Shown here in pieces: positions 1 through 64,000 of a DNA stretch of 64,000 bases. The DNA is from an uncultured Haloferula sp. (GTDB lineage Bacteria; Verrucomicrobiota; Verrucomicrobiia; Verrucomicrobiales; Akkermansiaceae): contig CBFGTS010000007.1 of NCBI GenBank assembly GCA_965652295.1, positions 32,001 through 96,000 of the forward strand, in the 5' to 3' direction. Below the pieces are notes generated by a model, which worked only from the letters and a program-made list of their open reading frames with translations, was not told the origin of the DNA and searched no databases. The translations under genes were made by a program, and so were the position numbers. The first letter of the stretch is position 1; every line of letters begins with the position of its first letter.

Positions 1-1581
1 CTGTTCTGCGCGGATGTGGGGCAGGGGAACGTCGAGGAGGTGAACCTGATCGAAAAGGGCGGGAACTACGGCTGGCGCAACAAGGAGGGGGTCTTTGATT
101 TCGATTCGTCGGCACCGGGAACGGGGCCGTTTGTCGATCCGGTGGCGCAGTATGCCCATCCGAACTCGGACAACGGCCTGCCGAGGATCGGGCTTTCGGT
201 GACGGGCGGGTATGTCTATCGCGGGACCGCGATTCCGGATCTGGCCGGGCACTATGTCTTCGCCGACTGGAGCAGCAGCTTTGGTTCACCGAGTGGAACC
301 TTGCTGGGGCTCGAAGAAATTTCGCCGGGCGAGTTCTCGTTGGTGATTCCCGAGGTCGTCGGCGGGAACCCCATCGTTGGCTACATCGCGGCGCTGGGTG
401 TCGACGAGACCGGTGAACTGTATGTGGCCACCAAGACCACGCTCGCGCCGTCGGCGACCGATCCCGGCACCGGCCTGCCCACGGGGGCGATCTGGCGGAT
501 CGTATCCGGCGAGGAACCGGGGGAAACGGTGACGCGGGAACTCACTGCGGCCAAAGACAACACGATCTTTTCGGAGAACGTCACACGAAGCAATGGTGCC
601 GGGCCGGGGCTGTTTGCCGGAGTGACGATTCAGGGGGACACCCGCAGGGCCCTGGTGGAATTCGATCTGGCCGATGAGTTCCCACCCGGGACCGTGGTGC
701 ATGCGGTGACTTTCAAACTCCAGGTGGACAAGGTCCCCAGTGGGGCACCGAACGCCAACATGACCCTTCATCGTGTGGTCAAGGAGTGGGGTGAGGCTGG
801 TTCGAACGCGGGCACGTTTGGAGATGGTGCCGGTGCTCCGGCCCAGACGGGCGATGCGACCTGGCTGGCGAACCGCTTCGGCGAGGACACCTGGGCGGTG
901 CCGGGCGGAGACTTCGAGTCCGCATCCTCGGCATCGACCGCAGTGGGAGGCCTGGGTGCCTATGAATGGACCGGCATGGGATTGGTGTCGGATGTGCAGA
1001 CCTTTGTCGATTCGCCGGAGCTGAACGCCGGCTGGCTCCTTCACGACGGTGGGAGCACGACAGGTTCGGCGAAACGGTTTCTGGCGCGGGAGAGCGGGAG
1101 TCTTGGGCCTCGGCTCGAGGTGGAGGCGACCCTCCCTCCGCCCACCAACCGGGAGGCTTGGATCGCCCGGTTTTTCGATCCGGAAGACGTGGTCGATCTG
1201 ACGGAGGACGCCGATGGCGACCGACTCGAGGGAATCCTTGAGTATGGTGCCGGGCTCGATCCCTTCACCCGCAATCCGGTTTCCGATGCCTACTCGATCG
1301 ACTTTGAAGAGGAGGAAGGACGATTGACGATCCGGTTCCGTCGCGATCCGCGGGCCACCGATCTCATTTATCGGGTCGATGCGGGGAACGATCTGACTTT
1401 CGGCGAGACGCTTGCCGTGAGCGAGGACGGCGCGCTGGCGGCGGGATCGGGCGTGGTCTCGGATCATCCGATTCCCGGAGCCCCGCCTTTCCGGGAGGTG
1501 ACAGTCCGGGATGGGGCGACGCCTTCCGAGTCCCCGAGGCGCTTCGTCCGGTTCGTCGTCATCAGTTCCGTTTCTGAGTAG
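1..1581 (+). CDS. Secreted glucose/sorbosone (PQQ-dependent sugar) dehydrogenase-like beta-propeller protein with DNRLRE-like domain and Verrucomicrobia-type C-terminal domain; 5'-partial
   Basis: Frame is open from base 1 (LFCADVGQG..EEVN..GGNYGW, SVTGGYVYRG, YVFADW are GSDH motifs); DNTIFSE..LFAG..RRALVEFDL middle domain; C-terminal DADGD..EY..GLDP...RRFVRF. Confidence 0.8.
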   Translation: MFCADVGQGNVEEVNLIEKGGNYGWRNKEGVFDFDSSAPGTGPFVDPVAQYAHPNSDNGLPRIGLSVTGGYVYRGTAIPDLAGHYVFADWSSSFGSPSGTLLGLEEISPGEFSLVIPEVVGGNPIVGYIAALGVDETGELYVATKTTLAPSATDPGTGLPTGAIWRIVSGEEPGETVTRELTAAKDNTIFSENVTRSNGAGPGLFAGVTIQGDTRRALVEFDLADEFPPGTVVHAVTFKLQVDKVPSGAPNANMTLHRVVKEWGEAGSNAGTFGDGAGAPAQTGDATWLANRFGEDTWAVPGGDFESASSASTAVGGLGAYEWTGMGLVSDVQTFVDSPELNAGWLLHDGGSTTGSAKRFLARESGSLGPRLEVEATLPPPTNREAWIARFFDPEDVVDLTEDADGDRLEGILEYGAGLDPFTRNPVSDAYSIDFEEEEGRLTIRFRRDPRATDLIYRVDAGNDLTFGETLAVSEDGALAAGSGVVSDHPIPGAPPFREVTVRDGATPSESPRRFVRFVVISSVSE

Positions 1582-1764
1582 TCGGTCTTGCTTCAGGGAT
1601 CTGGTTGGGGCCGTCGCGCGTGAGGCGGGCCTTCTTTCCGACACGGAGGGACGAAGAAAACGGAGGCCACGGAGCCGAAATCAGGTGTGGTTGTCCGTTC
1701 GTTCTCAAGAAGCCTCGAGGTGGGAAGCGCTTCGCAACTTGGGAGCTACGGAGAGCTGAGCGCC

Positions 1765-1797
1765 AAAAAAAGCCGCCCCGGAATTCCGGGGCGGCTT
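1765..1797 (-). terminator. Rho-independent terminator of ppdK (possibly bidirectional)
   Basis: Perfect stem aagccgccccgg-aatt-ccggggcggctt (1770-1797) next to an A7 run (U-tract on the minus strand), 40 bp after the ppdK stop. Confidence 0.8.
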
Positions 1798-1836
1798 GAA
1801 TGGATCGGGTGGCGCGGATGAATCCGCGATCACGAA

Positions 1837-4677
<2,841 letters not shown>

Positions 4678-4764
4678 CGTTAGTCTCGGTGATGAGGTTT
4701 GCGTCGTTGAGGCACCTGGAAAACGCGCTCTTCGGTTGTAGCGCGTCCCGGCGCGGACGCGCGG

Positions 4765-4792
4765 AGCTTAGGAATCGCGAACCCTGTGTCAA
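4765..4792 (-). promoter_or_regulatory. Putative sigma70 promoter of ppdK
   Basis: Minus strand TTGACA-16 bp-TAAGCT about 90 bp upstream of the ATG. Confidence 0.5.
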
Positions 4793-4825
4793 TGAACGAG
4801 TTCCAGCGCTTGACAACGAATCGAC

Positions 4826-4862
4826 AAGAAAAACCCGGGCACCCCATGCGGGGCGTCCGGGT
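4826..4862 (-). terminator. Rho-independent terminator after the PEP-CTERM gene
   Basis: Minus strand acccggacgcccc-gcat-ggggtgcccgggt followed by ttttctt. Confidence 0.7.
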
Positions 4863-4888
4863 AAAGGAAGGCTGAACGACGTTCGGGT

Positions 4889-5530
4889 TCAGCGGCGGCG
4901 GCGCAGCAAGCCGAGCAGCCCGAGGCCGCCGAGGAGCGCGGAGGCGGGCTCGGGGGCCGTGTAGGTTCCGATCGGGAAGACGCTCGAAGCGGTCGCATTG
5001 GTCGTCTCATCGTCCGTGGCGTTGGTTCCGCTGAAGGTCCAGTCGTCGGCTTCGAAGGTGGTGCTGGGCCCCGTGCCGTCTTTCCGATAAGCCCACCCGT
5101 CGAGGTAGTCCCACACGGTTCCGGAGCCTGAAACGTCAACCTGTCCGAAGACGTCGATGACTGTTCCGTTGTGAAAGATTTCTATAGCGTCGTCGCCATT
5201 GATTGACACGGAGGAGGTGGTGTAGTCTGGAGCAAAGCCGAAATAGGCGCTGAAGTCTGTCGTCTCGGAGGCAAGGTAAATGTAGCTCCCCGCGCTTGCG
5301 GTGGTGATAGGGAAGGTGAACTCTTCGCCATCTGTTCCGCCTCCGTTGTTGGCGGAACCCAAGCCGTAAATGCTCAGGTCGGGAATATCGGCCGAGACGT
5401 ATAATTCCACTGCTTTGGGCGTTCCGCCGGTTAACGGGCCATCAAAAACACCGGTGATGATAAGGGCTGCTTGGGACGAAATCGCGCCTGCGGCGAGAAA
5501 CACGGAAATAATCAGGGGATTTGCTTTCAT
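4889..5530 (-). CDS. PEP-CTERM sorting domain protein with lamin-tail-like domain
   Basis: Start re-assigned to MKANPLII (signal peptide); LIITGVFDGPLTGGTPKAVELY...INGDDAIE...DGWAYRK domain; C-terminal APEP-hydrophobic-RRRR. Confidence 0.9.
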   Translation of the reverse strand: MKANPLIISVFLAAGAISSQAALIITGVFDGPLTGGTPKAVELYVSADIPDLSIYGLGSANNGGGTDGEEFTFPITTASAGSYIYLASETTDFSAYFGFAPDYTTSSVSINGDDAIEIFHNGTVIDVFGQVDVSGSGTVWDYLDGWAYRKDGTGPSTTFEADDWTFSGTNATDDETTNATASSVFPIGTYTAPEPASALLGGLGLLGLLRRRR

Positions 5531-5670
5531 GTTCGGAGGGTAGGTTGATGCGAGGAAAGGGGGTTCCTCGACCGGGGAAAAGACGCATCCTGTCACGGAA
5601 TTGTCAGTCTTTCCCCTAGCCTCGTGACTGCTGAAAGCAACCGTCGCGCCAGAAGGCGACACTTTTTTCC

Positions 5671-6207
5671 TTACGTGGCTCCCTCGCCGCGAGCCATGAC
5701 GACCTTGCCGGTGCGGACGGTTTCGATGATCTCGAATTGCGAGAACATGCTGACGGCTGCATCGACCTTCTGGGATTCCCCGGTGATCATCACGATCATG
5801 GATGTCGGGGTGAGATCGACGGTCTTTCCGGAGAAGTGCTCGGTGATCTGAAGTGCATGAGAACGCTCGGCGGGCGAGCATTTGAGTTTCACCAAGCACA
5901 ACTCGCGGGTGACGGCATCCGCCGAGTGGTGCTCGGAGCAATGGATGACGTCGATGAGCTTGTTGACCTGTTTGATGATCTGCTCGAGGCCCTGGGGATC
6001 ACCGGAGATGCCGATGGTCATCCGCGAGAAGCGGGCGGAGCGGCCTTGGGAAACGACGAGCGAGTCGATGTTGAAACCGCGTCGGGCGAAGACCTGACAG
6101 ATGCGCATGAGGACGCCGGCCTTGTTGTTGACGAAGACCGAGAGCGTGTGGCTGCCCTGGCCGTTGGTTTCGGCCACGGGGGTGTCGGTGGTGACGATGG
6201 TGCTCAT
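5671..6207 (-). CDS. ilvN: Acetolactate synthase small (regulatory) subunit
   Basis: ACT domain HTLSVFVNNKAGVLMRI..F.RRGFNIDSL, C-terminal ETVRTG; directly follows ilvB. Confidence 0.95.
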   Translation of the reverse strand: MSTIVTTDTPVAETNGQGSHTLSVFVNNKAGVLMRICQVFARRGFNIDSLVVSQGRSARFSRMTIGISGDPQGLEQIIKQVNKLIDVIHCSEHHSADAVTRELCLVKLKCSPAERSHALQITEHFSGKTVDLTPTSMIVMITGESQKVDAAVSMFSQFEIIETVRTGKVVMARGEGAT

Positions 6208-6214
6208 GGTAGAA

Positions 6215-6244
6215 GCTGAAATGCTGAAATCTGAAATGCTGAAA
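6215..6244. repeat. Short tandem repeat (G)CTGAAAT x4 between ilvB and ilvN
   Basis: gctgaaat gctgaaat ctgaaat gctgaaa. Confidence 0.8.
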
Positions 6245-6259
6245 CGGGAGGCTGCGGGA

Positions 6260-7987
6260 TCACGTGGAGCCCGTGGGCTTGGCCATCTTGTGTTTGGGCG
6301 GCTCGGTGAGCATGTCCTCGAGGGCGGCACCTGCGGGGATCATGGGGAAGACGTTGTCGGTTTTGACGCATTCAGCGTGGATCAGGATGGGGCCATCGTT
6401 GTAGGCGAGGGCCTTCTTGATCATGCGGGTGACGTCGGCCGGGCGCTTGATGTTGACGCTGGGAATGCCGTAGGCGGCGGCCAGCTTGCAGAAATCGGGG
6501 TTGCCGTGAAGGTCCACGCCGGACTCGCGGTTTTCAAAGAACAGCTCCTGCCACTGGCGGACCATGCCGAGGTAGTGGTTGTTGAGGACCACGATTTTCA
6601 CCGGCAATTTGTGGATGGCGGCGGTGGCGAGTTCGAACAGGGTCATCTGGAAACCGCCGTCGCCGGAGATGGAGATGACGGTCTTGTCCGGGCAGGCGAG
6701 CTGGGCGCCGATGGCGGCGGGGAAGCCGAAGCCCATGGTGCCGGCACCGCCGGAGGAGAGCCACTCGTAGGGGCGGTCGTTGAGGAAGAACTGGGCGGCC
6801 CACATCTGGTGTTGGCCGACGTCGGTGGAGACGATGGCTTTGCCCTGGGTCTGTTTGTAAAGCTCCTGGATGACCTGCTGCATGCGCAGTCCGCCCTGCT
6901 TGCGGTAGGCGAGCGGGTACTTCTTCTTGTAGGCGTCGAGGTTGGCGAGCCACGGGGCGGTATCGAGCTTCGACACGGACTTGTTGAGTGCGCCGAGGGC
7001 GGCATTGGCATCGCCGATGATCTGGACGTGTGGGACGATCATCTTGGACATCTCTGAGGCGTCGATGTCGATGTGGATGATCTTGGCGTTGCGCCCGAAC
7101 TTGTCGGCTTGGCCGATGATGCGGTCGTCGAAACGAGAGCCGACGTTGAGGATGAGGTCGGCCTCGACCATGGCCTTGTTGGCGTAGGCGGTGCCGTGCA
7201 TGCCGAGCATGCCGAGGGAGAGCTTGTGGGTTTCCGGGAACACTCCCTTGCCGAGCAGGGTGGTGGTCACGGGACACTGGAGGGTTTCCGCGAGCTTCAT
7301 CAACTCCTCGCCGGCGCGGGCGATCATGGCTCCCTGGCCGGCCAGGATCACCGGACGGCGGGAGTGGGCGATCATGTCGAGGGCGGTGGCGACGGCGTCG
7401 GCATCGATCTCGAAGGCCTTCTCCGGGTGATAGCCGGGGAGGTCGAGTTCGGGGTTGAGGTCGCCGTTGAAGGGGCCCTGGGAAACGTTCTTGGGGATAT
7501 CGATCAGCACCGGGCCGGGACGGCCGGTGGTGGCGATATGATAGGCCTCGCGGGCGATCTTGGGCAGGTCGTCGGTTTCCTTGACCAGATAGTTGTGTTT
7601 CACCACGGGCATGGTGATGCCGAAAATGTCGGCTTCCTGGAACGCGTCCTTGCCGAGCATCCAGGTGACCTGCTGGCCGCAGAGCACGATCATGGGCACG
7701 GAGTCCATCTGGGCGGTCATCAGGCCGGTGACCGTGTTGCCGGCACCGGGGCCGGAGGTGACGAGCACGGCGGCGGGTTTGCCGGTGGCGCGGGCATAGC
7801 CATCGGCCATGTGGACGGCACCCTGCTCGTGGCGGACGAGAATGAATTTCATCTTCGTCTTCACCGTTTCGAGCGCGTCGAAGATGGGGATCGCGGCTCC
7901 GCCCGAGTATCCGAAAATGTACTCGATGCCGAGTTCGTCGAGAGTCTTGATCAGCGCTTGGGCACCATCGAGTTGTTCCTTGCTCAT
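6260..7987 (-). CDS. ilvB: Acetolactate synthase large subunit, biosynthetic type
   Basis: [41 protein letters not shown] motif [17 protein letters not shown]. Confidence 0.97.
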
Positions 7988-8134
7988 GAGAAAATTGCGG
8001 TTCGCGCTCCAAGTCGGGTAATTTTTCCCGATGTGCAATTCAAAAATCGTTGAAATCGGGTCAAACTCACCCTGAGTTTCCCGGGTTGTTTTCCAAAGTT
8101 GACCGGTTTTCAGGCAAGTGTGCCTCTGGTGGGG

Positions 8135-9058
8135 CTATCGTTTCGGGAAAAGATGCTTCCATGCGGCAAAGGCCTCGCGGATCTCCTCGGCCTTGCGGGT
8201 GGGTGAGAGTTCCCAGGTGAGGGGGCAACCGGCGGGGAAGAAGGGCAGGAGTTGATGGTAGTCGAGTTCGCCGGTGAAGGGCACCCGGTGGTCGCGGGCA
8301 GGCCACTGGACGTCATGGACGTGGCCGCCGATGAGGTAGGGCTGCATTTTCTCCAGCCACTCGACGTGGTCGAGCAGGCCGAGGTTGTGCTTGAGCTGGA
8401 CGTGTCCGAAGTCGTGCCAATAGCCGACGTTCGGGTGGTCCTTGAAATGCTCTTGGAGGGCGACCATTTCGCGCTCGGTGGGAGTGTCCTCGAAGCGGGA
8501 TCGTGACTCGACGGCGAGCAGCAGCCCGAGCTCCTTCGCCTGCTCGGCGATTTGTTCGAGAGCGGCGATGGCGCGCTGATAGTAGAGGGGGCCGAGCTTC
8601 TCGCGCTTTTTGATGAAGGCGATGCGCTCTTTGGCGAATGCCGGGGTGTCACGTTGGCCCTCGGCGACCATCGCGGTGAGGCGTTTGGTCCACTTCTTGG
8701 TGCTGAGAGGCGCGGATCCCATGTGCAGGACGACGTAGCGGGCCTTGAACTCGGCGGCGAGTTCGAGGGTGCGCCGGGTCATGTCCATTGCCCGCTGGCG
8801 GTCGAAGGGGCGGTGGGAGGTGTATTCGTAGGCGTCGGGCGCATCGATCATCACCTCGACCGGGGAGGGGAAGTAGTTGTGCACGCCGAGGCAGGTGAAG
8901 CGGCCGTCCTCGAAGGCTTTCCTGATGCCCGGCAGCTTGGTCACGGTCATGCCGTGGGAGAGTTCGAGCTCGGAAAAACCGAGTTCGAGGATCTCGTCGA
9001 TCATGGCCTCGCCATCGGTGTGACGCGAGTTGTTCCAGCAGGTCGAGAAGGCGGGCAT
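8135..9058 (-). CDS. Sugar phosphate isomerase/epimerase family (xylose isomerase-like TIM barrel)
   Basis: VVLHMG, LAVES, WHDFGH, HVHD, DHRVPFTGELD, WE metal ligands. Confidence 0.85.
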   Translation of the reverse strand: MPAFSTCWNNSRHTDGEAMIDEILELGFSELELSHGMTVTKLPGIRKAFEDGRFTCLGVHNYFPSPVEVMIDAPDAYEYTSHRPFDRQRAMDMTRRTLELAAEFKARYVVLHMGSAPLSTKKWTKRLTAMVAEGQRDTPAFAKERIAFIKKREKLGPLYYQRAIAALEQIAEQAKELGLLLAVESRSRFEDTPTEREMVALQEHFKDHPNVGYWHDFGHVQLKHNLGLLDHVEWLEKMQPYLIGGHVHDVQWPARDHRVPFTGELDYHQLLPFFPAGCPLTWELSPTRKAEEIREAFAAWKHLFPKR

Positions 9059-9094
9059 GGGAAAGCAGGGCTTATGGGCCTAGAGGCGAGCCGG

Positions 9095-9760
9095 TCACGA
9101 GCCCGCTACAAGGAAGACGATCTCGCCCTTGGGAGGGTGGATCTGGAAGTGGGCGAAAAGTTCGGCGGCGGTGCCGCGGTGGTAGGTCTCGAACTTCTTG
9201 GTCAGCTCGCGGGCGACGCAACAACGGGCTTCCGGATGGCTGCCGGCGAGAAGTTCCAGGGTCGAGACGAGCCGGTGGGGCGACTCGAAGAAAAGCGTGG
9301 TGCCGTCCGTTTCCAGCGCGGTCTCCATGGCGGCGAGGCGCTTGCCTTTTTTCACCGAGAGGAAGCCGAGGAAATGGAAGGCATGGCAGGGAAATCCGGA
9401 GCCGATGAGCGCGGTGAGCACGGCGGAGGGGCCTGGTAGAACTTGGTAGGCGAGGTCCTCGGCGAGGCAGGCCTGGATCAGGCGGTAGCCGGGGTCGGAC
9501 ACGCCGGGCATGCCGGCATCGGAAATCACGGCGACGTTTTCCCCGGCCCGTGCGGCACTGACGATCTCGGGGATCCGTCGAGCTTCGTTGTGCTCGTGGA
9601 GGGAGACGAGCGGCTTACCGGTGATGCCGAGGTGGGCGAGGAGCGGGGCGGAGTGGCGGGTGTCCTCGCAGGCGATGCGGTCGGCGTTTTTCAGGACCTC
9701 GATGGCGCGCAGGGTGATATCATCGCGATTGCCGATCGGGGTGGGAACAAAGGAGATCAT
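9095..9760 (-). CDS. rsmI: 16S rRNA (cytidine1402-2'-O)-methyltransferase
   Basis: PTPIGNRDDITLRA, ACEDTRH, SDAGMPGVSDPG, FESPHR, RELTKKFE, KGE. Confidence 0.97.
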   Translation of the reverse strand: MISFVPTPIGNRDDITLRAIEVLKNADRIACEDTRHSAPLLAHLGITGKPLVSLHEHNEARRIPEIVSAARAGENVAVISDAGMPGVSDPGYRLIQACLAEDLAYQVLPGPSAVLTALIGSGFPCHAFHFLGFLSVKKGKRLAAMETALETDGTTLFFESPHRLVSTLELLAGSHPEARCCVARELTKKFETYHRGTAAELFAHFQIHPPKGEIVFLVAGS

Positions 9761-9799
9761 GAGATGCCCGGGCGGAGGCGGGTTTCGGCCCCGCACTTC

Positions 9800-10306
9800 T
9801 TAGTAGCCGTTGGCGAGGCGGGAGACCATGCCGTCGCTGGCGCGCTTGAGGGCGTCGGGCAGCGAGTTGTTGCGGGCGGTCTGGAGGTTGGAATCGACGA
9901 ACATCTTCGAGGAGCCCATCGAGGTCCCTGAGGCGAGGGTTTTGTTGGGATCCCCGGCATCGCGCAGGATCCAGGAGAGGGTGACTGTATTCTGGAGCTC
10001 CAGAGGGCGCAGTGTGTCGAGGCGGGCGGAGCGGATCTGGGTGTAGTCGATCTTGGAAATGGTGGCTTCCAGCACGGCATCGGCCGCGTCGCGGGTGGCG
10101 ATCCGGTAGGTGCCATCGAGAATGAAGGACTCGGTGGCGGCGGAGGTGGCGAGGGCCTCGGCGCGGGGATGAAGAGTGTCGTTGCGGAACATGGGCACCG
10201 CGATGGTGTGCACGTCCGCGAGCGCGGCAGGCTTGGTGCCGTCGATGCGGTAGCCGGCGCAGGCGGCGAGCGCGAGGGTCAGGAGCGGGGCGAGGAGGCG
10301 GATCAT
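9800..10306 (-). CDS. lptE: LPS assembly lipoprotein LptE family
   Basis: Lipobox LAAC followed by GY, IAVPMFRNDT, ADAVLEATI; adjacent to bamD. Confidence 0.75.
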   Translation of the reverse strand: MIRLLAPLLTLALAACAGYRIDGTKPAALADVHTIAVPMFRNDTLHPRAEALATSAATESFILDGTYRIATRDAADAVLEATISKIDYTQIRSARLDTLRPLELQNTVTLSWILRDAGDPNKTLASGTSMGSSKMFVDSNLQTARNNSLPDALKRASDGMVSRLANGY

Positions 10307-10315
10307 GAGAGGCGA

Positions 10316-11242
10316 TCAGTTTCCGCCAAGAGCGGCGAGACGGGCCTGGGCCTGGTCGTGCAGTTGCCCGGACTTGGCGCGGCGGATGACTTCCTGATAG
10401 TAGAATTTGGCCGAGTTGGTATCGCCTTTCTTTTCATAGAAGCGGGCGATGTCGAAGGTGTTCTGGAGGTCGCGTCCGCCGATGTTCGAGAGCAGCTGGC
10501 GGGCTTCGTCATTGCGTTTGTGCCCGGGGAACTGGCTCAGGTAATCGCGCAGCGCTTCCTCGGCGCGGTCGAGGTTCGCCTGGTCCTGGTTGCCTTCCTT
10601 CGCCTGCTTCAGCAGCACCTCGCCGATGCGGAACTGGGCCTCGGGGGCCTCCGGGTAGGCGGGGTATTCGAGCACGACCTTTCGGTAGGCGCTGACGGCC
10701 TCGCCGACCTTGTCGTCGCCGGCGTAGAGTTCTCCGATCTTGAAGGCGGCCTTGGCGGCGGTCGCGGAGCGCGGTGCGTTGCCGGCGACCTTTTGAAGCA
10801 TCTCGATGACCTTGTTGGTCGCCAGTCTCGACTTGAGGCCGAGGAAGCTGGATTTGATTTCGCCATCGGCGGCGGCGAAGGCCATCTCGGTCTGGCGCTT
10901 GAACGCCTCGCGATAAAGGCCGCTGCCCTGATAGCGGGAAATGAGGTCCTGATAGGCGTCGAAGGCATCGAGCGTTTCGCCGCTTTCATCGAGAAGCTTG
11001 GCCTGGCGGAAACGCGCGTCCGGCGCTTTGTCGGCGAGGGCGATCTTGTCGGCGATCTCGTCGTAGAGCTTGATCGCCTTCTTCGTTTTGCCGGCGTTTT
11101 CTGCAGCCTGGGCTTCGGCAAACAAGGCTTCGGCGCGTTCGTTGTTTCCGGAACCCGCACTCACCAGCGGCGGGAGGTCGGAATCGTTTCCGCAGGATGC
11201 CAGCAGAGCGGCGATGGAGAGAAGGGCAAGCCTCGGGCGCAT
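10316..11242 (-). CDS. bamD: Outer membrane protein assembly factor BamD-like TPR lipoprotein
   Basis: Lipobox LASC, TPR repeats, DQ...RA...YL.QFP and FDIARFYEK...SA.FYY motifs. Confidence 0.75.
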   Translation of the reverse strand: MRPRLALLSIAALLASCGNDSDLPPLVSAGSGNNERAEALFAEAQAAENAGKTKKAIKLYDEIADKIALADKAPDARFRQAKLLDESGETLDAFDAYQDLISRYQGSGLYREAFKRQTEMAFAAADGEIKSSFLGLKSRLATNKVIEMLQKVAGNAPRSATAAKAAFKIGELYAGDDKVGEAVSAYRKVVLEYPAYPEAPEAQFRIGEVLLKQAKEGNQDQANLDRAEEALRDYLSQFPGHKRNDEARQLLSNIGGRDLQNTFDIARFYEKKGDTNSAKFYYQEVIRRAKSGQLHDQAQARLAALGGN

Positions 11243-11285
11243 GCCGGGACGCTATAGAGACGAAGCGGGGGGCGGGAAGCGAAAA

Positions 11286-12086
11286 TCAGCCCCTTCCGAG
11301 CTCGCGGGAGCGTTCGGTGGCGGCGGTGACGGCCTCGATCAGGGCAGATCGCAGTCCGCCGGCTTCGAGTGCGGCAAGGCCGGCGATGGTGGTGCCGCCG
11401 GGCGAGGTGACCTGGTCCTTGAGCTGCCCGGGGTGGAGGCCGGTTTCCAGCACCATGGTGGCCGCACCGCGCAGGGTGCGGGCGGCGAGTTCCATCGCGA
11501 CATCCCGCGGCAGGCCGGCGCGCACGCCGCCGTCGGCGAGGGCCTCGATCATGAGGAAAACGAAGGCCGGACCGCTGCCGGAGAGGCCGGTCACTGCATC
11601 GAGCAGGGGTTCGGGAAGGAGATGGGTGCTGCCGACCGCGCCGAGCAGGGACTCGGTCCTTTCCCGGTCGGTGGCGCTGACGTTGGCCGAGCAGGCGAAG
11701 CCGGCGGCACCTTCGCCCACCAGCGCGGGGGTGTTCGGCATGCAGCGGACGAGCCGCCAGTTGGCCGGAGCGTGGGTGGCCAGCCATTCGAGCGTGAGCC
11801 CGGCTGCCACGGAAATCAGGAGTGCTTCGGGCGGGGCGGCTTGCGTGAGCGCGGCGAGCGCGGCGGCGGCTTGCTGGGGCTTGGTGCAGAGGAGTACGAC
11901 ATCGCAGCCCGCCAAGTCGTTGATCGAGTCCACGGCCTTTCCTCCGGTGGCTTCGGCGAAAGCATCGCGGGCTGCGGGGTAGGGATCGTATCCGAGCAGC
12001 GCGTCCGCCTTGACCGCCCTGGCGCGGATCGCTCCCGCGACGAGGGCCGTGCCCATTTTTCCACAGCCGATGACTCCAAGCTTCAT
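11286..12086 (-). CDS. proC: Pyrroline-5-carboxylate reductase
   Basis: GVIGCGKMG, RCMPNTP, TGLSGSGPAF, VTSPGGTTIAG; start re-assigned to MKLGV. Confidence 0.97.
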   Translation of the reverse strand: MKLGVIGCGKMGTALVAGAIRARAVKADALLGYDPYPAARDAFAEATGGKAVDSINDLAGCDVVLLCTKPQQAAAALAALTQAAPPEALLISVAAGLTLEWLATHAPANWRLVRCMPNTPALVGEGAAGFACSANVSATDRERTESLLGAVGSTHLLPEPLLDAVTGLSGSGPAFVFLMIEALADGGVRAGLPRDVAMELAARTLRGAATMVLETGLHPGQLKDQVTSPGGTTIAGLAALEAGGLRSALIEAVTAATERSRELGRG

Positions 12087-12172
12087 GCGCCGGAGGTTAG
12101 AGCGGGTCCGCCGCGCGGGGCGAGTGTTCATTTTGCTTGGAGGGGCGGGCGGCTGCCAGCATCGTCCCGCGC

Positions 12173-13855
12173 ATGCGATATGGATGGATGGCATTGCTGG
12201 CGGCGGGAGCCGTGATGGCCGAGGAAGTTCCACCGGTGGACCGGCCGGTACCGCCCATGCCGGCGGTGAAGGAGCTGATCGCCGCGAAGATCGAGGCTCT
12301 CCCGGCACCCTCGCCGCCGCCGGTGAAGGGCGGAGTGGGAATGGCGATCACGGCCGCCACCGACGAGGTCCAGCAATCCGTGCGCGACGGATTGACCTGT
12401 CTGCACGCGGGCTGGGATTTCGAGGCCTACCGGCACTTCGTGCAGGCGCTGAAGGGGGACGCCGACTGCCTGATGGCGAACTGGGGCGTCGGGCTGGCGC
12501 TGCTTCACGGCAGCGACGATCTGGCGAAGGAGCGCGAAGCGGCGCTGAACCGCATGCTGGGCTTGGTCGACCGCGGCGTCGGCACCGATCTGGAACACCG
12601 CTACGTGTTCGGCCTGGCGACGCTGATCCAGGAAGGACCGCAGGCGGCGGCCGGCGTTTTCGCCCAGGCGGCGGAAGAGTATCCGAACGATCCACAGCTC
12701 GTCCTGTTGGAGTCGCTGCTCGGCCGCGGTGGATTCGACATGATGGGCAATCCCACGCCTGATCAGGAGCGCGCGGAGAAACGGATGCGCGAACTCATCG
12801 CCAAGCACCCCGGGCTTTCCTATCTGAAATACGCCTTGCTGGCGATGCGGGCGGAGGCTCCGGACCTTGCGGGCGATCAGGAAATGGTTCGCGAGTTGGC
12901 GGGTGAGGCCCCGGGCTTCGCACCGTATTTCCACCTGCTGGGGCATTACGAGTGGCGGCTGGGAAATCCGGGCGCGGCCCAGGCGGCTTTCGGCTGGGCC
13001 GGCGACGCCTATGGCGCATGGATGCGTGAAGCAGGCTTGGAGCCGCTCGATTGTCCGGGCTGGACGAAGGCGGAGGCCTACCGGGCCGTGGCACTGGCCA
13101 GCAAGGGGGACTACGAAAGCGCGCTCGCCGCGGCACAAGCCGTGGCGGCGATCGAGGTTCCGCCGGCGAAGGCATCGTCCGATGGCGCGCGGATGCTGTT
13201 GTGGGAGGCCAAAACCCTCCCGGCCCGGATCTACCTCCGCCGCAATGGCGCGGGTGATCTGACGGCGGCGAAAAACAGCCTTCCTTCGGCCGAGGATGCG
13301 AAAGGTCTCAGCGAGGAGACGTTGGCGGTGTGGTCATTCCAGGCGCATTCGACGACGGTCGGCACGCGGCTGGCGATCGAGGCCGGTGAGTCGGAGGCCG
13401 CGCGGCTTTTGATCGAAGACCTCGCCCGGCTTGGCTCGAATTTCGTGAAAACCCGCGGGGTCGCCGCCGCGCAGGGAGAGCAATCCCACTGGCTGCGGTG
13501 TTTCCAAGCTCTCGAGGTGATGACCAGCGAGCTGAACGGCCTGCTGGCGATGCACGGTCCGGAAGGCGGACGTGGCTCAGCCTACAATTGGTTTCTTTCC
13601 GCCCGCGACCGGCAGCGCCGCGCTTCGTTGATGATGCCGCCGTCGGTGCTGCTTCCAATGGGCACGCGCCTCGCCGACTACCTCGCTGCGGAAGGCGAAT
13701 GGGACAAGGCGCTCGACGCGCTGGAAACGGACCTCAAGAGCTATCCGAACGACTACGAACTGCTGCGCCGCCTCGAAACCGTCGCCGCCAAAGCCGGGAA
13801 AAAGGACCGGGCGGAGGAGGCGACCGCCGCGCTCGAGCAGCTCAAATCCGAATAA
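12173..13855 (+). CDS. Secreted tetratricopeptide-repeat protein
   Basis: Signal peptide; GLTCLHAGWDFEAYRHF..A...D.DC.MA.WG.. TPR-like N-terminus; all-helical. Confidence 0.75.
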   Translation: MRYGWMALLAAGAVMAEEVPPVDRPVPPMPAVKELIAAKIEALPAPSPPPVKGGVGMAITAATDEVQQSVRDGLTCLHAGWDFEAYRHFVQALKGDADCLMANWGVGLALLHGSDDLAKEREAALNRMLGLVDRGVGTDLEHRYVFGLATLIQEGPQAAAGVFAQAAEEYPNDPQLVLLESLLGRGGFDMMGNPTPDQERAEKRMRELIAKHPGLSYLKYALLAMRAEAPDLAGDQEMVRELAGEAPGFAPYFHLLGHYEWRLGNPGAAQAAFGWAGDAYGAWMREAGLEPLDCPGWTKAEAYRAVALASKGDYESALAAAQAVAAIEVPPAKASSDGARMLLWEAKTLPARIYLRRNGAGDLTAAKNSLPSAEDAKGLSEETLAVWSFQAHSTTVGTRLAIEAGESEAARLLIEDLARLGSNFVKTRGVAAAQGEQSHWLRCFQALEVMTSELNGLLAMHGPEGGRGSAYNWFLSARDRQRRASLMMPPSVLLPMGTRLADYLAAEGEWDKALDALETDLKSYPNDYELLRRLETVAAKAGKKDRAEEATAALEQLKSE

Positions 13856-15085
13856 TCACGCCGCGCGTACCGTGGCCTCATCCACCCCGCGCAAGGCGAA
13901 GATTTTGAGGATGGTGTCCTCGATCAGGTTGTTCGGACACGAGGCACCGGCGGTGATGCCGACGGTGACCGGTCCCTCGCCAAGAATGGCCGCCGGGTAG
14001 GAACTCGCGACCTCGGACTTCCGGTGGAGGTCGAAATGGACGACCTCCTCGAGGTCCTTCAGGCACGAGGCGTTCCGGATGAAGAAGGTGGGCAGCTCCT
14101 GCTCAGCGATCTCGACAAGGTGGGTGGTGTTCGAGCTGTTGTAGCCGCCGACGACGAGCATCAGGTCCATCGGCTGCTCAAGCATTTCGAACAGCGCGTC
14201 CTGACGCTCCTGGGTGGCGCCGCAGATGGTGTCGAAAACGATGAAGTTGGCGTCATCGCCATCGCGGGCGACCACCGCCTTTTGCACCCGGCGCTGGATT
14301 TCCTCGGTCTCGCTCTTGAGCATGGTGGTCTGGTTGGCCACGCCGACGCGGCGGAGGTGCTTGTCCGGATCGAATCCCGGCGAGAGCGCCTGTCCGAAGC
14401 GTGCGAAAAACGCATCCCGGTCGCCGCCCTCGCGGATGTAGCCGCAGAGAAAATCGGTGTCGTCCAGGGTCAGGACCATCACGTAATGGCCGGTGCCGTC
14501 GTCTCCGAGCGCCCGCGATGCCGTGGCCTGGGTTTCCTCATGGTCGGCCTTGCCGTGGATGATCGAAGTCAAGCCCTCCTTGGCATAGGTGCGGACACGC
14601 CGCCAGACCTTCATCACGTCGCCGCAGGTGGTATCGACCACGTAGCAGCCGCGTTCGGCGAGCTTTTCCATGAAATGGGTCGGGGCACCGAAGGCCGGGA
14701 CGATCACCACGTCCTCGTCGCTCAGCTCATCATAGTCCGCGCTGAGTTGTTTCCACGGCAGGGAAACGATGTTCATGTCGGAGAGCTGGCGGTTCACCTC
14801 GGGGTTGTGGATGATCTCACCGATGAGGAAAATCCGCTGGTCCGCAAACACCTTGCGGGCGGCGTAGGCGAGATCGATCGCCCGCTCGACGCCGTAGCAG
14901 AAGCCGAATTGCTGGGCGAGGCGGACGGTCGTGTTACCGAGGGTGAGCGAGCCGCCGTGGGTGCGGATTTTTTCGACAATCGACGAACGGTAGTGGGCTT
15001 CCACTTCCTCGGTGACGATCTTCATCACGTCCGGTCGGCGGACGTTGACTCGCTTGCGTTTCTCGTTTCCGGCGGGCTGGGGCAC
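13856..15085 (-). CDS. ispH: 4-hydroxy-3-methylbut-2-enyl diphosphate reductase
   Basis: FGFCYGVERA, EIIHNP, DTTC, NQTTM, TICGATQERQ, GGYNSSNT, GITAGASCP. Confidence 0.97.
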   Translation of the reverse strand: MPQPAGNEKRKRVNVRRPDVMKIVTEEVEAHYRSSIVEKIRTHGGSLTLGNTTVRLAQQFGFCYGVERAIDLAYAARKVFADQRIFLIGEIIHNPEVNRQLSDMNIVSLPWKQLSADYDELSDEDVVIVPAFGAPTHFMEKLAERGCYVVDTTCGDVMKVWRRVRTYAKEGLTSIIHGKADHEETQATASRALGDDGTGHYVMVLTLDDTDFLCGYIREGGDRDAFFARFGQALSPGFDPDKHLRRVGVANQTTMLKSETEEIQRRVQKAVVARDGDDANFIVFDTICGATQERQDALFEMLEQPMDLMLVVGGYNSSNTTHLVEIAEQELPTFFIRNASCLKDLEEVVHFDLHRKSEVASSYPAAILGEGPVTVGITAGASCPNNLIEDTILKIFALRGVDEATVRAA

Positions 15086-15099
15086 GGGGGGACTTTTAG

Positions 15100-15127
15100 G
15101 TAGCAGGCAGCCGGTAGCAAGTAGCGA
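15100..15127. repeat. Degenerate heptamer tandem repeat (GTAGCAR-like x4)
   Basis: gtagcag gcagccg gtagcaa gtagcga, intergenic upstream of ispH. Confidence 0.55.
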
Positions 15128-15145
15128 GGGCGGGGGGGCTCGGAT

Positions 15146-15835
15146 TCAGGCCCGGCACCGCACCGGCTGAGCCAGCAGCGCGAACAGGAGGAGGGCGATG
15201 ATTTCCAGCCAAAGGATGTAGAGGGGGTGCGGGCCGAGGTGGTCGAGCAGGGATGGGGTGAGGGGCTTGGCCGCGAGGAAGCCGAAGTTCGTGCCTAGGA
15301 GCGTATTGGCGGTGATGGCGAGGACGACGTAGAGGTTCAGCCACGCGAAGGCGATCAGCGGCCCGCGCCACCACGGAGCCGGGAGTCGCCAGCCATCCGC
15401 GGCGGGGAAATAAATCGCGGCGGCGATCACGGAAAAATGCTGGAGGAAAAACGCGAGCGCGATCGGGTGCGGCGGCGCGAAGTCGAGCGCCGGCGTCACG
15501 ATCCCCTGCATGGTGCCGGCGAGACCCCAGAAATACGTCAGCAGGATCAGCGTGGGGTGGCGGGTGATCAGTGCGAAGCCGGCCATGAACGAGGCCAGAT
15601 CGCACAGGTGCAGCGGGACAATGTTGTCCAGCGCCATGGGGGAGCCCGGGCGCGACCACGCCCACTGGGAAACGGCGTAGCTGACGAGATTGGCCATCAC
15701 GAGAATCGCGCGGGCGAGGTTGTCCGTCGCCCCGCCGCGGCGACCCATGGCCACCAATCCGGCGATCAAGGCGAAGCCGACCGCGGCCACCAGTCCGTGC
15801 TGGGCGGAAAAGGGAACAAAGGCGGCATCGGTCAC
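15146..15835 (-). CDS. YwaF/TIGR02206 family integral membrane protein
   Basis: [33 protein letters not shown]...SLLD.LGP.P.Y. Confidence 0.9.
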
Positions 15836-15922
15836 GCAGCCGAGAAAAGCAGCTCGGAGCGTTCCGCCAATCTCCAATCTCCCTCCTTGCGGGGGGAGCC
15901 CGGGACTTTCCATGCTGCGGCC

Positions 15923-16498
15923 GTGAGACCGAAACGTCAGGGGCGGGAAGCCCGCGAAAACCGGCACGTGAAGCCAGCCGTCGAGACCGTCGTGCCCTCG
16001 ATGGACGAGGAGGAGCTGATGCGCATCGTTTCGGAAACGGAAGCCCCGTTCCTGCTGGTGCTCGACTGCGTGCAGGACCCGCACAATCTCGGCGCCATCC
16101 TGCGCACGGCGGATGGCGCGGGGGTGCACGCGGTGATCGCTCCGAAGGACAAGCAGGTGGCCATCACCGAGACCGTGCGGCGCGTGTCCGTCGGCGCGGC
16201 CGACCACGTGCCTTTCGTCCAGGTGACGAATCTGGCGCGCACCATGGAGCGGCTCAAGGACGCCGGCGTGTGGTTCGTAGGCACCTCCGACCGCGCCGAG
16301 AAGTCGCTCTACGAGCTCGACCTGAAAGGCCCGCTCGCGTTGGTGATGGGGGCCGAGGAAAAAGGCATGCGCCGGCTCACCGAGGAGAACTGCGATTTCC
16401 TCGCCCGTCTGCCGATGGCCGGCCGCGTGGAGTGCCTGAACGTGTCCGTGTCGGCGGGAGTGTGCCTCTACGAAGCGGTCCGGCAGCGGATGGCATGA
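15923..16498 (+). CDS. rlmB: 23S rRNA (guanosine2251-2'-O)-methyltransferase, SpoU family, short form
   Basis: [53 protein letters not shown]; exact start uncertain. Confidence 0.9.
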
Positions 16499-17301
16499 AC
16501 GAGCCCGTTCGCATCCTGTCCGACCTCCATCTGGGGCACCCCGCGTCGAGGATTTCCTCCGTCGAGCAGCTGCGGCCGTTGCTGGAAGGGGTCGGCACGG
16601 TGGTGTTCAATGGCGACACCTGGCAGGAGCTGGCGACCGCCTTCCGGCCGAGGGCGGAGGGTTTGCTCTCCGAGTTGAAGCAGCTCTGCGCTTCGCTCGG
16701 CGTCGAGCCGGTGTTCCTTTCTGGAAACCACGATCCCGGCGGGCCGGGGAAGGGGTGGGTCGAGCTGGCCGGCGGCCGTATCGTCGTCACCCACGGCGAC
16801 GCCGTCATGTGGGGCAGTTCTCCCTGGAGCCGCGAGGCCTTCGCCAGGCTGGAGCAGATCAAGGCCCTGTGGGCGGAGCACCGGGCGGCGGCGGAGAGCG
16901 ACCCCGGCGAACGCCTGCAGTTGGCCCGGGAAATGGCGCTGCTGCTCAGGGCTCCGGGGATTCCCAAAGGCCGCTCGATTTTCCGTCGCGCCCTTGATGC
17001 CGCCAACCCGCCGAAGCGCGCCTTCGAGATCCTGCGCGTCTGGGCGCAGCAGGCTGATGACGCCGCCGCCTTCGCCGGGCACTACTTTCCGAAGGCGGAG
17101 GTCGTCGTGATCGGCCATTTCCACCACCACGGCATCTGGCGGAAGCGCGGCAGACTCATCATCAACACCGGTGCCTACGTCCATCCCCACCGCGCCCGCT
17201 GGGTCGAGTGGGGCGAAGGCTTCCTCCGTTGCGGCCTCGTCCGCACCGACGACTCCCGCTTCATCCCCGCCGCTCCCGACCAGACCTGGCATCTCGCCTG
17301 A
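16495..17301 (+). CDS. Calcineurin-like metallophosphoesterase (LpxH-like)
   Basis: SDLH, NGD, GNHD, THGD, GHFH, NTG motifs; ATGA overlap with rlmB. Confidence 0.88.
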
Positions 17302-17308
17302 CCCCCAT

Positions 17309-17333
17309 GGAGCGCCGGTTTTCAAACCGGCAC
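17309..17333. repeat. REP-like palindromic element
   Basis: ggagc-gccggttt-tc-aaaccggc-ac just after the stop codon; resembles GGAGCGCCGG..CCGGC REP-type hairpins; single copy in this window. Confidence 0.45.
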
Positions 17334-17525
17334 GCCTTCTCTCCCCAAGCTCCCTTTCCTGGAAGGTTGACAGCGCCTCGTCCCGCCACTTCTGCTTCAG
17401 CAGGCCTCGTCGGCCCTCCGCCTCCCTCCATGCTCCAGCCGATGCTCACTGGAAGAATGGTCTCGTGGTTTTGCGGGGCCGCCTTTTTGGCTTGGAGAGA
17501 TTTGTGGACGAACAGAACAGATTCC

Positions 17526-17792
17526 TCAATCGTCACCGGATGCTTGGATTAATACGTCTGCGAGTCGCAGATCCAGAGCCCGACACCAGCGCAACAAAAC
17601 CACTAAGCCCGGCTGCGACAGTCCGCGCTCCGCACGAGACAGGTAGGAATAGGCGATGCCCATCTTCCCGTTGAGGTCCCGTAGCGTTAGGCCTCTCTCG
17701 CGGCGTTTCTCCCGAAGAATCGAAACGATCCCAAGCAAAACGTCCATATCCGGATCACCAGATGGATTAGCATCATGCTTGAGCGAAGACAT
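17526..17792 (-). CDS. XRE-family helix-turn-helix transcriptional regulator
   Basis: LREKRRERGLTLRDL..KMGIAYSYLSRAERG..QP. Confidence 0.88.
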   Translation of the reverse strand: MSSLKHDANPSGDPDMDVLLGIVSILREKRRERGLTLRDLNGKMGIAYSYLSRAERGLSQPGLVVLLRWCRALDLRLADVLIQASGDD

Positions 17793-18022
17793 CCCTTCAT
17801 CCTGAAGGGGACGGGAGCGGGATGTAGGAATTTTACTCTTGTTCCCTATGTCGCACAGCCTAGGCTTTCAGCCATACCTGCTGCCGTGATCATGATTCTC
17901 TCTCGCTTTCCTTCCGGGATCGCTCCCCCCCCTGAGGGTGCACCCGCTCGATCCCCAGAGCGGTCGGCGTGCGCCCTCTCCTTCTGTCCTTGGTCGATTT
18001 TCGTCTGGATTGGGATCAGCGG

Positions 18023-18277
18023 CTACTTCCGCTCCAAGACGAAGGCCAATTCTTCCAAAAACTGCTGGGGCGTCACCTTGCACGCTTTGCAGAAGCAGAT
18101 CCACTCGATCAGATCAATCCGCCGCTGCCCGCGTAAAATGTCGCTCACGGTGGATTGGCTCACGTCCATCTTCTTGGCGAGCTGCTGCTGGGTCAGCCCC
18201 GCATCCGCCCGCACCCGGGCCATCACTTTCAACACGGATTCCTGATCGGCGGAATAGATCGACTTTGCTGCCACCAT
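18023..18277 (-). CDS. XRE-family helix-turn-helix transcriptional regulator
   Basis: KSIYS...RADAGLTQQQLAKKMDVSQSTVSDILRGQRRIDLIE. Confidence 0.9.
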   Translation of the reverse strand: MVAAKSIYSADQESVLKVMARVRADAGLTQQQLAKKMDVSQSTVSDILRGQRRIDLIEWICFCKACKVTPQQFLEELAFVLERK

Positions 18278-18478
18278 CGAAAACTGCCAAACTTGGTGAA
18301 TTATCGAAAATTCTGGCAAATTATTGGAATTATCGTTATTCGTTCTGACGTCTCCGTATCTTCACAAGAATTTCTTCATAGATGATCGATACCCGACGCA
18401 ACCTCTCAAAACTCCGCTTTGTCATGAAGAGCCTCCTTTCGCTCTCGTCCTGCTTGCGGGGCTTTCCCCTCCTTCCCT

Positions 18479-19315
18479 ATGAGATTCCCATTCCTCCCTA
18501 CCTCCGCCTTCTTGCTGGCGCTGGCCTTGCTCCCCTCCCGCGCTGCTGAACCCATCCCCGCTGCCGGTCCGCTCCAAGTGGCCGATGGCGTCCCGGATCC
18601 CTCTCTCATCCACTTCACTCCTCCGGCTCCTCCTCCGCCCGCTCCGGACATCGAGGTCGAGGCCCGCAGCGTCCTCCAAGCCGGCTCCCACCGCTTGGAC
18701 CTCCTCCGCGGTGCCCCCTCCGAGCTCCCCGACCTGCCCGAGCCGGTTGCTGCCGAGGCCCGCATCGGGCTCCCGTCACTCTCCGAGCATCCTACCACCG
18801 CGACCGTCACCCTCGGCCTCTCGGTGGTCATCTACGATCACCAACTCTCCCACCTCCGTTGGCGCGACCCGCGCAATGGCGAAGTCTTCGAGGCATGGTG
18901 CGCCTGGGACTGGGAACTTGTCTCGCCCATCGGCCAACTCACCGGCGACCGATTCGATTGCATCATCCTCTCCACCCCTGAGATCGTCATCACCACCCAC
19001 CCGGGGCGGCCGCAGGCTGCCATTCCTTCCCATCCACAACTCGCTCCCGGCACCTTCCAGCTGGTGTCCGGTTCCGCCGATTCTCCCCTTGGAGCGGCTT
19101 TCCTCGAAGCCTACCGGCGTCACCTTTCCGCGAACCGTCCGCAGCTCGAAGCCGTGCTGGCTGCCCGCCGCCAAGCCGCGGCCGATGCCGCCGCCTGGCG
19201 CGAGGCCAACCCCGGAACCGTGCGCGATTCGACCGTCTGGCTGCGCCCCCACCGCGGCAGCCGCTACCTCAAGGCAGCGGGAACCACCGGCGAAAGAAAG
19301 GAGGCCGGGAAATGA
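18479..19315 (+). CDS. Secreted hypothetical protein, partner of the downstream repeat protein
   Basis: Signal peptide, Pro-rich linker; stop overlaps the next ATG (ATGA). Confidence 0.8.
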   Translation: MRFPFLPTSAFLLALALLPSRAAEPIPAAGPLQVADGVPDPSLIHFTPPAPPPPAPDIEVEARSVLQAGSHRLDLLRGAPSELPDLPEPVAAEARIGLPSLSEHPTTATVTLGLSVVIYDHQLSHLRWRDPRNGEVFEAWCAWDWELVSPIGQLTGDRFDCIILSTPEIVITTHPGRPQAAIPSHPQLAPGTFQLVSGSADSPLGAAFLEAYRRHLSANRPQLEAVLAARRQAAADAAAWREANPGTVRDSTVWLRPHRGSRYLKAAGTTGERKEAGK

Positions 19316-21774
19316 AAACCCTGCTCTTTTGCCTGATCTTCGTTCTGGGCACATTTTTTCCTGCCGTCGGGCAGGATGCCGGTCAAAACTCCGAGATCCT
19401 CGTGGTTTCCCAAGACAAATTCCTGCGCTTCCACGGCCACGCCGGGCGCACCTACTTCATCCAGGCTTCCGATCCACTAAGCCACCTCCGGCAGTGGTTG
19501 TGGATGCCCGTGATCGAGACCGGCAACGATTCGGACATCAGCTACGAAGTCGGCGGGACCGACCCCAAGGGATTTTTCCGCCTCGTTTACAGCGACGTCC
19601 CGAAGCCCGCCGGCGTGAGCCTTGAGGATTGGGATCTCGACGGCGACGGGCTGAGCAACTGGGACGAAATCACCCTTCACGGCACCTATCCCGACAAGCC
19701 GGACACCGACGGCGACGGCATGACCGACGGTTGGGAGGTGACTCACGACCTCGATCCTCAAAATCCCAACGACGCCTTCGACGATCCCGACGGCGACGGA
19801 ACGGATAATCGGGAGGAACACGATCAGCAAACCGATCCCGGAAACCAAGCGGACTTTCCAACTCAAATCTGGTCGGTGACCGCCGCGGCTAGCGGGAGTT
19901 CTTCGGTGTGGACTTCTGAGATTAAAAAGCACACCCGCAAGCGCAATTGGAACGAATCGACTTATAGTGAACCTCAAGAGGGTTCCGGGCATCTTGCGGT
20001 GGCGGAGCTCAAAGCCCTTGTTGAAGGTCTGACACTTCCAGAGACGCTAGCGGAAGCGAAGGCCGAGCCCGATTACATTCATTACAACGAAAGCGGAGCT
20101 TCGGCACATGGACATTTTCACCAATCCGCGAGCTCTTCCGAAGCCAGACAGGGAAACCACACAGTTACTCGTGTCTGGGTGCGCATGCCTGCGAAAGCTG
20201 AGCAGCAAACGCGCCAATTCATCAAGGTGACATCCCGGAACCATCCGGACGCCGACACTGTGGTGGAGTCGGGAACCGTCACCGTGACCGTTCCTGCCAA
20301 CCAAACGGAATCAGAGTACGTCGATTTGACGTGCGACAACATCATGGTGTCCGGGAAGGACGTGATTACTGACGTTGAGCTCCTGCCGGTGGAGTTATAC
20401 AGCGACTTGAACAACGACGGACAGTTGACGAGTGCCGACAGCGGGCTTGTCGGTAAAGCCTATGCCAGCGGTGTTAGCGAGGACGAGAAGGACAAGGGGA
20501 CCGAATTCATGTTCGCCAATGACCAGCTCTCGAATGGTGCATGGGATAAGGAAGACAGCACTACACCAGGTAAGCCCGCAGGCACCGACGATGACGATGC
20601 CGAGGAACTGCACATCAATCCCGGTATCACCGAAGGCGAGGTGTGGCTCGACCATCCGGCGATTACCGGGTTGAAGTTCTATCGGGACAAAAAATGCACA
20701 CAGCAAATCAATATTTCGACGAGTAGTCATTTTGACCTCACTCCTGACAACCCGTTTCCCGATAAAGTGTTCATGCGAGCGGAGAGCGTAAACTTCACCG
20801 ATACCAGTAACCCTCAGGTTGAGGGCGACCTGAAGCTAATAATTAAACCTGATGGCGGTGATGCCAACGGCATCGAAGCCACCAAGATGAGGCTCACTGT
20901 CATTAAGGATTTGGGATCCCAAAAATACTTCCACGGCGTTCGAGATTATATTTTTGAGAATAATACGAAGACTTTCACGCATCACAAAAATTACGGAACT
21001 TCAACCCGGTATCGAATTGTGGCAATGCGCGAAGAATCCACAGAAATGTTTGGGTTGGATACCTACGACCATGTGTCTGATGAACCTCGTCTCAAGGGTA
21101 TCAATGCTGTAAAAGATAATTATTTTTCCGACGTAATTATTAACGGCAACCAGTGTTTCTTTAGTGGTGCTTACTTTTTTGGGAGTATGACAGATCGCTG
21201 CGATGGGCGGCTGTGTGTCGGCAGGCAGATACTTCGCCCTCCTTCTGATGACACGCACAATCCGAACTTGGGAGGCCCAGGAGCGCGCTACGTCGGAAAT
21301 TCTATGGGAGAGCCTGAGATAGTGGACGGGGTATTAGCCATCCCGAGTCATTTCACCTTTGCGACCGGTCAGGTTCCTGAGGGCGTGCCGGCGACTTCAG
21401 ATCACGGCATCGGAGGCTTGGCTGCGAAATATGACCGCGCTGAATTGCAACAAAGTGAGAACCAGGCGATCGGCCGGGCGTTTGTCACGGATCCCGGAAA
21501 AGGAGTGGTGTTTACTGCGACAACATATGTTGGAAACCCAGGGAAGGCTATTTCTCTCGCGGCGGACGCGCACAGATCCGGCGTTCAACCTTTGAGTGGT
21601 GGGGCTGCGGGTACCTGGGAGCTGTTATTTCTGGATGGTTCGTCCTCAGTTGGCTTAGTGCTTGCCAGTCCGAACGGGGATCAACAGATCGTGATCAAGG
21701 GGAGTAAGCACGACGGGAATTTTTACTACATAAATACTTATCTTCTATTTGAGTGTAAGCGGCCGAGAAATTAG
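19312..21774 (+). CDS. Secreted modular protein with DxDGDG Ca-binding repeats and a variable C-terminal domain (putative polymorphic toxin/effector)
   Basis: Signal peptide; G..GRTYFIQ.S..L..W...FFRL domain; three D.DGDG repeats; LLPVE..DLNNDG junction; AT-richer 3' half. Confidence 0.8.
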   Translation: MKTLLFCLIFVLGTFFPAVGQDAGQNSEILVVSQDKFLRFHGHAGRTYFIQASDPLSHLRQWLWMPVIETGNDSDISYEVGGTDPKGFFRLVYSDVPKPAGVSLEDWDLDGDGLSNWDEITLHGTYPDKPDTDGDGMTDGWEVTHDLDPQNPNDAFDDPDGDGTDNREEHDQQTDPGNQADFPTQIWSVTAAASGSSSVWTSEIKKHTRKRNWNESTYSEPQEGSGHLAVAELKALVEGLTLPETLAEAKAEPDYIHYNESGASAHGHFHQSASSSEARQGNHTVTRVWVRMPAKAEQQTRQFIKVTSRNHPDADTVVESGTVTVTVPANQTESEYVDLTCDNIMVSGKDVITDVELLPVELYSDLNNDGQLTSADSGLVGKAYASGVSEDEKDKGTEFMFANDQLSNGAWDKEDSTTPGKPAGTDDDDAEELHINPGITEGEVWLDHPAITGLKFYRDKKCTQQINISTSSHFDLTPDNPFPDKVFMRAESVNFTDTSNPQVEGDLKLIIKPDGGDANGIEATKMRLTVIKDLGSQKYFHGVRDYIFENNTKTFTHHKNYGTSTRYRIVAMREESTEMFGLDTYDHVSDEPRLKGINAVKDNYFSDVIINGNQCFFSGAYFFGSMTDRCDGRLCVGRQILRPPSDDTHNPNLGGPGARYVGNSMGEPEIVDGVLAIPSHFTFATGQVPEGVPATSDHGIGGLAAKYDRAELQQSENQAIGRAFVTDPGKGVVFTATTYVGNPGKAISLAADAHRSGVQPLSGGAAGTWELLFLDGSSSVGLVLASPNGDQQIVIKGSKHDGNFYYINTYLLFECKRPRN

Positions 21775-21786
21775 GTTTTAATATAC

Positions 21787-22773
21787 ATGAAAATTCATAT
21801 TCGAGTTTTGTTGGGTTTCGCAATTGGTGCAGTGCTTCTGACGGGATGTGATCAAAAAAAAGCATCCCCAGGCGCAGAGAAAAAAAGCGACGTTCCTATT
21901 TCATCAGAGGCACTCCCTGACTTACTCGTGTTGGACGACAAGAAATTGGATCGCGACCGTGAAGGGGCTGAAGTGAGGGGTCCTAAGCAGAAACATTCGG
22001 AAATTATTTCTTCTCCAAATCAGTCGAACCCAATTGGGGATCGGCTAAGGAGTCACCTGGAAGGCCTCCGTCCAGATGAATCAGAGTATGATTATGTTAT
22101 AAATCAACTTTGGAACAAGAGTCTTTCTCAAATGTCAAATGAAGTGCTCGAAAGTTCGCATGAAGAAGATGTATACAAGGGTGTGATGCTGCCTAAGGAA
22201 TTAAAAGGAATGGAGCCTTCAAATAGATGGGTAGACACTCCCGAAGCCATGCTAGGTGGTGTAGCATTTATGGCTGTCGCTGCGAATGATGGTCTGCTGC
22301 TTAGCCTTGCCCAGCAAGCTTCGGATACGTTGCCTCCCACAAAGGCGGACTTGGCTATTTTTGAGGCTTTAAACGATGCGATAAAAGAGCTTGGATCCAC
22401 TAGAACGATTGCGTCGTTTGAAAATTGGAAACCTTTAGCGAGAGCTCGCAATCCATTGTATCGGCTGCTTGCTCTAAGAGCTGCAATACGTTCGACCTCG
22501 CAGGCTGCCTCCGACCTGTCGTCAGAGGACCCGAGCTACAACCGTGTCGATGGGTCTGCCAAGCTCGACTTCTACCTAGGCTTCCTTGACGAAAAAGATC
22601 CACTCATATTGGGCGAGGCAATTTCTGCCGTTGCAACCGTACCAACCCCCGAAGCCCGGCAAGCAATCGAGAAGTTCAAGGCGACGCAGCAACAACGTGG
22701 AAATGCCTCGCTCGTGGAGGCTGCGACAGTAGCTCTTCGCACCCAGGAATTGATCTCCAAAAGCTCGCGTTGA
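21787..22773 (+). CDS. Lipoprotein with HEAT-like helices (putative cognate immunity protein)
   Basis: Lipobox LTGC; starts 12 bp after the upstream stop; AT-rich codon usage; C-terminal DPLILGEAISAVATVPTPEARQAI. Confidence 0.75.
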   Translation: MKIHIRVLLGFAIGAVLLTGCDQKKASPGAEKKSDVPISSEALPDLLVLDDKKLDRDREGAEVRGPKQKHSEIISSPNQSNPIGDRLRSHLEGLRPDESEYDYVINQLWNKSLSQMSNEVLESSHEEDVYKGVMLPKELKGMEPSNRWVDTPEAMLGGVAFMAVAANDGLLLSLAQQASDTLPPTKADLAIFEALNDAIKELGSTRTIASFENWKPLARARNPLYRLLALRAAIRSTSQAASDLSSEDPSYNRVDGSAKLDFYLGFLDEKDPLILGEAISAVATVPTPEARQAIEKFKATQQQRGNASLVEAATVALRTQELISKSSR

Positions 22774-22784
22774 TTTAGAGGGTC

Positions 22785-22861
22785 ATGGAGATACTCAACA
22801 AGATCGACGTGGTCACACGGCAAGTGAATACGCCATCAGGATGTAGCTCGAGCGGGCGGAT
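22785..22861 (+). pseudogene. Probable frameshifted gene remnant
   Basis: MEILNKIDVVTRQVNT, then AIRM*LERAD in a shifted frame; resembles the N-terminus ..K.D.A.RQL.TAIR.F.E..D of a hypothetical protein family (recalled, not searched). Confidence 0.35.
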
Positions 22862-23004
22862 GGTTCAATTTGACCAGTCACTGCTCAGGATGGAGGTTTT
22901 GCCCACCTAGCCAAGGCCCCATTCAATGGTGCCCGAACCCTCATTTAAATTCGCTGCTGATCCCCGGTTCGGCTCAATTTAGTAACTCAAGCCCCATAGA
23001 CATC

Positions 23005-23451
23005 ATGACGGTCAAGCGTATGGACAACGTCGGCATCGTGGTCGAAGACCTCGATGCCGCCATTGAGTTTTTCGCCGCGCTGGGGCTTGAACTCGAGGGG
23101 CGAGCTCCAATCGAGGGGGACTGGGCTGACGGCGTCACAGGGCTTCGTGACATGTGCGTCGAAATCGCCATGATGCGGACTCCGGACGGCCACGGTAGGA
23201 TTGAGATTTCCCGATTCATCGCCCCGCCGGTGATCTCCGATCACCGCGCTGCCCCGGTGAACGCTCTCGGCTACCTGCGGGTCATGTTCAATGTCGAGGA
23301 TATGGACGATACGCTCGACCGCCTCGGGAAGTACGGCGTGGAGATCGTTGGCAGGGTGGTCCGGTATGAAGATGCCTATAAGATTTGCTACATCCGAGGG
23401 CCTGAGGGAATCCTGATTGGACTCGCGCAAGATCTCGGACAGGAAAGTTGA
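23005..23451 (+). CDS. VOC/glyoxalase family protein
   Basis: MDNVGIVVEDLDAAIEFF..LG, RTPDGHGRIE, YIRGPEGILI. Confidence 0.93.
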   Translation: MTVKRMDNVGIVVEDLDAAIEFFAALGLELEGRAPIEGDWADGVTGLRDMCVEIAMMRTPDGHGRIEISRFIAPPVISDHRAAPVNALGYLRVMFNVEDMDDTLDRLGKYGVEIVGRVVRYEDAYKICYIRGPEGILIGLAQDLGQES

Positions 23452-23510
23452 GTCGCACCGCGAGGACGGGCCCGAACGGTGCCAACTTGAGCCCGTGGTC
23501 GAAAGAACTC

Positions 23511-26237
23511 TTATGCCGGCCGGACGGTCTCGGCCATGGCGGAGAGGTGAGGCTGCTTCCCCCCGAGGAAGGCGGCGACGCGGGCTGCGGTGACATCAGG
23601 CGCGGCGCAGGTGGCGGCGTAGTCGATTTCCAGGGTGGGCAGGCGGTGGCGCTTGAGGAAAGCGTGGGCGGAGAGCAGTTGGTCGTGGAACGCCCGGCTC
23701 AGGGCGAGAGTGTCCGGGTCGCGCCCTCCGAGCATGCGGCGTTGCGAATCGATCACTTGATCGACGGGGCGGCGCATGAGGATGACGCGGTAGTGGATGG
23801 GTTCGCCGTGGGCGTCGCGCACGGGAAGGAAGGGCAGGAGGGGGGCGACGATTTTGACCGCATGCCCGCGGGCTTCGGGTAGCCAGCGGTTGTCCTTCGA
23901 GAGATCGAGCGTGGCGCGGTGCTCAAGGTAGCCGTGCGGGTTGGAGGCGTCGGCGGCGCGGGCGTGGTCGGTGAAAACCGGGACACCGGCGGCGGCGAGC
24001 ATCTGCATCATCATGGAGGTGCCGGAGCGGGGAAGGCCGCTGACGACGGTGATGATCTGTTCGGGCGGAGCTTCGGTTTCGATGGGAAAATCGAAATTCG
24101 GAGTCGAGGGAAGCGGTGCCGGCGCGGCGGGTTCGACCCGTTGTTTTTCGAGGGAGCGGAGCTTCTGCCGGGCGGCGTGGGCGAGGGAGGAGAAGGAGGC
24201 GGAAAGGCCGCTGTCGCCGCGATGGCGGAGCTGGATTTCCGAGAGCATCCGGTAGGCCGGGGCGTGCGAGGAGTTCATCCGGATGGTGACCAGAAAGGCC
24301 TGTTCGGCGCGGTCGATGTGGCTGGCGCGGTAGCAGGCCATGCCGAGGAGGAAGTGCACCAGAGGTTGCTCGAAAACGAGGCGGAGCGACTCCGTGGCGG
24401 CCTCGATGGCGGCCTCGAAATCGCGACGTCCGAGGCGGGCGCGTGCGATGCCTTTCCATGCCGAAGGGTTGTCGGGGTCGATTTCGAGGACCTCTCGGAA
24501 GATGGCTTCCGCTTCATTCCATTCGCGGAGGCGGAGCAGCATATCGGCCTCGGTGTTCCGGGCATCGGGCCGCGAGCGGTAGGCGGGGGAGGTGGCACGC
24601 AGCCGGGCGAGGGCGCGGCGGTAGTCGCCAGCGGAGAAGTCACCGAAGGCCATGAAGTGGCGCAGGGCGTCGCGGTCGACATAGGCGCGGGTTTCGCGGC
24701 GTGCCGGATTTTGCGGATCCGGCTCTCTTCGGACGCGTCGCGCGTCGCGCAGGCGGTCGCGGACCAGTTCGCGGACGAGACGTTTCACCTCGGCGGGGTG
24801 GCCGATGGCGTGGTGGCAGGCGGCGAGGCGGACACCGAAGCGGGGCTCGCCGGGCCACTCTTGGCGCAGGCGTTCCAGCAGCGGCCGGGCGTCGGCATAG
24901 CGCCCGCAGTCCATGTAGCTCTGGGCGAGGTTGTAGGAGAGTTCGCGGGTGGTTTTTTCCGCCTCGGCACTGGCATCGGCGTCGGGCGGGGAAATGTAGC
25001 CGAGGGCGACGAGTTGCTCGATCGCCGCCCGCGTGTCGGTGGGGCTGGCGGTGGTGCCGACGGGGTGGCTGCCGTCCTCGCCTTCGAGGGCTTCCCAGCT
25101 CGGGATCGAGCGGACGGGTGGCGCGGCTTCGGCGAGTTCCGGGATGATTTTTCCATCCATGTCCTGTCCGACGGGAAGTCCGAAGAGGGCGAGGATGCTC
25201 GGGCAAATGTCGAGGATGCCGGCTCCCATGACCTTGCGGCCTGCCGGGATGCCCGGGCCGCGTGCGGCGAAAATCCCGAAGCGGCGGTGTTCGCTCGCCG
25301 GCCCGGCGGGTTCGATGGGGAGAGCGGTCGGCAACTGCGAGCCGGACTGGAAGCCGTGGTCGGACACGAGCAGTACGGTGGCGTCCTCGCCAGCGAGCTG
25401 GAGCAACGTGCCGAGCATCATGTCGTGGTAGCGGTAGGCTGCCTCGACGACGCCGTGATAGAGTTCGAAGTCGCGTTCCGGGACGTCCGCGCGGTGGGGC
25501 GGGTGGAACTTCATGAAGCCGTGGCAGAAGTGGTCGATCGCATCGAGGTAAACGGCCGCGAAGTCCCATTCCTCGTTTTGCATGAGCCCGGTGGTCACGC
25601 CGTGGAGCGTGGTGCACTCGGCCAGGATGCGGGCGATGGCTTGCAGGCGGATGTCCGACGCTTGATCGATCTCCGCCGCCCGGGGAACAAAGGGTAGCAG
25701 GTGCGAGGCGTCGAGCTGGTGCGGGTGGATGCGGAGGTTGGCGAGCGTGTTGGCGAGGTGGGGCGGATGCACTGCGCCGGGCGGCACGGGCCAGTCCTGA
25801 TCGACCGCTGCGGTGGTGAGCTGGAACTGGTTGGAGACCATGCAGCCATCGATCGGCTCGGCGGGATGGCTCGGCCACCAGCCGACGACGAGCGAACGCA
25901 GCCCGTGGAGCTGGAGCATGTTCCAGAGGGCGCGGCAGCGGCGCGAAAGTGAGGTCACCGGGCGCACGCCGCCGCTCAGCGGGTCGAGTTCCGTGAAGCC
26001 GTGGATGCCATGTTTGAAAGGACGCTTCCCCGTGGCGATGCTTGTCCAGAGCATCGGCGAAAGCGCCGGCTGGATGGTAGCCAAGCTGCCGGAGACGCCT
26101 TCCTGGAGAAAGCGGGCGAGGTGGGGCATTTTCCCCGTCGCGACCAGCGGGTGGATGATCTGCCAGTCGGCGGCATCCCAGCCGATCAGGAGCACTTTCC
26201 GTCGGCCGGGGGTGGCGCCCTGCGGCTCAGGCGGCAT
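23511..26237 (-). CDS. Alkaline-phosphatase-superfamily phosphodiesterase / TPR / sulfotransferase fusion protein
   Basis: LIGWDAADW, SPMLWTSIATG, DHFCH, SDHG; central TPRs; PAPS-binding SGLPRSGTSMMM; start re-assigned to MPPEP. Confidence 0.9.
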   Translation of the reverse strand: MPPEPQGATPGRRKVLLIGWDAADWQIIHPLVATGKMPHLARFLQEGVSGSLATIQPALSPMLWTSIATGKRPFKHGIHGFTELDPLSGGVRPVTSLSRRCRALWNMLQLHGLRSLVVGWWPSHPAEPIDGCMVSNQFQLTTAAVDQDWPVPPGAVHPPHLANTLANLRIHPHQLDASHLLPFVPRAAEIDQASDIRLQAIARILAECTTLHGVTTGLMQNEEWDFAAVYLDAIDHFCHGFMKFHPPHRADVPERDFELYHGVVEAAYRYHDMMLGTLLQLAGEDATVLLVSDHGFQSGSQLPTALPIEPAGPASEHRRFGIFAARGPGIPAGRKVMGAGILDICPSILALFGLPVGQDMDGKIIPELAEAAPPVRSIPSWEALEGEDGSHPVGTTASPTDTRAAIEQLVALGYISPPDADASAEAEKTTRELSYNLAQSYMDCGRYADARPLLERLRQEWPGEPRFGVRLAACHHAIGHPAEVKRLVRELVRDRLRDARRVRREPDPQNPARRETRAYVDRDALRHFMAFGDFSAGDYRRALARLRATSPAYRSRPDARNTEADMLLRLREWNEAEAIFREVLEIDPDNPSAWKGIARARLGRRDFEAAIEAATESLRLVFEQPLVHFLLGMACYRASHIDRAEQAFLVTIRMNSSHAPAYRMLSEIQLRHRGDSGLSASFSSLAHAARQKLRSLEKQRVEPAAPAPLPSTPNFDFPIETEAPPEQIITVVSGLPRSGTSMMMQMLAAAGVPVFTDHARAADASNPHGYLEHRATLDLSKDNRWLPEARGHAVKIVAPLLPFLPVRDAHGEPIHYRVILMRRPVDQVIDSQRRMLGGRDPDTLALSRAFHDQLLSAHAFLKRHRLPTLEIDYAATCAAPDVTAARVAAFLGGKQPHLSAMAETVRPA

Positions 26238-26856
26238 CGCGGTGGCGACGGCGGTGGAAGGTCGAAATGCCGGCGGCACCGAGGGCCAGCAGGGCCAGTC
26301 CGGAAGGTTCGGGGACGGCACCGACTTCGAGCGTCGCGCCGCTGTCGTCGTAAGCCCATTCGAGGATGCGGGCGTCGGCGAGCACCGTGTTGGAGACGGA
26401 AATACGAGCCCAGCCGTAGACCGGATTACCTCCGTTCACATCGTCGGAGGTGAAGGTGAAGGCGAACAGGTTGTCGCTGGAAAACTGGGCGTTGTTGGCG
26501 AGGAAGACGGAGCCTGACTGGTATCCGAAGATGCGGTCCGAACCGGAGAATGCACCGGGCGTGTCGCCGATTTTGACTGTTGGCGCGCTGCTTTCACGAA
26601 AGAAGCCGAAGAGATCGCCGGAGGCCATGGAGAGCGGTCCGATGCCGCGGACGAAGCCGTAGGCGCTGGAGGCGAACTCGGTGCCGATGGTCAGCCCGAC
26701 TTCCTGGTTTCCGGCCGGGGTGATGTCACCGGTGCTGGTGACGCTCAGCCCGTCCATGTGAATGATCGCGCCGTGGGCGGAGGGGGCGAGGGTTCCGGCG
26801 GCGAGGAGGAGTTTTGCGGTCCGGTCGTAGAAGGAGGAACGAGGCTGGGTAGGCAT
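26227..26856 (-). CDS. PEP-CTERM sorting domain protein (YGW..AY type)
   Basis: Signal peptide; YGWARI...WAYDDSG; VPEP-hydrophobic-RRRHR. Confidence 0.9.
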   Translation of the reverse strand: MPTQPRSSFYDRTAKLLLAAGTLAPSAHGAIIHMDGLSVTSTGDITPAGNQEVGLTIGTEFASSAYGFVRGIGPLSMASGDLFGFFRESSAPTVKIGDTPGAFSGSDRIFGYQSGSVFLANNAQFSSDNLFAFTFTSDDVNGGNPVYGWARISVSNTVLADARILEWAYDDSGATLEVGAVPEPSGLALLALGAAGISTFHRRRHRDAA

Positions 26857-26987
26857 GCGCTCAGTGATTGAGTTTCGAGGCTCTCAGATAACGGAAAGTC
26901 TTCTGTGGCGACAAGACTTAACTTTCCGGGATGACGTAGGAGTTGCTCCGGGTGGAGGTCATGGATTCGCGAGCACCGGCTCCCGGA

Positions 26988-27902
26988 TCATGCGGCTTTG
27001 CGACGCCGGCTGGTGAGAAGCAGGGCGGCGGCACCAGCGAAGGCAAACGAACCGGGTTCCGGCACGGTGCTGAAGGTGACGCCGATCGAGGAGAAGTAGC
27101 CTCCGGCGACCAAGGTGGACGGATCGATGAAGCCGATGCGGTCGTTCCCTCCGTCGGCCAGGGCACCGGTTTGCATGCCGAGATAGAGCATGTCGGTGGA
27201 AGGGCGGCCGGCGATGACGGAGTAGGGGACAAGGATGGCGACATCCACCTCGTTGGAGCCGAGCGTGCTGAGTCCCGCCGAGTAGACGCGATGGGGATCG
27301 GAGCCGTAGGGCAGAGTGTCGCCCGAAGCGAAGAGCTGGGGCGAGGTGTGCTGCTGATAGATGAGGTTGATGCCCAGCGGATCGTTTGCGGCGGTGTTGG
27401 ACTGCATTTGAAGCATGCTTTCCCATTTGCTGATCTGCTGGGCTTTGACGGAGCCGGGCCAAGCGAGAGCGGCCATGTTGGGATCAATCGTGGTGGCGAC
27501 CGAGAGGGTGTCGGCGCTGGCGGGCCCGGCCCAAAGCATGAAGTTGATGACGTCGAAATCCGGTGTTCCTCCGGTTTCGTTGAAGTCGATTCCGAAGGCG
27601 AGGTAGCGGGTGCCTTGGAAGGTCAAAGTCGGCACCTGCCCCAGGGTGATGGGTTCCATGTCGGCTTGGGTGAAGCCGGACAGGTTGTCCTTCGACCAGT
27701 TGGCCTTTCCGTCGTCGACCTTGAAGGCGGGATTGATGTTGATCCCCGGCCGCATGATGTAGATCGAGTCGCCGTAGTCGGTCGGGACGCGCGCCTCGGA
27801 GCCGGCGGTGGAGCTCTCAAAGAAGACGGAGGTGGCGGACGCCGGAACAATGAGACTGGCGAGGGAAAGGGCGGCGAAAGGGGCTCGGCCAAATCGGGGC
27901 AT
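26988..27902 (-). CDS. PEP-CTERM sorting domain protein
   Basis: Signal peptide MPRFGR..PASA (alternative start 27923); VPEPGS-hydrophobic-RRRK. Confidence 0.88.
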   Translation of the reverse strand: MPRFGRAPFAALSLASLIVPASATSVFFESSTAGSEARVPTDYGDSIYIMRPGININPAFKVDDGKANWSKDNLSGFTQADMEPITLGQVPTLTFQGTRYLAFGIDFNETGGTPDFDVINFMLWAGPASADTLSVATTIDPNMAALAWPGSVKAQQISKWESMLQMQSNTAANDPLGINLIYQQHTSPQLFASGDTLPYGSDPHRVYSAGLSTLGSNEVDVAILVPYSVIAGRPSTDMLYLGMQTGALADGGNDRIGFIDPSTLVAGGYFSSIGVTFSTVPEPGSFAFAGAAALLLTSRRRKAA

Positions 27903-28092
27903 CAGGGTACGGTACGCGAGCATGCGTGGGGGTAGGGGTGGGGTGTGGGCGGAAGACGGGTGGGGGTGGACCCTTAAGGAATCTGAAATGCTTATGGACA
28001 CGAAGCACCTCTCCTGCAAGCTACGAAATTGCGTAGAAGTAGCGGCTCCGGACTTCGTTTTCCCCGGCCCCGGCAGGGGACGGAGGAGTAAC

Positions 28093-29238
28093 TCACTGGG
28101 CGAGAAGCCAGGAGATGTGGGGCGTGTAGAGGTCCGGCTCGAGGAGGAAAGAGTCGTGACCTTTGTCCGAGTGGACGGTGATGTGCATCACCTCGGTGCC
28201 GGCGTCGTGGAGGTGGCCGACGAGTTCGGCCTGCTCTTCGGGGTAGAAGCAGAAGTCGGAGTCGATGGAAAACACGAGCCACTTCTGCCCGTTCTCGGTG
28301 CATCGGGAAAAGAGATCGGCCGGCGTTTCGGCGTCGCCCTCGCGGGCACCGTCGAATTTCGACCAAAGGTCGATGATCCGCAGGTAGGTGTTGGCGTCGA
28401 AGCGCTTGGTGAACTTTTTCCCCTGATGGAGCATGTAGCTCTGGAACTGGTCGCGGACGCGATACCAGGCGAGCGACTCGGTGTCGTGGACGACATCACG
28501 GCGGGCGCGCCGCTCGAATGTATCGAGGTGGACGAAGGTCTTATGCGAGATCATCCGCGCCAGGGCGAGACCGTAGGCCGGGTGGCCGTTGTCGTAGTAG
28601 TCGCCGCCGTTGAAAAACGGGTCGTTCTCGATGGCGAGGATCTGCTCGAAGAGGATCAGGCGGTTGAGGACGGTGGTCTTGTAGCCGGCGGCGATCGAGA
28701 TCACGCGCGGCGTGCGTTCCGGATAGCGGGTGGCGAAGGTGAGGGCGACCAGCCCACCGACGGAGGGGCCGACAATGGCGTGCAGCTTCCCGATGCCGAG
28801 GTCGTCAAGCAAACGGGCCTGGACCTCGACCTGGTCGGCGGCGGTGAGGTGGGGAAAGGTGGACCCGTAGGGTTTTCCGGTGCGCGGGTCGATGGAGGCG
28901 GGACCGGTGGAGCCGTAGCAGCCGCCGAGGTAGTTGACGCAGATGACGAAGAATTTGTCGGTGTCGAGCGCCTTGCCGGGGCCGATGATGCCCTCCCACC
29001 AGCCATCGTGCATTTCCGGCTGCCAGCGGTCGTCGATGCCGGGGATCGAGGGATTGTGCCCTGCGGCGTGATGGCTGCCGGAAAGGGCGTGGAACAGCAG
29101 GATGGCGTTGGAGGCGTCGCCGTTCAGCTCGCCCCACGTTTCGTAGGCGAGGGTGACTTCGGGGAGTTCGCCGCCCTCGCGGAAGCGCAGCGGGGCGCGA
29201 TCGCGGAAGGTGGCGAACCGGGTGATGACGTCGGACAC
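28093..29238 (-). CDS. metX: Homoserine O-acetyltransferase
   Basis: YETWGELN, FHALSG, GWW..IGPGKALDT, G.S.GG nucleophile elbow, FDANTY, GHDSFLLE. Confidence 0.95.
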   Translation of the reverse strand: MSDVITRFATFRDRAPLRFREGGELPEVTLAYETWGELNGDASNAILLFHALSGSHHAAGHNPSIPGIDDRWQPEMHDGWWEGIIGPGKALDTDKFFVICVNYLGGCYGSTGPASIDPRTGKPYGSTFPHLTAADQVEVQARLLDDLGIGKLHAIVGPSVGGLVALTFATRYPERTPRVISIAAGYKTTVLNRLILFEQILAIENDPFFNGGDYYDNGHPAYGLALARMISHKTFVHLDTFERRARRDVVHDTESLAWYRVRDQFQSYMLHQGKKFTKRFDANTYLRIIDLWSKFDGAREGDAETPADLFSRCTENGQKWLVFSIDSDFCFYPEEQAELVGHLHDAGTEVMHITVHSDKGHDSFLLEPDLYTPHISWLLAQ

Positions 29239-29327
29239 GGGACGGGTTGTCTAGAGCCGGTGGTTGTCTGTGCCAAGCGTGGAGTGAAAAGCGGACGCGC
29301 CGGGGGGAACCGTCCAGCGCCCGTCCG

Positions 29328-31295
<1,968 letters not shown>

Positions 31296-31449
31296 GCGGC
31301 GGGCGGGAGCATGCATGCCCAGCCGGCGAGGTCCACTGCGGACTGGGAGAAGAGCCTGGAGTCCGGCCGGACGTTCAGACAGGGGGCTGTGCAAAGGCGC
31401 CCGAAGCGTCCGGCCGGTGTATCCAGGGGAATCTTTTACGACGCCGGCT

Positions 31450-31896
31450 TCAGCGAAGCGCGGCGGTTTGGGAAAGTGACTCGTCGGTCGCCGCGGCGAC
31501 CACGATGGGCGACTCGGAGTGTACGGCGACGATCATCCGGGCCTGGCGCTCGAAATAGCGGAGCCGACGTTGGTCGAGAGCGACCGCGCCTTCTGCCTGG
31601 CGCAGCGTGATGGCTTCGGCACCGAGCCACGATTGATTGCGGGCCACGAATTCTTTCCAGGACATCAGCGTGCCCAGGGGGCGGACGGCGATGTGCTCCT
31701 GAAGCTGGTCCGGCACGTGGAGCAGGGCTCCTTGAGGAACCATGGTCCAATTGGTGCCATCGTGGAGAATGATCGACTCGTAGGGAGACGTGGATGCCCT
31801 TTCGGTATCGGTCGGTTGGGCGGAATCGGGGGTGGGTCGTGCGCTGGCGGAACTGATGGCCAGCGCTAATCCGACAAGGATCAGTGCAGCTTTCAT
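31450..31896 (-). CDS. Secreted hypothetical protein
   Basis: Signal peptide MKAALILVGLALAISSASA; coding-like composition. Confidence 0.75.
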   Translation of the reverse strand: MKAALILVGLALAISSASARPTPDSAQPTDTERASTSPYESIILHDGTNWTMVPQGALLHVPDQLQEHIAVRPLGTLMSWKEFVARNQSWLGAEAITLRQAEGAVALDQRRLRYFERQARMIVAVHSESPIVVAAATDESLSQTAALR

Positions 31897-32049
31897 GCGG
31901 GGGGGATGTTGGGGGTGGAAACGGGGGGGATTTGGGGACTCGGCCGGTCCGGGGAGGATCCGACGGGGGGGATGATGACCCGGGGGTGGGTCAGACAACG
32001 CCCGAACTTTGACTTCATTTTGCACGGACAATCAACCCATGTTCAGCAT

Positions 32050-32067
32050 CCTACGCGATCGCGTAGG
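32050..32067. promoter_or_regulatory. Perfect 18-bp palindrome, candidate transcription factor operator
   Basis: CCTACGCGATCGCGTAGG, about 150 bp upstream of the 31896 start. Confidence 0.45.
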
Positions 32068-32118
32068 GCGAAGAACTCCCGGATTGAGGCTCGAAATAGA
32101 CTGATTATCAACGATAAA

Positions 32119-32162
32119 GGAACAGAAACGGCCGGAGTTTCCTTTCGGAAAGACCGGCCGTT
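32119..32162 (-). terminator. Probable terminator of the cyclophilin gene
   Basis: aacggccgg..tttcc-tttc-ggaaa..ccggccgtt hairpin with an A-rich flank on the left. Confidence 0.55.
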
Positions 32163-32216
32163 GAGTGGTTGAGATTGTTAGGGAAACCTAAAGATGCCGC
32201 AGGATTCCGAGCGGGA

Positions 32217-32759
32217 TTATTTTTCCAGGATCGAGTTCCAGTGCTCCACGTGGTCCTTTTGCGCTTCGAAGAGTGCCGCGGTGTCGTCGTGGATGGTGAT
32301 GGAGCGGATCGCGTCGCCCTTGCCATCGGCTTTGCAGCCGGGCTCGCCGGTATTCACCTTGCCGACGATGTTCCCGACGACGTCCTGCCCGCCGGTGACT
32401 TCACCGAAGACCGAGTGGCGGTTGTCGAGGAAGGGGGTGGGAACGAGCGTGATGAAGAACTGCGAGCCGTTGGTGCCCGGGCCGGCATTGGCCATGGAGA
32501 ACATCCCGGGCTTGGTGTGTTTCAGATCGGGGTGGAACTCGTCCGCGAACTTGTAGCCCGGGCCGCCGCGACCGGTGCCGGTGGGATCGCCGCCTTGGAT
32601 CATGAAGCGTTCGATGACCCGGTGAAAGGCCACCCCGTCATAGTAGCCGTGCTTGGCGAGGTTGAGGAAGTTGGCGACCGTCAGCGGTGCCTTTTCGGCG
32701 AACATGGTGGCCTCGATGTCTCCCTTGTCGGTGTGGAGTGTGATGCGGATATCGGACAT
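32217..32759 (-). CDS. Cyclophilin-type peptidyl-prolyl cis-trans isomerase
   Basis: [40 protein letters not shown]. Confidence 0.97.
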
Positions 32760-32987
32760 GGGCCGCATTCTCCGCGCCCGCCGCTGTCCGGGCCAGCGAA
32801 ATTGCCCTGCAACCTGTGAGAAAGCGTGCTGGTGGGGCAGTGGTGACGAAATGAGGAGTCCATCTCAAGGCACACCCCTTGCCTGTCTATGAGCGGCGGC
32901 AGCTCGACAATAAGGCCGGGCAAGCTTAGGAAACTCACCTCGGGCGGGAGTGGTCTCCACCTGCTTCCATCGGGTAGAGATTTTTCC

Positions 32988-33269
32988 ATGCAACGATCCC
33001 CAAATTCCTCACGCTTCAGGAGCGCCCTGACCTCTGGAAGCGCTGCGGTCCTTGTGTTGCTGGCCATCTCGGTGAACATCAGCGGCCTCGATGGGGTTTC
33101 GTGGATTCTCAAGGATTTTTGGCCCTTGTTTGCGGTGTCTGCCGTCCTGGCATTTGTCGTGGGCCTGTTCCTCAAGAAGCGAAGATTGAGGTGGAGCGCC
33201 CTGGCGGGTGCCGCAACCGGTCTGGTCTGCGCCTTGCTGATATTGATGTTCACAGTCTCGGGGATCTAA
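32988..33269 (+). CDS. Small membrane protein
   Basis: Three hydrophobic segments; start uncertain. Confidence 0.55.
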   Translation: MQRSPNSSRFRSALTSGSAAVLVLLAISVNISGLDGVSWILKDFWPLFAVSAVLAFVVGLFLKKRRLRWSALAGAATGLVCALLILMFTVSGI

Positions 33270-33350
33270 CCGGACTCATCAGGGGCGGGGGACCACGCGG
33301 AAACGTTGGCGCGAACTTGAGGAGGCCCTGTGCTCAGCAGTCCTTCCCGC

Positions 33351-33560
33351 TCAGGCGTCGTGTTGGAAGGCGAAGAGGACGAGGAGGGCGACGCCGATCC
33401 CCCAGAGCAGGATGAGGTTGGGGACGAGATAGGGATAGGTCATGAGGGCGACGCCGATGAGCTTGGGCTTCCAGCGGTCCAGGGTGCGGCCGTAGCGCCA
33501 GACGCCCCAGCCCAGGGTACCGAAAATGAAGCCGGCGAGTAGTTGGAGAGGGTGGAACAT
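33351..33560 (-). CDS. Small membrane protein
   Basis: MFHP.QL..GFIFG..GW..WRYGR...LIG..LM.YPY; starts 10 bp after the upstream stop. Confidence 0.75.
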   Translation of the reverse strand: MFHPLQLLAGFIFGTLGWGVWRYGRTLDRWKPKLIGVALMTYPYLVPNLILLWGIGVALLVLFAFQHDA

Positions 33561-33570
33561 GCCCTGGGTT

Positions 33571-34935
33571 TCAGCGGGTGAACCAGACGGGAGAATCGTA
33601 TAGATTGAACTCGATCCGCCGGAAGACGCCGAAGTCGAAAGCCGCTTCCCCAAAGGTCTGGGAAGAGCCGATGAGCTTGCCGTCGCGCAGGTCTTCAAGG
33701 CGGAAGGTGACGTGGCCGCCATCGGCGAACCAGGCGCGGATGTCCCCGTTTCTCCGGATGGGTTTCCAGAATTTCTCGGGGTCCGAGGCCTCCTCCTCGG
33801 TGCGCAGGGCGAAGGTGCGGAGGCGGGAAACCGGGAGGGTGAAGTCTTTCAATGTCGAGGTGATGGTGACGCTGCCATGGGCGATGTCACGGATGCCGCC
33901 GTCGATGATGTCGCCGTTGCGGAGGATGATCCGGTTGGTGAGATCCTCCTTGATCGGTGGTGGACTCTCGGATTCGTCGAGGAAGCCTCGACGTTCCTGG
34001 AAACCACCTTCGAGGATGCCATCCCAGCTTTCGAGATGGATGCGGGAGACGGTGGCCCCGGCGGATTGACTGCGGAGTTCAAAGAACGGGCCGGCACCTT
34101 CCGGTGAAGGATCGGTGTCGCGCCAGTCGGCCACGACCCGGTCCCCCACGGCGAGGCGGAACAGCCCGTGTTCGATGTCCTGAAGCATTTCGATCCGGAC
34201 GGAGCCTTCTCGGTTGAGTTCATCGACGGCACCGGCACCGAGGGCACCGATGGGGTAAATCTGGGACGTCCCGTTCGGGCGGAGGGTGCGCTTGCGGAAG
34301 GAGATGTACTGGTTCTGGCAGGCGAGTTCATAGTACGTCTTGATGCGTTCGTCTTCGTCCTCGGTGGCGTGAGTGCGGATGCTGAGATCGGTGCGTTCAT
34401 TCCAGGTGACGTCCAAACCGATTCTGAGCCGGAGGTGTTTTCCGACGTCGCGGCGGATCCCGCCGTTGCTCTCGCAGATCAAGGCTCCCGCCGTGTATTT
34501 CCAAGAGCCCTCGTCGTCTTGAGTCCAGCCGTCGAGGCCCTCGGGGCCGCGGTAAATGGTGGCGGCACGATCCCGGACATCGAGGCTGGCGACCATGTCG
34601 CGGCGCAGCGTGAGTTCGCCGGCATAGTGGGTGCCGAGGACGATTTTCTCGTCATCAAGGGCGAGCAGCAGGCCGCGGAGTTCGTCGCCATTGCTGAGGA
34701 CGGCGCGGGCGGTGTGCTCGCCTTCCGGGAGGGCGGGTTCACGGGCGGTGGGGATGCGGATCTCCGCAAGGTCGGAAAGATGGAACCGGGCATCTTCGGC
34801 GAGCGATTCGGATTTCCACTGGAAACTGTCTTCCCGGATGGCCTGAAGTCGGCCGTGGAACTGATCTCCGCTCTTGAACTCGGCGGTCATGGGCAGGGCC
34901 ATGGCGGAGACGAGGGTGAGAAATGCACCGGTCAT
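33571..34935 (-). CDS. Secreted hypothetical protein with NGD..G repeat modules
   Basis: Signal peptide; SGDQFHG, NGDELRG, NGDIIDG modules; ATGA-coupled. Confidence 0.8.
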   Translation of the reverse strand: MTGAFLTLVSAMALPMTAEFKSGDQFHGRLQAIREDSFQWKSESLAEDARFHLSDLAEIRIPTAREPALPEGEHTARAVLSNGDELRGLLLALDDEKIVLGTHYAGELTLRRDMVASLDVRDRAATIYRGPEGLDGWTQDDEGSWKYTAGALICESNGGIRRDVGKHLRLRIGLDVTWNERTDLSIRTHATEDEDERIKTYYELACQNQYISFRKRTLRPNGTSQIYPIGALGAGAVDELNREGSVRIEMLQDIEHGLFRLAVGDRVVADWRDTDPSPEGAGPFFELRSQSAGATVSRIHLESWDGILEGGFQERRGFLDESESPPPIKEDLTNRIILRNGDIIDGGIRDIAHGSVTITSTLKDFTLPVSRLRTFALRTEEEASDPEKFWKPIRRNGDIRAWFADGGHVTFRLEDLRDGKLIGSSQTFGEAAFDFGVFRRIEFNLYDSPVWFTR

Positions 34936-36254
34936 GGTTCTTCCTCCTCTCGTTCGTCCTGGGATGACAACTGCCTGTGGGCGAGCGCGCGCAGGGCGTC
35001 GCGGCGTGCGGTGAAACGGCCCAGAAGGGGATGGTCGATGCGGGCGGTGTCGTCGGAAAACACGCAGCCGGTGGCGCTGATCAGGCCGGCATCGGGTAGA
35101 CCGAGGAGGAGTTTCGGGCGGGGCACGTCCTTCTCCAGATTCTTGAAGAACAAGGTGGAAACGCATTCCACGGGCACCTCCAGAGGATCGGGGAAGTAGG
35201 AGCAATCGATAAGGACGACGGTTCCTTTCGAGGTGGTGCGGGTGCCGATGAGTTCGCCGCTGAAACGGTTGCCGTCATCGTCGATCAGGGCGTCCTCGGT
35301 CGGATCGCCGCGGTCCTCGCTGCTGTGGCGGTCGCGTTTGGAATTCCAGGCGCGGAGGGTGACCGAGCCGACCCGCAGGGTGCCGGGGTCGCCGCTGAGC
35401 GAGTTGAAGATGAGGATGTCTCCCTCGGGCGCTGGGGTGGGATCGGAGAGTTCTTTTGCCACCAGCTGGTCATTGACGTGGATTTGCAACTTGCGGCTCG
35501 GGCGATCGACCCGGAGTTCCAAGGTGGCGCGCTGGGTGGGGTAATCCGAGATCGACCACGGGATGTCACCGAGGGTTTGGAAGGTGTTCGGGCCTGAGCT
35601 TTGGCGGTCGAGCTTGAGACGATTGCCGCGGATCTGGAGGCGGTAGCGGTCTTCCTTGGCGCGGCCGGGGGAGGGATTGGAGGAGCAAAAATAGACCTCG
35701 AGGTTGGGCGTGCCTTTCCACAGGAGCTCGAACTGGAGGGAGAACGCGGTGGGCAGCTTGCCGGGATCGAACGCGGCGGCACCACGGCCGTTCGAAACGA
35801 ACCCCGCGGGTTCCAGCTCCCAGGCATTTCCCAGATCCCAACCCGAGGCATCATCCGGGCCCTTGTAGAGGACCCGGCGCGGGCGGATGCCCAGCTGGAG
35901 AGAGGCGATGTGGCGGCGCTCGACCTCGAGCGGCTCACAGTAGTCGGTGCGGATGCGGACCGAGTCCGGGCCGATTGATTCCAGCTCACAGGCGAGGCGA
36001 TCGCCATTGGCGAGGGCGAGCCGGGCCCCGTGTCTGCCGAGGGTTTCGCCGGATTCAGGGAAACGGACTTCGCGGACCGCGTCGAGCCGTAGCTTCAAGG
36101 GTGCGAGGGCGAGGGGGGTGCGGAGTTCGAGGATTTCGGCATCCAGGGCGGCGACGTCGCCCCGCATCGAACCGCCGTCCAGCATCGTCACCTGGTCCGC
36201 CGGTAGCGGAGACGCCGCGATCCACGCGCAGAGGATGGAGATGACGGATCTCAT
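34932..36254 (-). CDS. Secreted hypothetical protein with NGD..G repeat modules
   Basis: Signal peptide; DGGSMRG, NGDRLAC, DGNRFSG modules; ATGA-coupled. Confidence 0.8.
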   Translation of the reverse strand: MRSVISILCAWIAASPLPADQVTMLDGGSMRGDVAALDAEILELRTPLALAPLKLRLDAVREVRFPESGETLGRHGARLALANGDRLACELESIGPDSVRIRTDYCEPLEVERRHIASLQLGIRPRRVLYKGPDDASGWDLGNAWELEPAGFVSNGRGAAAFDPGKLPTAFSLQFELLWKGTPNLEVYFCSSNPSPGRAKEDRYRLQIRGNRLKLDRQSSGPNTFQTLGDIPWSISDYPTQRATLELRVDRPSRKLQIHVNDQLVAKELSDPTPAPEGDILIFNSLSGDPGTLRVGSVTLRAWNSKRDRHSSEDRGDPTEDALIDDDGNRFSGELIGTRTTSKGTVVLIDCSYFPDPLEVPVECVSTLFFKNLEKDVPRPKLLLGLPDAGLISATGCVFSDDTARIDHPLLGRFTARRDALRALAHRQLSSQDEREEEEP

Positions 36255-37690
36255 AAGTCTTCGTCCCAAGGGCTGAGGAATTCTCCACCCTGCCGGAATT
36301 CCAGCAAGCTGACCGGGGAGAGATCGATGCGCACGGGGCCGAGGAGGGGTGATGCGATCTGGAGGTGGGTGGCGTCCGACTGGCTGACTTTTCCGGAAAT
36401 CGAGCCGATGGGCTGGAACAGCGCGCGGACGCGGTCGGCGCTGTCTTCCTCGACCGCTTCGATGGGGCGGTCGGCGAAGTGGACTTCGGCGATTTCTTCG
36501 AGCGGGATGGAGAGCTGGGCGTAGGCGCTTTCGAACTCAAGATGGCCGTCGGCGATGCTCTTGACCTCGCCGGAGAAACGATCGGTGCCGTTGGTGAGAA
36601 GAACCAAATCCCGTTCGGGATGGCGGAGGCTGCGTGCGGCATCCGGCATGCCGTTCCATTCGGCCACGAGGATATTGGAGATCCGCAGGGCCTCGCGGCT
36701 GCCCGGCACCATGAATCCGATGCCGCCGCCCGATGTGGGCTCTTCCGGCTGATCGTCGAGGTTCCATCGAAGCATGTAGCTGCCATCGACGAAGAGGGTG
36801 ACCGTACGCCGGTCGAGATCGGTGCGGATCTCGAAGTCGGCGCGGTCGCTGTGCCCGAATTCGACCGTGGAGGCCGCCGAGCGGATCATGCGGGAAAAGG
36901 GTTTCCCTTCCTCATCGAAACCGCAGCGCTGGAGCGTGGCGTAGGATCCGCGGAGGGTAAGGACCAGGCAGTTTCCGAAAGCGGTGGTGGGCAGGTCGGG
37001 GCGGGACCGCGGTTCCTCGTCATCGGGTGCGGGTGCGGGCGGGGAGGCGAAGTCGGCCATGAAGGCGACGGAAAACGGCGGGCGGTTCCGCCAATCGAGA
37101 TGGAAACGCAGCACTGACTGTCGGGGCGTTTCCAGAGGCAGCCGAAGGGCTTCGGGGCCACCGCTGTAGTACCAGTAGCCGCCGGTATGTTGCCAGGTCG
37201 GCGACGAATCGTCGCCATCGGCCTCTTCCAGACGCTCGGGATCGTCGGTCTGGGGATTGATGGTTTCCCACCCTTCGGCACTGAAGGGGCCGGCGTAGAT
37301 GAGCCGTCCGCCAAAGGGATTCGGCGCGAGCGAGGTCAGGTGGCGGGCGGGCACCGTGAGGGTGCCGGCGAAGGGGGTGTCGAGTGCGAGCTGGTCCGCA
37401 TCCATGCGCCGGATGACGCCGGGAAGGCAGTCGCCATTGGTGAGGAAAACGTGGGAACGGTCTCCGGTGGGCGTGGCGGGACGGGCGCCGCGGAGCGCGA
37501 TGTGCCGGACCTTGTCGAGGCGGAATTCAAGCGTGCTCCCGGCGTCCTCACGGTCCCATTGCAGCATGCCCGCGGGCGTGATGCCGGCGTACCGTCCTTC
37601 GAGGCTGCCGTCGGTCAGACGGAGCATGTCCGGCTCGGCGGCCGTGGCGAGGCCGGCAAGGAGCGGGAGCAGTCGGAGGAAGTACGTCAT
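36251..37690 (-). CDS. Secreted hypothetical protein with NGD..G repeat modules
   Basis: Signal peptide; DGSLEG, NGDCLPG, GTDRFSG modules; ATGA-coupled. Confidence 0.8.
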   Translation of the reverse strand: MTYFLRLLPLLAGLATAAEPDMLRLTDGSLEGRYAGITPAGMLQWDREDAGSTLEFRLDKVRHIALRGARPATPTGDRSHVFLTNGDCLPGVIRRMDADQLALDTPFAGTLTVPARHLTSLAPNPFGGRLIYAGPFSAEGWETINPQTDDPERLEEADGDDSSPTWQHTGGYWYYSGGPEALRLPLETPRQSVLRFHLDWRNRPPFSVAFMADFASPPAPAPDDEEPRSRPDLPTTAFGNCLVLTLRGSYATLQRCGFDEEGKPFSRMIRSAASTVEFGHSDRADFEIRTDLDRRTVTLFVDGSYMLRWNLDDQPEEPTSGGGIGFMVPGSREALRISNILVAEWNGMPDAARSLRHPERDLVLLTNGTDRFSGEVKSIADGHLEFESAYAQLSIPLEEIAEVHFADRPIEAVEEDSADRVRALFQPIGSISGKVSQSDATHLQIASPLLGPVRIDLSPVSLLEFRQGGEFLSPWDEDL

Positions 37691-38682
37691 TTCTCGTAAA
37701 TCGGAAGGTAGCGGTAGTTGATGGCGAGCGAGAGCAGGGCACCGGCGGTGCTGAAAGCCTCGCCCTTGTCGCCGGGCCAGGAGCCGTCGGTGCGCTGGAG
37801 CACGGCGAGGTAGCGGACGTTCTTGTCATTCCATGTCGTCCACAGCTCGTCGCTGGCCTGGTGGAGCGCCTGCGACATATAGTATTCGTAGTAGTAAGGG
37901 TAGTGCTGGTCGCGGTAGTCGAGGTGCTCGGCGAGGTAGCTCACGCTTTTCTCAAAGCCCTTGCCGGTGCGCTCCTTGGCGAGGCCGAGGCAGGTGACGC
38001 CGATGGCGGTGAGGGTCGGTTTTCCGCCGCCGGCGGAGGTGTAGCCGTAGGAGCCGTCTTCATCGCGGCAACGGGCCATGAAGGCGAGGCCCTTGCGGAT
38101 GGCTTCCTCCGGGACGCCGATGCCTGCATTCCGCGCGCCGAGCAGGGCGACGAGTTGGCAGCCGGAGACGGTGGTGTCGGCGTCGCGGCTTTCCGGTGAA
38201 TAGCGCCAGGCGTTGGCGGGGTTGCGTGCCTGGGCGGTGAGGATGAGCTGAACGGCGCTCTCCAGAGCTTCGGCGAGGTCCGGGTGACCGACCATGCCGT
38301 AGGCCTCGGCGAGGGCGAGGGTGGCGAAGCCGTGGTTGTACATCGAGTTGCCGATGTAGCCGTTGCGCTCCTTCTGGTTGGACAGGATGTAGTCGATGCC
38401 TTTGCGGATGGCCTCGGCGTAGGGACCGTGGACGGGATCGTCCCCGTGGGCGAGGAAGGCCTTGATGCAGAGGCCGACAACGGCGGGTTCGCCGCCCATC
38501 GGATCGTTCCAGTAGCCGTCGGAATTCTGGGTGCGCAGGAGGTAGTTGAGGCCGCGTTCATACATCGACTCGATCTGCGCCGGAATCGGATCGGTGGGCC
38601 GGTGGGGAAGGATTTGGGCGGCAAGGGGCGCGACCGTTGCGACGGCGACGAACCAGATGGAAACGAAGCGGAAGCCGGTCAT
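37687..38682 (-). CDS. Prenyltransferase/squalene oxidase repeat-containing protein
   Basis: QW-type repeats GLNYLLRTQNSDGYW, LQRTDGSW; MYNHGFATLALAEAYGM; WRY. Confidence 0.9.
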   Translation of the reverse strand: MTGFRFVSIWFVAVATVAPLAAQILPHRPTDPIPAQIESMYERGLNYLLRTQNSDGYWNDPMGGEPAVVGLCIKAFLAHGDDPVHGPYAEAIRKGIDYILSNQKERNGYIGNSMYNHGFATLALAEAYGMVGHPDLAEALESAVQLILTAQARNPANAWRYSPESRDADTTVSGCQLVALLGARNAGIGVPEEAIRKGLAFMARCRDEDGSYGYTSAGGGKPTLTAIGVTCLGLAKERTGKGFEKSVSYLAEHLDYRDQHYPYYYEYYMSQALHQASDELWTTWNDKNVRYLAVLQRTDGSWPGDKGEAFSTAGALLSLAINYRYLPIYEK

Positions 38683-39311
38683 GGTTCGAGAGATTTGAGA
38701 CCGCGATTGTAGGCCTTGAGGGCGTCGTTGAACTCGGGCGGCAGGGTCTTTCCTGCCACGCCGGCACCTTTGGGGACGCGCCGTTGACCGGTGGCGCCCT
38801 CCATCGAGCCGTCGGTGCTTCCATTGGCGAGGTCGGAGTCGCCCGTCATTCCAGTGCCGCCACCCTCGCCGGGCTTCTTACCAGGTCCCTTCGGTGCACC
38901 GCCGGGCTGCATTCCGAGCATCCGCTGGAGCATCTGCATCATCGCGCCGTCCTCCGGCGATTCCCCGCCGTCGCCCGACTGTTCCTGACGTTTTTTGGCG
39001 GCTTGGTAGATTTTCTCGATGACCTCGGTCTGGGCGGCGAGGGTCGGGCCATCGGTTTCGTGCTCCCAGAGGCGCTCGCTGGCCTCGTCCATGGCGTCCT
39101 CGACCTCGCGGAAGAGGGCGATGACTTCCTCGGAGGTCTGCTCGATGGTCAGCTGCTGGACATCGGCCGCGAGTTCGTCCTGCTGGTCGGACAGGCGGCG
39201 CGAGCTTTCCTGATGGTGGGCGACGGCTTCGGCAAAATCGACCGGCTCACCGGCCGGCGCGACGAGCGGGGCGATGCAAAGAACGAGGGTGACGCGTTTC
39301 ACGGCCTTCAT
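38679..39311 (-). CDS. Hypothetical coiled-coil protein with Gly-rich region
   Basis: Signal-like N-terminus; C-terminal LPPEF.DAL.AY; coupled to both neighbours. Confidence 0.8.
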   Translation of the reverse strand: MKAVKRVTLVLCIAPLVAPAGEPVDFAEAVAHHQESSRRLSDQQDELAADVQQLTIEQTSEEVIALFREVEDAMDEASERLWEHETDGPTLAAQTEVIEKIYQAAKKRQEQSGDGGESPEDGAMMQMLQRMLGMQPGGAPKGPGKKPGEGGGTGMTGDSDLANGSTDGSMEGATGQRRVPKGAGVAGKTLPPEFNDALKAYNRGLKSLEP

Positions 39312-41920
39312 GGGGTTCCTCCTTGGCTGGCGGAGCGGCGCAGGGTTTCCAAGGCACGGGTGCGGGCGCGCAGGTCCTGTTCTTCCTGCACCATGCGCAT
39401 GACGCGCAGCATGAACTCGAAGTCCTCGTCTTCCGGAGATCCACCCCCGCCTCCGCCGCCCCCGCCTTGGGCCTGGTTGGCGGCTTCTTCGAGGAGCTTG
39501 GCCCACTCGCGCAGTTGATCGGCCCAGGTGTCGGAGGTGTCGGCGGCCAGGTAGCCTTGATTCCGCTCGATGCGCTGGCGGATGTTTTCCAACTCGATCT
39601 GGATGGCGGACGAACGCATGGCTTCCAGCACTCTGCCATAGTCGGGGTTGTCGGTACGGGTAAAAAAGTGGCCGAGGTCCTCCTCGATCCAGCGGATATC
39701 CGAGGTGGTTTCCGCCTGGAGGCGGAGGATGTCCTCAAGCTCGCCGAGATCGGCGGGATCCAATTCCTCCGGGCGCAGGCCGAATTGCTCCGAGCTATCG
39801 AGCGTGGCGTGGGTGATGCCATCCTGATCGGAGGCGGCCTTTTTGAGGCGACTGACGAAGGTGCTGGCCTCGAACCGCTGCTTGGCCTCGTTGGCCTCTT
39901 CAACTGTTTTGCGGATTTTTTCCAAGGCCTGCTTCTGCCGTTCGACGGCTTCGTCCATGTCGCGGCCGGTTTTCTCGTCGGTGTTCTTCGGATCGCCGGC
40001 TTCGCCGAGCTTCCCGCTCACGCCGGGCAGCGCGTCTTTTCCGAGTTCGCGTAGGGACTGCATCATTTCGCTCATGCGACGCAGCGTGTCGGGGTCGATG
40101 GTTTCGTTCCGTGCGCCGTCCTTGAGGAGTTGTTCGACGCGGTCGGCGAGGTCGCGCATCGCCTCCGCCTGCTGATTTTCCTGCTGTTCCTGGGTTTGGA
40201 GGCGCTTGAGGTTTTCCTCCTCGTGGAGTTCGGCCGGATCCAGCCGTTCGAGCCGCTGGTTTTCCTCGTAGAGGTTCCTTTCCCGGCGGGCGAGATCCTC
40301 CAATTCGCTGATGGAGCGGTCGAAGCGGTTCTTCAACATCTGCGCGTGCTCCTGAAGGCTGAGGACGTAGAGGGTGACGGGCTGCGAGTAGATCCGCCCG
40401 CGCTCCGGAAGGTAATCGGTGGCGTAGGCACGCAACGTGAGCTTTTGGGGCGGGATGCCGAAGGCGTCGGGCGAGAAGGCGACGGGAGCGCCCGCGCGGA
40501 CGAGATCGGGTGATCCCTGTTGCAGGGAAAGCGCACCATTGGCGGCGGCATCGGAGCCGGGGAGCGAGGGCTCGCCGGACCACTCGATACCGAGGTCTTT
40601 GAGCCCGAAATCGTCAGTCGCCGCGACGGTGAAATCGACCGTTTCGGCGGCGAGAATGGCCCGGGTGCCGGTGAGACCTTCGATGTACACGGTGGGAGCT
40701 TCATCCGGCACGGCATGGACCCTCAGCTCGAAGCCGGGAGCACCGTCGAGGCCGAGATGGTCGGTCCATTGGAAAGGGATCCTCAGGGAGGTGTCACGGA
40801 CGTCGATTGGCCCGGTCAGGGCACGGCCGCCTTCGACCTCCACCGCCACATCGGAATCCACGCGGGGGCGGGTATCGGCCGCGTCGGCGATCGCCTCGGC
40901 CGGGCCGGCGGAGGCCCGGGCCAGCTGGCGGTCGGACTGGATCGATAGACGCACCGTGGAGCCTTCGACCGCGCGGACCGAGCCGGTGGTCAGCGGCTGC
41001 TTTTCGACCGGGCGCTGGAGGTAGGGCGGATGATCGATCTCGGCTTCGCTGCGGGCGATGGTCGGTCGCAGCGTGGGCGTGACGAGCAGCTTGTGGATGG
41101 CATCGCCGATTTCCACCCTCAGGAACTCGCGCCGGAGCTGACCGGGGAACGCGAAGCGGTAGGTGCCGCTCTCCAGTCGCGCGGTTACCGGGTTCTGCGA
41201 ACCGTAGCGTGCCATGCCCTGCTCCGGCTGCCAGCGGCTGTCTGCATTCAGGCGCAGATCCAGCGTGAAGGCCTCGCCCATCGGCACCGCCATTTCCAGC
41301 GGGACATCGTCGAGTTGGGTGAAGGTGTAGCGCGGCGTTTCGGAGAGCGGAAAAAGCCAGCGCCGCAGCGAGTTCAGACCGGCCTCCGGAACCAGCGTTA
41401 GGGCCGTGCCCGCGACGAGGAAGAGGAGGATCACCGCGAGCGACCAGCGGCGGTGCCGGGAGAGCGGCAGCAGGTCGTCGAGCTTCCGGTTCCGTGTTTC
41501 CGCCGCCACCGAGTCCATCGCGGCGGCGCGCAGGCGGGGCGAGAGGGTGTCCTCGTTCTCGGACTGGTTGGCGAGGTCGATGACGCCCAGCAGCCGATCT
41601 CCGAGGCCGGGGTGCTTTCTGGAAATGAGCTTCGCGAGCTGGTCGTGATCGCGATGCCGCCAGACCCAGCGATGAAGCCACATCGGGGCGAAGACCGCGG
41701 ACAGCGACGTGCCGGCGACCAGGATGGCCAGCCGGGCCAGCGCGGGGGTCGCGGAAAAGCGATCGATGGCGAAGACGATCAGGAATGACAGCAGCAGGCC
41801 GAAGATGCCGGCGAAGACGGCCTCGGAGATCTTGGTTCTCCAGAGCTGCCGACGGTATTCGACCAACTGCTGGCGGAGGGACTCCGGCAGGGGTGTGCGG
41901 GTCGGTTTCGGTTCGAGCAT
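39308..41920 (-). CDS. Large membrane-anchored coiled-coil protein (DUF4175-like)
   Basis: N-terminal TM helices, HPGLGDRLL, ATDDFGL, long Gln/Glu-rich coiled coil. Confidence 0.75.
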   Translation of the reverse strand: MLEPKPTRTPLPESLRQQLVEYRRQLWRTKISEAVFAGIFGLLLSFLIVFAIDRFSATPALARLAILVAGTSLSAVFAPMWLHRWVWRHRDHDQLAKLISRKHPGLGDRLLGVIDLANQSENEDTLSPRLRAAAMDSVAAETRNRKLDDLLPLSRHRRWSLAVILLFLVAGTALTLVPEAGLNSLRRWLFPLSETPRYTFTQLDDVPLEMAVPMGEAFTLDLRLNADSRWQPEQGMARYGSQNPVTARLESGTYRFAFPGQLRREFLRVEIGDAIHKLLVTPTLRPTIARSEAEIDHPPYLQRPVEKQPLTTGSVRAVEGSTVRLSIQSDRQLARASAGPAEAIADAADTRPRVDSDVAVEVEGGRALTGPIDVRDTSLRIPFQWTDHLGLDGAPGFELRVHAVPDEAPTVYIEGLTGTRAILAAETVDFTVAATDDFGLKDLGIEWSGEPSLPGSDAAANGALSLQQGSPDLVRAGAPVAFSPDAFGIPPQKLTLRAYATDYLPERGRIYSQPVTLYVLSLQEHAQMLKNRFDRSISELEDLARRERNLYEENQRLERLDPAELHEEENLKRLQTQEQQENQQAEAMRDLADRVEQLLKDGARNETIDPDTLRRMSEMMQSLRELGKDALPGVSGKLGEAGDPKNTDEKTGRDMDEAVERQKQALEKIRKTVEEANEAKQRFEASTFVSRLKKAASDQDGITHATLDSSEQFGLRPEELDPADLGELEDILRLQAETTSDIRWIEEDLGHFFTRTDNPDYGRVLEAMRSSAIQIELENIRQRIERNQGYLAADTSDTWADQLREWAKLLEEAANQAQGGGGGGGGGSPEDEDFEFMLRVMRMVQEEQDLRARTRALETLRRSASQGGTP

Positions 41921-42064
41921 CGGCGGGGTGAAATCGGGATCGACCGGATTTCCGGGAAAGTTCCAAAGGTTCCGGCAGTTAGCCAGCGGAAATGAGCGGG
42001 AGGGGCCGGGCGGCAGCTGCGTTTTTCCGGATCTTCCCGCACCCATGCCGGGCGGTGCGGGACC

Positions 42065-42724
42065 TCAAGACTCCGCTTGGACCACCATGTTGCTGATCCT
42101 TTCCCGTCCGATCGTCGTCGGATCCCCATGGCCGGGGAGGACGCGGGTGTCGTGAGGGAGCGGGTAGAGCTTTTCGACGATCCCGCGGCAGAGCAGGTCG
42201 AGATCGCCGCCGGGAAGATCGCCGCGGCCGGTGGAGCTGTGGAAAAGGGTGTCGCCGGCGAAGATGACTTCCATTTCCGGGAGGTGAAAAACGACGCTGT
42301 CCGCCGAATGGCCGGGGACGTGGAGGAGGGAGAAATCGAGCCCGTCGATTTCCAGCCGGTCTTGCCCCTCAAGCGTGTGATCGACAGCGAACTCTTCGAC
42401 ATCGAACGGCATGCCCCATTGGCGCACGACTTCTTCGAGGGTCAGGGCGCGGGAGAACGCATTCCATGCATAGACCGGCACGCCTTTGGCGGCGATGGCC
42501 GCCGCGGTCATGACGTGGTCGAAATGTTGGTGGGTGAGCAGCAGTGCCGTCGGCAGCACGCCGCGTTCGTCGAGCCAGCGGTCGGCCTCCATCGGCGCGT
42601 CGATCATCACGTGTCCGCCGCCCGGTGTTGAAACCAGATATCCGTTGGTGAGGAGATACCCTCCTTCAAATCGCTGGATGCCTTCCACGGCGGGAAAGGA
42701 AGCGGGCGGGATGGCGGGTGTCAA
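42065..42724 (-). CDS. MBL-fold metallo-hydrolase (glyoxalase II-like)
   Basis: THQHFDHV, PGHS, GDTLF, GRGDLPGG, PGHG. Confidence 0.93.
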   Translation of the reverse strand: MTPAIPPASFPAVEGIQRFEGGYLLTNGYLVSTPGGGHVMIDAPMEADRWLDERGVLPTALLLTHQHFDHVMTAAAIAAKGVPVYAWNAFSRALTLEEVVRQWGMPFDVEEFAVDHTLEGQDRLEIDGLDFSLLHVPGHSADSVVFHLPEMEVIFAGDTLFHSSTGRGDLPGGDLDLLCRGIVEKLYPLPHDTRVLPGHGDPTTIGRERISNMVVQAES

Positions 42725-42931
42725 ACCCGCGGCCGGGCCGGGATTTTGGAGGAAATCCGGCGTCCGGGTTCTAACGGCGCAACAATACGTATCGGTGCCG
42801 CGCGGGGCGACTCAGGTTTTAGTTGCCGCGCTTCCCAACCGGGGCCTAGACTTCCGCCCCCGATTCGACTCCGGATCGGAGAGGAAAGGGGTCCTCTCCC
42901 ATCCGGGGTTGGCCGGGCGACTTCATTCATC

Positions 42932-45900
42932 ATGAATCCAGACCGCGCGACCCTTAATTTCCTCAACGGTTTCCCCGAGGAATCCCGCAAGCTGGGCGAG
43001 ACCTTGCAGCAAGACGGCATGGTCACCCAGATCTTCGGCAACCACCTGTTCATCCAGGGGCGCGTCGAGCACGAGAGCGGTACCTTCCGCACCAGCCTGC
43101 GTCTCCAGGGTAACCGTTGGTTCGGCTCCTGCACCGCGGAGGACGAGATCATTTCCGGTGCCTGCCAGTACGCGACGATGATGGAGCGGATGCACCGTGG
43201 CGAGGCGCTGCCGGAATCTCCCAACGAGTTCGACGACACGCCGGTGCTCGACATCATCGAGGACAAGCTCGGCCGCGAGCTCGACGACAAGGAGGCGGAC
43301 TTCGTTTCCAAGGTCGAGAAGCGCTACCGCCGCTACGTCATCGAGGGCGAGATCCACGACCACGACATGGTGCGCCTGACGCCGCGCTGGGAAATCACCA
43401 CCTACGAGCCGCTCGAGCTGTGGCCGATGCCGCCGGGCGACATCCTCGAGTTCTGGAACTACCTCGCCTACGCCTTCTACAAGCGGAAGCTCCCGTATCC
43501 GGACTTCATGAACGTCATCACGGATCTGAACTACGTTCAGAAGAAGATGGCGGATTGGGAGCAGGAGCGCGAGGTCGCGGCCTGGTACGACCGCATCGAG
43601 CAGGTCAACGAACGCCCGCCGCAGGGCCCGCCGATGAACATCGCCTTCCGTCTGGTGGCGACGATCAACGAGGCCCGCCTCGAGGGCCGGGAGGGCAATG
43701 GCCCGTGGATGCAGCTGCGGGAAAAGAACGAGATCGAACGCTACTTCCCGCTCTTCGCCGAAGCCGCGCTGCGCATGGATGCACCCAGCCAGGTGCTGTG
43801 GGAGCATTTCCTCGCCTATTACAAAGAGACGGGCGAGACGACCTTCGACTTCGATCAGGAGCATGCCTGCCGCTTCATGAACCGTCTCTTCCGCCAGCCG
43901 GCGTTGAAGGGCTACCTCGTGAACCTGGACGAGAAGGAATTCAAGGTGGTGGACCGCCCCCTGAGCTGGGTCTGCGAGGACGATCCTTATGATCCGGGCA
44001 GCTACGCCCTGCAGCTCGTCACACTGGAGGGCGAGAACGTTTCCCACTCCGTGCGCATGCTGCCGGGCCGCAAGGAACTCTATCAGTCCGATGAAACCGT
44101 TTTCCCGGGCCCGCCGCGCTGGCTGGAGGAAACGGAGATCATGCCCCGCTACCTGATCCCGAAGAAGGTGATCGATTCGCTCGAGGGCGTCGAGTTCCTC
44201 CGCAAGATCGGTGCTTCGCTGCCGGAATCACTGAAGAAGCGCGTCGTGGATCTCGAGCTGAAGCCGAAGTTCGAGCTGAAGCTCGTCGCCGGCCTGACCG
44301 CGGCGGAGACCGAACACCTGGTGGTGGAGGTCAACGCCATCGAGTCCAAGGACCGCCGCACCGAAAAGCTCACCCGCGAGGGCTGGGAAGTCGTCGAGCA
44401 GCAGTCGTTGAAAGGCCGCCAGCTCCTGCGTTTCGCCCGCGAAGACCTCTACCCGGTGCCTTCGCTGCTGGAGGAAATGGGGCTGACCTACGATGAAAAG
44501 CTCGGAGCCTTCAAATCCCGGATCACCAAGCAGTTTCCCGAGAAATTCGCCGAATGGATCCAGACCATGCCCGAGGCGGTCACGCTCGATATCGATGTCC
44601 GCCTGAAGTCGATCCTCGCCGATCCCGTCACCGCCGCGGTGCGCTTCGAGGTCATCAATCAGGACATCGACTGGTTCGACCTGCGGATCGTCATCGACGT
44701 CGACGGCGTCAATCTTTCCAAGGCGCAGATCCGTCAACTCGTGGCCGCCCGCGGTGGCTACGTGCGGATGGAGGACGGCTCCTGGATGCGGCTTGAGATC
44801 AAGCTCGATCCCGAGCAGCGCGACGCCGTCACCCGCCTCGGCCTCGATCCCTTCGACCTTTCCGGAGAGACCCACCGCATGCACGCGCTGCAGTTGGCCG
44901 ATCCGAAAGCGGCCGAGGTCTTCGACCCGAAAGCGTGGAAGCGCATCAAGGACCGCGCTGGCGATATCACCATCGATGTGAGGCCGCCGGTGCCGGACCG
45001 TCTCGACGCCACCCTGCGGCCGTATCAGGTCGAGGGCTACCAGTTCCTCGCCTATCTTTCGACCAATCGCTTCGGCGGCATCCTGGCCGACGACATGGGT
45101 CTGGGGAAAACGATCCAGTCGCTCACCTACATCCTGTGGCTGCTTGAAGAGCGCGAGAAAAACAACGAGTCCCACCGCCCGGCGCTTATCGTCTGTCCGA
45201 AGTCGGTGCTCGATGTGTGGGCCAGCGAGGCGCAGAAATTCTGTCCCGGCGTGCGCGCCAAGATCCTCCGCAACCGCGACGATCTCGACGTGCCGGAGAC
45301 GCAGGAGAACATCGACATGCTCATCCTCAACTACGCGCAGTTGCGCGTTTGCGGAGACCTGCTCAATGAAATCAAGTGGCTCACCATCATCCTCGACGAA
45401 GGCCAGCAGATCAAGAATCCGGACTCGAAGGCCGCTAAGTGCGCCCGTGAGCTGGATTCGCAGAACCGCCTGGTGCTGACGGGAACGCCGATCGAGAACC
45501 GCCTCCTCGACATGTGGTCGCTGATGGCGTTCGCCATGCCCGGCGTCCTCGGCAGCCGCGCCTACTTCAAGAAGCGCTTCGACAAGAGGAAGGACCCGCT
45601 TTCCCAGAACCGCCTGGCCGCCCGCCTGCGCCCGTTCCTGCTCCGCCGGACCAAGCTCCAGGTGGCCCAGGACCTGCCGCCGCGGACGGAAGAGGAGGTC
45701 TACTCCACCATGGATGGCATCCAGCAGGATCTCTACAAGGCCGAGCTGAAGCGGATTCAGAAAGCGCTGTTGGGGCTCGATTCCGACGAGGCGGTGAAGA
45801 AGAACTCCTTCGCCATTCTCCAAGGACTCATGCGCCTGCGGCAGATCTGCTGCCACCCGGGCCTGATCGATCCGAAGTATCTCAAGGAAGAGAGCGCCAA

Positions 45901-46564
45901 GATGGAGTCTCTCTTCTACCTGCTTGATCAGCTCTACGAGGAAGGTCACAAGGTACTGGTCTTCTCGCAGTTCGTTTCGATGCTCGATCTGATCAAGGCG
46001 CGCCTTGAGCTGGACGCCCGTCCGTTCCACTACCTCACCGGGCAAACGAAGGACCGGAAGGGCGAGATCGAGAGCTTTCAGACGACCAAGGACGCCTCGG
46101 TGTTCATGCTTTCGCTGAAGGCGGGCGGTGCCGGGCTGAACCTGACCTCGGCCTCGTACGTGATTCTCTACGACCCGTGGTGGAACCCGGCGGTGGAAAA
46201 CCAAGCCATCGACCGCACGCACCGGATCGGTCAGAAGAGCAAGGTCATCGCCTATCGTCTGCTGACCCGCGACACGGTCGAAGAGAAGATCCGCATCCTG
46301 CAGCACCAGAAAACCCAGCTCGTCACCAACGTCCTGGGCGACGAGGGCTTCGCCTCGAATCTCGGGCTTGATGACTTGCAGTTCATCCTCAGCCACGGTG
46401 GGGAGGACGAGGAGGATTTCCCGCAGCCGGCACGCAAGACCGCGAAGAAGGTGGCGACCTCCGAGGAGGAAGAGGAATCCGAGACCCTGTCGCTCGCGAA
46501 AAAATTGCCCAAGAAGCTGCCAAAGAAAAAGGTGGCCAAAGAGGGCGCGAAAAAGCAGAAGTGA
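42932..46564 (+). CDS. SNF2-family (DEXQ-box) helicase
   Basis: LRPYQ, GILADDMGLGKT, LDEGQQIKN, LTGTPIEN, RLRQICCHP, VFSQF, SLKAGGAGLNL, QAIDRTHRIGQ. Confidence 0.95.
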   Translation: MNPDRATLNFLNGFPEESRKLGETLQQDGMVTQIFGNHLFIQGRVEHESGTFRTSLRLQGNRWFGSCTAEDEIISGACQYATMMERMHRGEALPESPNEFDDTPVLDIIEDKLGRELDDKEADFVSKVEKRYRRYVIEGEIHDHDMVRLTPRWEITTYEPLELWPMPPGDILEFWNYLAYAFYKRKLPYPDFMNVITDLNYVQKKMADWEQEREVAAWYDRIEQVNERPPQGPPMNIAFRLVATINEARLEGREGNGPWMQLREKNEIERYFPLFAEAALRMDAPSQVLWEHFLAYYKETGETTFDFDQEHACRFMNRLFRQPALKGYLVNLDEKEFKVVDRPLSWVCEDDPYDPGSYALQLVTLEGENVSHSVRMLPGRKELYQSDETVFPGPPRWLEETEIMPRYLIPKKVIDSLEGVEFLRKIGASLPESLKKRVVDLELKPKFELKLVAGLTAAETEHLVVEVNAIESKDRRTEKLTREGWEVVEQQSLKGRQLLRFAREDLYPVPSLLEEMGLTYDEKLGAFKSRITKQFPEKFAEWIQTMPEAVTLDIDVRLKSILADPVTAAVRFEVINQDIDWFDLRIVIDVDGVNLSKAQIRQLVAARGGYVRMEDGSWMRLEIKLDPEQRDAVTRLGLDPFDLSGETHRMHALQLADPKAAEVFDPKAWKRIKDRAGDITIDVRPPVPDRLDATLRPYQVEGYQFLAYLSTNRFGGILADDMGLGKTIQSLTYILWLLEEREKNNESHRPALIVCPKSVLDVWASEAQKFCPGVRAKILRNRDDLDVPETQENIDMLILNYAQLRVCGDLLNEIKWLTIILDEGQQIKNPDSKAAKCARELDSQNRLVLTGTPIENRLLDMWSLMAFAMPGVLGSRAYFKKRFDKRKDPLSQNRLAARLRPFLLRRTKLQVAQDLPPRTEEEVYSTMDGIQQDLYKAELKRIQKALLGLDSDEAVKKNSFAILQGLMRLRQICCHPGLIDPKYLKEESAKMESLFYLLDQLYEEGHKVLVFSQFVSMLDLIKARLELDARPFHYLTGQTKDRKGEIESFQTTKDASVFMLSLKAGGAGLNLTSASYVILYDPWWNPAVENQAIDRTHRIGQKSKVIAYRLLTRDTVEEKIRILQHQKTQLVTNVLGDEGFASNLGLDDLQFILSHGGEDEEDFPQPARKTAKKVATSEEEEESETLSLAKKLPKKLPKKKVAKEGAKKQK

Positions 46565-46606
46565 AGAATCACGGATCTCATCCGTTTTCCAAAAACCCCA
46601 GACAAT

Positions 46607-46650
46607 CGCCCTGCTCGCCGGTTTTCCGGTGGGTGGGGCGGTTCCTTTTT
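46607..46650 (+). terminator. Rho-independent terminator after the SNF2 gene
   Basis: cgccctgctcgccgg-tttt-ccggtgggtggggcg (G-U pairs) followed by gttccttttt. Confidence 0.6.
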
Positions 46651-46731
46651 CCGGAGGCGCTTCTTGGAAGGGTTCTTAAATGATCCGCTTTGCCATCGCC
46701 AGCCGCAGCTCGGGCAACCATCCTCCGAGCC

Positions 46732-47664
46732 GTGCGGCGATTGGTATCCATCGACGAGATCGCGGGCCTTCCGGGTCCGGCTCACTTGGCTCTCGGGGTG
46801 TTTGACGGCGTCCACCTCGGGCACCAAGCGGTGATCGCGCGGGCGGTCGAGGCGGCGCGGGACCGCGGAGGCGCGGCGGGAGTGTTGACTTTTGATCCGA
46901 ACCCCCTCCGGGTCCTGGCTCCTGAGAAAGCGCCGGCGCGGCTTCTGGCTTCGCTCGATCACAAAGCGGAGATCCTGGCTCCCTTGGGGGTGGATTTCCT
47001 GGTGGCGCTGCCGTTCGATCAGGAGCGGGCGCGGGTCGAGGCGGAGGATTTCGTCAACGAACTCATTGCGGCGGGATGTGCGACGCTTGTCGCCGGCGAG
47101 GATTGGCGGTTCGGCCGGGATCGGCGCGGCGGGCGCGGCCTGCTCGACCGGATGGCGGCGGAGAGGGGTTTCGATTTCCACGCCATCGCGCCGGTGATGA
47201 TGGAGGGTGAGAGAATCAGCAGCACCCGGGTGCGTCAGGCGATCCGGGATGGAAACCTTGATGCCGCCGCGAGAATGCTGGGTCGCCGCTACACGGTGCA
47301 GGGGCGGGTGATCAAGGGGCGCGAGCTCGGCCGCAAGCTCGGCTTTCCCACCGCCAACCTCGAACGGGGGGAAGAACAGTACCCTCCCGATGGAGTCTGG
47401 GCGGTGCGGGCAGGAGTCGGTGGCGTGTGGCATCCGGCCGTCGCGAATCTCGGCGTGAGGCCGACGGTGGACGGCAGCGTGCGGCAACTCGAGGTGCACC
47501 TCATCGGGTTTCAAGGCGATCTGTATGGCGAGCTGATGGAGGTGGACTGGATCCGGCATCTGCGGGGCGAAAAGCGTTTTGCGAGTCTCGACGAACTGGC
47601 TGCGGCGATTGAGGTCGACCGGGCTGCCGCGGCCGCGTGCCTGGCCGATGCCAAAGAACGATGA
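46732..47664 (+). CDS. ribF: Bifunctional riboflavin kinase / FAD synthetase
   Basis: GVFDGVHLGHQ, ISSTRVR, GRKLGFPTAN, N.G.RPTV, EVHL, LRGEKRF. Confidence 0.97.
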   Translation: MRRLVSIDEIAGLPGPAHLALGVFDGVHLGHQAVIARAVEAARDRGGAAGVLTFDPNPLRVLAPEKAPARLLASLDHKAEILAPLGVDFLVALPFDQERARVEAEDFVNELIAAGCATLVAGEDWRFGRDRRGGRGLLDRMAAERGFDFHAIAPVMMEGERISSTRVRQAIRDGNLDAAARMLGRRYTVQGRVIKGRELGRKLGFPTANLERGEEQYPPDGVWAVRAGVGGVWHPAVANLGVRPTVDGSVRQLEVHLIGFQGDLYGELMEVDWIRHLRGEKRFASLDELAAAIEVDRAAAAACLADAKER

Positions 47665-47765
47665 AATTTCCCGGATTTTCGGCTTACGCTGCCCGATGCA
47701 GCTCCCTATAAGCCTTCGAAAACCCCGGCATGCCTGAACTTTCCATTGCGTCCATCCGCGTCCCG

Positions 47766-50198
47766 ATGCGCCATGTTCTAACTCTTACGGCCCTGATTTG
47801 TGCGGCAACGACCCTGCCCTTGGCGGCCCAGGGTTCGTCGCTCGCCGAGGCGGAGCTTCAACGCCGCACGGCTGCGGCCGTGGAAGCTCGCCAGCTCATG
47901 GAGAGTGGCGATGAAGCCTATCAGAAGGGGGAATACGACGAAGCTGCGAAAGCCTACCGTGGCGCCGTCGAACTGCTTCCTTCCGGGGCCCCAGTCTTCG
48001 CTGAACAGCGCGCCTTGGCCACTGAGCGCTTCGCGCAGGCTTCTGTCGAGATCGCGCGCAAGGCCCGTCGCTTGGGCAATCTGGACAAGGCGGAAGCCGC
48101 CTTGGATGCGGTGCTTCAGCCGGACATGCTCCCCAATGACATCGGGGCGCTCGCTGAGCGGGAGCAGCTCTTCGACCCCATTCGAACCAATCCGGCATCC
48201 AGCGCCGAACATACTTCCGACATCGAGGAAGTTCGCTTTCTTCTCTACCGCGCCCACGGTGCCTTCGAAGCAGGGAAATTCGATGAAGCGCATGCGGTGT
48301 TCGAGGACGTCCTCCGCGTGGATCCGACCAACACCGCCGCTCGCCGCGGAATGGAGAAAGTCGCCGCCGCGAAATCGAGCTATTTCATGGCCGCCCGCGA
48401 CCATGCCCGGGCCGAGATGCTCGGGATGGTGGATGGGGCGTGGGAGCTGGTTCCGCCCGCTCCGGAGGCCTTCGGTTTCGAAGATGTCCGGGTCGATTCA
48501 CGCGAGCAGGCGGTCGATTACTCCACCAAGATCCGCCAGATCGAAATCCCGGTCGTGATGCTGGAGGACGTCTCCATCATCGAAGCGATCGATTTCGTCC
48601 GCGGGCAGGCGATCGAGCTGGATTCCCAGGAGCTCGATCCTGCTCGGCGCGGAGTGAACATCGTTCTGGATCTGAACGACAACCCGGCGATTCTGAGCCA
48701 TCGGTTCAATCTCAGCCTGCGGAATGTGCCGCTGCTCCAAGTGATCGAATACATCGCCCAGGAAACCGGCACTGTGGTGGTCGAGCAGCCCTATGCGATC
48801 ACTCTCCGGCCGGCGGGTTCCTCATCCGCGGATCTCGTTACCCGCACCTTCCGGGTTCCCCCGGACTTCCTCAGCGCCGGATCGACCAATGCCGAAGCCC
48901 CTGTGGACGTCCCCGACCCGTTTGGCGACGATGGCAGCACGGGCGGTGGTGTGACTGCTCGCCGGCTCACCGCCCAGCAGGTGCTCGAATCGCGGGGCGT
49001 GACTTTCCCCGAGGGGGCCTCAGCGAGTTTCAATGCCTCGACCTCCGAGCTCCGGGTGATCAACTCCACCGCGAACCTGGCGATGGTGCAGCAGGTCGTG
49101 GATGCGCTGGCCAGTCAGGAGCCGACCTCGGTGATCGTCGAGGTGAAGGTGATCCGCACCAGCCAGAAGAATCTCGAAGAGCTGGGTTTTGACTGGCTGA
49201 TGGGGAACTTCGGTGTCGGCGGCGCGGGGAGCATCCCCGGCACCAATCCGGTGTACATCGGCGGTGGCACCCAGGGCAACGGGGGCGACTTGTCGGATAT
49301 CCCAGTGGGGGGCATGTTTCCCGCGCCGATGACAGCCGGAAACCGCAGTGGTCAGGAGGCGATCCCGCTCGACTCGCTCGACGACATCATCGCCAATCCC
49401 GATCGCATCGCCCAGAGCGTAGTTCCCCGCGCCCCCGGAGCCCTTTGGGTCAATGGGTTTGTCAACGATACCTTCGTCAACATGATGATGCGCGGGCTCG
49501 GCCAAAAGAAGGGGACGGACTTGATGACCAAGCCCTCGGTCGTGACCCGCAGTGGGCAGGCGGCGTCGGTGCGCGTGACCCGTGAGTTCATCTACCCTAC
49601 CGAATATGAACCGCCGGAGCTGCCGAACTCGATCGGCACCTCGTCGGTGATCGATTTCTCCGGTGGCTTCGGGTTAGGCGGTGGCTCGGGATCGAGCTTT
49701 CCCGTCACCCCGGCGACACCGACCAGCTTCGAAATGCGGGAAATCGGGGTGATCCTTGACGTACTGCCGACGGTCAGCGCCGACAAGAACTACGTCGATG
49801 TCAGTCTCAAGCCCGACCTCACCGAGTTCGACGGCTTTGTGAACTACGGCTCACCCATCACCTCTGGTTCTGCGTCGAGCCTTTCTTTCGGGGGGGGTGG
49901 CGTAAGCCTCACGGAGGAGCCGCAGATTCTCACTCGGAACGAGATCGTCATGCCTGTGTTTTCAAAAATGGCGACGGAAACCTCGCTCACCGTGGCGGAT
50001 GGCGCGACGATCGTCATCGGCGGCATGCTGGAAGAACGTCACCAGAACATCGAGGACCGGACCCCGGTGCTGGGCGACCTGCCCATCGTGGGCCGGCTGT
50101 TCCAGAGCAAGGTGGATGCGCCTACCCGGACAGCGATCCTGTTCCTCGTGAACGTGAAGGTAGTGGACGCAGCGGGTCGCCCGTTCAACAATAGGTGA
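47766..50198 (+). CDS. Secretin, Amuc_1098-like type IV pilus/T2SS outer membrane protein
   Basis: Signal peptide, TPRs, LEELGFDW, REFIYPTEYEPPE, FDGFVNYGSPI, DG.TIVIGG..PVLGDLPIVGRLF. Confidence 0.88.
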   Translation: MRHVLTLTALICAATTLPLAAQGSSLAEAELQRRTAAAVEARQLMESGDEAYQKGEYDEAAKAYRGAVELLPSGAPVFAEQRALATERFAQASVEIARKARRLGNLDKAEAALDAVLQPDMLPNDIGALAEREQLFDPIRTNPASSAEHTSDIEEVRFLLYRAHGAFEAGKFDEAHAVFEDVLRVDPTNTAARRGMEKVAAAKSSYFMAARDHARAEMLGMVDGAWELVPPAPEAFGFEDVRVDSREQAVDYSTKIRQIEIPVVMLEDVSIIEAIDFVRGQAIELDSQELDPARRGVNIVLDLNDNPAILSHRFNLSLRNVPLLQVIEYIAQETGTVVVEQPYAITLRPAGSSSADLVTRTFRVPPDFLSAGSTNAEAPVDVPDPFGDDGSTGGGVTARRLTAQQVLESRGVTFPEGASASFNASTSELRVINSTANLAMVQQVVDALASQEPTSVIVEVKVIRTSQKNLEELGFDWLMGNFGVGGAGSIPGTNPVYIGGGTQGNGGDLSDIPVGGMFPAPMTAGNRSGQEAIPLDSLDDIIANPDRIAQSVVPRAPGALWVNGFVNDTFVNMMMRGLGQKKGTDLMTKPSVVTRSGQAASVRVTREFIYPTEYEPPELPNSIGTSSVIDFSGGFGLGGGSGSSFPVTPATPTSFEMREIGVILDVLPTVSADKNYVDVSLKPDLTEFDGFVNYGSPITSGSASSLSFGGGGVSLTEEPQILTRNEIVMPVFSKMATETSLTVADGATIVIGGMLEERHQNIEDRTPVLGDLPIVGRLFQSKVDAPTRTAILFLVNVKVVDAAGRPFNNR

Positions 50199-50227
50199 GC
50201 CCCGGACCGAGGACCGAGCGACACGTC

Positions 50228-51757
50228 ATGTCTGATTCTGATAAGGACAACTATAGCATTGATGAAATGCTGGAGCGCCTCAAATCGCGTTCCACCCCGA
50301 AAGCGGAGAATGAACCCGAGCTGGTGACCCGGGAGGATGGGTCACAGGTTTACCGCGTCCGCAAGCGCAAGCGAAGAAGTCGTCAGCCGCACAAGGAGAA
50401 GGAGGTGAAGCGCCGTCGGCGGACTTTGGTGACGGTGAGTTTCGCCACCATTGTCGCATTCTTTGCAGGCATTGCGGTCATTGTGTGGCTGCTCTATCTC
50501 AATGGCCCGAGCTATCAGGCCAAGGTGGAGGATCGCATTTCAAAGGTCAGCGGTGCCGAAGTGGAAACCACGCTGTTCCGGGCCACTCCCCTCGGCGTCG
50601 GATTCCAAAACATGACTTTGAAATGGCCCGAGACCTCGCCGGTCGCCAGCCTCAGGATCAGTCATGCCTCGGGCGATCTTGATTTTTCCAGTCATCTCAC
50701 AGGTCAGTGGCGGGGCGAGTTGTTGCGAGCCAATACCGTGGAGATGGTGCTGCAAGCGCCTGCTCCGGGGCCGCAAACCGGGGTGATCCCCGCTGGCGGC
50801 ATCCCTTTCCTCCAGCCCATACGGGCGGGCAACTTCAAGCTCCGCATGGGTGGGGAGAAGGCGACACCGCTGCTCCTTTCGGACGGCTTCGCGACTCTGA
50901 CCGTGACCGATCCGATGGCACCCCAGGCCACCTTGGTGGTGGAAAAGGGGAGACTACGAATCTGGAACTGGGGTCGTTTCGACCTCGGGGTCGCCAGCTT
51001 CAAGCTTGCAGAGAACGGAGTTCAACTCGGAACCATGGTGTTTTCGCCTCTGGAGCACCCGAAGTCGGAGTTCCGGCTTCAAGGCCAGCCGGAGGTGCCC
51101 CTGCCCTTGGATGGGAGCGAAGCCACGATGACGCTCGGCATCACCAACATGCCCAGCGAAGAGCTTCTTGGCGCGGACATGGGCTGCCTTTTCGAGGCCA
51201 CTCTGGAGAATGCCTCGGAAGCCGTGCCCTGCACGGTCACAGCCGATCTCACCAAGCTCGACTCGATCCGGGTGGAAGGGGCGGTTTCAAGCCAATCGAG
51301 TTCGCTCGCTTATCTCAAGAAGCTTCCGATGTTCCTCGCGTTGGCCGATTTGATGGACGACCAGAAATTCCATGAACCTCGTCTGGAGCTGAAGCAGCCG
51401 GTCTATTTCACCCGTGATCAGGTCGAGGGCACCACCCTCCGGGATTTCGATTTCGACGGCCGCGGAGTGTTGCGGCTCCGTGGAAAAATCACGGTCGATC
51501 CGCAAGGCAATCTCTCCGGGCGGCTTGACGTTGGGATCCACCAGACGTCGGCCTTGCTCTGCGATAGCCGTGCCTTCCCGATCGTTTTCTCACGCGAGAG
51601 TGAAAACTACGCTTGGGGGACGGTGGAGCTGTCCGGCAAGGCCCGCGCTCCTGCGGATGACCTCGCGGCGCAGATCGAGGCCGCACTCGCCGGTACATCT
51701 CCTGCCGTGCAAGGTGCCGGAGGCCTTGAGGACGAATTCGAGCGGCTTACACGCTGA
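50228..51757 (+). CDS. Membrane-anchored hypothetical protein (AsmA-like beta-rich periplasmic domain)
   Basis: Basic N-terminus RVRKRKRRS, one TM helix, beta-rich remainder. Confidence 0.7.
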   Translation: MSDSDKDNYSIDEMLERLKSRSTPKAENEPELVTREDGSQVYRVRKRKRRSRQPHKEKEVKRRRRTLVTVSFATIVAFFAGIAVIVWLLYLNGPSYQAKVEDRISKVSGAEVETTLFRATPLGVGFQNMTLKWPETSPVASLRISHASGDLDFSSHLTGQWRGELLRANTVEMVLQAPAPGPQTGVIPAGGIPFLQPIRAGNFKLRMGGEKATPLLLSDGFATLTVTDPMAPQATLVVEKGRLRIWNWGRFDLGVASFKLAENGVQLGTMVFSPLEHPKSEFRLQGQPEVPLPLDGSEATMTLGITNMPSEELLGADMGCLFEATLENASEAVPCTVTADLTKLDSIRVEGAVSSQSSSLAYLKKLPMFLALADLMDDQKFHEPRLELKQPVYFTRDQVEGTTLRDFDFDGRGVLRLRGKITVDPQGNLSGRLDVGIHQTSALLCDSRAFPIVFSRESENYAWGTVELSGKARAPADDLAAQIEAALAGTSPAVQGAGGLEDEFERLTR

Positions 51758-51824
51758 GTTCCGCCGCGTCTTCTATGCTTGTGGCTTCCCGGCTCCGTCT
51801 CCAGTCTGTTTCCGCTTCCGGACC

Positions 51825-52928
51825 ATGAGTGCCTCCCCACCTCCGCAACCTTTCTTCGAACACTTCGGACAGGGTGGGGCGATCCATGCTCCGGGGATCA
51901 ACGACCGGGCGGAACGTAAACTCGGTCGTACCTTGCTCCAACCGGTCGAGGCCCTCGGCCGCGGGATTCTCCTGCGCGCTCCGCGTGCCGGATATGGGAA
52001 GACCCATGTTCTGGAGAGGGTCCGCCAGCAGATCGGCGATGGGCATGAGTTCATCCCCTTGCGTCCACTCGACAGCGCCAAGCCGAATGCGGCCGCGGCT
52101 GTCGAGGATGCCCTCCGGCGCTTGACCCGCCAGCTCCCTGCCTCGGGCGGACTGTCTTCGCTCGATATTTATTCCCGTCATCTCTTCGCCCTTGGCCTTC
52201 AGCCACTCGTCAGCTCGGGAGAGGTGCCATGCCAGGATCGCGAGGCGGCGTCACAGGCGCTGCTGAAGCGTCCTGTGGAAACCTTCAACTTCCATCACGC
52301 CCAGGCGGTCACCGCGCATTGGACGCGCGAGAATTTCGAAGTCCTGGGCCCCCGGATTTCGCTGGAAATCAGCAGGGAAACCGGATGCTCGCTCAACCAG
52401 GTTGCCTTTTGGGTGGCTTCCTTGTTCCGCTTTGCCACGGCCTCGCCGGAGCAGGCTGGACGCGGCGGCCTGCTGCTCCAAACGGCGACTGAAAATGCGG
52501 ACGCGGACCGCTTCGGCACCCTTCTGGCGCTGCTTTCGCGGCTCAGACGGATCGTCCTCATCGTCGACGACCTTGAGGGCGTTCACGGCGATCCTGCCGG
52601 GGCCCGCGCGATCGCCGGTTTTCTCTCCACCCTTCGCCAGGAAGCCCCGCGGGTGGACATCGTCGTTTCCGTCAACGACGACGTGTGGGACAGTGCGTTT
52701 GTGCCCGCGTTGAGCGGAGGGCTCCTCGACCGTTTGTCCGAGGTGGTGATCCGGCTCGATCCCATCGATCACCAGGGGGTTCTCTCTCTTCTCCATGCCC
52801 GCGGCTATCCGAATGCCGATGAATTGGCTCGTCACGTCGGTGGTGGAGAGACCGGAACCCACCCCCGTGCGGTCCTGAGACACGCCACGGAAATGGTCGC
52901 CGATCCGACTTCCTCGGCCACGTCCTGA
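51825..52928 (+). CDS. P-loop NTPase (AAA-like) of unknown function
   Basis: Walker A APRAGYGKT, Walker B LIVDDLE, DRL arginine-finger-like motif. Confidence 0.8.
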   Translation: MSASPPPQPFFEHFGQGGAIHAPGINDRAERKLGRTLLQPVEALGRGILLRAPRAGYGKTHVLERVRQQIGDGHEFIPLRPLDSAKPNAAAAVEDALRRLTRQLPASGGLSSLDIYSRHLFALGLQPLVSSGEVPCQDREAASQALLKRPVETFNFHHAQAVTAHWTRENFEVLGPRISLEISRETGCSLNQVAFWVASLFRFATASPEQAGRGGLLLQTATENADADRFGTLLALLSRLRRIVLIVDDLEGVHGDPAGARAIAGFLSTLRQEAPRVDIVVSVNDDVWDSAFVPALSGGLLDRLSEVVIRLDPIDHQGVLSLLHARGYPNADELARHVGGGETGTHPRAVLRHATEMVADPTSSATS

Positions 52929-52977
52929 GTGATGACGCGGGTGGGTCGATGGATGTCGATTCACGGACATTTTTCCC

Positions 52978-53007
52978 TTGCCTCAGGCCCGGATCACGTC
53001 CCATCTT
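52978..53007 (+). promoter_or_regulatory. Putative sigma70 promoter of tRNA-Asn
   Basis: TTGCCT-18 bp-CATCTT followed by a GC-rich discriminator. Confidence 0.4.
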
Positions 53008-53038
53008 CCGCCCGCCCCGTCGGGGCAAACCAAGAAAT

Positions 53039-53113
53039 TCCGGTGTAGCTCAGCGGTAGAGCGGGTGGCTGTTAACCACTAGGTCGTAGGTTCGAACCCT
53101 ACCGCCGGAGCCA
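53039..53113 (+). tRNA. tRNA-Asn(GTT)
   Basis: TCCGGTG acceptor stem, D-arm GCTCAGCGGTAGAGC, anticodon loop CT-GTT-AA, T-loop GGTTCGAACC, encoded CCA. Confidence 0.98.
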
Positions 53114-53115
53114 AT

Positions 53116-53158
53116 GAAGGGCGCTGATTCTCAATGAGTCAGCGCCCTTCGCCTTTTT
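53116..53158 (+). terminator. Hairpin/terminator directly after tRNA-Asn
   Basis: gaagggcgctgattc-tcaat-gagtcagcgcccttc followed by gccttttt. Confidence 0.7.
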
Positions 53159-53167
53159 CGGGTGGAG

Positions 53168-53191
53168 TCAGACTGAACACTCAGACTGAAC
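53168..53191. repeat. 11-bp direct repeat TCAGACTGAAC x2 (candidate integrase arm-type sites)
   Basis: Copies at 53168-53178 and 53181-53191, 55 bp from the tRNA 3' end. Confidence 0.7.
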
Positions 53192-53251
53192 GCTTGTGCT
53201 GGCACGGCTGTCCCTTGAAGCACGGTGTCCTCCTGATATGGAAGGAGGAGC

Positions 53252-54013
53252 ATGTCCGACGAAACTTTCAATGCTCTCCAGCTGATTCTTCAATGCCTCG
53301 GTTTGGTGGTTGGGGTGGTGCTCTTCGTTGCCGCGGTGTGGCGCGATGACTTCAAAGCGCGAAGGGTGAAGCCCGAGCTGAAACTCGTTCCAGAGGATAT
53401 CCCTAAAGGAGAGCGAACCACGGTGTACCAGAGGGGGAGTGGATTCCGTAGGAGAGAGAGCTACCGAAGGAGCGAGGAAGAGGAGTCGGAATCTACCGAT
53501 GCCCCAGATGACCGGGATTCGCGCGATGAGAGCCACGATGGTTCATCTTCCAGGTCTGATGGAACCCCCGCGTTTTATTGGCACCTCAAGCTGGTGAACG
53601 AAAGGCCTTGGGTTGTAGCCAAGAACGTGGAGCTTCGGCTACTAAAGCTCTCGGTTCGCGAAGGTAGTGAGAGGACTTCCGAGCGGCCGTTGTCCGGATC
53701 GTTGCCGATGATTCAAAAAGGAGGCGAGCATATCGCCGACGTGGGCTACAAGAGCATCAACTGCGGGCTGGTTCGCCTGGTAGCCGGGTGCGGCCTGCAA
53801 TTGCGGATAGCTGGCCGTATTCCCAATAATCTCCGGCCCCGGCTGTACGATCCAGGATCGATGGAGCTCGTGTTGCAGGCCCAAGGCGACAACGCTGTGA
53901 GCAATACCCTCATCGTCCAGATCGACTGGGACGGCGGATTTCCTGATTGGGATGATGGAGCGGACTGTGTGAGGTTCAATGTCCGAGAGGTTTACGATGG
54001 ATCGTGGATCTGA
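53252..54013 (+). CDS. Membrane-anchored hypothetical protein (island cargo)
   Basis: Strong RBS (ggaggag), N-terminal TM helix, charged low-complexity insert, beta-rich domain. Confidence 0.75.
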   Translation: MSDETFNALQLILQCLGLVVGVVLFVAAVWRDDFKARRVKPELKLVPEDIPKGERTTVYQRGSGFRRRESYRRSEEEESESTDAPDDRDSRDESHDGSSSRSDGTPAFYWHLKLVNERPWVVAKNVELRLLKLSVREGSERTSERPLSGSLPMIQKGGEHIADVGYKSINCGLVRLVAGCGLQLRIAGRIPNNLRPRLYDPGSMELVLQAQGDNAVSNTLIVQIDWDGGFPDWDDGADCVRFNVREVYDGSWI

Positions 54014-54131
54014 GTGCGTTCGCAATCAGGTGGCGGTCCTTGGTCTTGACCTAGGTGACAAAAACCTTCGAATGGTCGAAGTTTTCTCGGCAAGGCACGA
54101 GGTAGCCGACCCTCGTAACCGTTTCGCCTCC

Positions 54132-54476
54132 ATGAATGTCATCAAAATTCTCCGCCTTTTGCCCGTTCTATGGCTGGTGAGCTGCGCGACTTCCAACGTC
54201 ATTTCGTGCGGCCCTGACACCTTCATGGTGACATCGTCGGGAGCTGGTTTCGACACCGGTTCAGTGAGAGAGAATTGCTTTAAAAAGGCGAATGACTTCT
54301 GCGAGGAACGCGACCTGGTCATGATGCCAGTTGCCATCGATGTCCAAGGCGGAGAGCTGGGCAAACGCCCGCCAACAGCTGAACTCACATTTCGCGCTCT
54401 CAGGCAGGGAGATCCAGAGATCGGGCGCCCAAATCTTGAGAAGCCCGATGCCATCATCCGCATCGAATCCCGCTGA
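54132..54476 (+). CDS. Small lipoprotein (island cargo)
   Basis: Lipobox LVSC; GPDTFMV..AN.FC...AELTFR pattern. Confidence 0.75.
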   Translation: MNVIKILRLLPVLWLVSCATSNVISCGPDTFMVTSSGAGFDTGSVRENCFKKANDFCEERDLVMMPVAIDVQGGELGKRPPTAELTFRALRQGDPEIGRPNLEKPDAIIRIESR

Positions 54477-54679
54477 GGAAACTTGTCCGAAAAGGTAAGT
54501 CGAGGGAGGAGCTCGGTTGAAAGCCCTGCCCTCGGTCACGAAGGCGGGGCAGGTTTCGAGAGAGCGCGAGGCTGCTCAGAGAGGTGAGACGTAGCCAAAC
54601 GAAGCGTATTCAAGCCGATGAGGCTGTCGACGAGGAATGAGGGGCATGGGTCGCGGAGAGGCTCTCGGATGGCGAATCC

Positions 54680-54720
54680 GTTACGGTTTGTTACGGTTTG
54701 TTACGGTTTGTTACGGTGTG
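54680..54720. repeat. 10-bp tandem repeat GTTACGGTTT x4
   Basis: gttacggttt gttacggttt gttacggttt gttacggtgt. Confidence 0.9.
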
Positions 54721-55041
54721 GAGCCCCGTACGCCACTGATTTCGAGAGCGGCAGGCAGGGGAGAACGTTCGTTTACGCTCGCCGAGAGAGGCAGAGGGTC
54801 GCGGTGAACCGTCGCGGCACCTCTCACGCAGCCATGGCACCACCTACGAAGGGACGGTACCAGAGACTTCCAAAACGGTGAAGAGGCCGACCTCGGCATG
54901 GTCGGAGGATTCGAGGAGCTTTCGTTGGAGAATTTCGTTCATTGGAGTTGAGGTGGTCGGTTGGAGGCCCCGCCGGCGTGTGCCAGCGGGGCTCTGGATT
55001 CGGGACCACGCACTCCTCCCAGGTGGAGCGTGGTTCCAATT

Positions 55042-55593
55042 TTACTGGGCCTCTCTCATTTTCATGGCGGCCCAATACAGCTCGCCTTCCTTTCGAGCCC
55101 AAAAGGCTTTCAACACGGCAATCTGTTGGAGCTTCAGCACCGTCGTTCCGGCATGGACGGCCATGATTTTCAGGCGATTGAAGGTTCTCGGATTCGAATA
55201 AAGGACGTCCAGGACTGCCAGCTTTCCGTTTCTGAAGTTCACGTTCTCCCGCTCCTTGAGCCAGAGTTTAACGATGCCGCTCCTTCCAGCTTCCCGGAGT
55301 TCGTCGTCATCGCTGAAAAACCCATAGCTGAGAATGGCGAAGTGGTTTTCAACGTCCCGGTCGAAATTCTCGCGACACTCTGGACGCGTAGCGAAATGCT
55401 TCTCAAGATAGTCCTTGATTCGGAAGGGAATCGGAACCTTCGCGACCACGCCGCTCGCTCCGGAATGGAGCGGGCTCACATCAGCACGGTTCCGTCTGGG
55501 AATCTCCACGGTGAGGGTTTCGAGCTTCCGCGGGCTCTTCTTCGGAGTGGTGACGGCCGTGGTGGCGGTGGGAGGTTCTGCGGTGTGATTCAT
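55042..55593 (-). CDS. Hypothetical protein, possible ribbon-helix-helix-type DNA-binding protein
   Basis: Start MNHTAEPP; shares motifs with 55928-56437. Confidence 0.65.
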   Translation of the reverse strand: MNHTAEPPTATTAVTTPKKSPRKLETLTVEIPRRNRADVSPLHSGASGVVAKVPIPFRIKDYLEKHFATRPECRENFDRDVENHFAILSYGFFSDDDELREAGRSGIVKLWLKERENVNFRNGKLAVLDVLYSNPRTFNRLKIMAVHAGTTVLKLQQIAVLKAFWARKEGELYWAAMKMREAQ

Positions 55594-55631
55594 CTTTGAG
55601 TCGGGTTGTTGGTTTCGGAGGCGGTAGGCGG

Positions 55632-55895
55632 TCAGGGCTGTTGCTGTGGATCCGCCGGAGGCAAGAAGGCGGCCTTGTAGTCGGTGAGGGTGACGTAGTG
55701 GTCGCGGTGGCCGTCGCGGATGATGCGGCACCGTTTGGCGAGCTGTCGCTGAGTGACGCCGGCGAGGTGGCAGGCCACCGGGACGGGAAGGCGGCGGAGA
55801 GCGTCGGGGTCGCCGATAGCCTCGAGCATCCGGTCGGCGACGATTTCGGCGGCTCGTCCGATGATTTCCCGGCGCTCTGACGGTGAGAAGTTCAT
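55632..55895 (-). CDS. Small helix-turn-helix protein (excisionase-like)
   Basis: LPVPVACHLAGVTQRQLAKR HTH followed by a wing-like segment; 87 aa. Confidence 0.55.
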   Translation of the reverse strand: MNFSPSERREIIGRAAEIVADRMLEAIGDPDALRRLPVPVACHLAGVTQRQLAKRCRIIRDGHRDHYVTLTDYKAAFLPPADPQQQP

Positions 55896-55927
55896 GATGG
55901 AGCGATGAGGTGCGGGTTGCTTCCGGA

Positions 55928-56437
55928 TCAGAGTCCAGCCGTTGGAGCATGGTGGGCGTGAAAGCGCTTCAATGATTCAACCCGGTAGGTGAGTGAGGCC
56001 CTCAGTAGGCACTCGATGTCGACGTCGAGAGCTGCGGCGACCTGGTTCATTCTCTTCCAGTCGCGCTCCTTCATCTTCACGGTGAAGGGCACGGAGGGTT
56101 CTCCGCAGAGGTCGGAGGAAATCCGCGCCCGCTGCTGGAGATCCCGGCAAACGAAGGCCTGAGTCTTCCCGCTCTCAAGATCGAGTGCGGCGAGATAGCC
56201 CACATGGGCGGCGTCGAATCCGTATTTCGAAATCACGTGTTCGGACCGACTGAGGAGGTAGTCGGCGATCCGGGAGGGCATGCGGAAATCGATCTTCACC
56301 CACTTCTCAATCACGTCGAATCCGGTGGCTTTGATTCCGGAGCGCGGGCGTTGCCGTGAGGCTGAGTGTTGAACTTTACGAGGCTGGCGAGTGGTGGCGG
56401 TGGTCTCGGTCATCGGTTGAGTTGGCGTGGTTTTCAT
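55928..56437 (-). CDS. Hypothetical protein with ribbon-helix-helix-like C-terminus
   Basis: Start MKTTPTQP; FTVKMKERDWKRMNQVAAALDVDIECLLR strand-helix-helix pattern. Confidence 0.65.
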   Translation of the reverse strand: MKTTPTQPMTETTATTRQPRKVQHSASRQRPRSGIKATGFDVIEKWVKIDFRMPSRIADYLLSRSEHVISKYGFDAAHVGYLAALDLESGKTQAFVCRDLQQRARISSDLCGEPSVPFTVKMKERDWKRMNQVAAALDVDIECLLRASLTYRVESLKRFHAHHAPTAGL

Positions 56438-56504
56438 TTCGCTAGCAAAGCTAGCGAAAGAAAGATGGAAACGGCAAGAGAAATCGGCTAGCAAAGCTAG
56501 CGAA
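56438..56504. promoter_or_regulatory. Twin operator sites between divergent genes
   Basis: GCTAGCAAAGCTAGCGAA at 56441-56458 and 56487-56504; the first extends to the inverted repeat TTCGCTAGC-AAA-GCTAGCGAA. Confidence 0.75.
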
Positions 56505-56674
56505 TGGCGAAGAAGGAAAAGACGATCGGGATGCGGGTCGACACAGAGCTCGATGAGGTGCTCTCGCGTCTCGCCGAGGAAGAGCAGCGAACCCCGGCCG
56601 GCATGGCTCGCGTGCTGGTCATTGAAGCCCTGACGAAAAGGAAGGCATGGCCTCCGAAGGGGCGGAAGAAGTAG
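56504..56674 (+). CDS. Arc/CopG-like ribbon-helix-helix repressor, 56 aa (not in the ORF track)
   Basis: Manual translation: MAKKEKTIGMRVDTELDEVLSRLAEEEQRTPAGMARVLVIEALTKRKAWPPKGRKK. Confidence 0.85.
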   Translation: MAKKEKTIGMRVDTELDEVLSRLAEEEQRTPAGMARVLVIEALTKRKAWPPKGRKK

Positions 56675-56705
56675 CCCCGTCCCGTCCTCCAGAGCAGTGA
56701 GGTCT

Positions 56706-57026
56706 TCATGTCGTGGGCTTCCTCTCTTCCAGCAGTCGTAGAACCTCCGCCTCATCGCCTGCCGGGCATAGGTCGTGGACCTGGCGGAGAAATCGCTTCC
56801 GGTCTCCTGGTAGCGCGGAGAATGCGAAACCGGCTTCCTGCATATCGTCGAGAGCGGCATGGGCGGCCTCGGTGATGTCGGCGCGGGTCGCCCGGGTGAC
56901 GTAGCGCCACCGATCCCCGTCCTTCCAGCCGAAGCGCCAGTAGCTCGGACCGTCGTCGGATTTGCGCCACGGGCTGATGCGAACATGATAGTTGCCCTTT
57001 CTGAGGGTGAAGGGTTTGCGGCTCAT
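56706..57026 (-). CDS. Hypothetical protein resembling the N-terminal arm-binding region of tyrosine integrases
   Basis: Basic Trp-rich beta strands (YHVRISPW..YWRFGWKDGDRWRYVTR) followed by a helix; no catalytic domain. Confidence 0.5.
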   Translation of the reverse strand: MSRKPFTLRKGNYHVRISPWRKSDDGPSYWRFGWKDGDRWRYVTRATRADITEAAHAALDDMQEAGFAFSALPGDRKRFLRQVHDLCPAGDEAEVLRLLEERKPTT

Positions 57027-57053
57027 TCGTTGGGGTTCGCTCGGGATTGAGGT

Positions 57054-60000
57054 TTATTGGGACCGGTGGCGGAGCAGCTTCCCAGCGCGTTTGCGCACCT
57101 CCTGCGAGGCGTGGGCGGAGGAAAGAGCTTCCAGAAACGCCTCGCGCTGGGATTCGTCCATGGGAGCGAGAATCGAGGCGAGCTTGTCGGCTTTGGCGTC
57201 GCGCTTGGCGCGGCGGACCTTCTTGTCCGGCTTGCCGTCCTCGCGGGTCGATGGGCCGAGGGTGTCGTCGAGGTCACGGGAGAACTTCGAGAAGCGAGCC
57301 TTGAGGAGTTCGATGCGGTCGGCTTCGGAAAGGCTGCCGCCGGCGGTGTTGTAGGCACCCAGGACGCTCTCGCCGAGGTTGGCGGCCTGAGCGGCGACGG
57401 CCGCACCGGGAATGAGGGTGCCCCATGCCTGGACGCTGTCGATCGCCGCGTCGGCACGTTCCTCGACGGTGGCGTCCGCGGCGAAGATGTCGCCGCTGCG
57501 GAATGCCTGGCGACCGGCGCGAACCAGCGGGTTCGGATTCGAATCGAAATACCGCACCTCGCTTTCCTGCCAGCGCTCGGCGAAGTCGGCGGGCAAGGTG
57601 TTCTCGATGATCCATTCGGCCGCATCGCTGTCGAAGGCACCGGCGGCGGTGGCGGCGGCACCCTCTCCGAGCACCGGCACGGAACGAAGGTGCTCGGTGG
57701 AGAGAGCGTAGGCCCACGCCTTCGGATCGGTCATGCGGTCCTTGTAGCGAGCCCACCAGCTCTCTTCCTCGTCATCCTTGCCCTTGGCGGTGGCGGCCCA
57801 CATCGAACCGAGGGCAGTGACCAGCGCCGGCATCACGACCAAACCGGCGAAGGCCTGTTGGGCGGCCATGCCGCGGCCGTAGGTGCCCTTGCCGGTGAGG
57901 AGTTCCCGCACGGCCATGAAGGTGATGGCGGTGTTTTTCCGGCGCTCGGAGATGAACAGGGCGAACGGGAGAGACAGCGGACTCTCGAGCATCATCAGTT
58001 CGAACTCCGATTTGGCAAAGCGGAGAGTCGGTTGGGCCGCCCGGAGCAACACGACATCGACCTTGCGGTCGGCGGCGGCGCGGGCTTGCTCCTCGCTCAA
58101 GCCGTCGGCGAGGGACTGCTTGCGGGTGCGCTCCCAGATGAAGGCGGCGGCCACGGTGTTGGCGCCCGTATCGACGATGTTGATGGCCTCCATTGCCGGC
58201 ATCGCGGCAGCATCCGCCACCGCCATCAGCGGCTTGGCGGTCGGTCCGCGTGACTTGGCAAGCTGGGCCTCGAAGGTCGCGCCACCCTTGAGGCGGCGCT
58301 GGATGGCCGGCGACTTCCAGGCATCTCTGAAGGCCGCGGGATTGGCGATCACGTCACGCATCCCGGCGAGAAGCTCTCCATACGGGACCTCGTAGGTGAC
58401 GTTGGCAACGGCGGAGGTATTCGCCACCAGCGTGGACACGCGGCCACCGAGCACACCGATGGCGAAATTCCTGACGACGCTCTTCACCGCACGCTCGATC
58501 CAGAGCAGGGAGTTCGCTCGCAGGGAGCCTCCCGCCTCGATGCGACGGAAGCGCCGTTGAAGCGCCTCATGGAAGGCGGACCCCATGCGGGCCTTGATGC
58601 TTCCGGAGAGCCTCTCGTCGCGCAGAACCCCGCCCCACTCGCGAAGCGCGGAGACGTGGGAGAGCCAGAAGTTCGTCTGCTGCCGATGGGCGAGGAACAC
58701 GGCGAGCGCGTTGATGTAGTCCGGCGGCGCGGAGTTCGTGACGCGCTGCTTGGTGAAGGAGATCGAACGGCCGGTGTGCTGGATTCCGCCACCGTCGAGC
58801 GCGATTTCCCCGGTGGTGGAGAGGGCGACGTCGTTGCGCACCGGGAAGTATCGCTCGACGAGCCGGAGCCCGATTCCCTTCTCGGTGCGGTGAAGAGCAT
58901 CGATAGCCATCTGATCAGCCGCGAGGTAGTCGGTCATCCATGCGCCGAGTGCCTTCGTCTGGGGCTCGAGGAATGCCTCCAGCTCGGCCATGGTCTCCGC
59001 GTCGTATCCCAGGCCTTCGAGCTTCTCGGCTTGATCCGGCTGGCGCATCGTGAGGTAGAGCTGGAGCGCTTCGAGCTGGGACACCGGCCCGATGCTCTTC
59101 CGCTCGCCCGCTGCCTCGACGGTGGTGACGGGGATCGACCGGCGGCGGACCCTCTCCGGCTCGGGCAGGTCGAGAAAGGCTTCCAGCTCGGTGGCGAGTG
59201 CCTTCACCTGGCGCGCTGAGAGTTCGACCCTCTCGCCGGAGCGGGTGTCGAACCCGCCGGCCTCCCCGTTGACGATGGCCTCCGCGAACTTGACCGGCAC
59301 GGAGATGGTGACGGTCCTGCGTCCCTCGATCTTGGAGACTGGCACGGGCGTCTGCTTGTCATTGCTGGAAAGCTCGTGGAGCCGCTTCGCGAGCCCGTGG
59401 CGAGAACGGGCTCCGAGGATTGCGCGGAGAGCCTGCGAGACCTCTTCGGAGTCCTTCAGGTCCCTCTCCTGTTGGTCGATCTCGGCCGCGGCGAAGTCCC
59501 ACTCCATTTCCTCGACGAGGGTCGACACCTCGGGATCCTCGGAAAGCTCCGCGAGCCGGCGGAAGGTCTGGCTCCCTCCGATCATGGCCCCCATCAAACC
59601 CTCGCCGAGGCGGCGGAGTTTGGATTCATCGGCACGGACGCGGCGGCTGCGGTCTCTGTCCTCAATGGGACGGTCCATCTTGAGGCCCTCACGGAGCTTC
59701 TTCACACGGGCATCCCTCAACTCACGACGAGCGACGAGCACCTCGACCCACTCGCGCCGGCCGTCGGTGTAGACGCCCTGCAGGAAGGCTAGAGCCTCTT
59801 CGAGTCGGGCGGAATCGGCGTTCTGGTAGTCGCCGAAAAGCTCGAGCGCCGCAATACGGCCGTCGAGTTCCTCGATCTGCTCCACGGTGAGGCTCTCGCC
59901 ACCGACGAGGCTTTCATTCAGCGCCACCGCCCACGGGTCCATCACCGACTTCTGTTCGGCGGTGGGGTTGGCGATGCCGGCGTTTTCGAGCATCTGCTGA

Positions 60001-63000
60001 AGGACCTCCCCGCGGAAGGTGGCGGCCTCCGGTTCCAGCGGCATCGCCACCTTCACCTGATCGAGAACCGCGTGACCCACAGCCCCGATCTTGCCACCCC
60101 GAGTTCGAGCGTCGGAGAGCTTCGCCTCGCCCTTGGCCACCTCCTTGCGGATCGCGGTCCGGTAGAGGGTCTGAAGGTGGCTTTCGAGAGCCTGCTCGAT
60201 CTTCGGGAGGAGTGAGACAAGGTATTCCCCGCGAGCCTCCGAGGTGCGGAGTTCGGCGAGCTTGCGGAAGGAGGTTGAGAGCTTGCCGCGCACCGCGGCG
60301 GGGAGAGCCCGGGCGATGGCCTCCAAGGTGGCGATGTCTTGGAGCTGCTCGAAGCGGGCCTGGCGCTTGGTGAACTCGTCGGCCTGGGCACGGATGGAAT
60401 CCTCGCCAGCCTTCCCCCGGCGGCCGATCGCTTCCTCACGGCGCTTGGCTTCCCGGCGGCGCTCCCTTTCCCGGGTGGCGAGCTTCGTCATCTCGGCCCG
60501 GTGGCGGGCACGCTCCTTGTCGCGGAGACCCTTGAAACGGGCGGCGACGGTCTTGCGGGCCTCGGCCATGGCGGTGCGGGCCTGCTGCTTGCGCTCCGGC
60601 CCCCACTTCGCGAGGAGCCTCTCTCCTTCGCTCTGGATGGCGGTCTCTTCGTCGTGATCGAGTTGTTCGAGGTTCCGGGTGTGGGTGTTGCGCTCTTCCT
60701 CTCGCTGGACCTCGATGCCGGCGAGGTCGGTTTCCAGCCGCTGGGCGGACTCCTGCGAATCGAGTTCTTCCTGAAGGTCCAGCTCGGCAAGCGAGCGCTC
60801 GGCGGCTTCGGCATCCATGCCGGACGGGCCGCGCTTCTCGGAACGTTGGCGAACGCCGCGGACCTCCCTCGCCATGGTTTTCCAGACCTTCGCCCGGGAG
60901 CTGACGCCGCCGGATTTCACGGCAATGAGGTTGGCCAGGGAGAACAGCGATTCTCCATCTCGCGAAATGGAGAGGGTCTCGCCGGCGGGAGGCTCGACAT
61001 TCTCCGCCACCATTCGGGCTTCGGCATCCGTCCGCAGCCGCTCCATCTCCGTTTCCTGATTCCCGTCGAAGCCGAGAGACTCGCGGATGGTACTCTCCAG
61101 AGCCGGAGAAAGCTCGCCTCCTTGGGAGAGGCGACGCAGGTCTTTCGACAGGGTGAACATGGCCGCGATCTTCTCGGCCATGAGATTGAGGAATCGCTTG
61201 AGCTTCTCTCCGAAGTTGAGATCCGCGAAGTTGCCGGCGGCATACTCGCGGGCGACGTAGGAGAAGCCTTCCACGAGGTTGTCGCGAGACTCTCCGGCGA
61301 GGAACTGCTTGCCGGTCTGGCGCTCGACGCGGCGCAACTCGGTGAGAAGCTCGGACTCGCTCCACCGGCCACCCTCGTTGAGCTGGGCATGCATGTAGGT
61401 CTCGGCCTGTTCTTCCCACAGGGCGGCGACATCCTTTTCGCCCTTGGCGAGGGTGATCGCACCTTCCAGCACTCCGTTGGCGAAGCGGGCCTCCGCGTCG
61501 GCGGATCCACGGACGGTGAATTGATCGAAGTCCGATGGGGTGAAGCCTTCGAGAGAGGTCCCGGTCTGGGCAGCGTAGTCTCGCACCCGCTGCCATGCTT
61601 GAGAGATGGTGACCTGTCCACTCCGCCGGAGGCCACCGATGGTGGCGGCTTCGCTTTCCGTGACCTCGACACCTGGCCGGGCTTCCTGGAAGCGTGCCTG
61701 CTCTTCTTCGAAAGCTCCCTCGATGTCCTCTTCGGAAAGGGCCTCTTCACTGACCCGCCGGGCTTCCTCGAAGTGCTGGGCGATCCATGTCGAGTGAGCG
61801 GAAACCGCCTCTTCCTCGGTGGCGGCGGTCTCGGTGGTGCCGTCGGGATAGGAAACCTCGAATCCTCCTTCGGCGCGGGGGCGAACCACGGGGAGCATGC
61901 TTCCTTCCGTGGCGGACTCCATCACGCTCTCCGTGGCTTGCTGGCGCTGCTCGGCGGTCTTGCCCCGATAGATCTCTTGAAAGCGCTCGACCTTCTCCTC
62001 GGTGCCTTCCAAGGCGGTGACGCTGTCGATTTCCTCGTCGGTGAAAGCCAGAGCCTGCATGCCCTTCCGGTCGGCCATCATGGCGTCGAGGTGATTACGG
62101 CGGAAGCGGTCCGCCACGGTCGCGCCACCGGCACCGAGCACGGAAAGCGGGAGGATGGCGAAAAAGGTTCGCGGTGCCTGCTCGGCCAGTTCCTTCATCT
62201 CACCGCGGAAACTGGCATCGAGTCCGGAATCGTCGGTGATGCGCTCGGCCAGCTCGCGGGCGACGGGCAGCATGGCGTTCTGGACATTCTCCTGCCCGAA
62301 CTCCGCCGCGGTCGTGACCGCCGTTCGCTTGAGGAACCCGCCACCGGCCAGTCCCTTGAGCAGCTTGTTGGCTCCGGGGAACTTGCCGAAGAGGGTCTTA
62401 GCCTGGAAGCGCTCGATGGCCGCCATCGGCACGGCCGCGGCATCAGCGACGTTGCGCAGAGTGGCGTCATCCACGTCGGGATGCTGGGCTTTGAGCTGGC
62501 GGAAGTTGTCCTCCGAATAGACCGCTCCGTTGAGCACCGTTCCAATCGGGCCGGCGAAAGCGGCCCCCATGTAGGGCAGGGACTGGGTGGCGTCGTAAAC
62601 GCCCTGGGCGAGCATGTTCTCGCTCTGGATGCGGGAAACCTCTCCCTTGTAGTCCTTGAGCACCTGCTTGGCCGACTGGAGCCGGGTGAGATGGGTGGCG
62701 AACTGGTCGAGCATGAGACGCTCGGGAGCGGTGAGAAGCCGGCGCTCCTTGTCACGGTCGGCATGGAGACCGTATTCCCCGATGCCCTGGCCTCGGGCGA
62801 GGTTGCCGAGCACGTTCAGGGCAGCGTCGCGGGGTGTCCGGGCTTCTTCCACCGGAACATAGATCGGAGCATCCTCTTCAACGAGCTTGCGAATCTCCGC
62901 CGCCTGGCGACCCCGCATGAACGTATCGAGGGAGATCCCGTAGGCCTCCATGCCTCGATCGAAGGAGCCCGCGACCTTGCGGAAGAACCCGTCCACATCT

Positions 63001-63890
63001 TCGCCGTGTTCCCGGGCGAGGGCATCGAGGGCAAAGACCATCTTCGGGAAGTCCTCTTCGGGGAGGGTGGCGAAGGCGTTCACCGCTTCGTCGAGGGAAG
63101 GAAAGGCACGGTGTGCGGCGGCATCCGTGCCGGCGGCCTGCGCCACTGTCGCGAACACCCGGCGGGCGAGAGGAATCACGTCGCCGAACTCCCGCTGGAG
63201 ATGCTCCCGGGTGAAGTAGAGCGTGCGGGCGCTGGCCTCCATCTCCTCCGGCGAGAGTTCCTCGGCGGAAAGCTCCGATTTTGCCACCGTCCATGCTTCC
63301 TGCGGAGTGAGCTTGGTGACGGCCATGCGCGAGCCGAGGTCCTGCATCCGCCGGCGGCGGTCGCGCTCCCGATCCTTCCCGCGCAGGTAGGCGGACATGC
63401 CGGCGTCGAAAGCTTCGTCGGAGGGCTCGTCGATCCCGAGCACCTCCTTCGCCACCTTCATCTGAGGGACGCCGGTGCGGAGCTCTTCGGGTGTGGCGCC
63501 GGTGATGTCCTGGACGAAGAGGTCGCGTGCGAGCTTGGGACGAAGTTCTTCCCGCGGAATCAGCTCGGCAGCGCGCTCGAATCCGTCGAGGAAGCCGCGC
63601 TTCTTCGCCACCTCCGCGAAGCTGGCGTCGTGACCGAGAGCGAGCCAGTCGTCGAGCGTCTCATTTTCGCGCTCGGCGCGGCGCCGGGCCTCGACGGTCT
63701 CGGCATGAGAGAACAGCGGCCGACGGCGGCGCGTCTTCCAGTCCGAGTATTGCCGGAGGTTCTCGCGAAGCTCGTCGGAAGGGGTGGCGGCAAACGAATC
63801 CTGCCATTCCATCGCCGCGGTGTCGGCGGCAACATCGGTGAGGAGGGGATCGGTGAAGTCGATGGCGACGGAATCGAGCGTGGTGGGCAT
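57054..63890 (-). CDS. Giant phage polyvalent / internal virion (ejection) protein-like, 2278 aa
   Basis: Long helical protein; degenerate zincin-like segment; coiled coil; YFPVR...FTKQRV and hydrophobic C-terminal helices typical of podovirus-type internal virion proteins. Confidence 0.7.
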   Translation of the reverse strand: MPTTLDSVAIDFTDPLLTDVAADTAAMEWQDSFAATPSDELRENLRQYSDWKTRRRRPLFSHAETVEARRRAERENETLDDWLALGHDASFAEVAKKRGFLDGFERAAELIPREELRPKLARDLFVQDITGATPEELRTGVPQMKVAKEVLGIDEPSDEAFDAGMSAYLRGKDRERDRRRRMQDLGSRMAVTKLTPQEAWTVAKSELSAEELSPEEMEASARTLYFTREHLQREFGDVIPLARRVFATVAQAAGTDAAAHRAFPSLDEAVNAFATLPEEDFPKMVFALDALAREHGEDVDGFFRKVAGSFDRGMEAYGISLDTFMRGRQAAEIRKLVEEDAPIYVPVEEARTPRDAALNVLGNLARGQGIGEYGLHADRDKERRLLTAPERLMLDQFATHLTRLQSAKQVLKDYKGEVSRIQSENMLAQGVYDATQSLPYMGAAFAGPIGTVLNGAVYSEDNFRQLKAQHPDVDDATLRNVADAAAVPMAAIERFQAKTLFGKFPGANKLLKGLAGGGFLKRTAVTTAAEFGQENVQNAMLPVARELAERITDDSGLDASFRGEMKELAEQAPRTFFAILPLSVLGAGGATVADRFRRNHLDAMMADRKGMQALAFTDEEIDSVTALEGTEEKVERFQEIYRGKTAEQRQQATESVMESATEGSMLPVVRPRAEGGFEVSYPDGTTETAATEEEAVSAHSTWIAQHFEEARRVSEEALSEEDIEGAFEEEQARFQEARPGVEVTESEAATIGGLRRSGQVTISQAWQRVRDYAAQTGTSLEGFTPSDFDQFTVRGSADAEARFANGVLEGAITLAKGEKDVAALWEEQAETYMHAQLNEGGRWSESELLTELRRVERQTGKQFLAGESRDNLVEGFSYVAREYAAGNFADLNFGEKLKRFLNLMAEKIAAMFTLSKDLRRLSQGGELSPALESTIRESLGFDGNQETEMERLRTDAEARMVAENVEPPAGETLSISRDGESLFSLANLIAVKSGGVSSRAKVWKTMAREVRGVRQRSEKRGPSGMDAEAAERSLAELDLQEELDSQESAQRLETDLAGIEVQREEERNTHTRNLEQLDHDEETAIQSEGERLLAKWGPERKQQARTAMAEARKTVAARFKGLRDKERARHRAEMTKLATRERERRREAKRREEAIGRRGKAGEDSIRAQADEFTKRQARFEQLQDIATLEAIARALPAAVRGKLSTSFRKLAELRTSEARGEYLVSLLPKIEQALESHLQTLYRTAIRKEVAKGEAKLSDARTRGGKIGAVGHAVLDQVKVAMPLEPEAATFRGEVLQQMLENAGIANPTAEQKSVMDPWAVALNESLVGGESLTVEQIEELDGRIAALELFGDYQNADSARLEEALAFLQGVYTDGRREWVEVLVARRELRDARVKKLREGLKMDRPIEDRDRSRRVRADESKLRRLGEGLMGAMIGGSQTFRRLAELSEDPEVSTLVEEMEWDFAAAEIDQQERDLKDSEEVSQALRAILGARSRHGLAKRLHELSSNDKQTPVPVSKIEGRRTVTISVPVKFAEAIVNGEAGGFDTRSGERVELSARQVKALATELEAFLDLPEPERVRRRSIPVTTVEAAGERKSIGPVSQLEALQLYLTMRQPDQAEKLEGLGYDAETMAELEAFLEPQTKALGAWMTDYLAADQMAIDALHRTEKGIGLRLVERYFPVRNDVALSTTGEIALDGGGIQHTGRSISFTKQRVTNSAPPDYINALAVFLAHRQQTNFWLSHVSALREWGGVLRDERLSGSIKARMGSAFHEALQRRFRRIEAGGSLRANSLLWIERAVKSVVRNFAIGVLGGRVSTLVANTSAVANVTYEVPYGELLAGMRDVIANPAAFRDAWKSPAIQRRLKGGATFEAQLAKSRGPTAKPLMAVADAAAMPAMEAINIVDTGANTVAAAFIWERTRKQSLADGLSEEQARAAADRKVDVVLLRAAQPTLRFAKSEFELMMLESPLSLPFALFISERRKNTAITFMAVRELLTGKGTYGRGMAAQQAFAGLVVMPALVTALGSMWAATAKGKDDEEESWWARYKDRMTDPKAWAYALSTEHLRSVPVLGEGAAATAAGAFDSDAAEWIIENTLPADFAERWQESEVRYFDSNPNPLVRAGRQAFRSGDIFAADATVEERADAAIDSVQAWGTLIPGAAVAAQAANLGESVLGAYNTAGGSLSEADRIELLKARFSKFSRDLDDTLGPSTREDGKPDKKVRRAKRDAKADKLASILAPMDESQREAFLEALSSAHASQEVRKRAGKLLRHRSQ

Positions 63891-63935
63891 GAGAACGAAG
63901 AGGTGTGGGGACGAAGGCAGGGGGCGGAAGGTGAG

Positions 63936-64000
63936 ATGAGCGACGAGACCAGCTCTCTACCACCCACGGCGGAAGAGTTTGCTCTCGGCGATGCGGCGGC
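63936..64000 (+). CDS. Possible divergent gene start, 3'-partial
   Basis: ggaaggtgag-ATG followed by an open frame MSDETSSLPPTAEEFALGDAA to the window end. Confidence 0.3.
   Translation, partial: MSDETSSLPPTAEEFALGDAA

Follow-up and report, generated by a model that had tools for sequence, protein, structure and literature searches.

Five open reading frames lie between positions 17,526 and 22,773 of the 64,000-nucleotide window of an uncultured Haloferula sp. analysed here, and an ORF check of the window confirmed all frames as intact. The host is a soil bacterium, and metagenome run labels indicate soil and rhizosphere habitats. On the reverse strand we found two XRE-family HTH regulator genes, encoding proteins of 88 aa (17526..17792; HTH_3, E 1.9e-10) and 98 aa (18023..18319; HTH_3, E 1.1e-11). 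The second is divergent from a forward-strand operon of three genes, which encode a secreted partner (278 aa, 18479..19315), a secreted putative effector (820 aa, 19312..21774) and a lipoprotein (328 aa, 21787..22773). The partner stop and the effector start overlap in a 4-bp ATGA (19312-19315) with AAGGAGG just 5' of it, and a 12 nt gap separates the TAG stop of the effector gene from the lipoprotein ATG. The frames, the ATGA coupling, the spacing and the lipoprotein named in the first-pass annotation were thus all confirmed.

The GC content was 0.66 and 0.68 in the flanks and 0.68 in the partner gene. Within the 820-aa gene it was 0.59 (residues 1-186), 0.56 (187-362), 0.52 (363-543) and 0.50 (544-820), and it reached 0.49 in the lipoprotein gene. 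The operon therefore declines from 0.68 to 0.49, in agreement with the AT-enrichment claimed earlier. The locus forms a low-GC island amid housekeeping genes with the XRE genes at its left edge, and no integrase, tRNA or flanking repeat was found at the locus. HNH/NUMOD4 and DUF5681 genes adjoin two related loci.

Divergent XRE homologues were located upstream in nine of 70 loci, plus four loci fetched earlier. Homologues of the first regulator, divergent and upstream of the partner, occurred in seven of the 70 named loci and in L043, L092, L093 and L100; those of the second (74% and 70% identity) lie before the partner gene in L174 and L176, two loci of the Rhs type. The XRE pair had been counted as part of the system; the divergent genes are present, but by these locus counts they are occasional accessories outside its core. 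The first is probably a local regulator, and the divergent XRE proteins would probably set expression of the operon.

The secreted partner and the constant leader

The partner carries a Sec signal peptide and proline-rich stretches. No Pfam or NCBIfam family matched it at E <= 1, and no fold match was found in the PDB (Foldseek best E 0.13; VIA best Z 3.8). Its AF2 model (pLDDT 84) has an alpha+beta core and one long helix. All 23 relatives are hypothetical proteins, and a C-terminal motif, W-L-R-P-H-R-G-S-R-Y-L, is near-invariant from nt 19244 (alignment A3). With the RPHRGSRY motif of the partner, 98 loci were confirmed; 80 were kept, all of them titled Verrucomicrobiota. The partner stands directly upstream of the effector in nine of 13 loci, and in 78 of 80 in the later set. 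Both proteins have Sec-type signal peptides and would be exported via Sec. The Verrucomicrobia-specific Sec route proposed in the first-pass annotation agrees with this distribution and with the signal peptides, while the adaptor role given to the partner is putative.

The 820-aa protein begins with a signal peptide (approximately residues 1-21, 19312..19374; MKTLLFCLIFVLGTFFPAVGQ from the translation, cleavage site judged by eye). A conserved N-domain (approximately residues 25-105, 19384..19626) follows as the leader common to all relatives; it shows 61% identity to a same-genome paralogue, has invariant columns in alignment A4, and is encoded as a small protein of its own in split loci of the Rhs type. 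Next come three bacterial TSP3 repeats of the calcium-binding type (residues 106-186, 19627..19869; Pfam TSP3_bac, E 4.4e-6), matching the D.DGDG repeats at residues 108-113, 131-136 and 158-163. The middle domain (residues 187-361, 19870..20394) ends in the junction motif LLPVE (residues 357-361, nt 20380-20394), which is followed by LYSDLNNDG. This domain is common to L011, L042, L043, L046 and L048, where homology stops at [LF][LF]P[VI]x. In one metagenome contig (run X6) the match reaches 20394 and the sequence beyond it is unlike, which is a hint only. The only Pfam family at E <= 1 in the 820-aa protein was TSP3_bac, and the three NCBIfam matches at this limit were sub-threshold and all over the TSP3 region; both scans agree with the absence of Rhs/YD, FHA, LXG, PAAR, VgrG and Hint motifs read from the sequence earlier. 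The N-domain, the calcium-binding repeats and the middle domain may together be the constant scaffold for delivery or presentation.

The exchangeable tail and the lipoprotein

In the AF2 model, the exchangeable unit after LLPVE is an Ig-like pre-domain of about 180 residues and an enzyme of NAGPA/DUF2233 fold. The pre-domain (residues 363 to approximately 543, 20398..20940) is weakly PAD-like, with VIA Z of about 7 against PAD Ig domains over model residues 1-195, and some database proteins match it alone, with other C-termini beyond. The predicted catalytic domain covers approximately residues 544-820 (20941..21771). The model was of high confidence and the fold match had a Foldseek E of 3.9e-8; VIA gave Z 19.2 against 3ohg (rmsd 3.4, 229 aligned) and, for model residues 190-454, Z 18.1 against 6pku_A (rmsd 2.8, 208 aligned). 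The domain contains DGSSS (21634-21648, residues 775-779), which hhalign aligned to DGGGS, the critical motif of NAGPA (PMC13474241), in a weak profile-profile match (probability 23%, E 9e-4). In tail numbering, D413 is invariant, and at least 90% of A1 rows keep G414 and S417. Other residues stand in place of the two middle glycines of DGGGS, which makes activity uncertain. The Pfam NAGPA model PF09992 did not match the tail.

The tail was detected in four of 401 genomes of the phylum, with the best match (67% identity) in another family. Its spread is patchy and transfer-like, and the GC drop along the operon is in keeping with this. Tail relatives are carried on giant adhesin-like proteins with LamG (Laminin_G_3), FG-GAP, RCC1, CHB_HEX_C and Big_7 domains, and none of the 28 scanned proteins carrying them had Rhs, PAAR, LXG or VgrG. 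This adhesin-like context would also fit surface enzymes.

The lipoprotein, a candidate immunity protein or inhibitor, has a lipobox LLTGC at residues 17-21 and 34 relatives without a Pfam family. Its homologues lie directly 3' of the same tail in three of four other loci, where the N-termini are unrelated and the proteins are 3004, 2637 and 568 aa long; the remaining locus with this tail, L060, had no lipoprotein homologue. The predicted lipoprotein-tail complex gave ipSAE of 0.85, 0.83 and 0.86, against 0.00 for the best of three controls; the mark applied is passed by 116 of 157 solved complexes and by two of 215 mismatched pairs. Contacts agreed between the runs at 86% or more, and pLDDT was 87 or higher for the partner chain of the complex. 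Because the tail has no sequence relative in the PDB, a pass through structures memorised by the predictor is unlikely. The predicted interface comprises tail residues 415-416 (within DGSSS), 252/254 and 436-443, the latter two adjoining conserved N249/N251 and H438/Y443. The lipoprotein is thus predicted to bind the active-site face of the NAGPA-fold domain; anchored in the producer periplasm, it would in this way protect the producer and its kin.

Modularity across related loci

In the same-genome paralogue locus (C8) the partner shows 46% identity and the N-terminus 61% identity over residues 25-361, and homology stops exactly at LLPVE/LRAIE; the C8 tail and downstream gene are unrelated to those of the 820-aa locus. 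Residues 1-362 were matched in 22 of 101 genomes of the family, while in 13 leader-bearing loci (partner adjacent in nine) the tail and the lipoprotein had no match. When 65 loci were clustered by BLAST, 60 of them grouped together by their first 200 residues, and the last 350 residues of the same 65 gave 28 clusters. Downstream proteins were related in 40 of 77 tail-related locus pairs and in 0 of 1814 other pairs, the loci compared being kin and the counts non-independent. DUF2515-like tails carry their own shared downstream family, tandemly duplicated in L049, and the gene order is repeated in 60 of the 63 loci whose large gene is complete. The first-pass annotation had expected conserved partners and N-termini followed by unrelated C-termini after LLPV(E/D) and unrelated small downstream genes, and this pattern, with the junction at LLPV(E/x), was found in the paralogue and in relatives; full-length homology with a constant tail and downstream gene was seen in neither.

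Of nine newly fetched loci whose large genes are complete, five encode an Rhs protein with a signal peptide (RHS_repeat, E 4e-37 to 1e-76) after the partner and a small N-domain protein, and there were two further Rhs cases. Since this cassette precedes Rhs proteins elsewhere, the system is linked to classical polymorphic toxins. Amidase_3 was found in relatives at E 1.7e-30 and, in a later scan, in three of 63 tails, and Abhydrolase_6 in one relative's tail; these tails may be envelope-directed. No family beyond TSP3 was revealed in 53 of the 63, and none of the 63 had a classical small nuclease, deaminase or ADP-ribosyltransferase toxin domain. The listed downstream proteins of relatives start with hydrophobic, signal-like N-termini.

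Known systems and alternative readings

The closest analogue, though without detectable homology, is Neisseria MafA-MafB-MafI, in which an exported partner precedes a signal-peptide toxin (conserved N-terminal domain, polymorphic C-terminus) and its immunity gene, with several copies per genome possible; MafA is needed for MafB export (PMC7738311). By this analogy, the verrucomicrobial partner may cooperate with the constant scaffold. However, the 820-aa protein lacks DUF1020/MAFB-N, and the partner has no family match and a plain signal peptide without lipobox. The leader has TSP3 repeats, the tails appear to be large envelope-type enzymes with exported putative immunity proteins, and every one of the 80 loci kept is verrucomicrobial.

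The class of Sec-dependent polymorphic toxins was already described by Zhang et al. 2012 (PMC3482391): a signal peptide is followed by leader or pre-toxin domains and a variable C-terminal domain, and an immunity gene lies next to the toxin gene. Their paper places Rhs proteins with a transglutaminase-like domain under the Sec/T2SS route, for which its Table 1 gives no signature neighbour gene; searching its text gave no hit to TSP3, thrombospondin or DUF2233, and Imm65 is the sole lipoprotein immunity family named there. The verrucomicrobial set differs in that its defining features are a partner gene that is conserved and a leader specific to the lineage. In other genomes its cassette is immediately followed by Rhs proteins that have a signal peptide, DUF6531 and Transglut_core, whereas the 820-aa protein has no RHS repeat and its tail is fused to the leader scaffold, with no Rhs shell.

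With NAGPA, the mannose-6-phosphate uncovering enzyme, and bacterial DUF2233 proteins (6pku, 3ohg), the tail shares the fold (Z 18-19) and three residues of the DGGGS loop, namely Asp, the first Gly and Ser (D-G-x-x-S), but identity is 11-14%, and the domain is C-terminal in modular secreted proteins and paired with a lipoprotein. NAGPA-type domains also occur in large, diversifying extracellular prok-TelC + NAGPA conflict proteins of Bacillota with predicted envelope attack; these vary binding domains around a fixed enzyme core, and the portion of the source available mentions no immunity partner (PMC12419801). The verrucomicrobial system, in contrast, swaps the enzyme itself, with a cognate downstream gene.

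We consider it likely that the locus is one copy of a Sec-exported polymorphic effector-immunity system of Verrucomicrobiota, with putative toxicity, target, substrate, immunity, partner role and regulation, and the toxin-immunity system first proposed is supported by the constant leader, swapped tails and covarying downstream gene. This reading is based on modular architecture, tail/downstream covariation, fold, conserved motif and in-silico interface. The proposed target of the enzyme is a sugar-1-phosphate bond (a phosphodiester-linked sugar) in the competitor envelope. In an alternative reading, the locus would encode a carbohydrate-active enzyme that is secreted or displayed on the surface and serves foraging or own-envelope remodelling, with the scaffold as adhesin or anchor and the lipoprotein as dedicated chaperone or latency inhibitor. 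This would suit a glycosidase fold acting on phosphodiester-linked sugars, tail relatives on lectin-like giants, TSP3 repeats (common in verrucomicrobial surface proteins) and the lack of classical toxin domains. We judge it unlikely, given that one leader carries 28 mutually unrelated clusters of tails with the next gene swapped pairwise, and given the Rhs link, peptidoglycan-amidase tails, a patchy distribution, low GC, a predicted interface covering the catalytic loop and the duplicated candidate immunity gene; one-to-one pairing with a cognate binding protein is not normal for foraging enzymes.

Quite improbable is a toxin against non-bacterial targets (protist grazers, fungi) or Gram-positive walls (e.g. 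teichoic-acid linkage units), with the lipoprotein protecting the producer during export only. NAGPA-type enzymes have GlcNAc-1-phosphodiesters as substrates, for example those on eukaryotic glycoproteins (PMC13474241), the Bacillota proteins are predicted to serve predator-prey or interspecific conflict (PMC12419801), and the soil and rhizosphere habitat would fit; but a conserved, co-varying periplasmic or lipoprotein partner most simply means that the target is also in the producer, and the Amidase_3 tails of sister loci point to bacterial peptidoglycan. That the locus is decaying mobile-element cargo whose gene order has no joint function we regard as very improbable: the low-GC island with XRE genes at its edge and the HNH/NUMOD4 and DUF5681 neighbours of related loci favour it, but the frames are intact and translationally coupled, the gene order recurs in those 60 of 63 loci, the structure models are of high confidence, and the locus has no integrase, tRNA or flanking repeat. 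For the effector-immunity reading, a leader and helper gene that stay constant while enzyme tail and protective gene are swapped as a pair are characteristic of bacterial weapon systems, and this one belongs to a kind that has received little study.

Gene organization and base composition of the locus

The locus contained five genes, and the open reading frame (ORF) list placed all of them exactly where the first-pass annotation had claimed. Two HTH genes with Pfam HTH_3 matches are located on the reverse strand, XRE1 at 17526-17792 and XRE2 at 18023-18319; on the forward strand there are the partner gene (18479-19315), the gene of an 820-aa protein with TSP3_bac repeats in Pfam (19312-21774) and a lipoprotein gene (21787-22773). 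The partner stop overlaps the start of the 820-aa protein in an ATGA coupling with a ribosome-binding-like AAGGAGG immediately 5', and the lipoprotein gene, whose product carries the lipobox LLTGC, starts 12 nt past the 820-aa stop, both as annotated. Sec-type signal peptides were found on the partner and the 820-aa protein. The AT enrichment noticed before was also confirmed, with a GC content that drops stepwise along the operon: 0.68 in the partner, 0.59 in residues 1-186 of the 820-aa protein, 0.56 in residues 187-362, 0.52 in residues 363-543, 0.50 in residues 544-820 and 0.49 in the lipoprotein; the flanks have 0.66 and 0.68.

The first-pass annotation had seen no Rhs, LXG, PAAR, VgrG or FHA-type feature in the 820-aa protein, and the family scans likewise found none there. 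TSP3_bac was its only Pfam match at E ≤ 1, and Pfam RHS_repeat was confined to the large, separately encoded proteins of split loci, in which a small and then a very large protein follow the partner. At the locus, neither Pfam nor NCBIfam showed a CDI TpsA secretion domain, PAAR, VgrG or LXG leader at E ≤ 1. Two NCBIfam matches of the 820-aa protein, MtsD and the pilus-like family Amuc_1099 (28.5 bits, the cut-off being 50), were confined to the TSP3 repeats and therefore discarded as repeat matches. The partner and the lipoprotein had no Pfam match, and NCBIfam added none above threshold; for the partner, neither library gave a family at E ≤ 1.

The XRE genes had been considered part of the system. 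Divergent XRE homologues do recur upstream of the partner: 9 of the 70 named loci have them, among these two Rhs-type loci with XRE2 copies 74% and 70% identical, as do four loci fetched earlier; but with this frequency, and with one of nine loci in the first upstream scan, the XRE genes were rejected as a core part. Repeats around them were short and weak only. A 23-nt direct repeat in two copies (18284-18335, spacing 29 nt, 74% alike) spans the XRE2 start and the intergenic region, and may be an operator or chance.

The promoter and terminator scans were uninformative (four promoter-like sites against 2.7 ± 1.8 expected, three terminator-like sites against 5.9 expected). A single tRNA was found within the 64-kb window, at 53039. 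A Glyoxalase/VOC-family gene (22870-23451, E 7.4e-10) is located at the right edge of the low-GC stretch, and a 936-aa ORF (23511-26321, reverse strand) adjoins the island within GC-rich host-like sequence. Many metagenome contigs start matching the window at about 22995-23004 and are unlike the sequence before, and two short loose ends were located at 17303; these breaks may be the island borders.

The partner family and the exchange of tails and downstream genes

The partner family is a small one without a name; through a word-indexed search we found 23 relatives of the partner, every one hypothetical. The partner alignment has a near-invariant W-L-R-P-H-R-G-S-R-Y-L motif at the C-terminus, and RPHRGSRYL is located in the window at 19244-19270 of the forward strand (partner residues 256-264, close to the C-terminus). 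The partner profile matched 12 of 401 genomes sampled phylum-wide (9 of 184 genera), all of the same class or closer. When the motif was scanned against 185,579 species, each represented by a single genome, 101 stretches came up, 98 of which were confirmed relatives, and the 80 partner loci kept were all titled Verrucomicrobiota, including Akkermansiaceae, Luteolibacter, Haloferula, Verrucomicrobiaceae, Prosthecobacter and unclassified members. Multiple copies occur in some genomes, with five matches in one genome (G007) and six loci in one metagenome-assembled genome. The partner had no sequence or fold match in the PDB (best Foldseek E 0.13, best Z 3.8 in the wide VIA search), so no fold is assignable to it, from which newness of the fold does not follow; the ESM Atlas gave nothing usable for it.

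A partner ORF was present in 78 of the 80 named loci and a complete large gene in 63, with the next gene within 150 nt in 60 of these 63. The 63 loci, the window and its paralogue composed a set of 65 for covariation, with a downstream gene in 62. As had been foreseen for relatives, the N-terminal part is conserved in most of the 65 loci and the downstream genes are swapped alongside the C-termini: the first 200 residues of the large proteins included one BLAST cluster of 60, and the last 350 residues fell into 28 clusters (14 singletons). The 1891 locus pairs divide into 77 with related tails, of which 40 also have related downstream proteins, and 1814 whose tails are unrelated, of which none has. 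The Fisher p-value for this covariation overstates the case because the loci are kin; the pattern as such is unambiguous. The missing relation in about half of the tail-related pairs may come from divergence, shared pre-domains or real exceptions; the tail clusters L092/L099, L051/L052 and L042/L043 (named after their loci) are weakly related and have downstream genes unrelated by BLAST. Two marks of polymorphic toxins were found, a conserved N-terminal region with unrelated C-termini in the paralogue and homologues, and a linked downstream gene changing along with the C-terminal domain.

The paralogue was found by searching the window's own assembly, on contig C8 (locus L011, G000:C8:170000-188000, 6806-12027). 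Its 273-aa partner is 46% identical to that of the window, and its large protein, whose tail weakly resembles DUF2515 (E 0.004), shares 61% identity with the 820-aa protein over residues 25-361. This alignment breaks off at LLPVE (window) and LRAIE (paralogue), nothing aligns beyond, and the following gene is translationally coupled, has a hydrophobic signal-like start and is unrelated to the lipoprotein. A shared partner and N-terminus with an unrelated C-terminus and downstream gene had been set beforehand as the supporting outcome, and this was seen in the paralogue. The product of the coupled gene (326 aa) combines a signal sequence with a hydrophobic stretch at the C-terminal end, and an SRPBCC/Polyketide_cyc2 protein comes next. 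Two other loci with DUF2515-like tails, L046 and L049, have downstream genes of one related family; in L049 this gene exists in two tandem copies (11161-12731, 59% identical), resembling duplicated immunity genes. For DUF2515, nothing was found in the literature.

With residues 1-362 as query, matches at E ≤ 1e-10 were found in 22 of 101 family genomes and 11 of 20 genera (own genome counted), many of them resting on the N-domain and TSP3 repeats alone. Thirteen loci were inspected, of which nine have a partner homologue directly upstream and a tenth has a partial partner at a contig end; neither the tail (residues 363-820) nor the lipoprotein had a match in any of the 13. The middle domain is common to six proteins, and homology stops at the short motif [LF][LF]P[VI]x. 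The C-termini of the large proteins differ, with Amidase_3 (E 1.7e-30), Abhydrolase_6 (6.7e-5), weak DUF2515 in two and in the C8 paralogue, and the remainder without known family; 53 of 63 scanned tails had no known family match. All listed large genes with enough downstream sequence, leaving out L044 (cut by the contig end) and L053 (short), were closely trailed by a gene of 200-376 aa, mostly with a signal-like N-terminus and lower GC. In the ESM Atlas, residues 20-362 matched only TSP3-bearing hypothetical clusters, and PDB profile searches with the tail, partner and leader alignments (A1, A3 and A4) revealed no meaningful match.

The neighbours of these loci are various. Directly upstream of the partner, L047 has an HNH_3/NUMOD4 endonuclease-like gene (6742-7119, reverse strand) and L048 a DUF5681 gene (6030-6518, reverse strand), which suggests ties to mobile elements. 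Downstream of the large protein, an ankyrin-repeat protein gene was found in L098 (4696-5415) and a DUF4279 protein gene in L103 (8921-9397); ankyrin immunity proteins (Imm-ank) are listed in PMC3482391.

Among independent soil metagenome contigs, one from run X6 follows the window as far as 20394, where the LLPVE codons end, and continues with 255 letters unlike the window; another contig reads through. This break is no more than a hint of strain-level tail exchange. In runs X3, X4, X6 and X7 the summed contig depth over 20505-22907 was below that of the flanks and the N-terminal part; this was set aside because contig depth cannot rank parts of one gene.

In the split loci, a small signal-peptide protein homologous to the N-domain (174-321 aa) stands between the partner and a very large signal-peptide protein, unlike the window, where the leader is fused directly to the cargo. 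Of nine newly fetched split loci whose large gene was complete, five have an Rhs protein as this large protein (RHS_repeat at E 4e-37 to 1e-76, DUF6531 and Transglut_core in most), and the named set contained two further Rhs cases. Since the partner/N-domain cassette precedes Rhs proteins there, it would serve accepted polymorphic toxins elsewhere. In L053, an ORF at 9862-10734 (oriented), about 1.4 kb behind a short N-domain ORF, is followed by a 60-aa hydrophobic protein; its start resembles what we take to be an Rhs core end (YDP..G.W...DP.G), and the two may be an orphan Rhs tip and its immunity gene.

The tail and its lipoprotein

Residues 363-820 matched 183 cluster representatives, 152 of them at E ≤ 1e-10. 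Among the full-length matches listed, the tail aligns through to the C-terminal end of the matching proteins, which are about 450 to 2930 aa long; other matching proteins share just the first ~220 tail residues and then diverge. The N-terminal parts of 28 long matches included TSP3, FG-GAP, Laminin_G_3, RCC1, CHB_HEX_C and Big_7, and no Rhs, PAAR, LXG or VgrG was found in them. The tail was found in 4 of 401 phylum genomes, and its best match, 67% identical, belongs to a different family; no sequence relative was found in the PDB.

The AlphaFold2 model of the tail (36-row alignment) reached pLDDT 92.3 and pTM 0.91. Through structure comparison it was matched to the DUF2233 protein 3ohg (Foldseek E 3.9e-8; VIA Z 19.2, rmsd 3.4, 229 aligned) and, over model residues 190-454, to the NAGPA catalytic domain 6pku_A (VIA Z 18.1, rmsd 2.8, 208 aligned), with Foldseek E of about 5e-7 to 2e-6 for NAGPA catalytic domains; the next tier was PAD Ig-like domains (VIA Z 7.4, model residues 1-195). 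The tail domain is thus predicted to have the characteristic fold of the NAGPA/DUF2233 superfamily. D413 is invariant in the tail family, and G414 and S417 are conserved at 90% at least (residues 775, 776 and 779 of the full protein). The loop of the window protein is DGSSS, against DGGGS, the invariant catalytic loop, in canonical NAGPA members, and profile-profile comparison with three canonical NAGPA proteins paired the two loops weakly (E 9e-4, probability 23%). Pfam PF09992 did not match the tail at E ≤ 1; its sole match in the window's own genome is elsewhere, at C4:9737-10231. We consider the tail a candidate toxin, to which the enzyme fold and the peptidoglycan-amidase tails in sister loci point indirectly.

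The lipoprotein family contains 34 relatives without Pfam family, one of them named by its source as coming from Prosthecobacter debontii. In three of four other loci with the same tail, a lipoprotein homologue (44%, 26% and 26% identity) is located directly downstream, and the tail is borne there by unrelated proteins of 3004, 2637 and 568 aa; no homologue was found at the fourth. The 67% tail match in another family, considered with the low GC, points to a joint transfer of tail and lipoprotein. The predicted complex of the tail with residues 70-328 of the lipoprotein passed with ipSAE of 0.85, 0.83 and 0.86, and the best of three controls had 0.00; 116 of 157 solved complexes attain the ipSAE mark, as do 2 of 215 mismatched pairs, counts that are only approximate here, own alignments having been used. 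The contacts agree in at least 86% between runs, with a partner-chain pLDDT of at least 87. The confident interface is wholly in the NAGPA-fold part and includes residues 415-416 of the DGSSS loop and neighbours of the other conserved positions. This in-silico prediction supports, but does not prove, binding of the lipoprotein to the tail.

Comparison with known systems and significance

Sec-dependent polymorphic toxins are an established class, and the Sec route is the commonest according to the survey PMC3482391; its Table 1 gives no signature neighbour gene for this route, whereas the window system has a partner gene, and a text search of the survey revealed neither TSP3 nor DUF2233. The nearest functional analogue is the Maf system of Neisseria, in which the outer-membrane MafA, encoded beside mafB, is needed for MafB secretion (PMC7738311). 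The gene order is the same, an exported partner followed by a signal-peptide toxin and an immunity gene (here a candidate). However, the 820-aa protein is without DUF1020/MAFB-N (Pfam, E ≤ 1), and no homology to Maf proteins was detectable in the Pfam and NCBIfam scans, where the partner had no family at E ≤ 1. The BLAST survey in PMC7738311 includes Proteobacteria and one Planctomycetes match, and Verrucomicrobia are unmentioned there.

The window protein also differs from Rhs/YD systems, being without the repeats that form a shell before the toxin tip, and the Pfam and NCBIfam scans found none of the signature domains of CDI (T5SS), T6SS (PAAR/VgrG) and T7SS (LXG) in the proteins of the locus. 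Large Bacillota proteins with a predicted role in conflicts have been described as containing NAGPA domains (PMC12419801), but in the passage on these proteins NAGPA is not a swapped, immunity-paired tail, unlike that of the window. A literature search for DUF2233 with toxin gave the lipocone paper among the matches listed. In the listed literature and passages on polymorphic toxins and immunity, or on signal-peptide Rhs toxins, in Verrucomicrobia, no description of the partner or the leader was found.

We conclude that the locus probably has a lineage-specific delivery set of leader and partner, which serves polymorphic effectors; its own effector would have a fold that is a new candidate for this role, paired with a putatively cognate lipoprotein. 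A wider reading, possible but in our judgement rather improbable, is that the partner and the N-domain would be the two conserved components of a hitherto unrecognised route for outer-membrane export or presentation, confined to Verrucomicrobiota, an independently arisen functional counterpart of MafA/MafB that would carry Rhs toxins and directly fused large envelope-degrading enzymes. The cargo of the window would then be the first NAGPA-fold antibacterial effector, cutting the sugar-1-phosphate bond of an envelope precursor or polymer (e.g. an undecaprenyl-pyrophosphate-linked sugar), and its cognate lipoprotein would block it by occluding the active site.

Although Verrucomicrobiota abound in soil, water and guts, to our knowledge little is known of their competition with other bacteria. 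The family is easily searchable, as a single partner gene, with its invariant motif, and a single leader domain mark dozens of cargo types, and the pairing of each tail with a candidate cognate inhibitor gives a catalogue of candidate envelope-active enzymes and inhibitors. The partner is a candidate dedicated export factor for comparison with MafA, and the tail may represent a new biochemical use for the NAGPA fold. The locus would lengthen the list of leader and neighbour-gene signatures by which polymorphic toxins are found.
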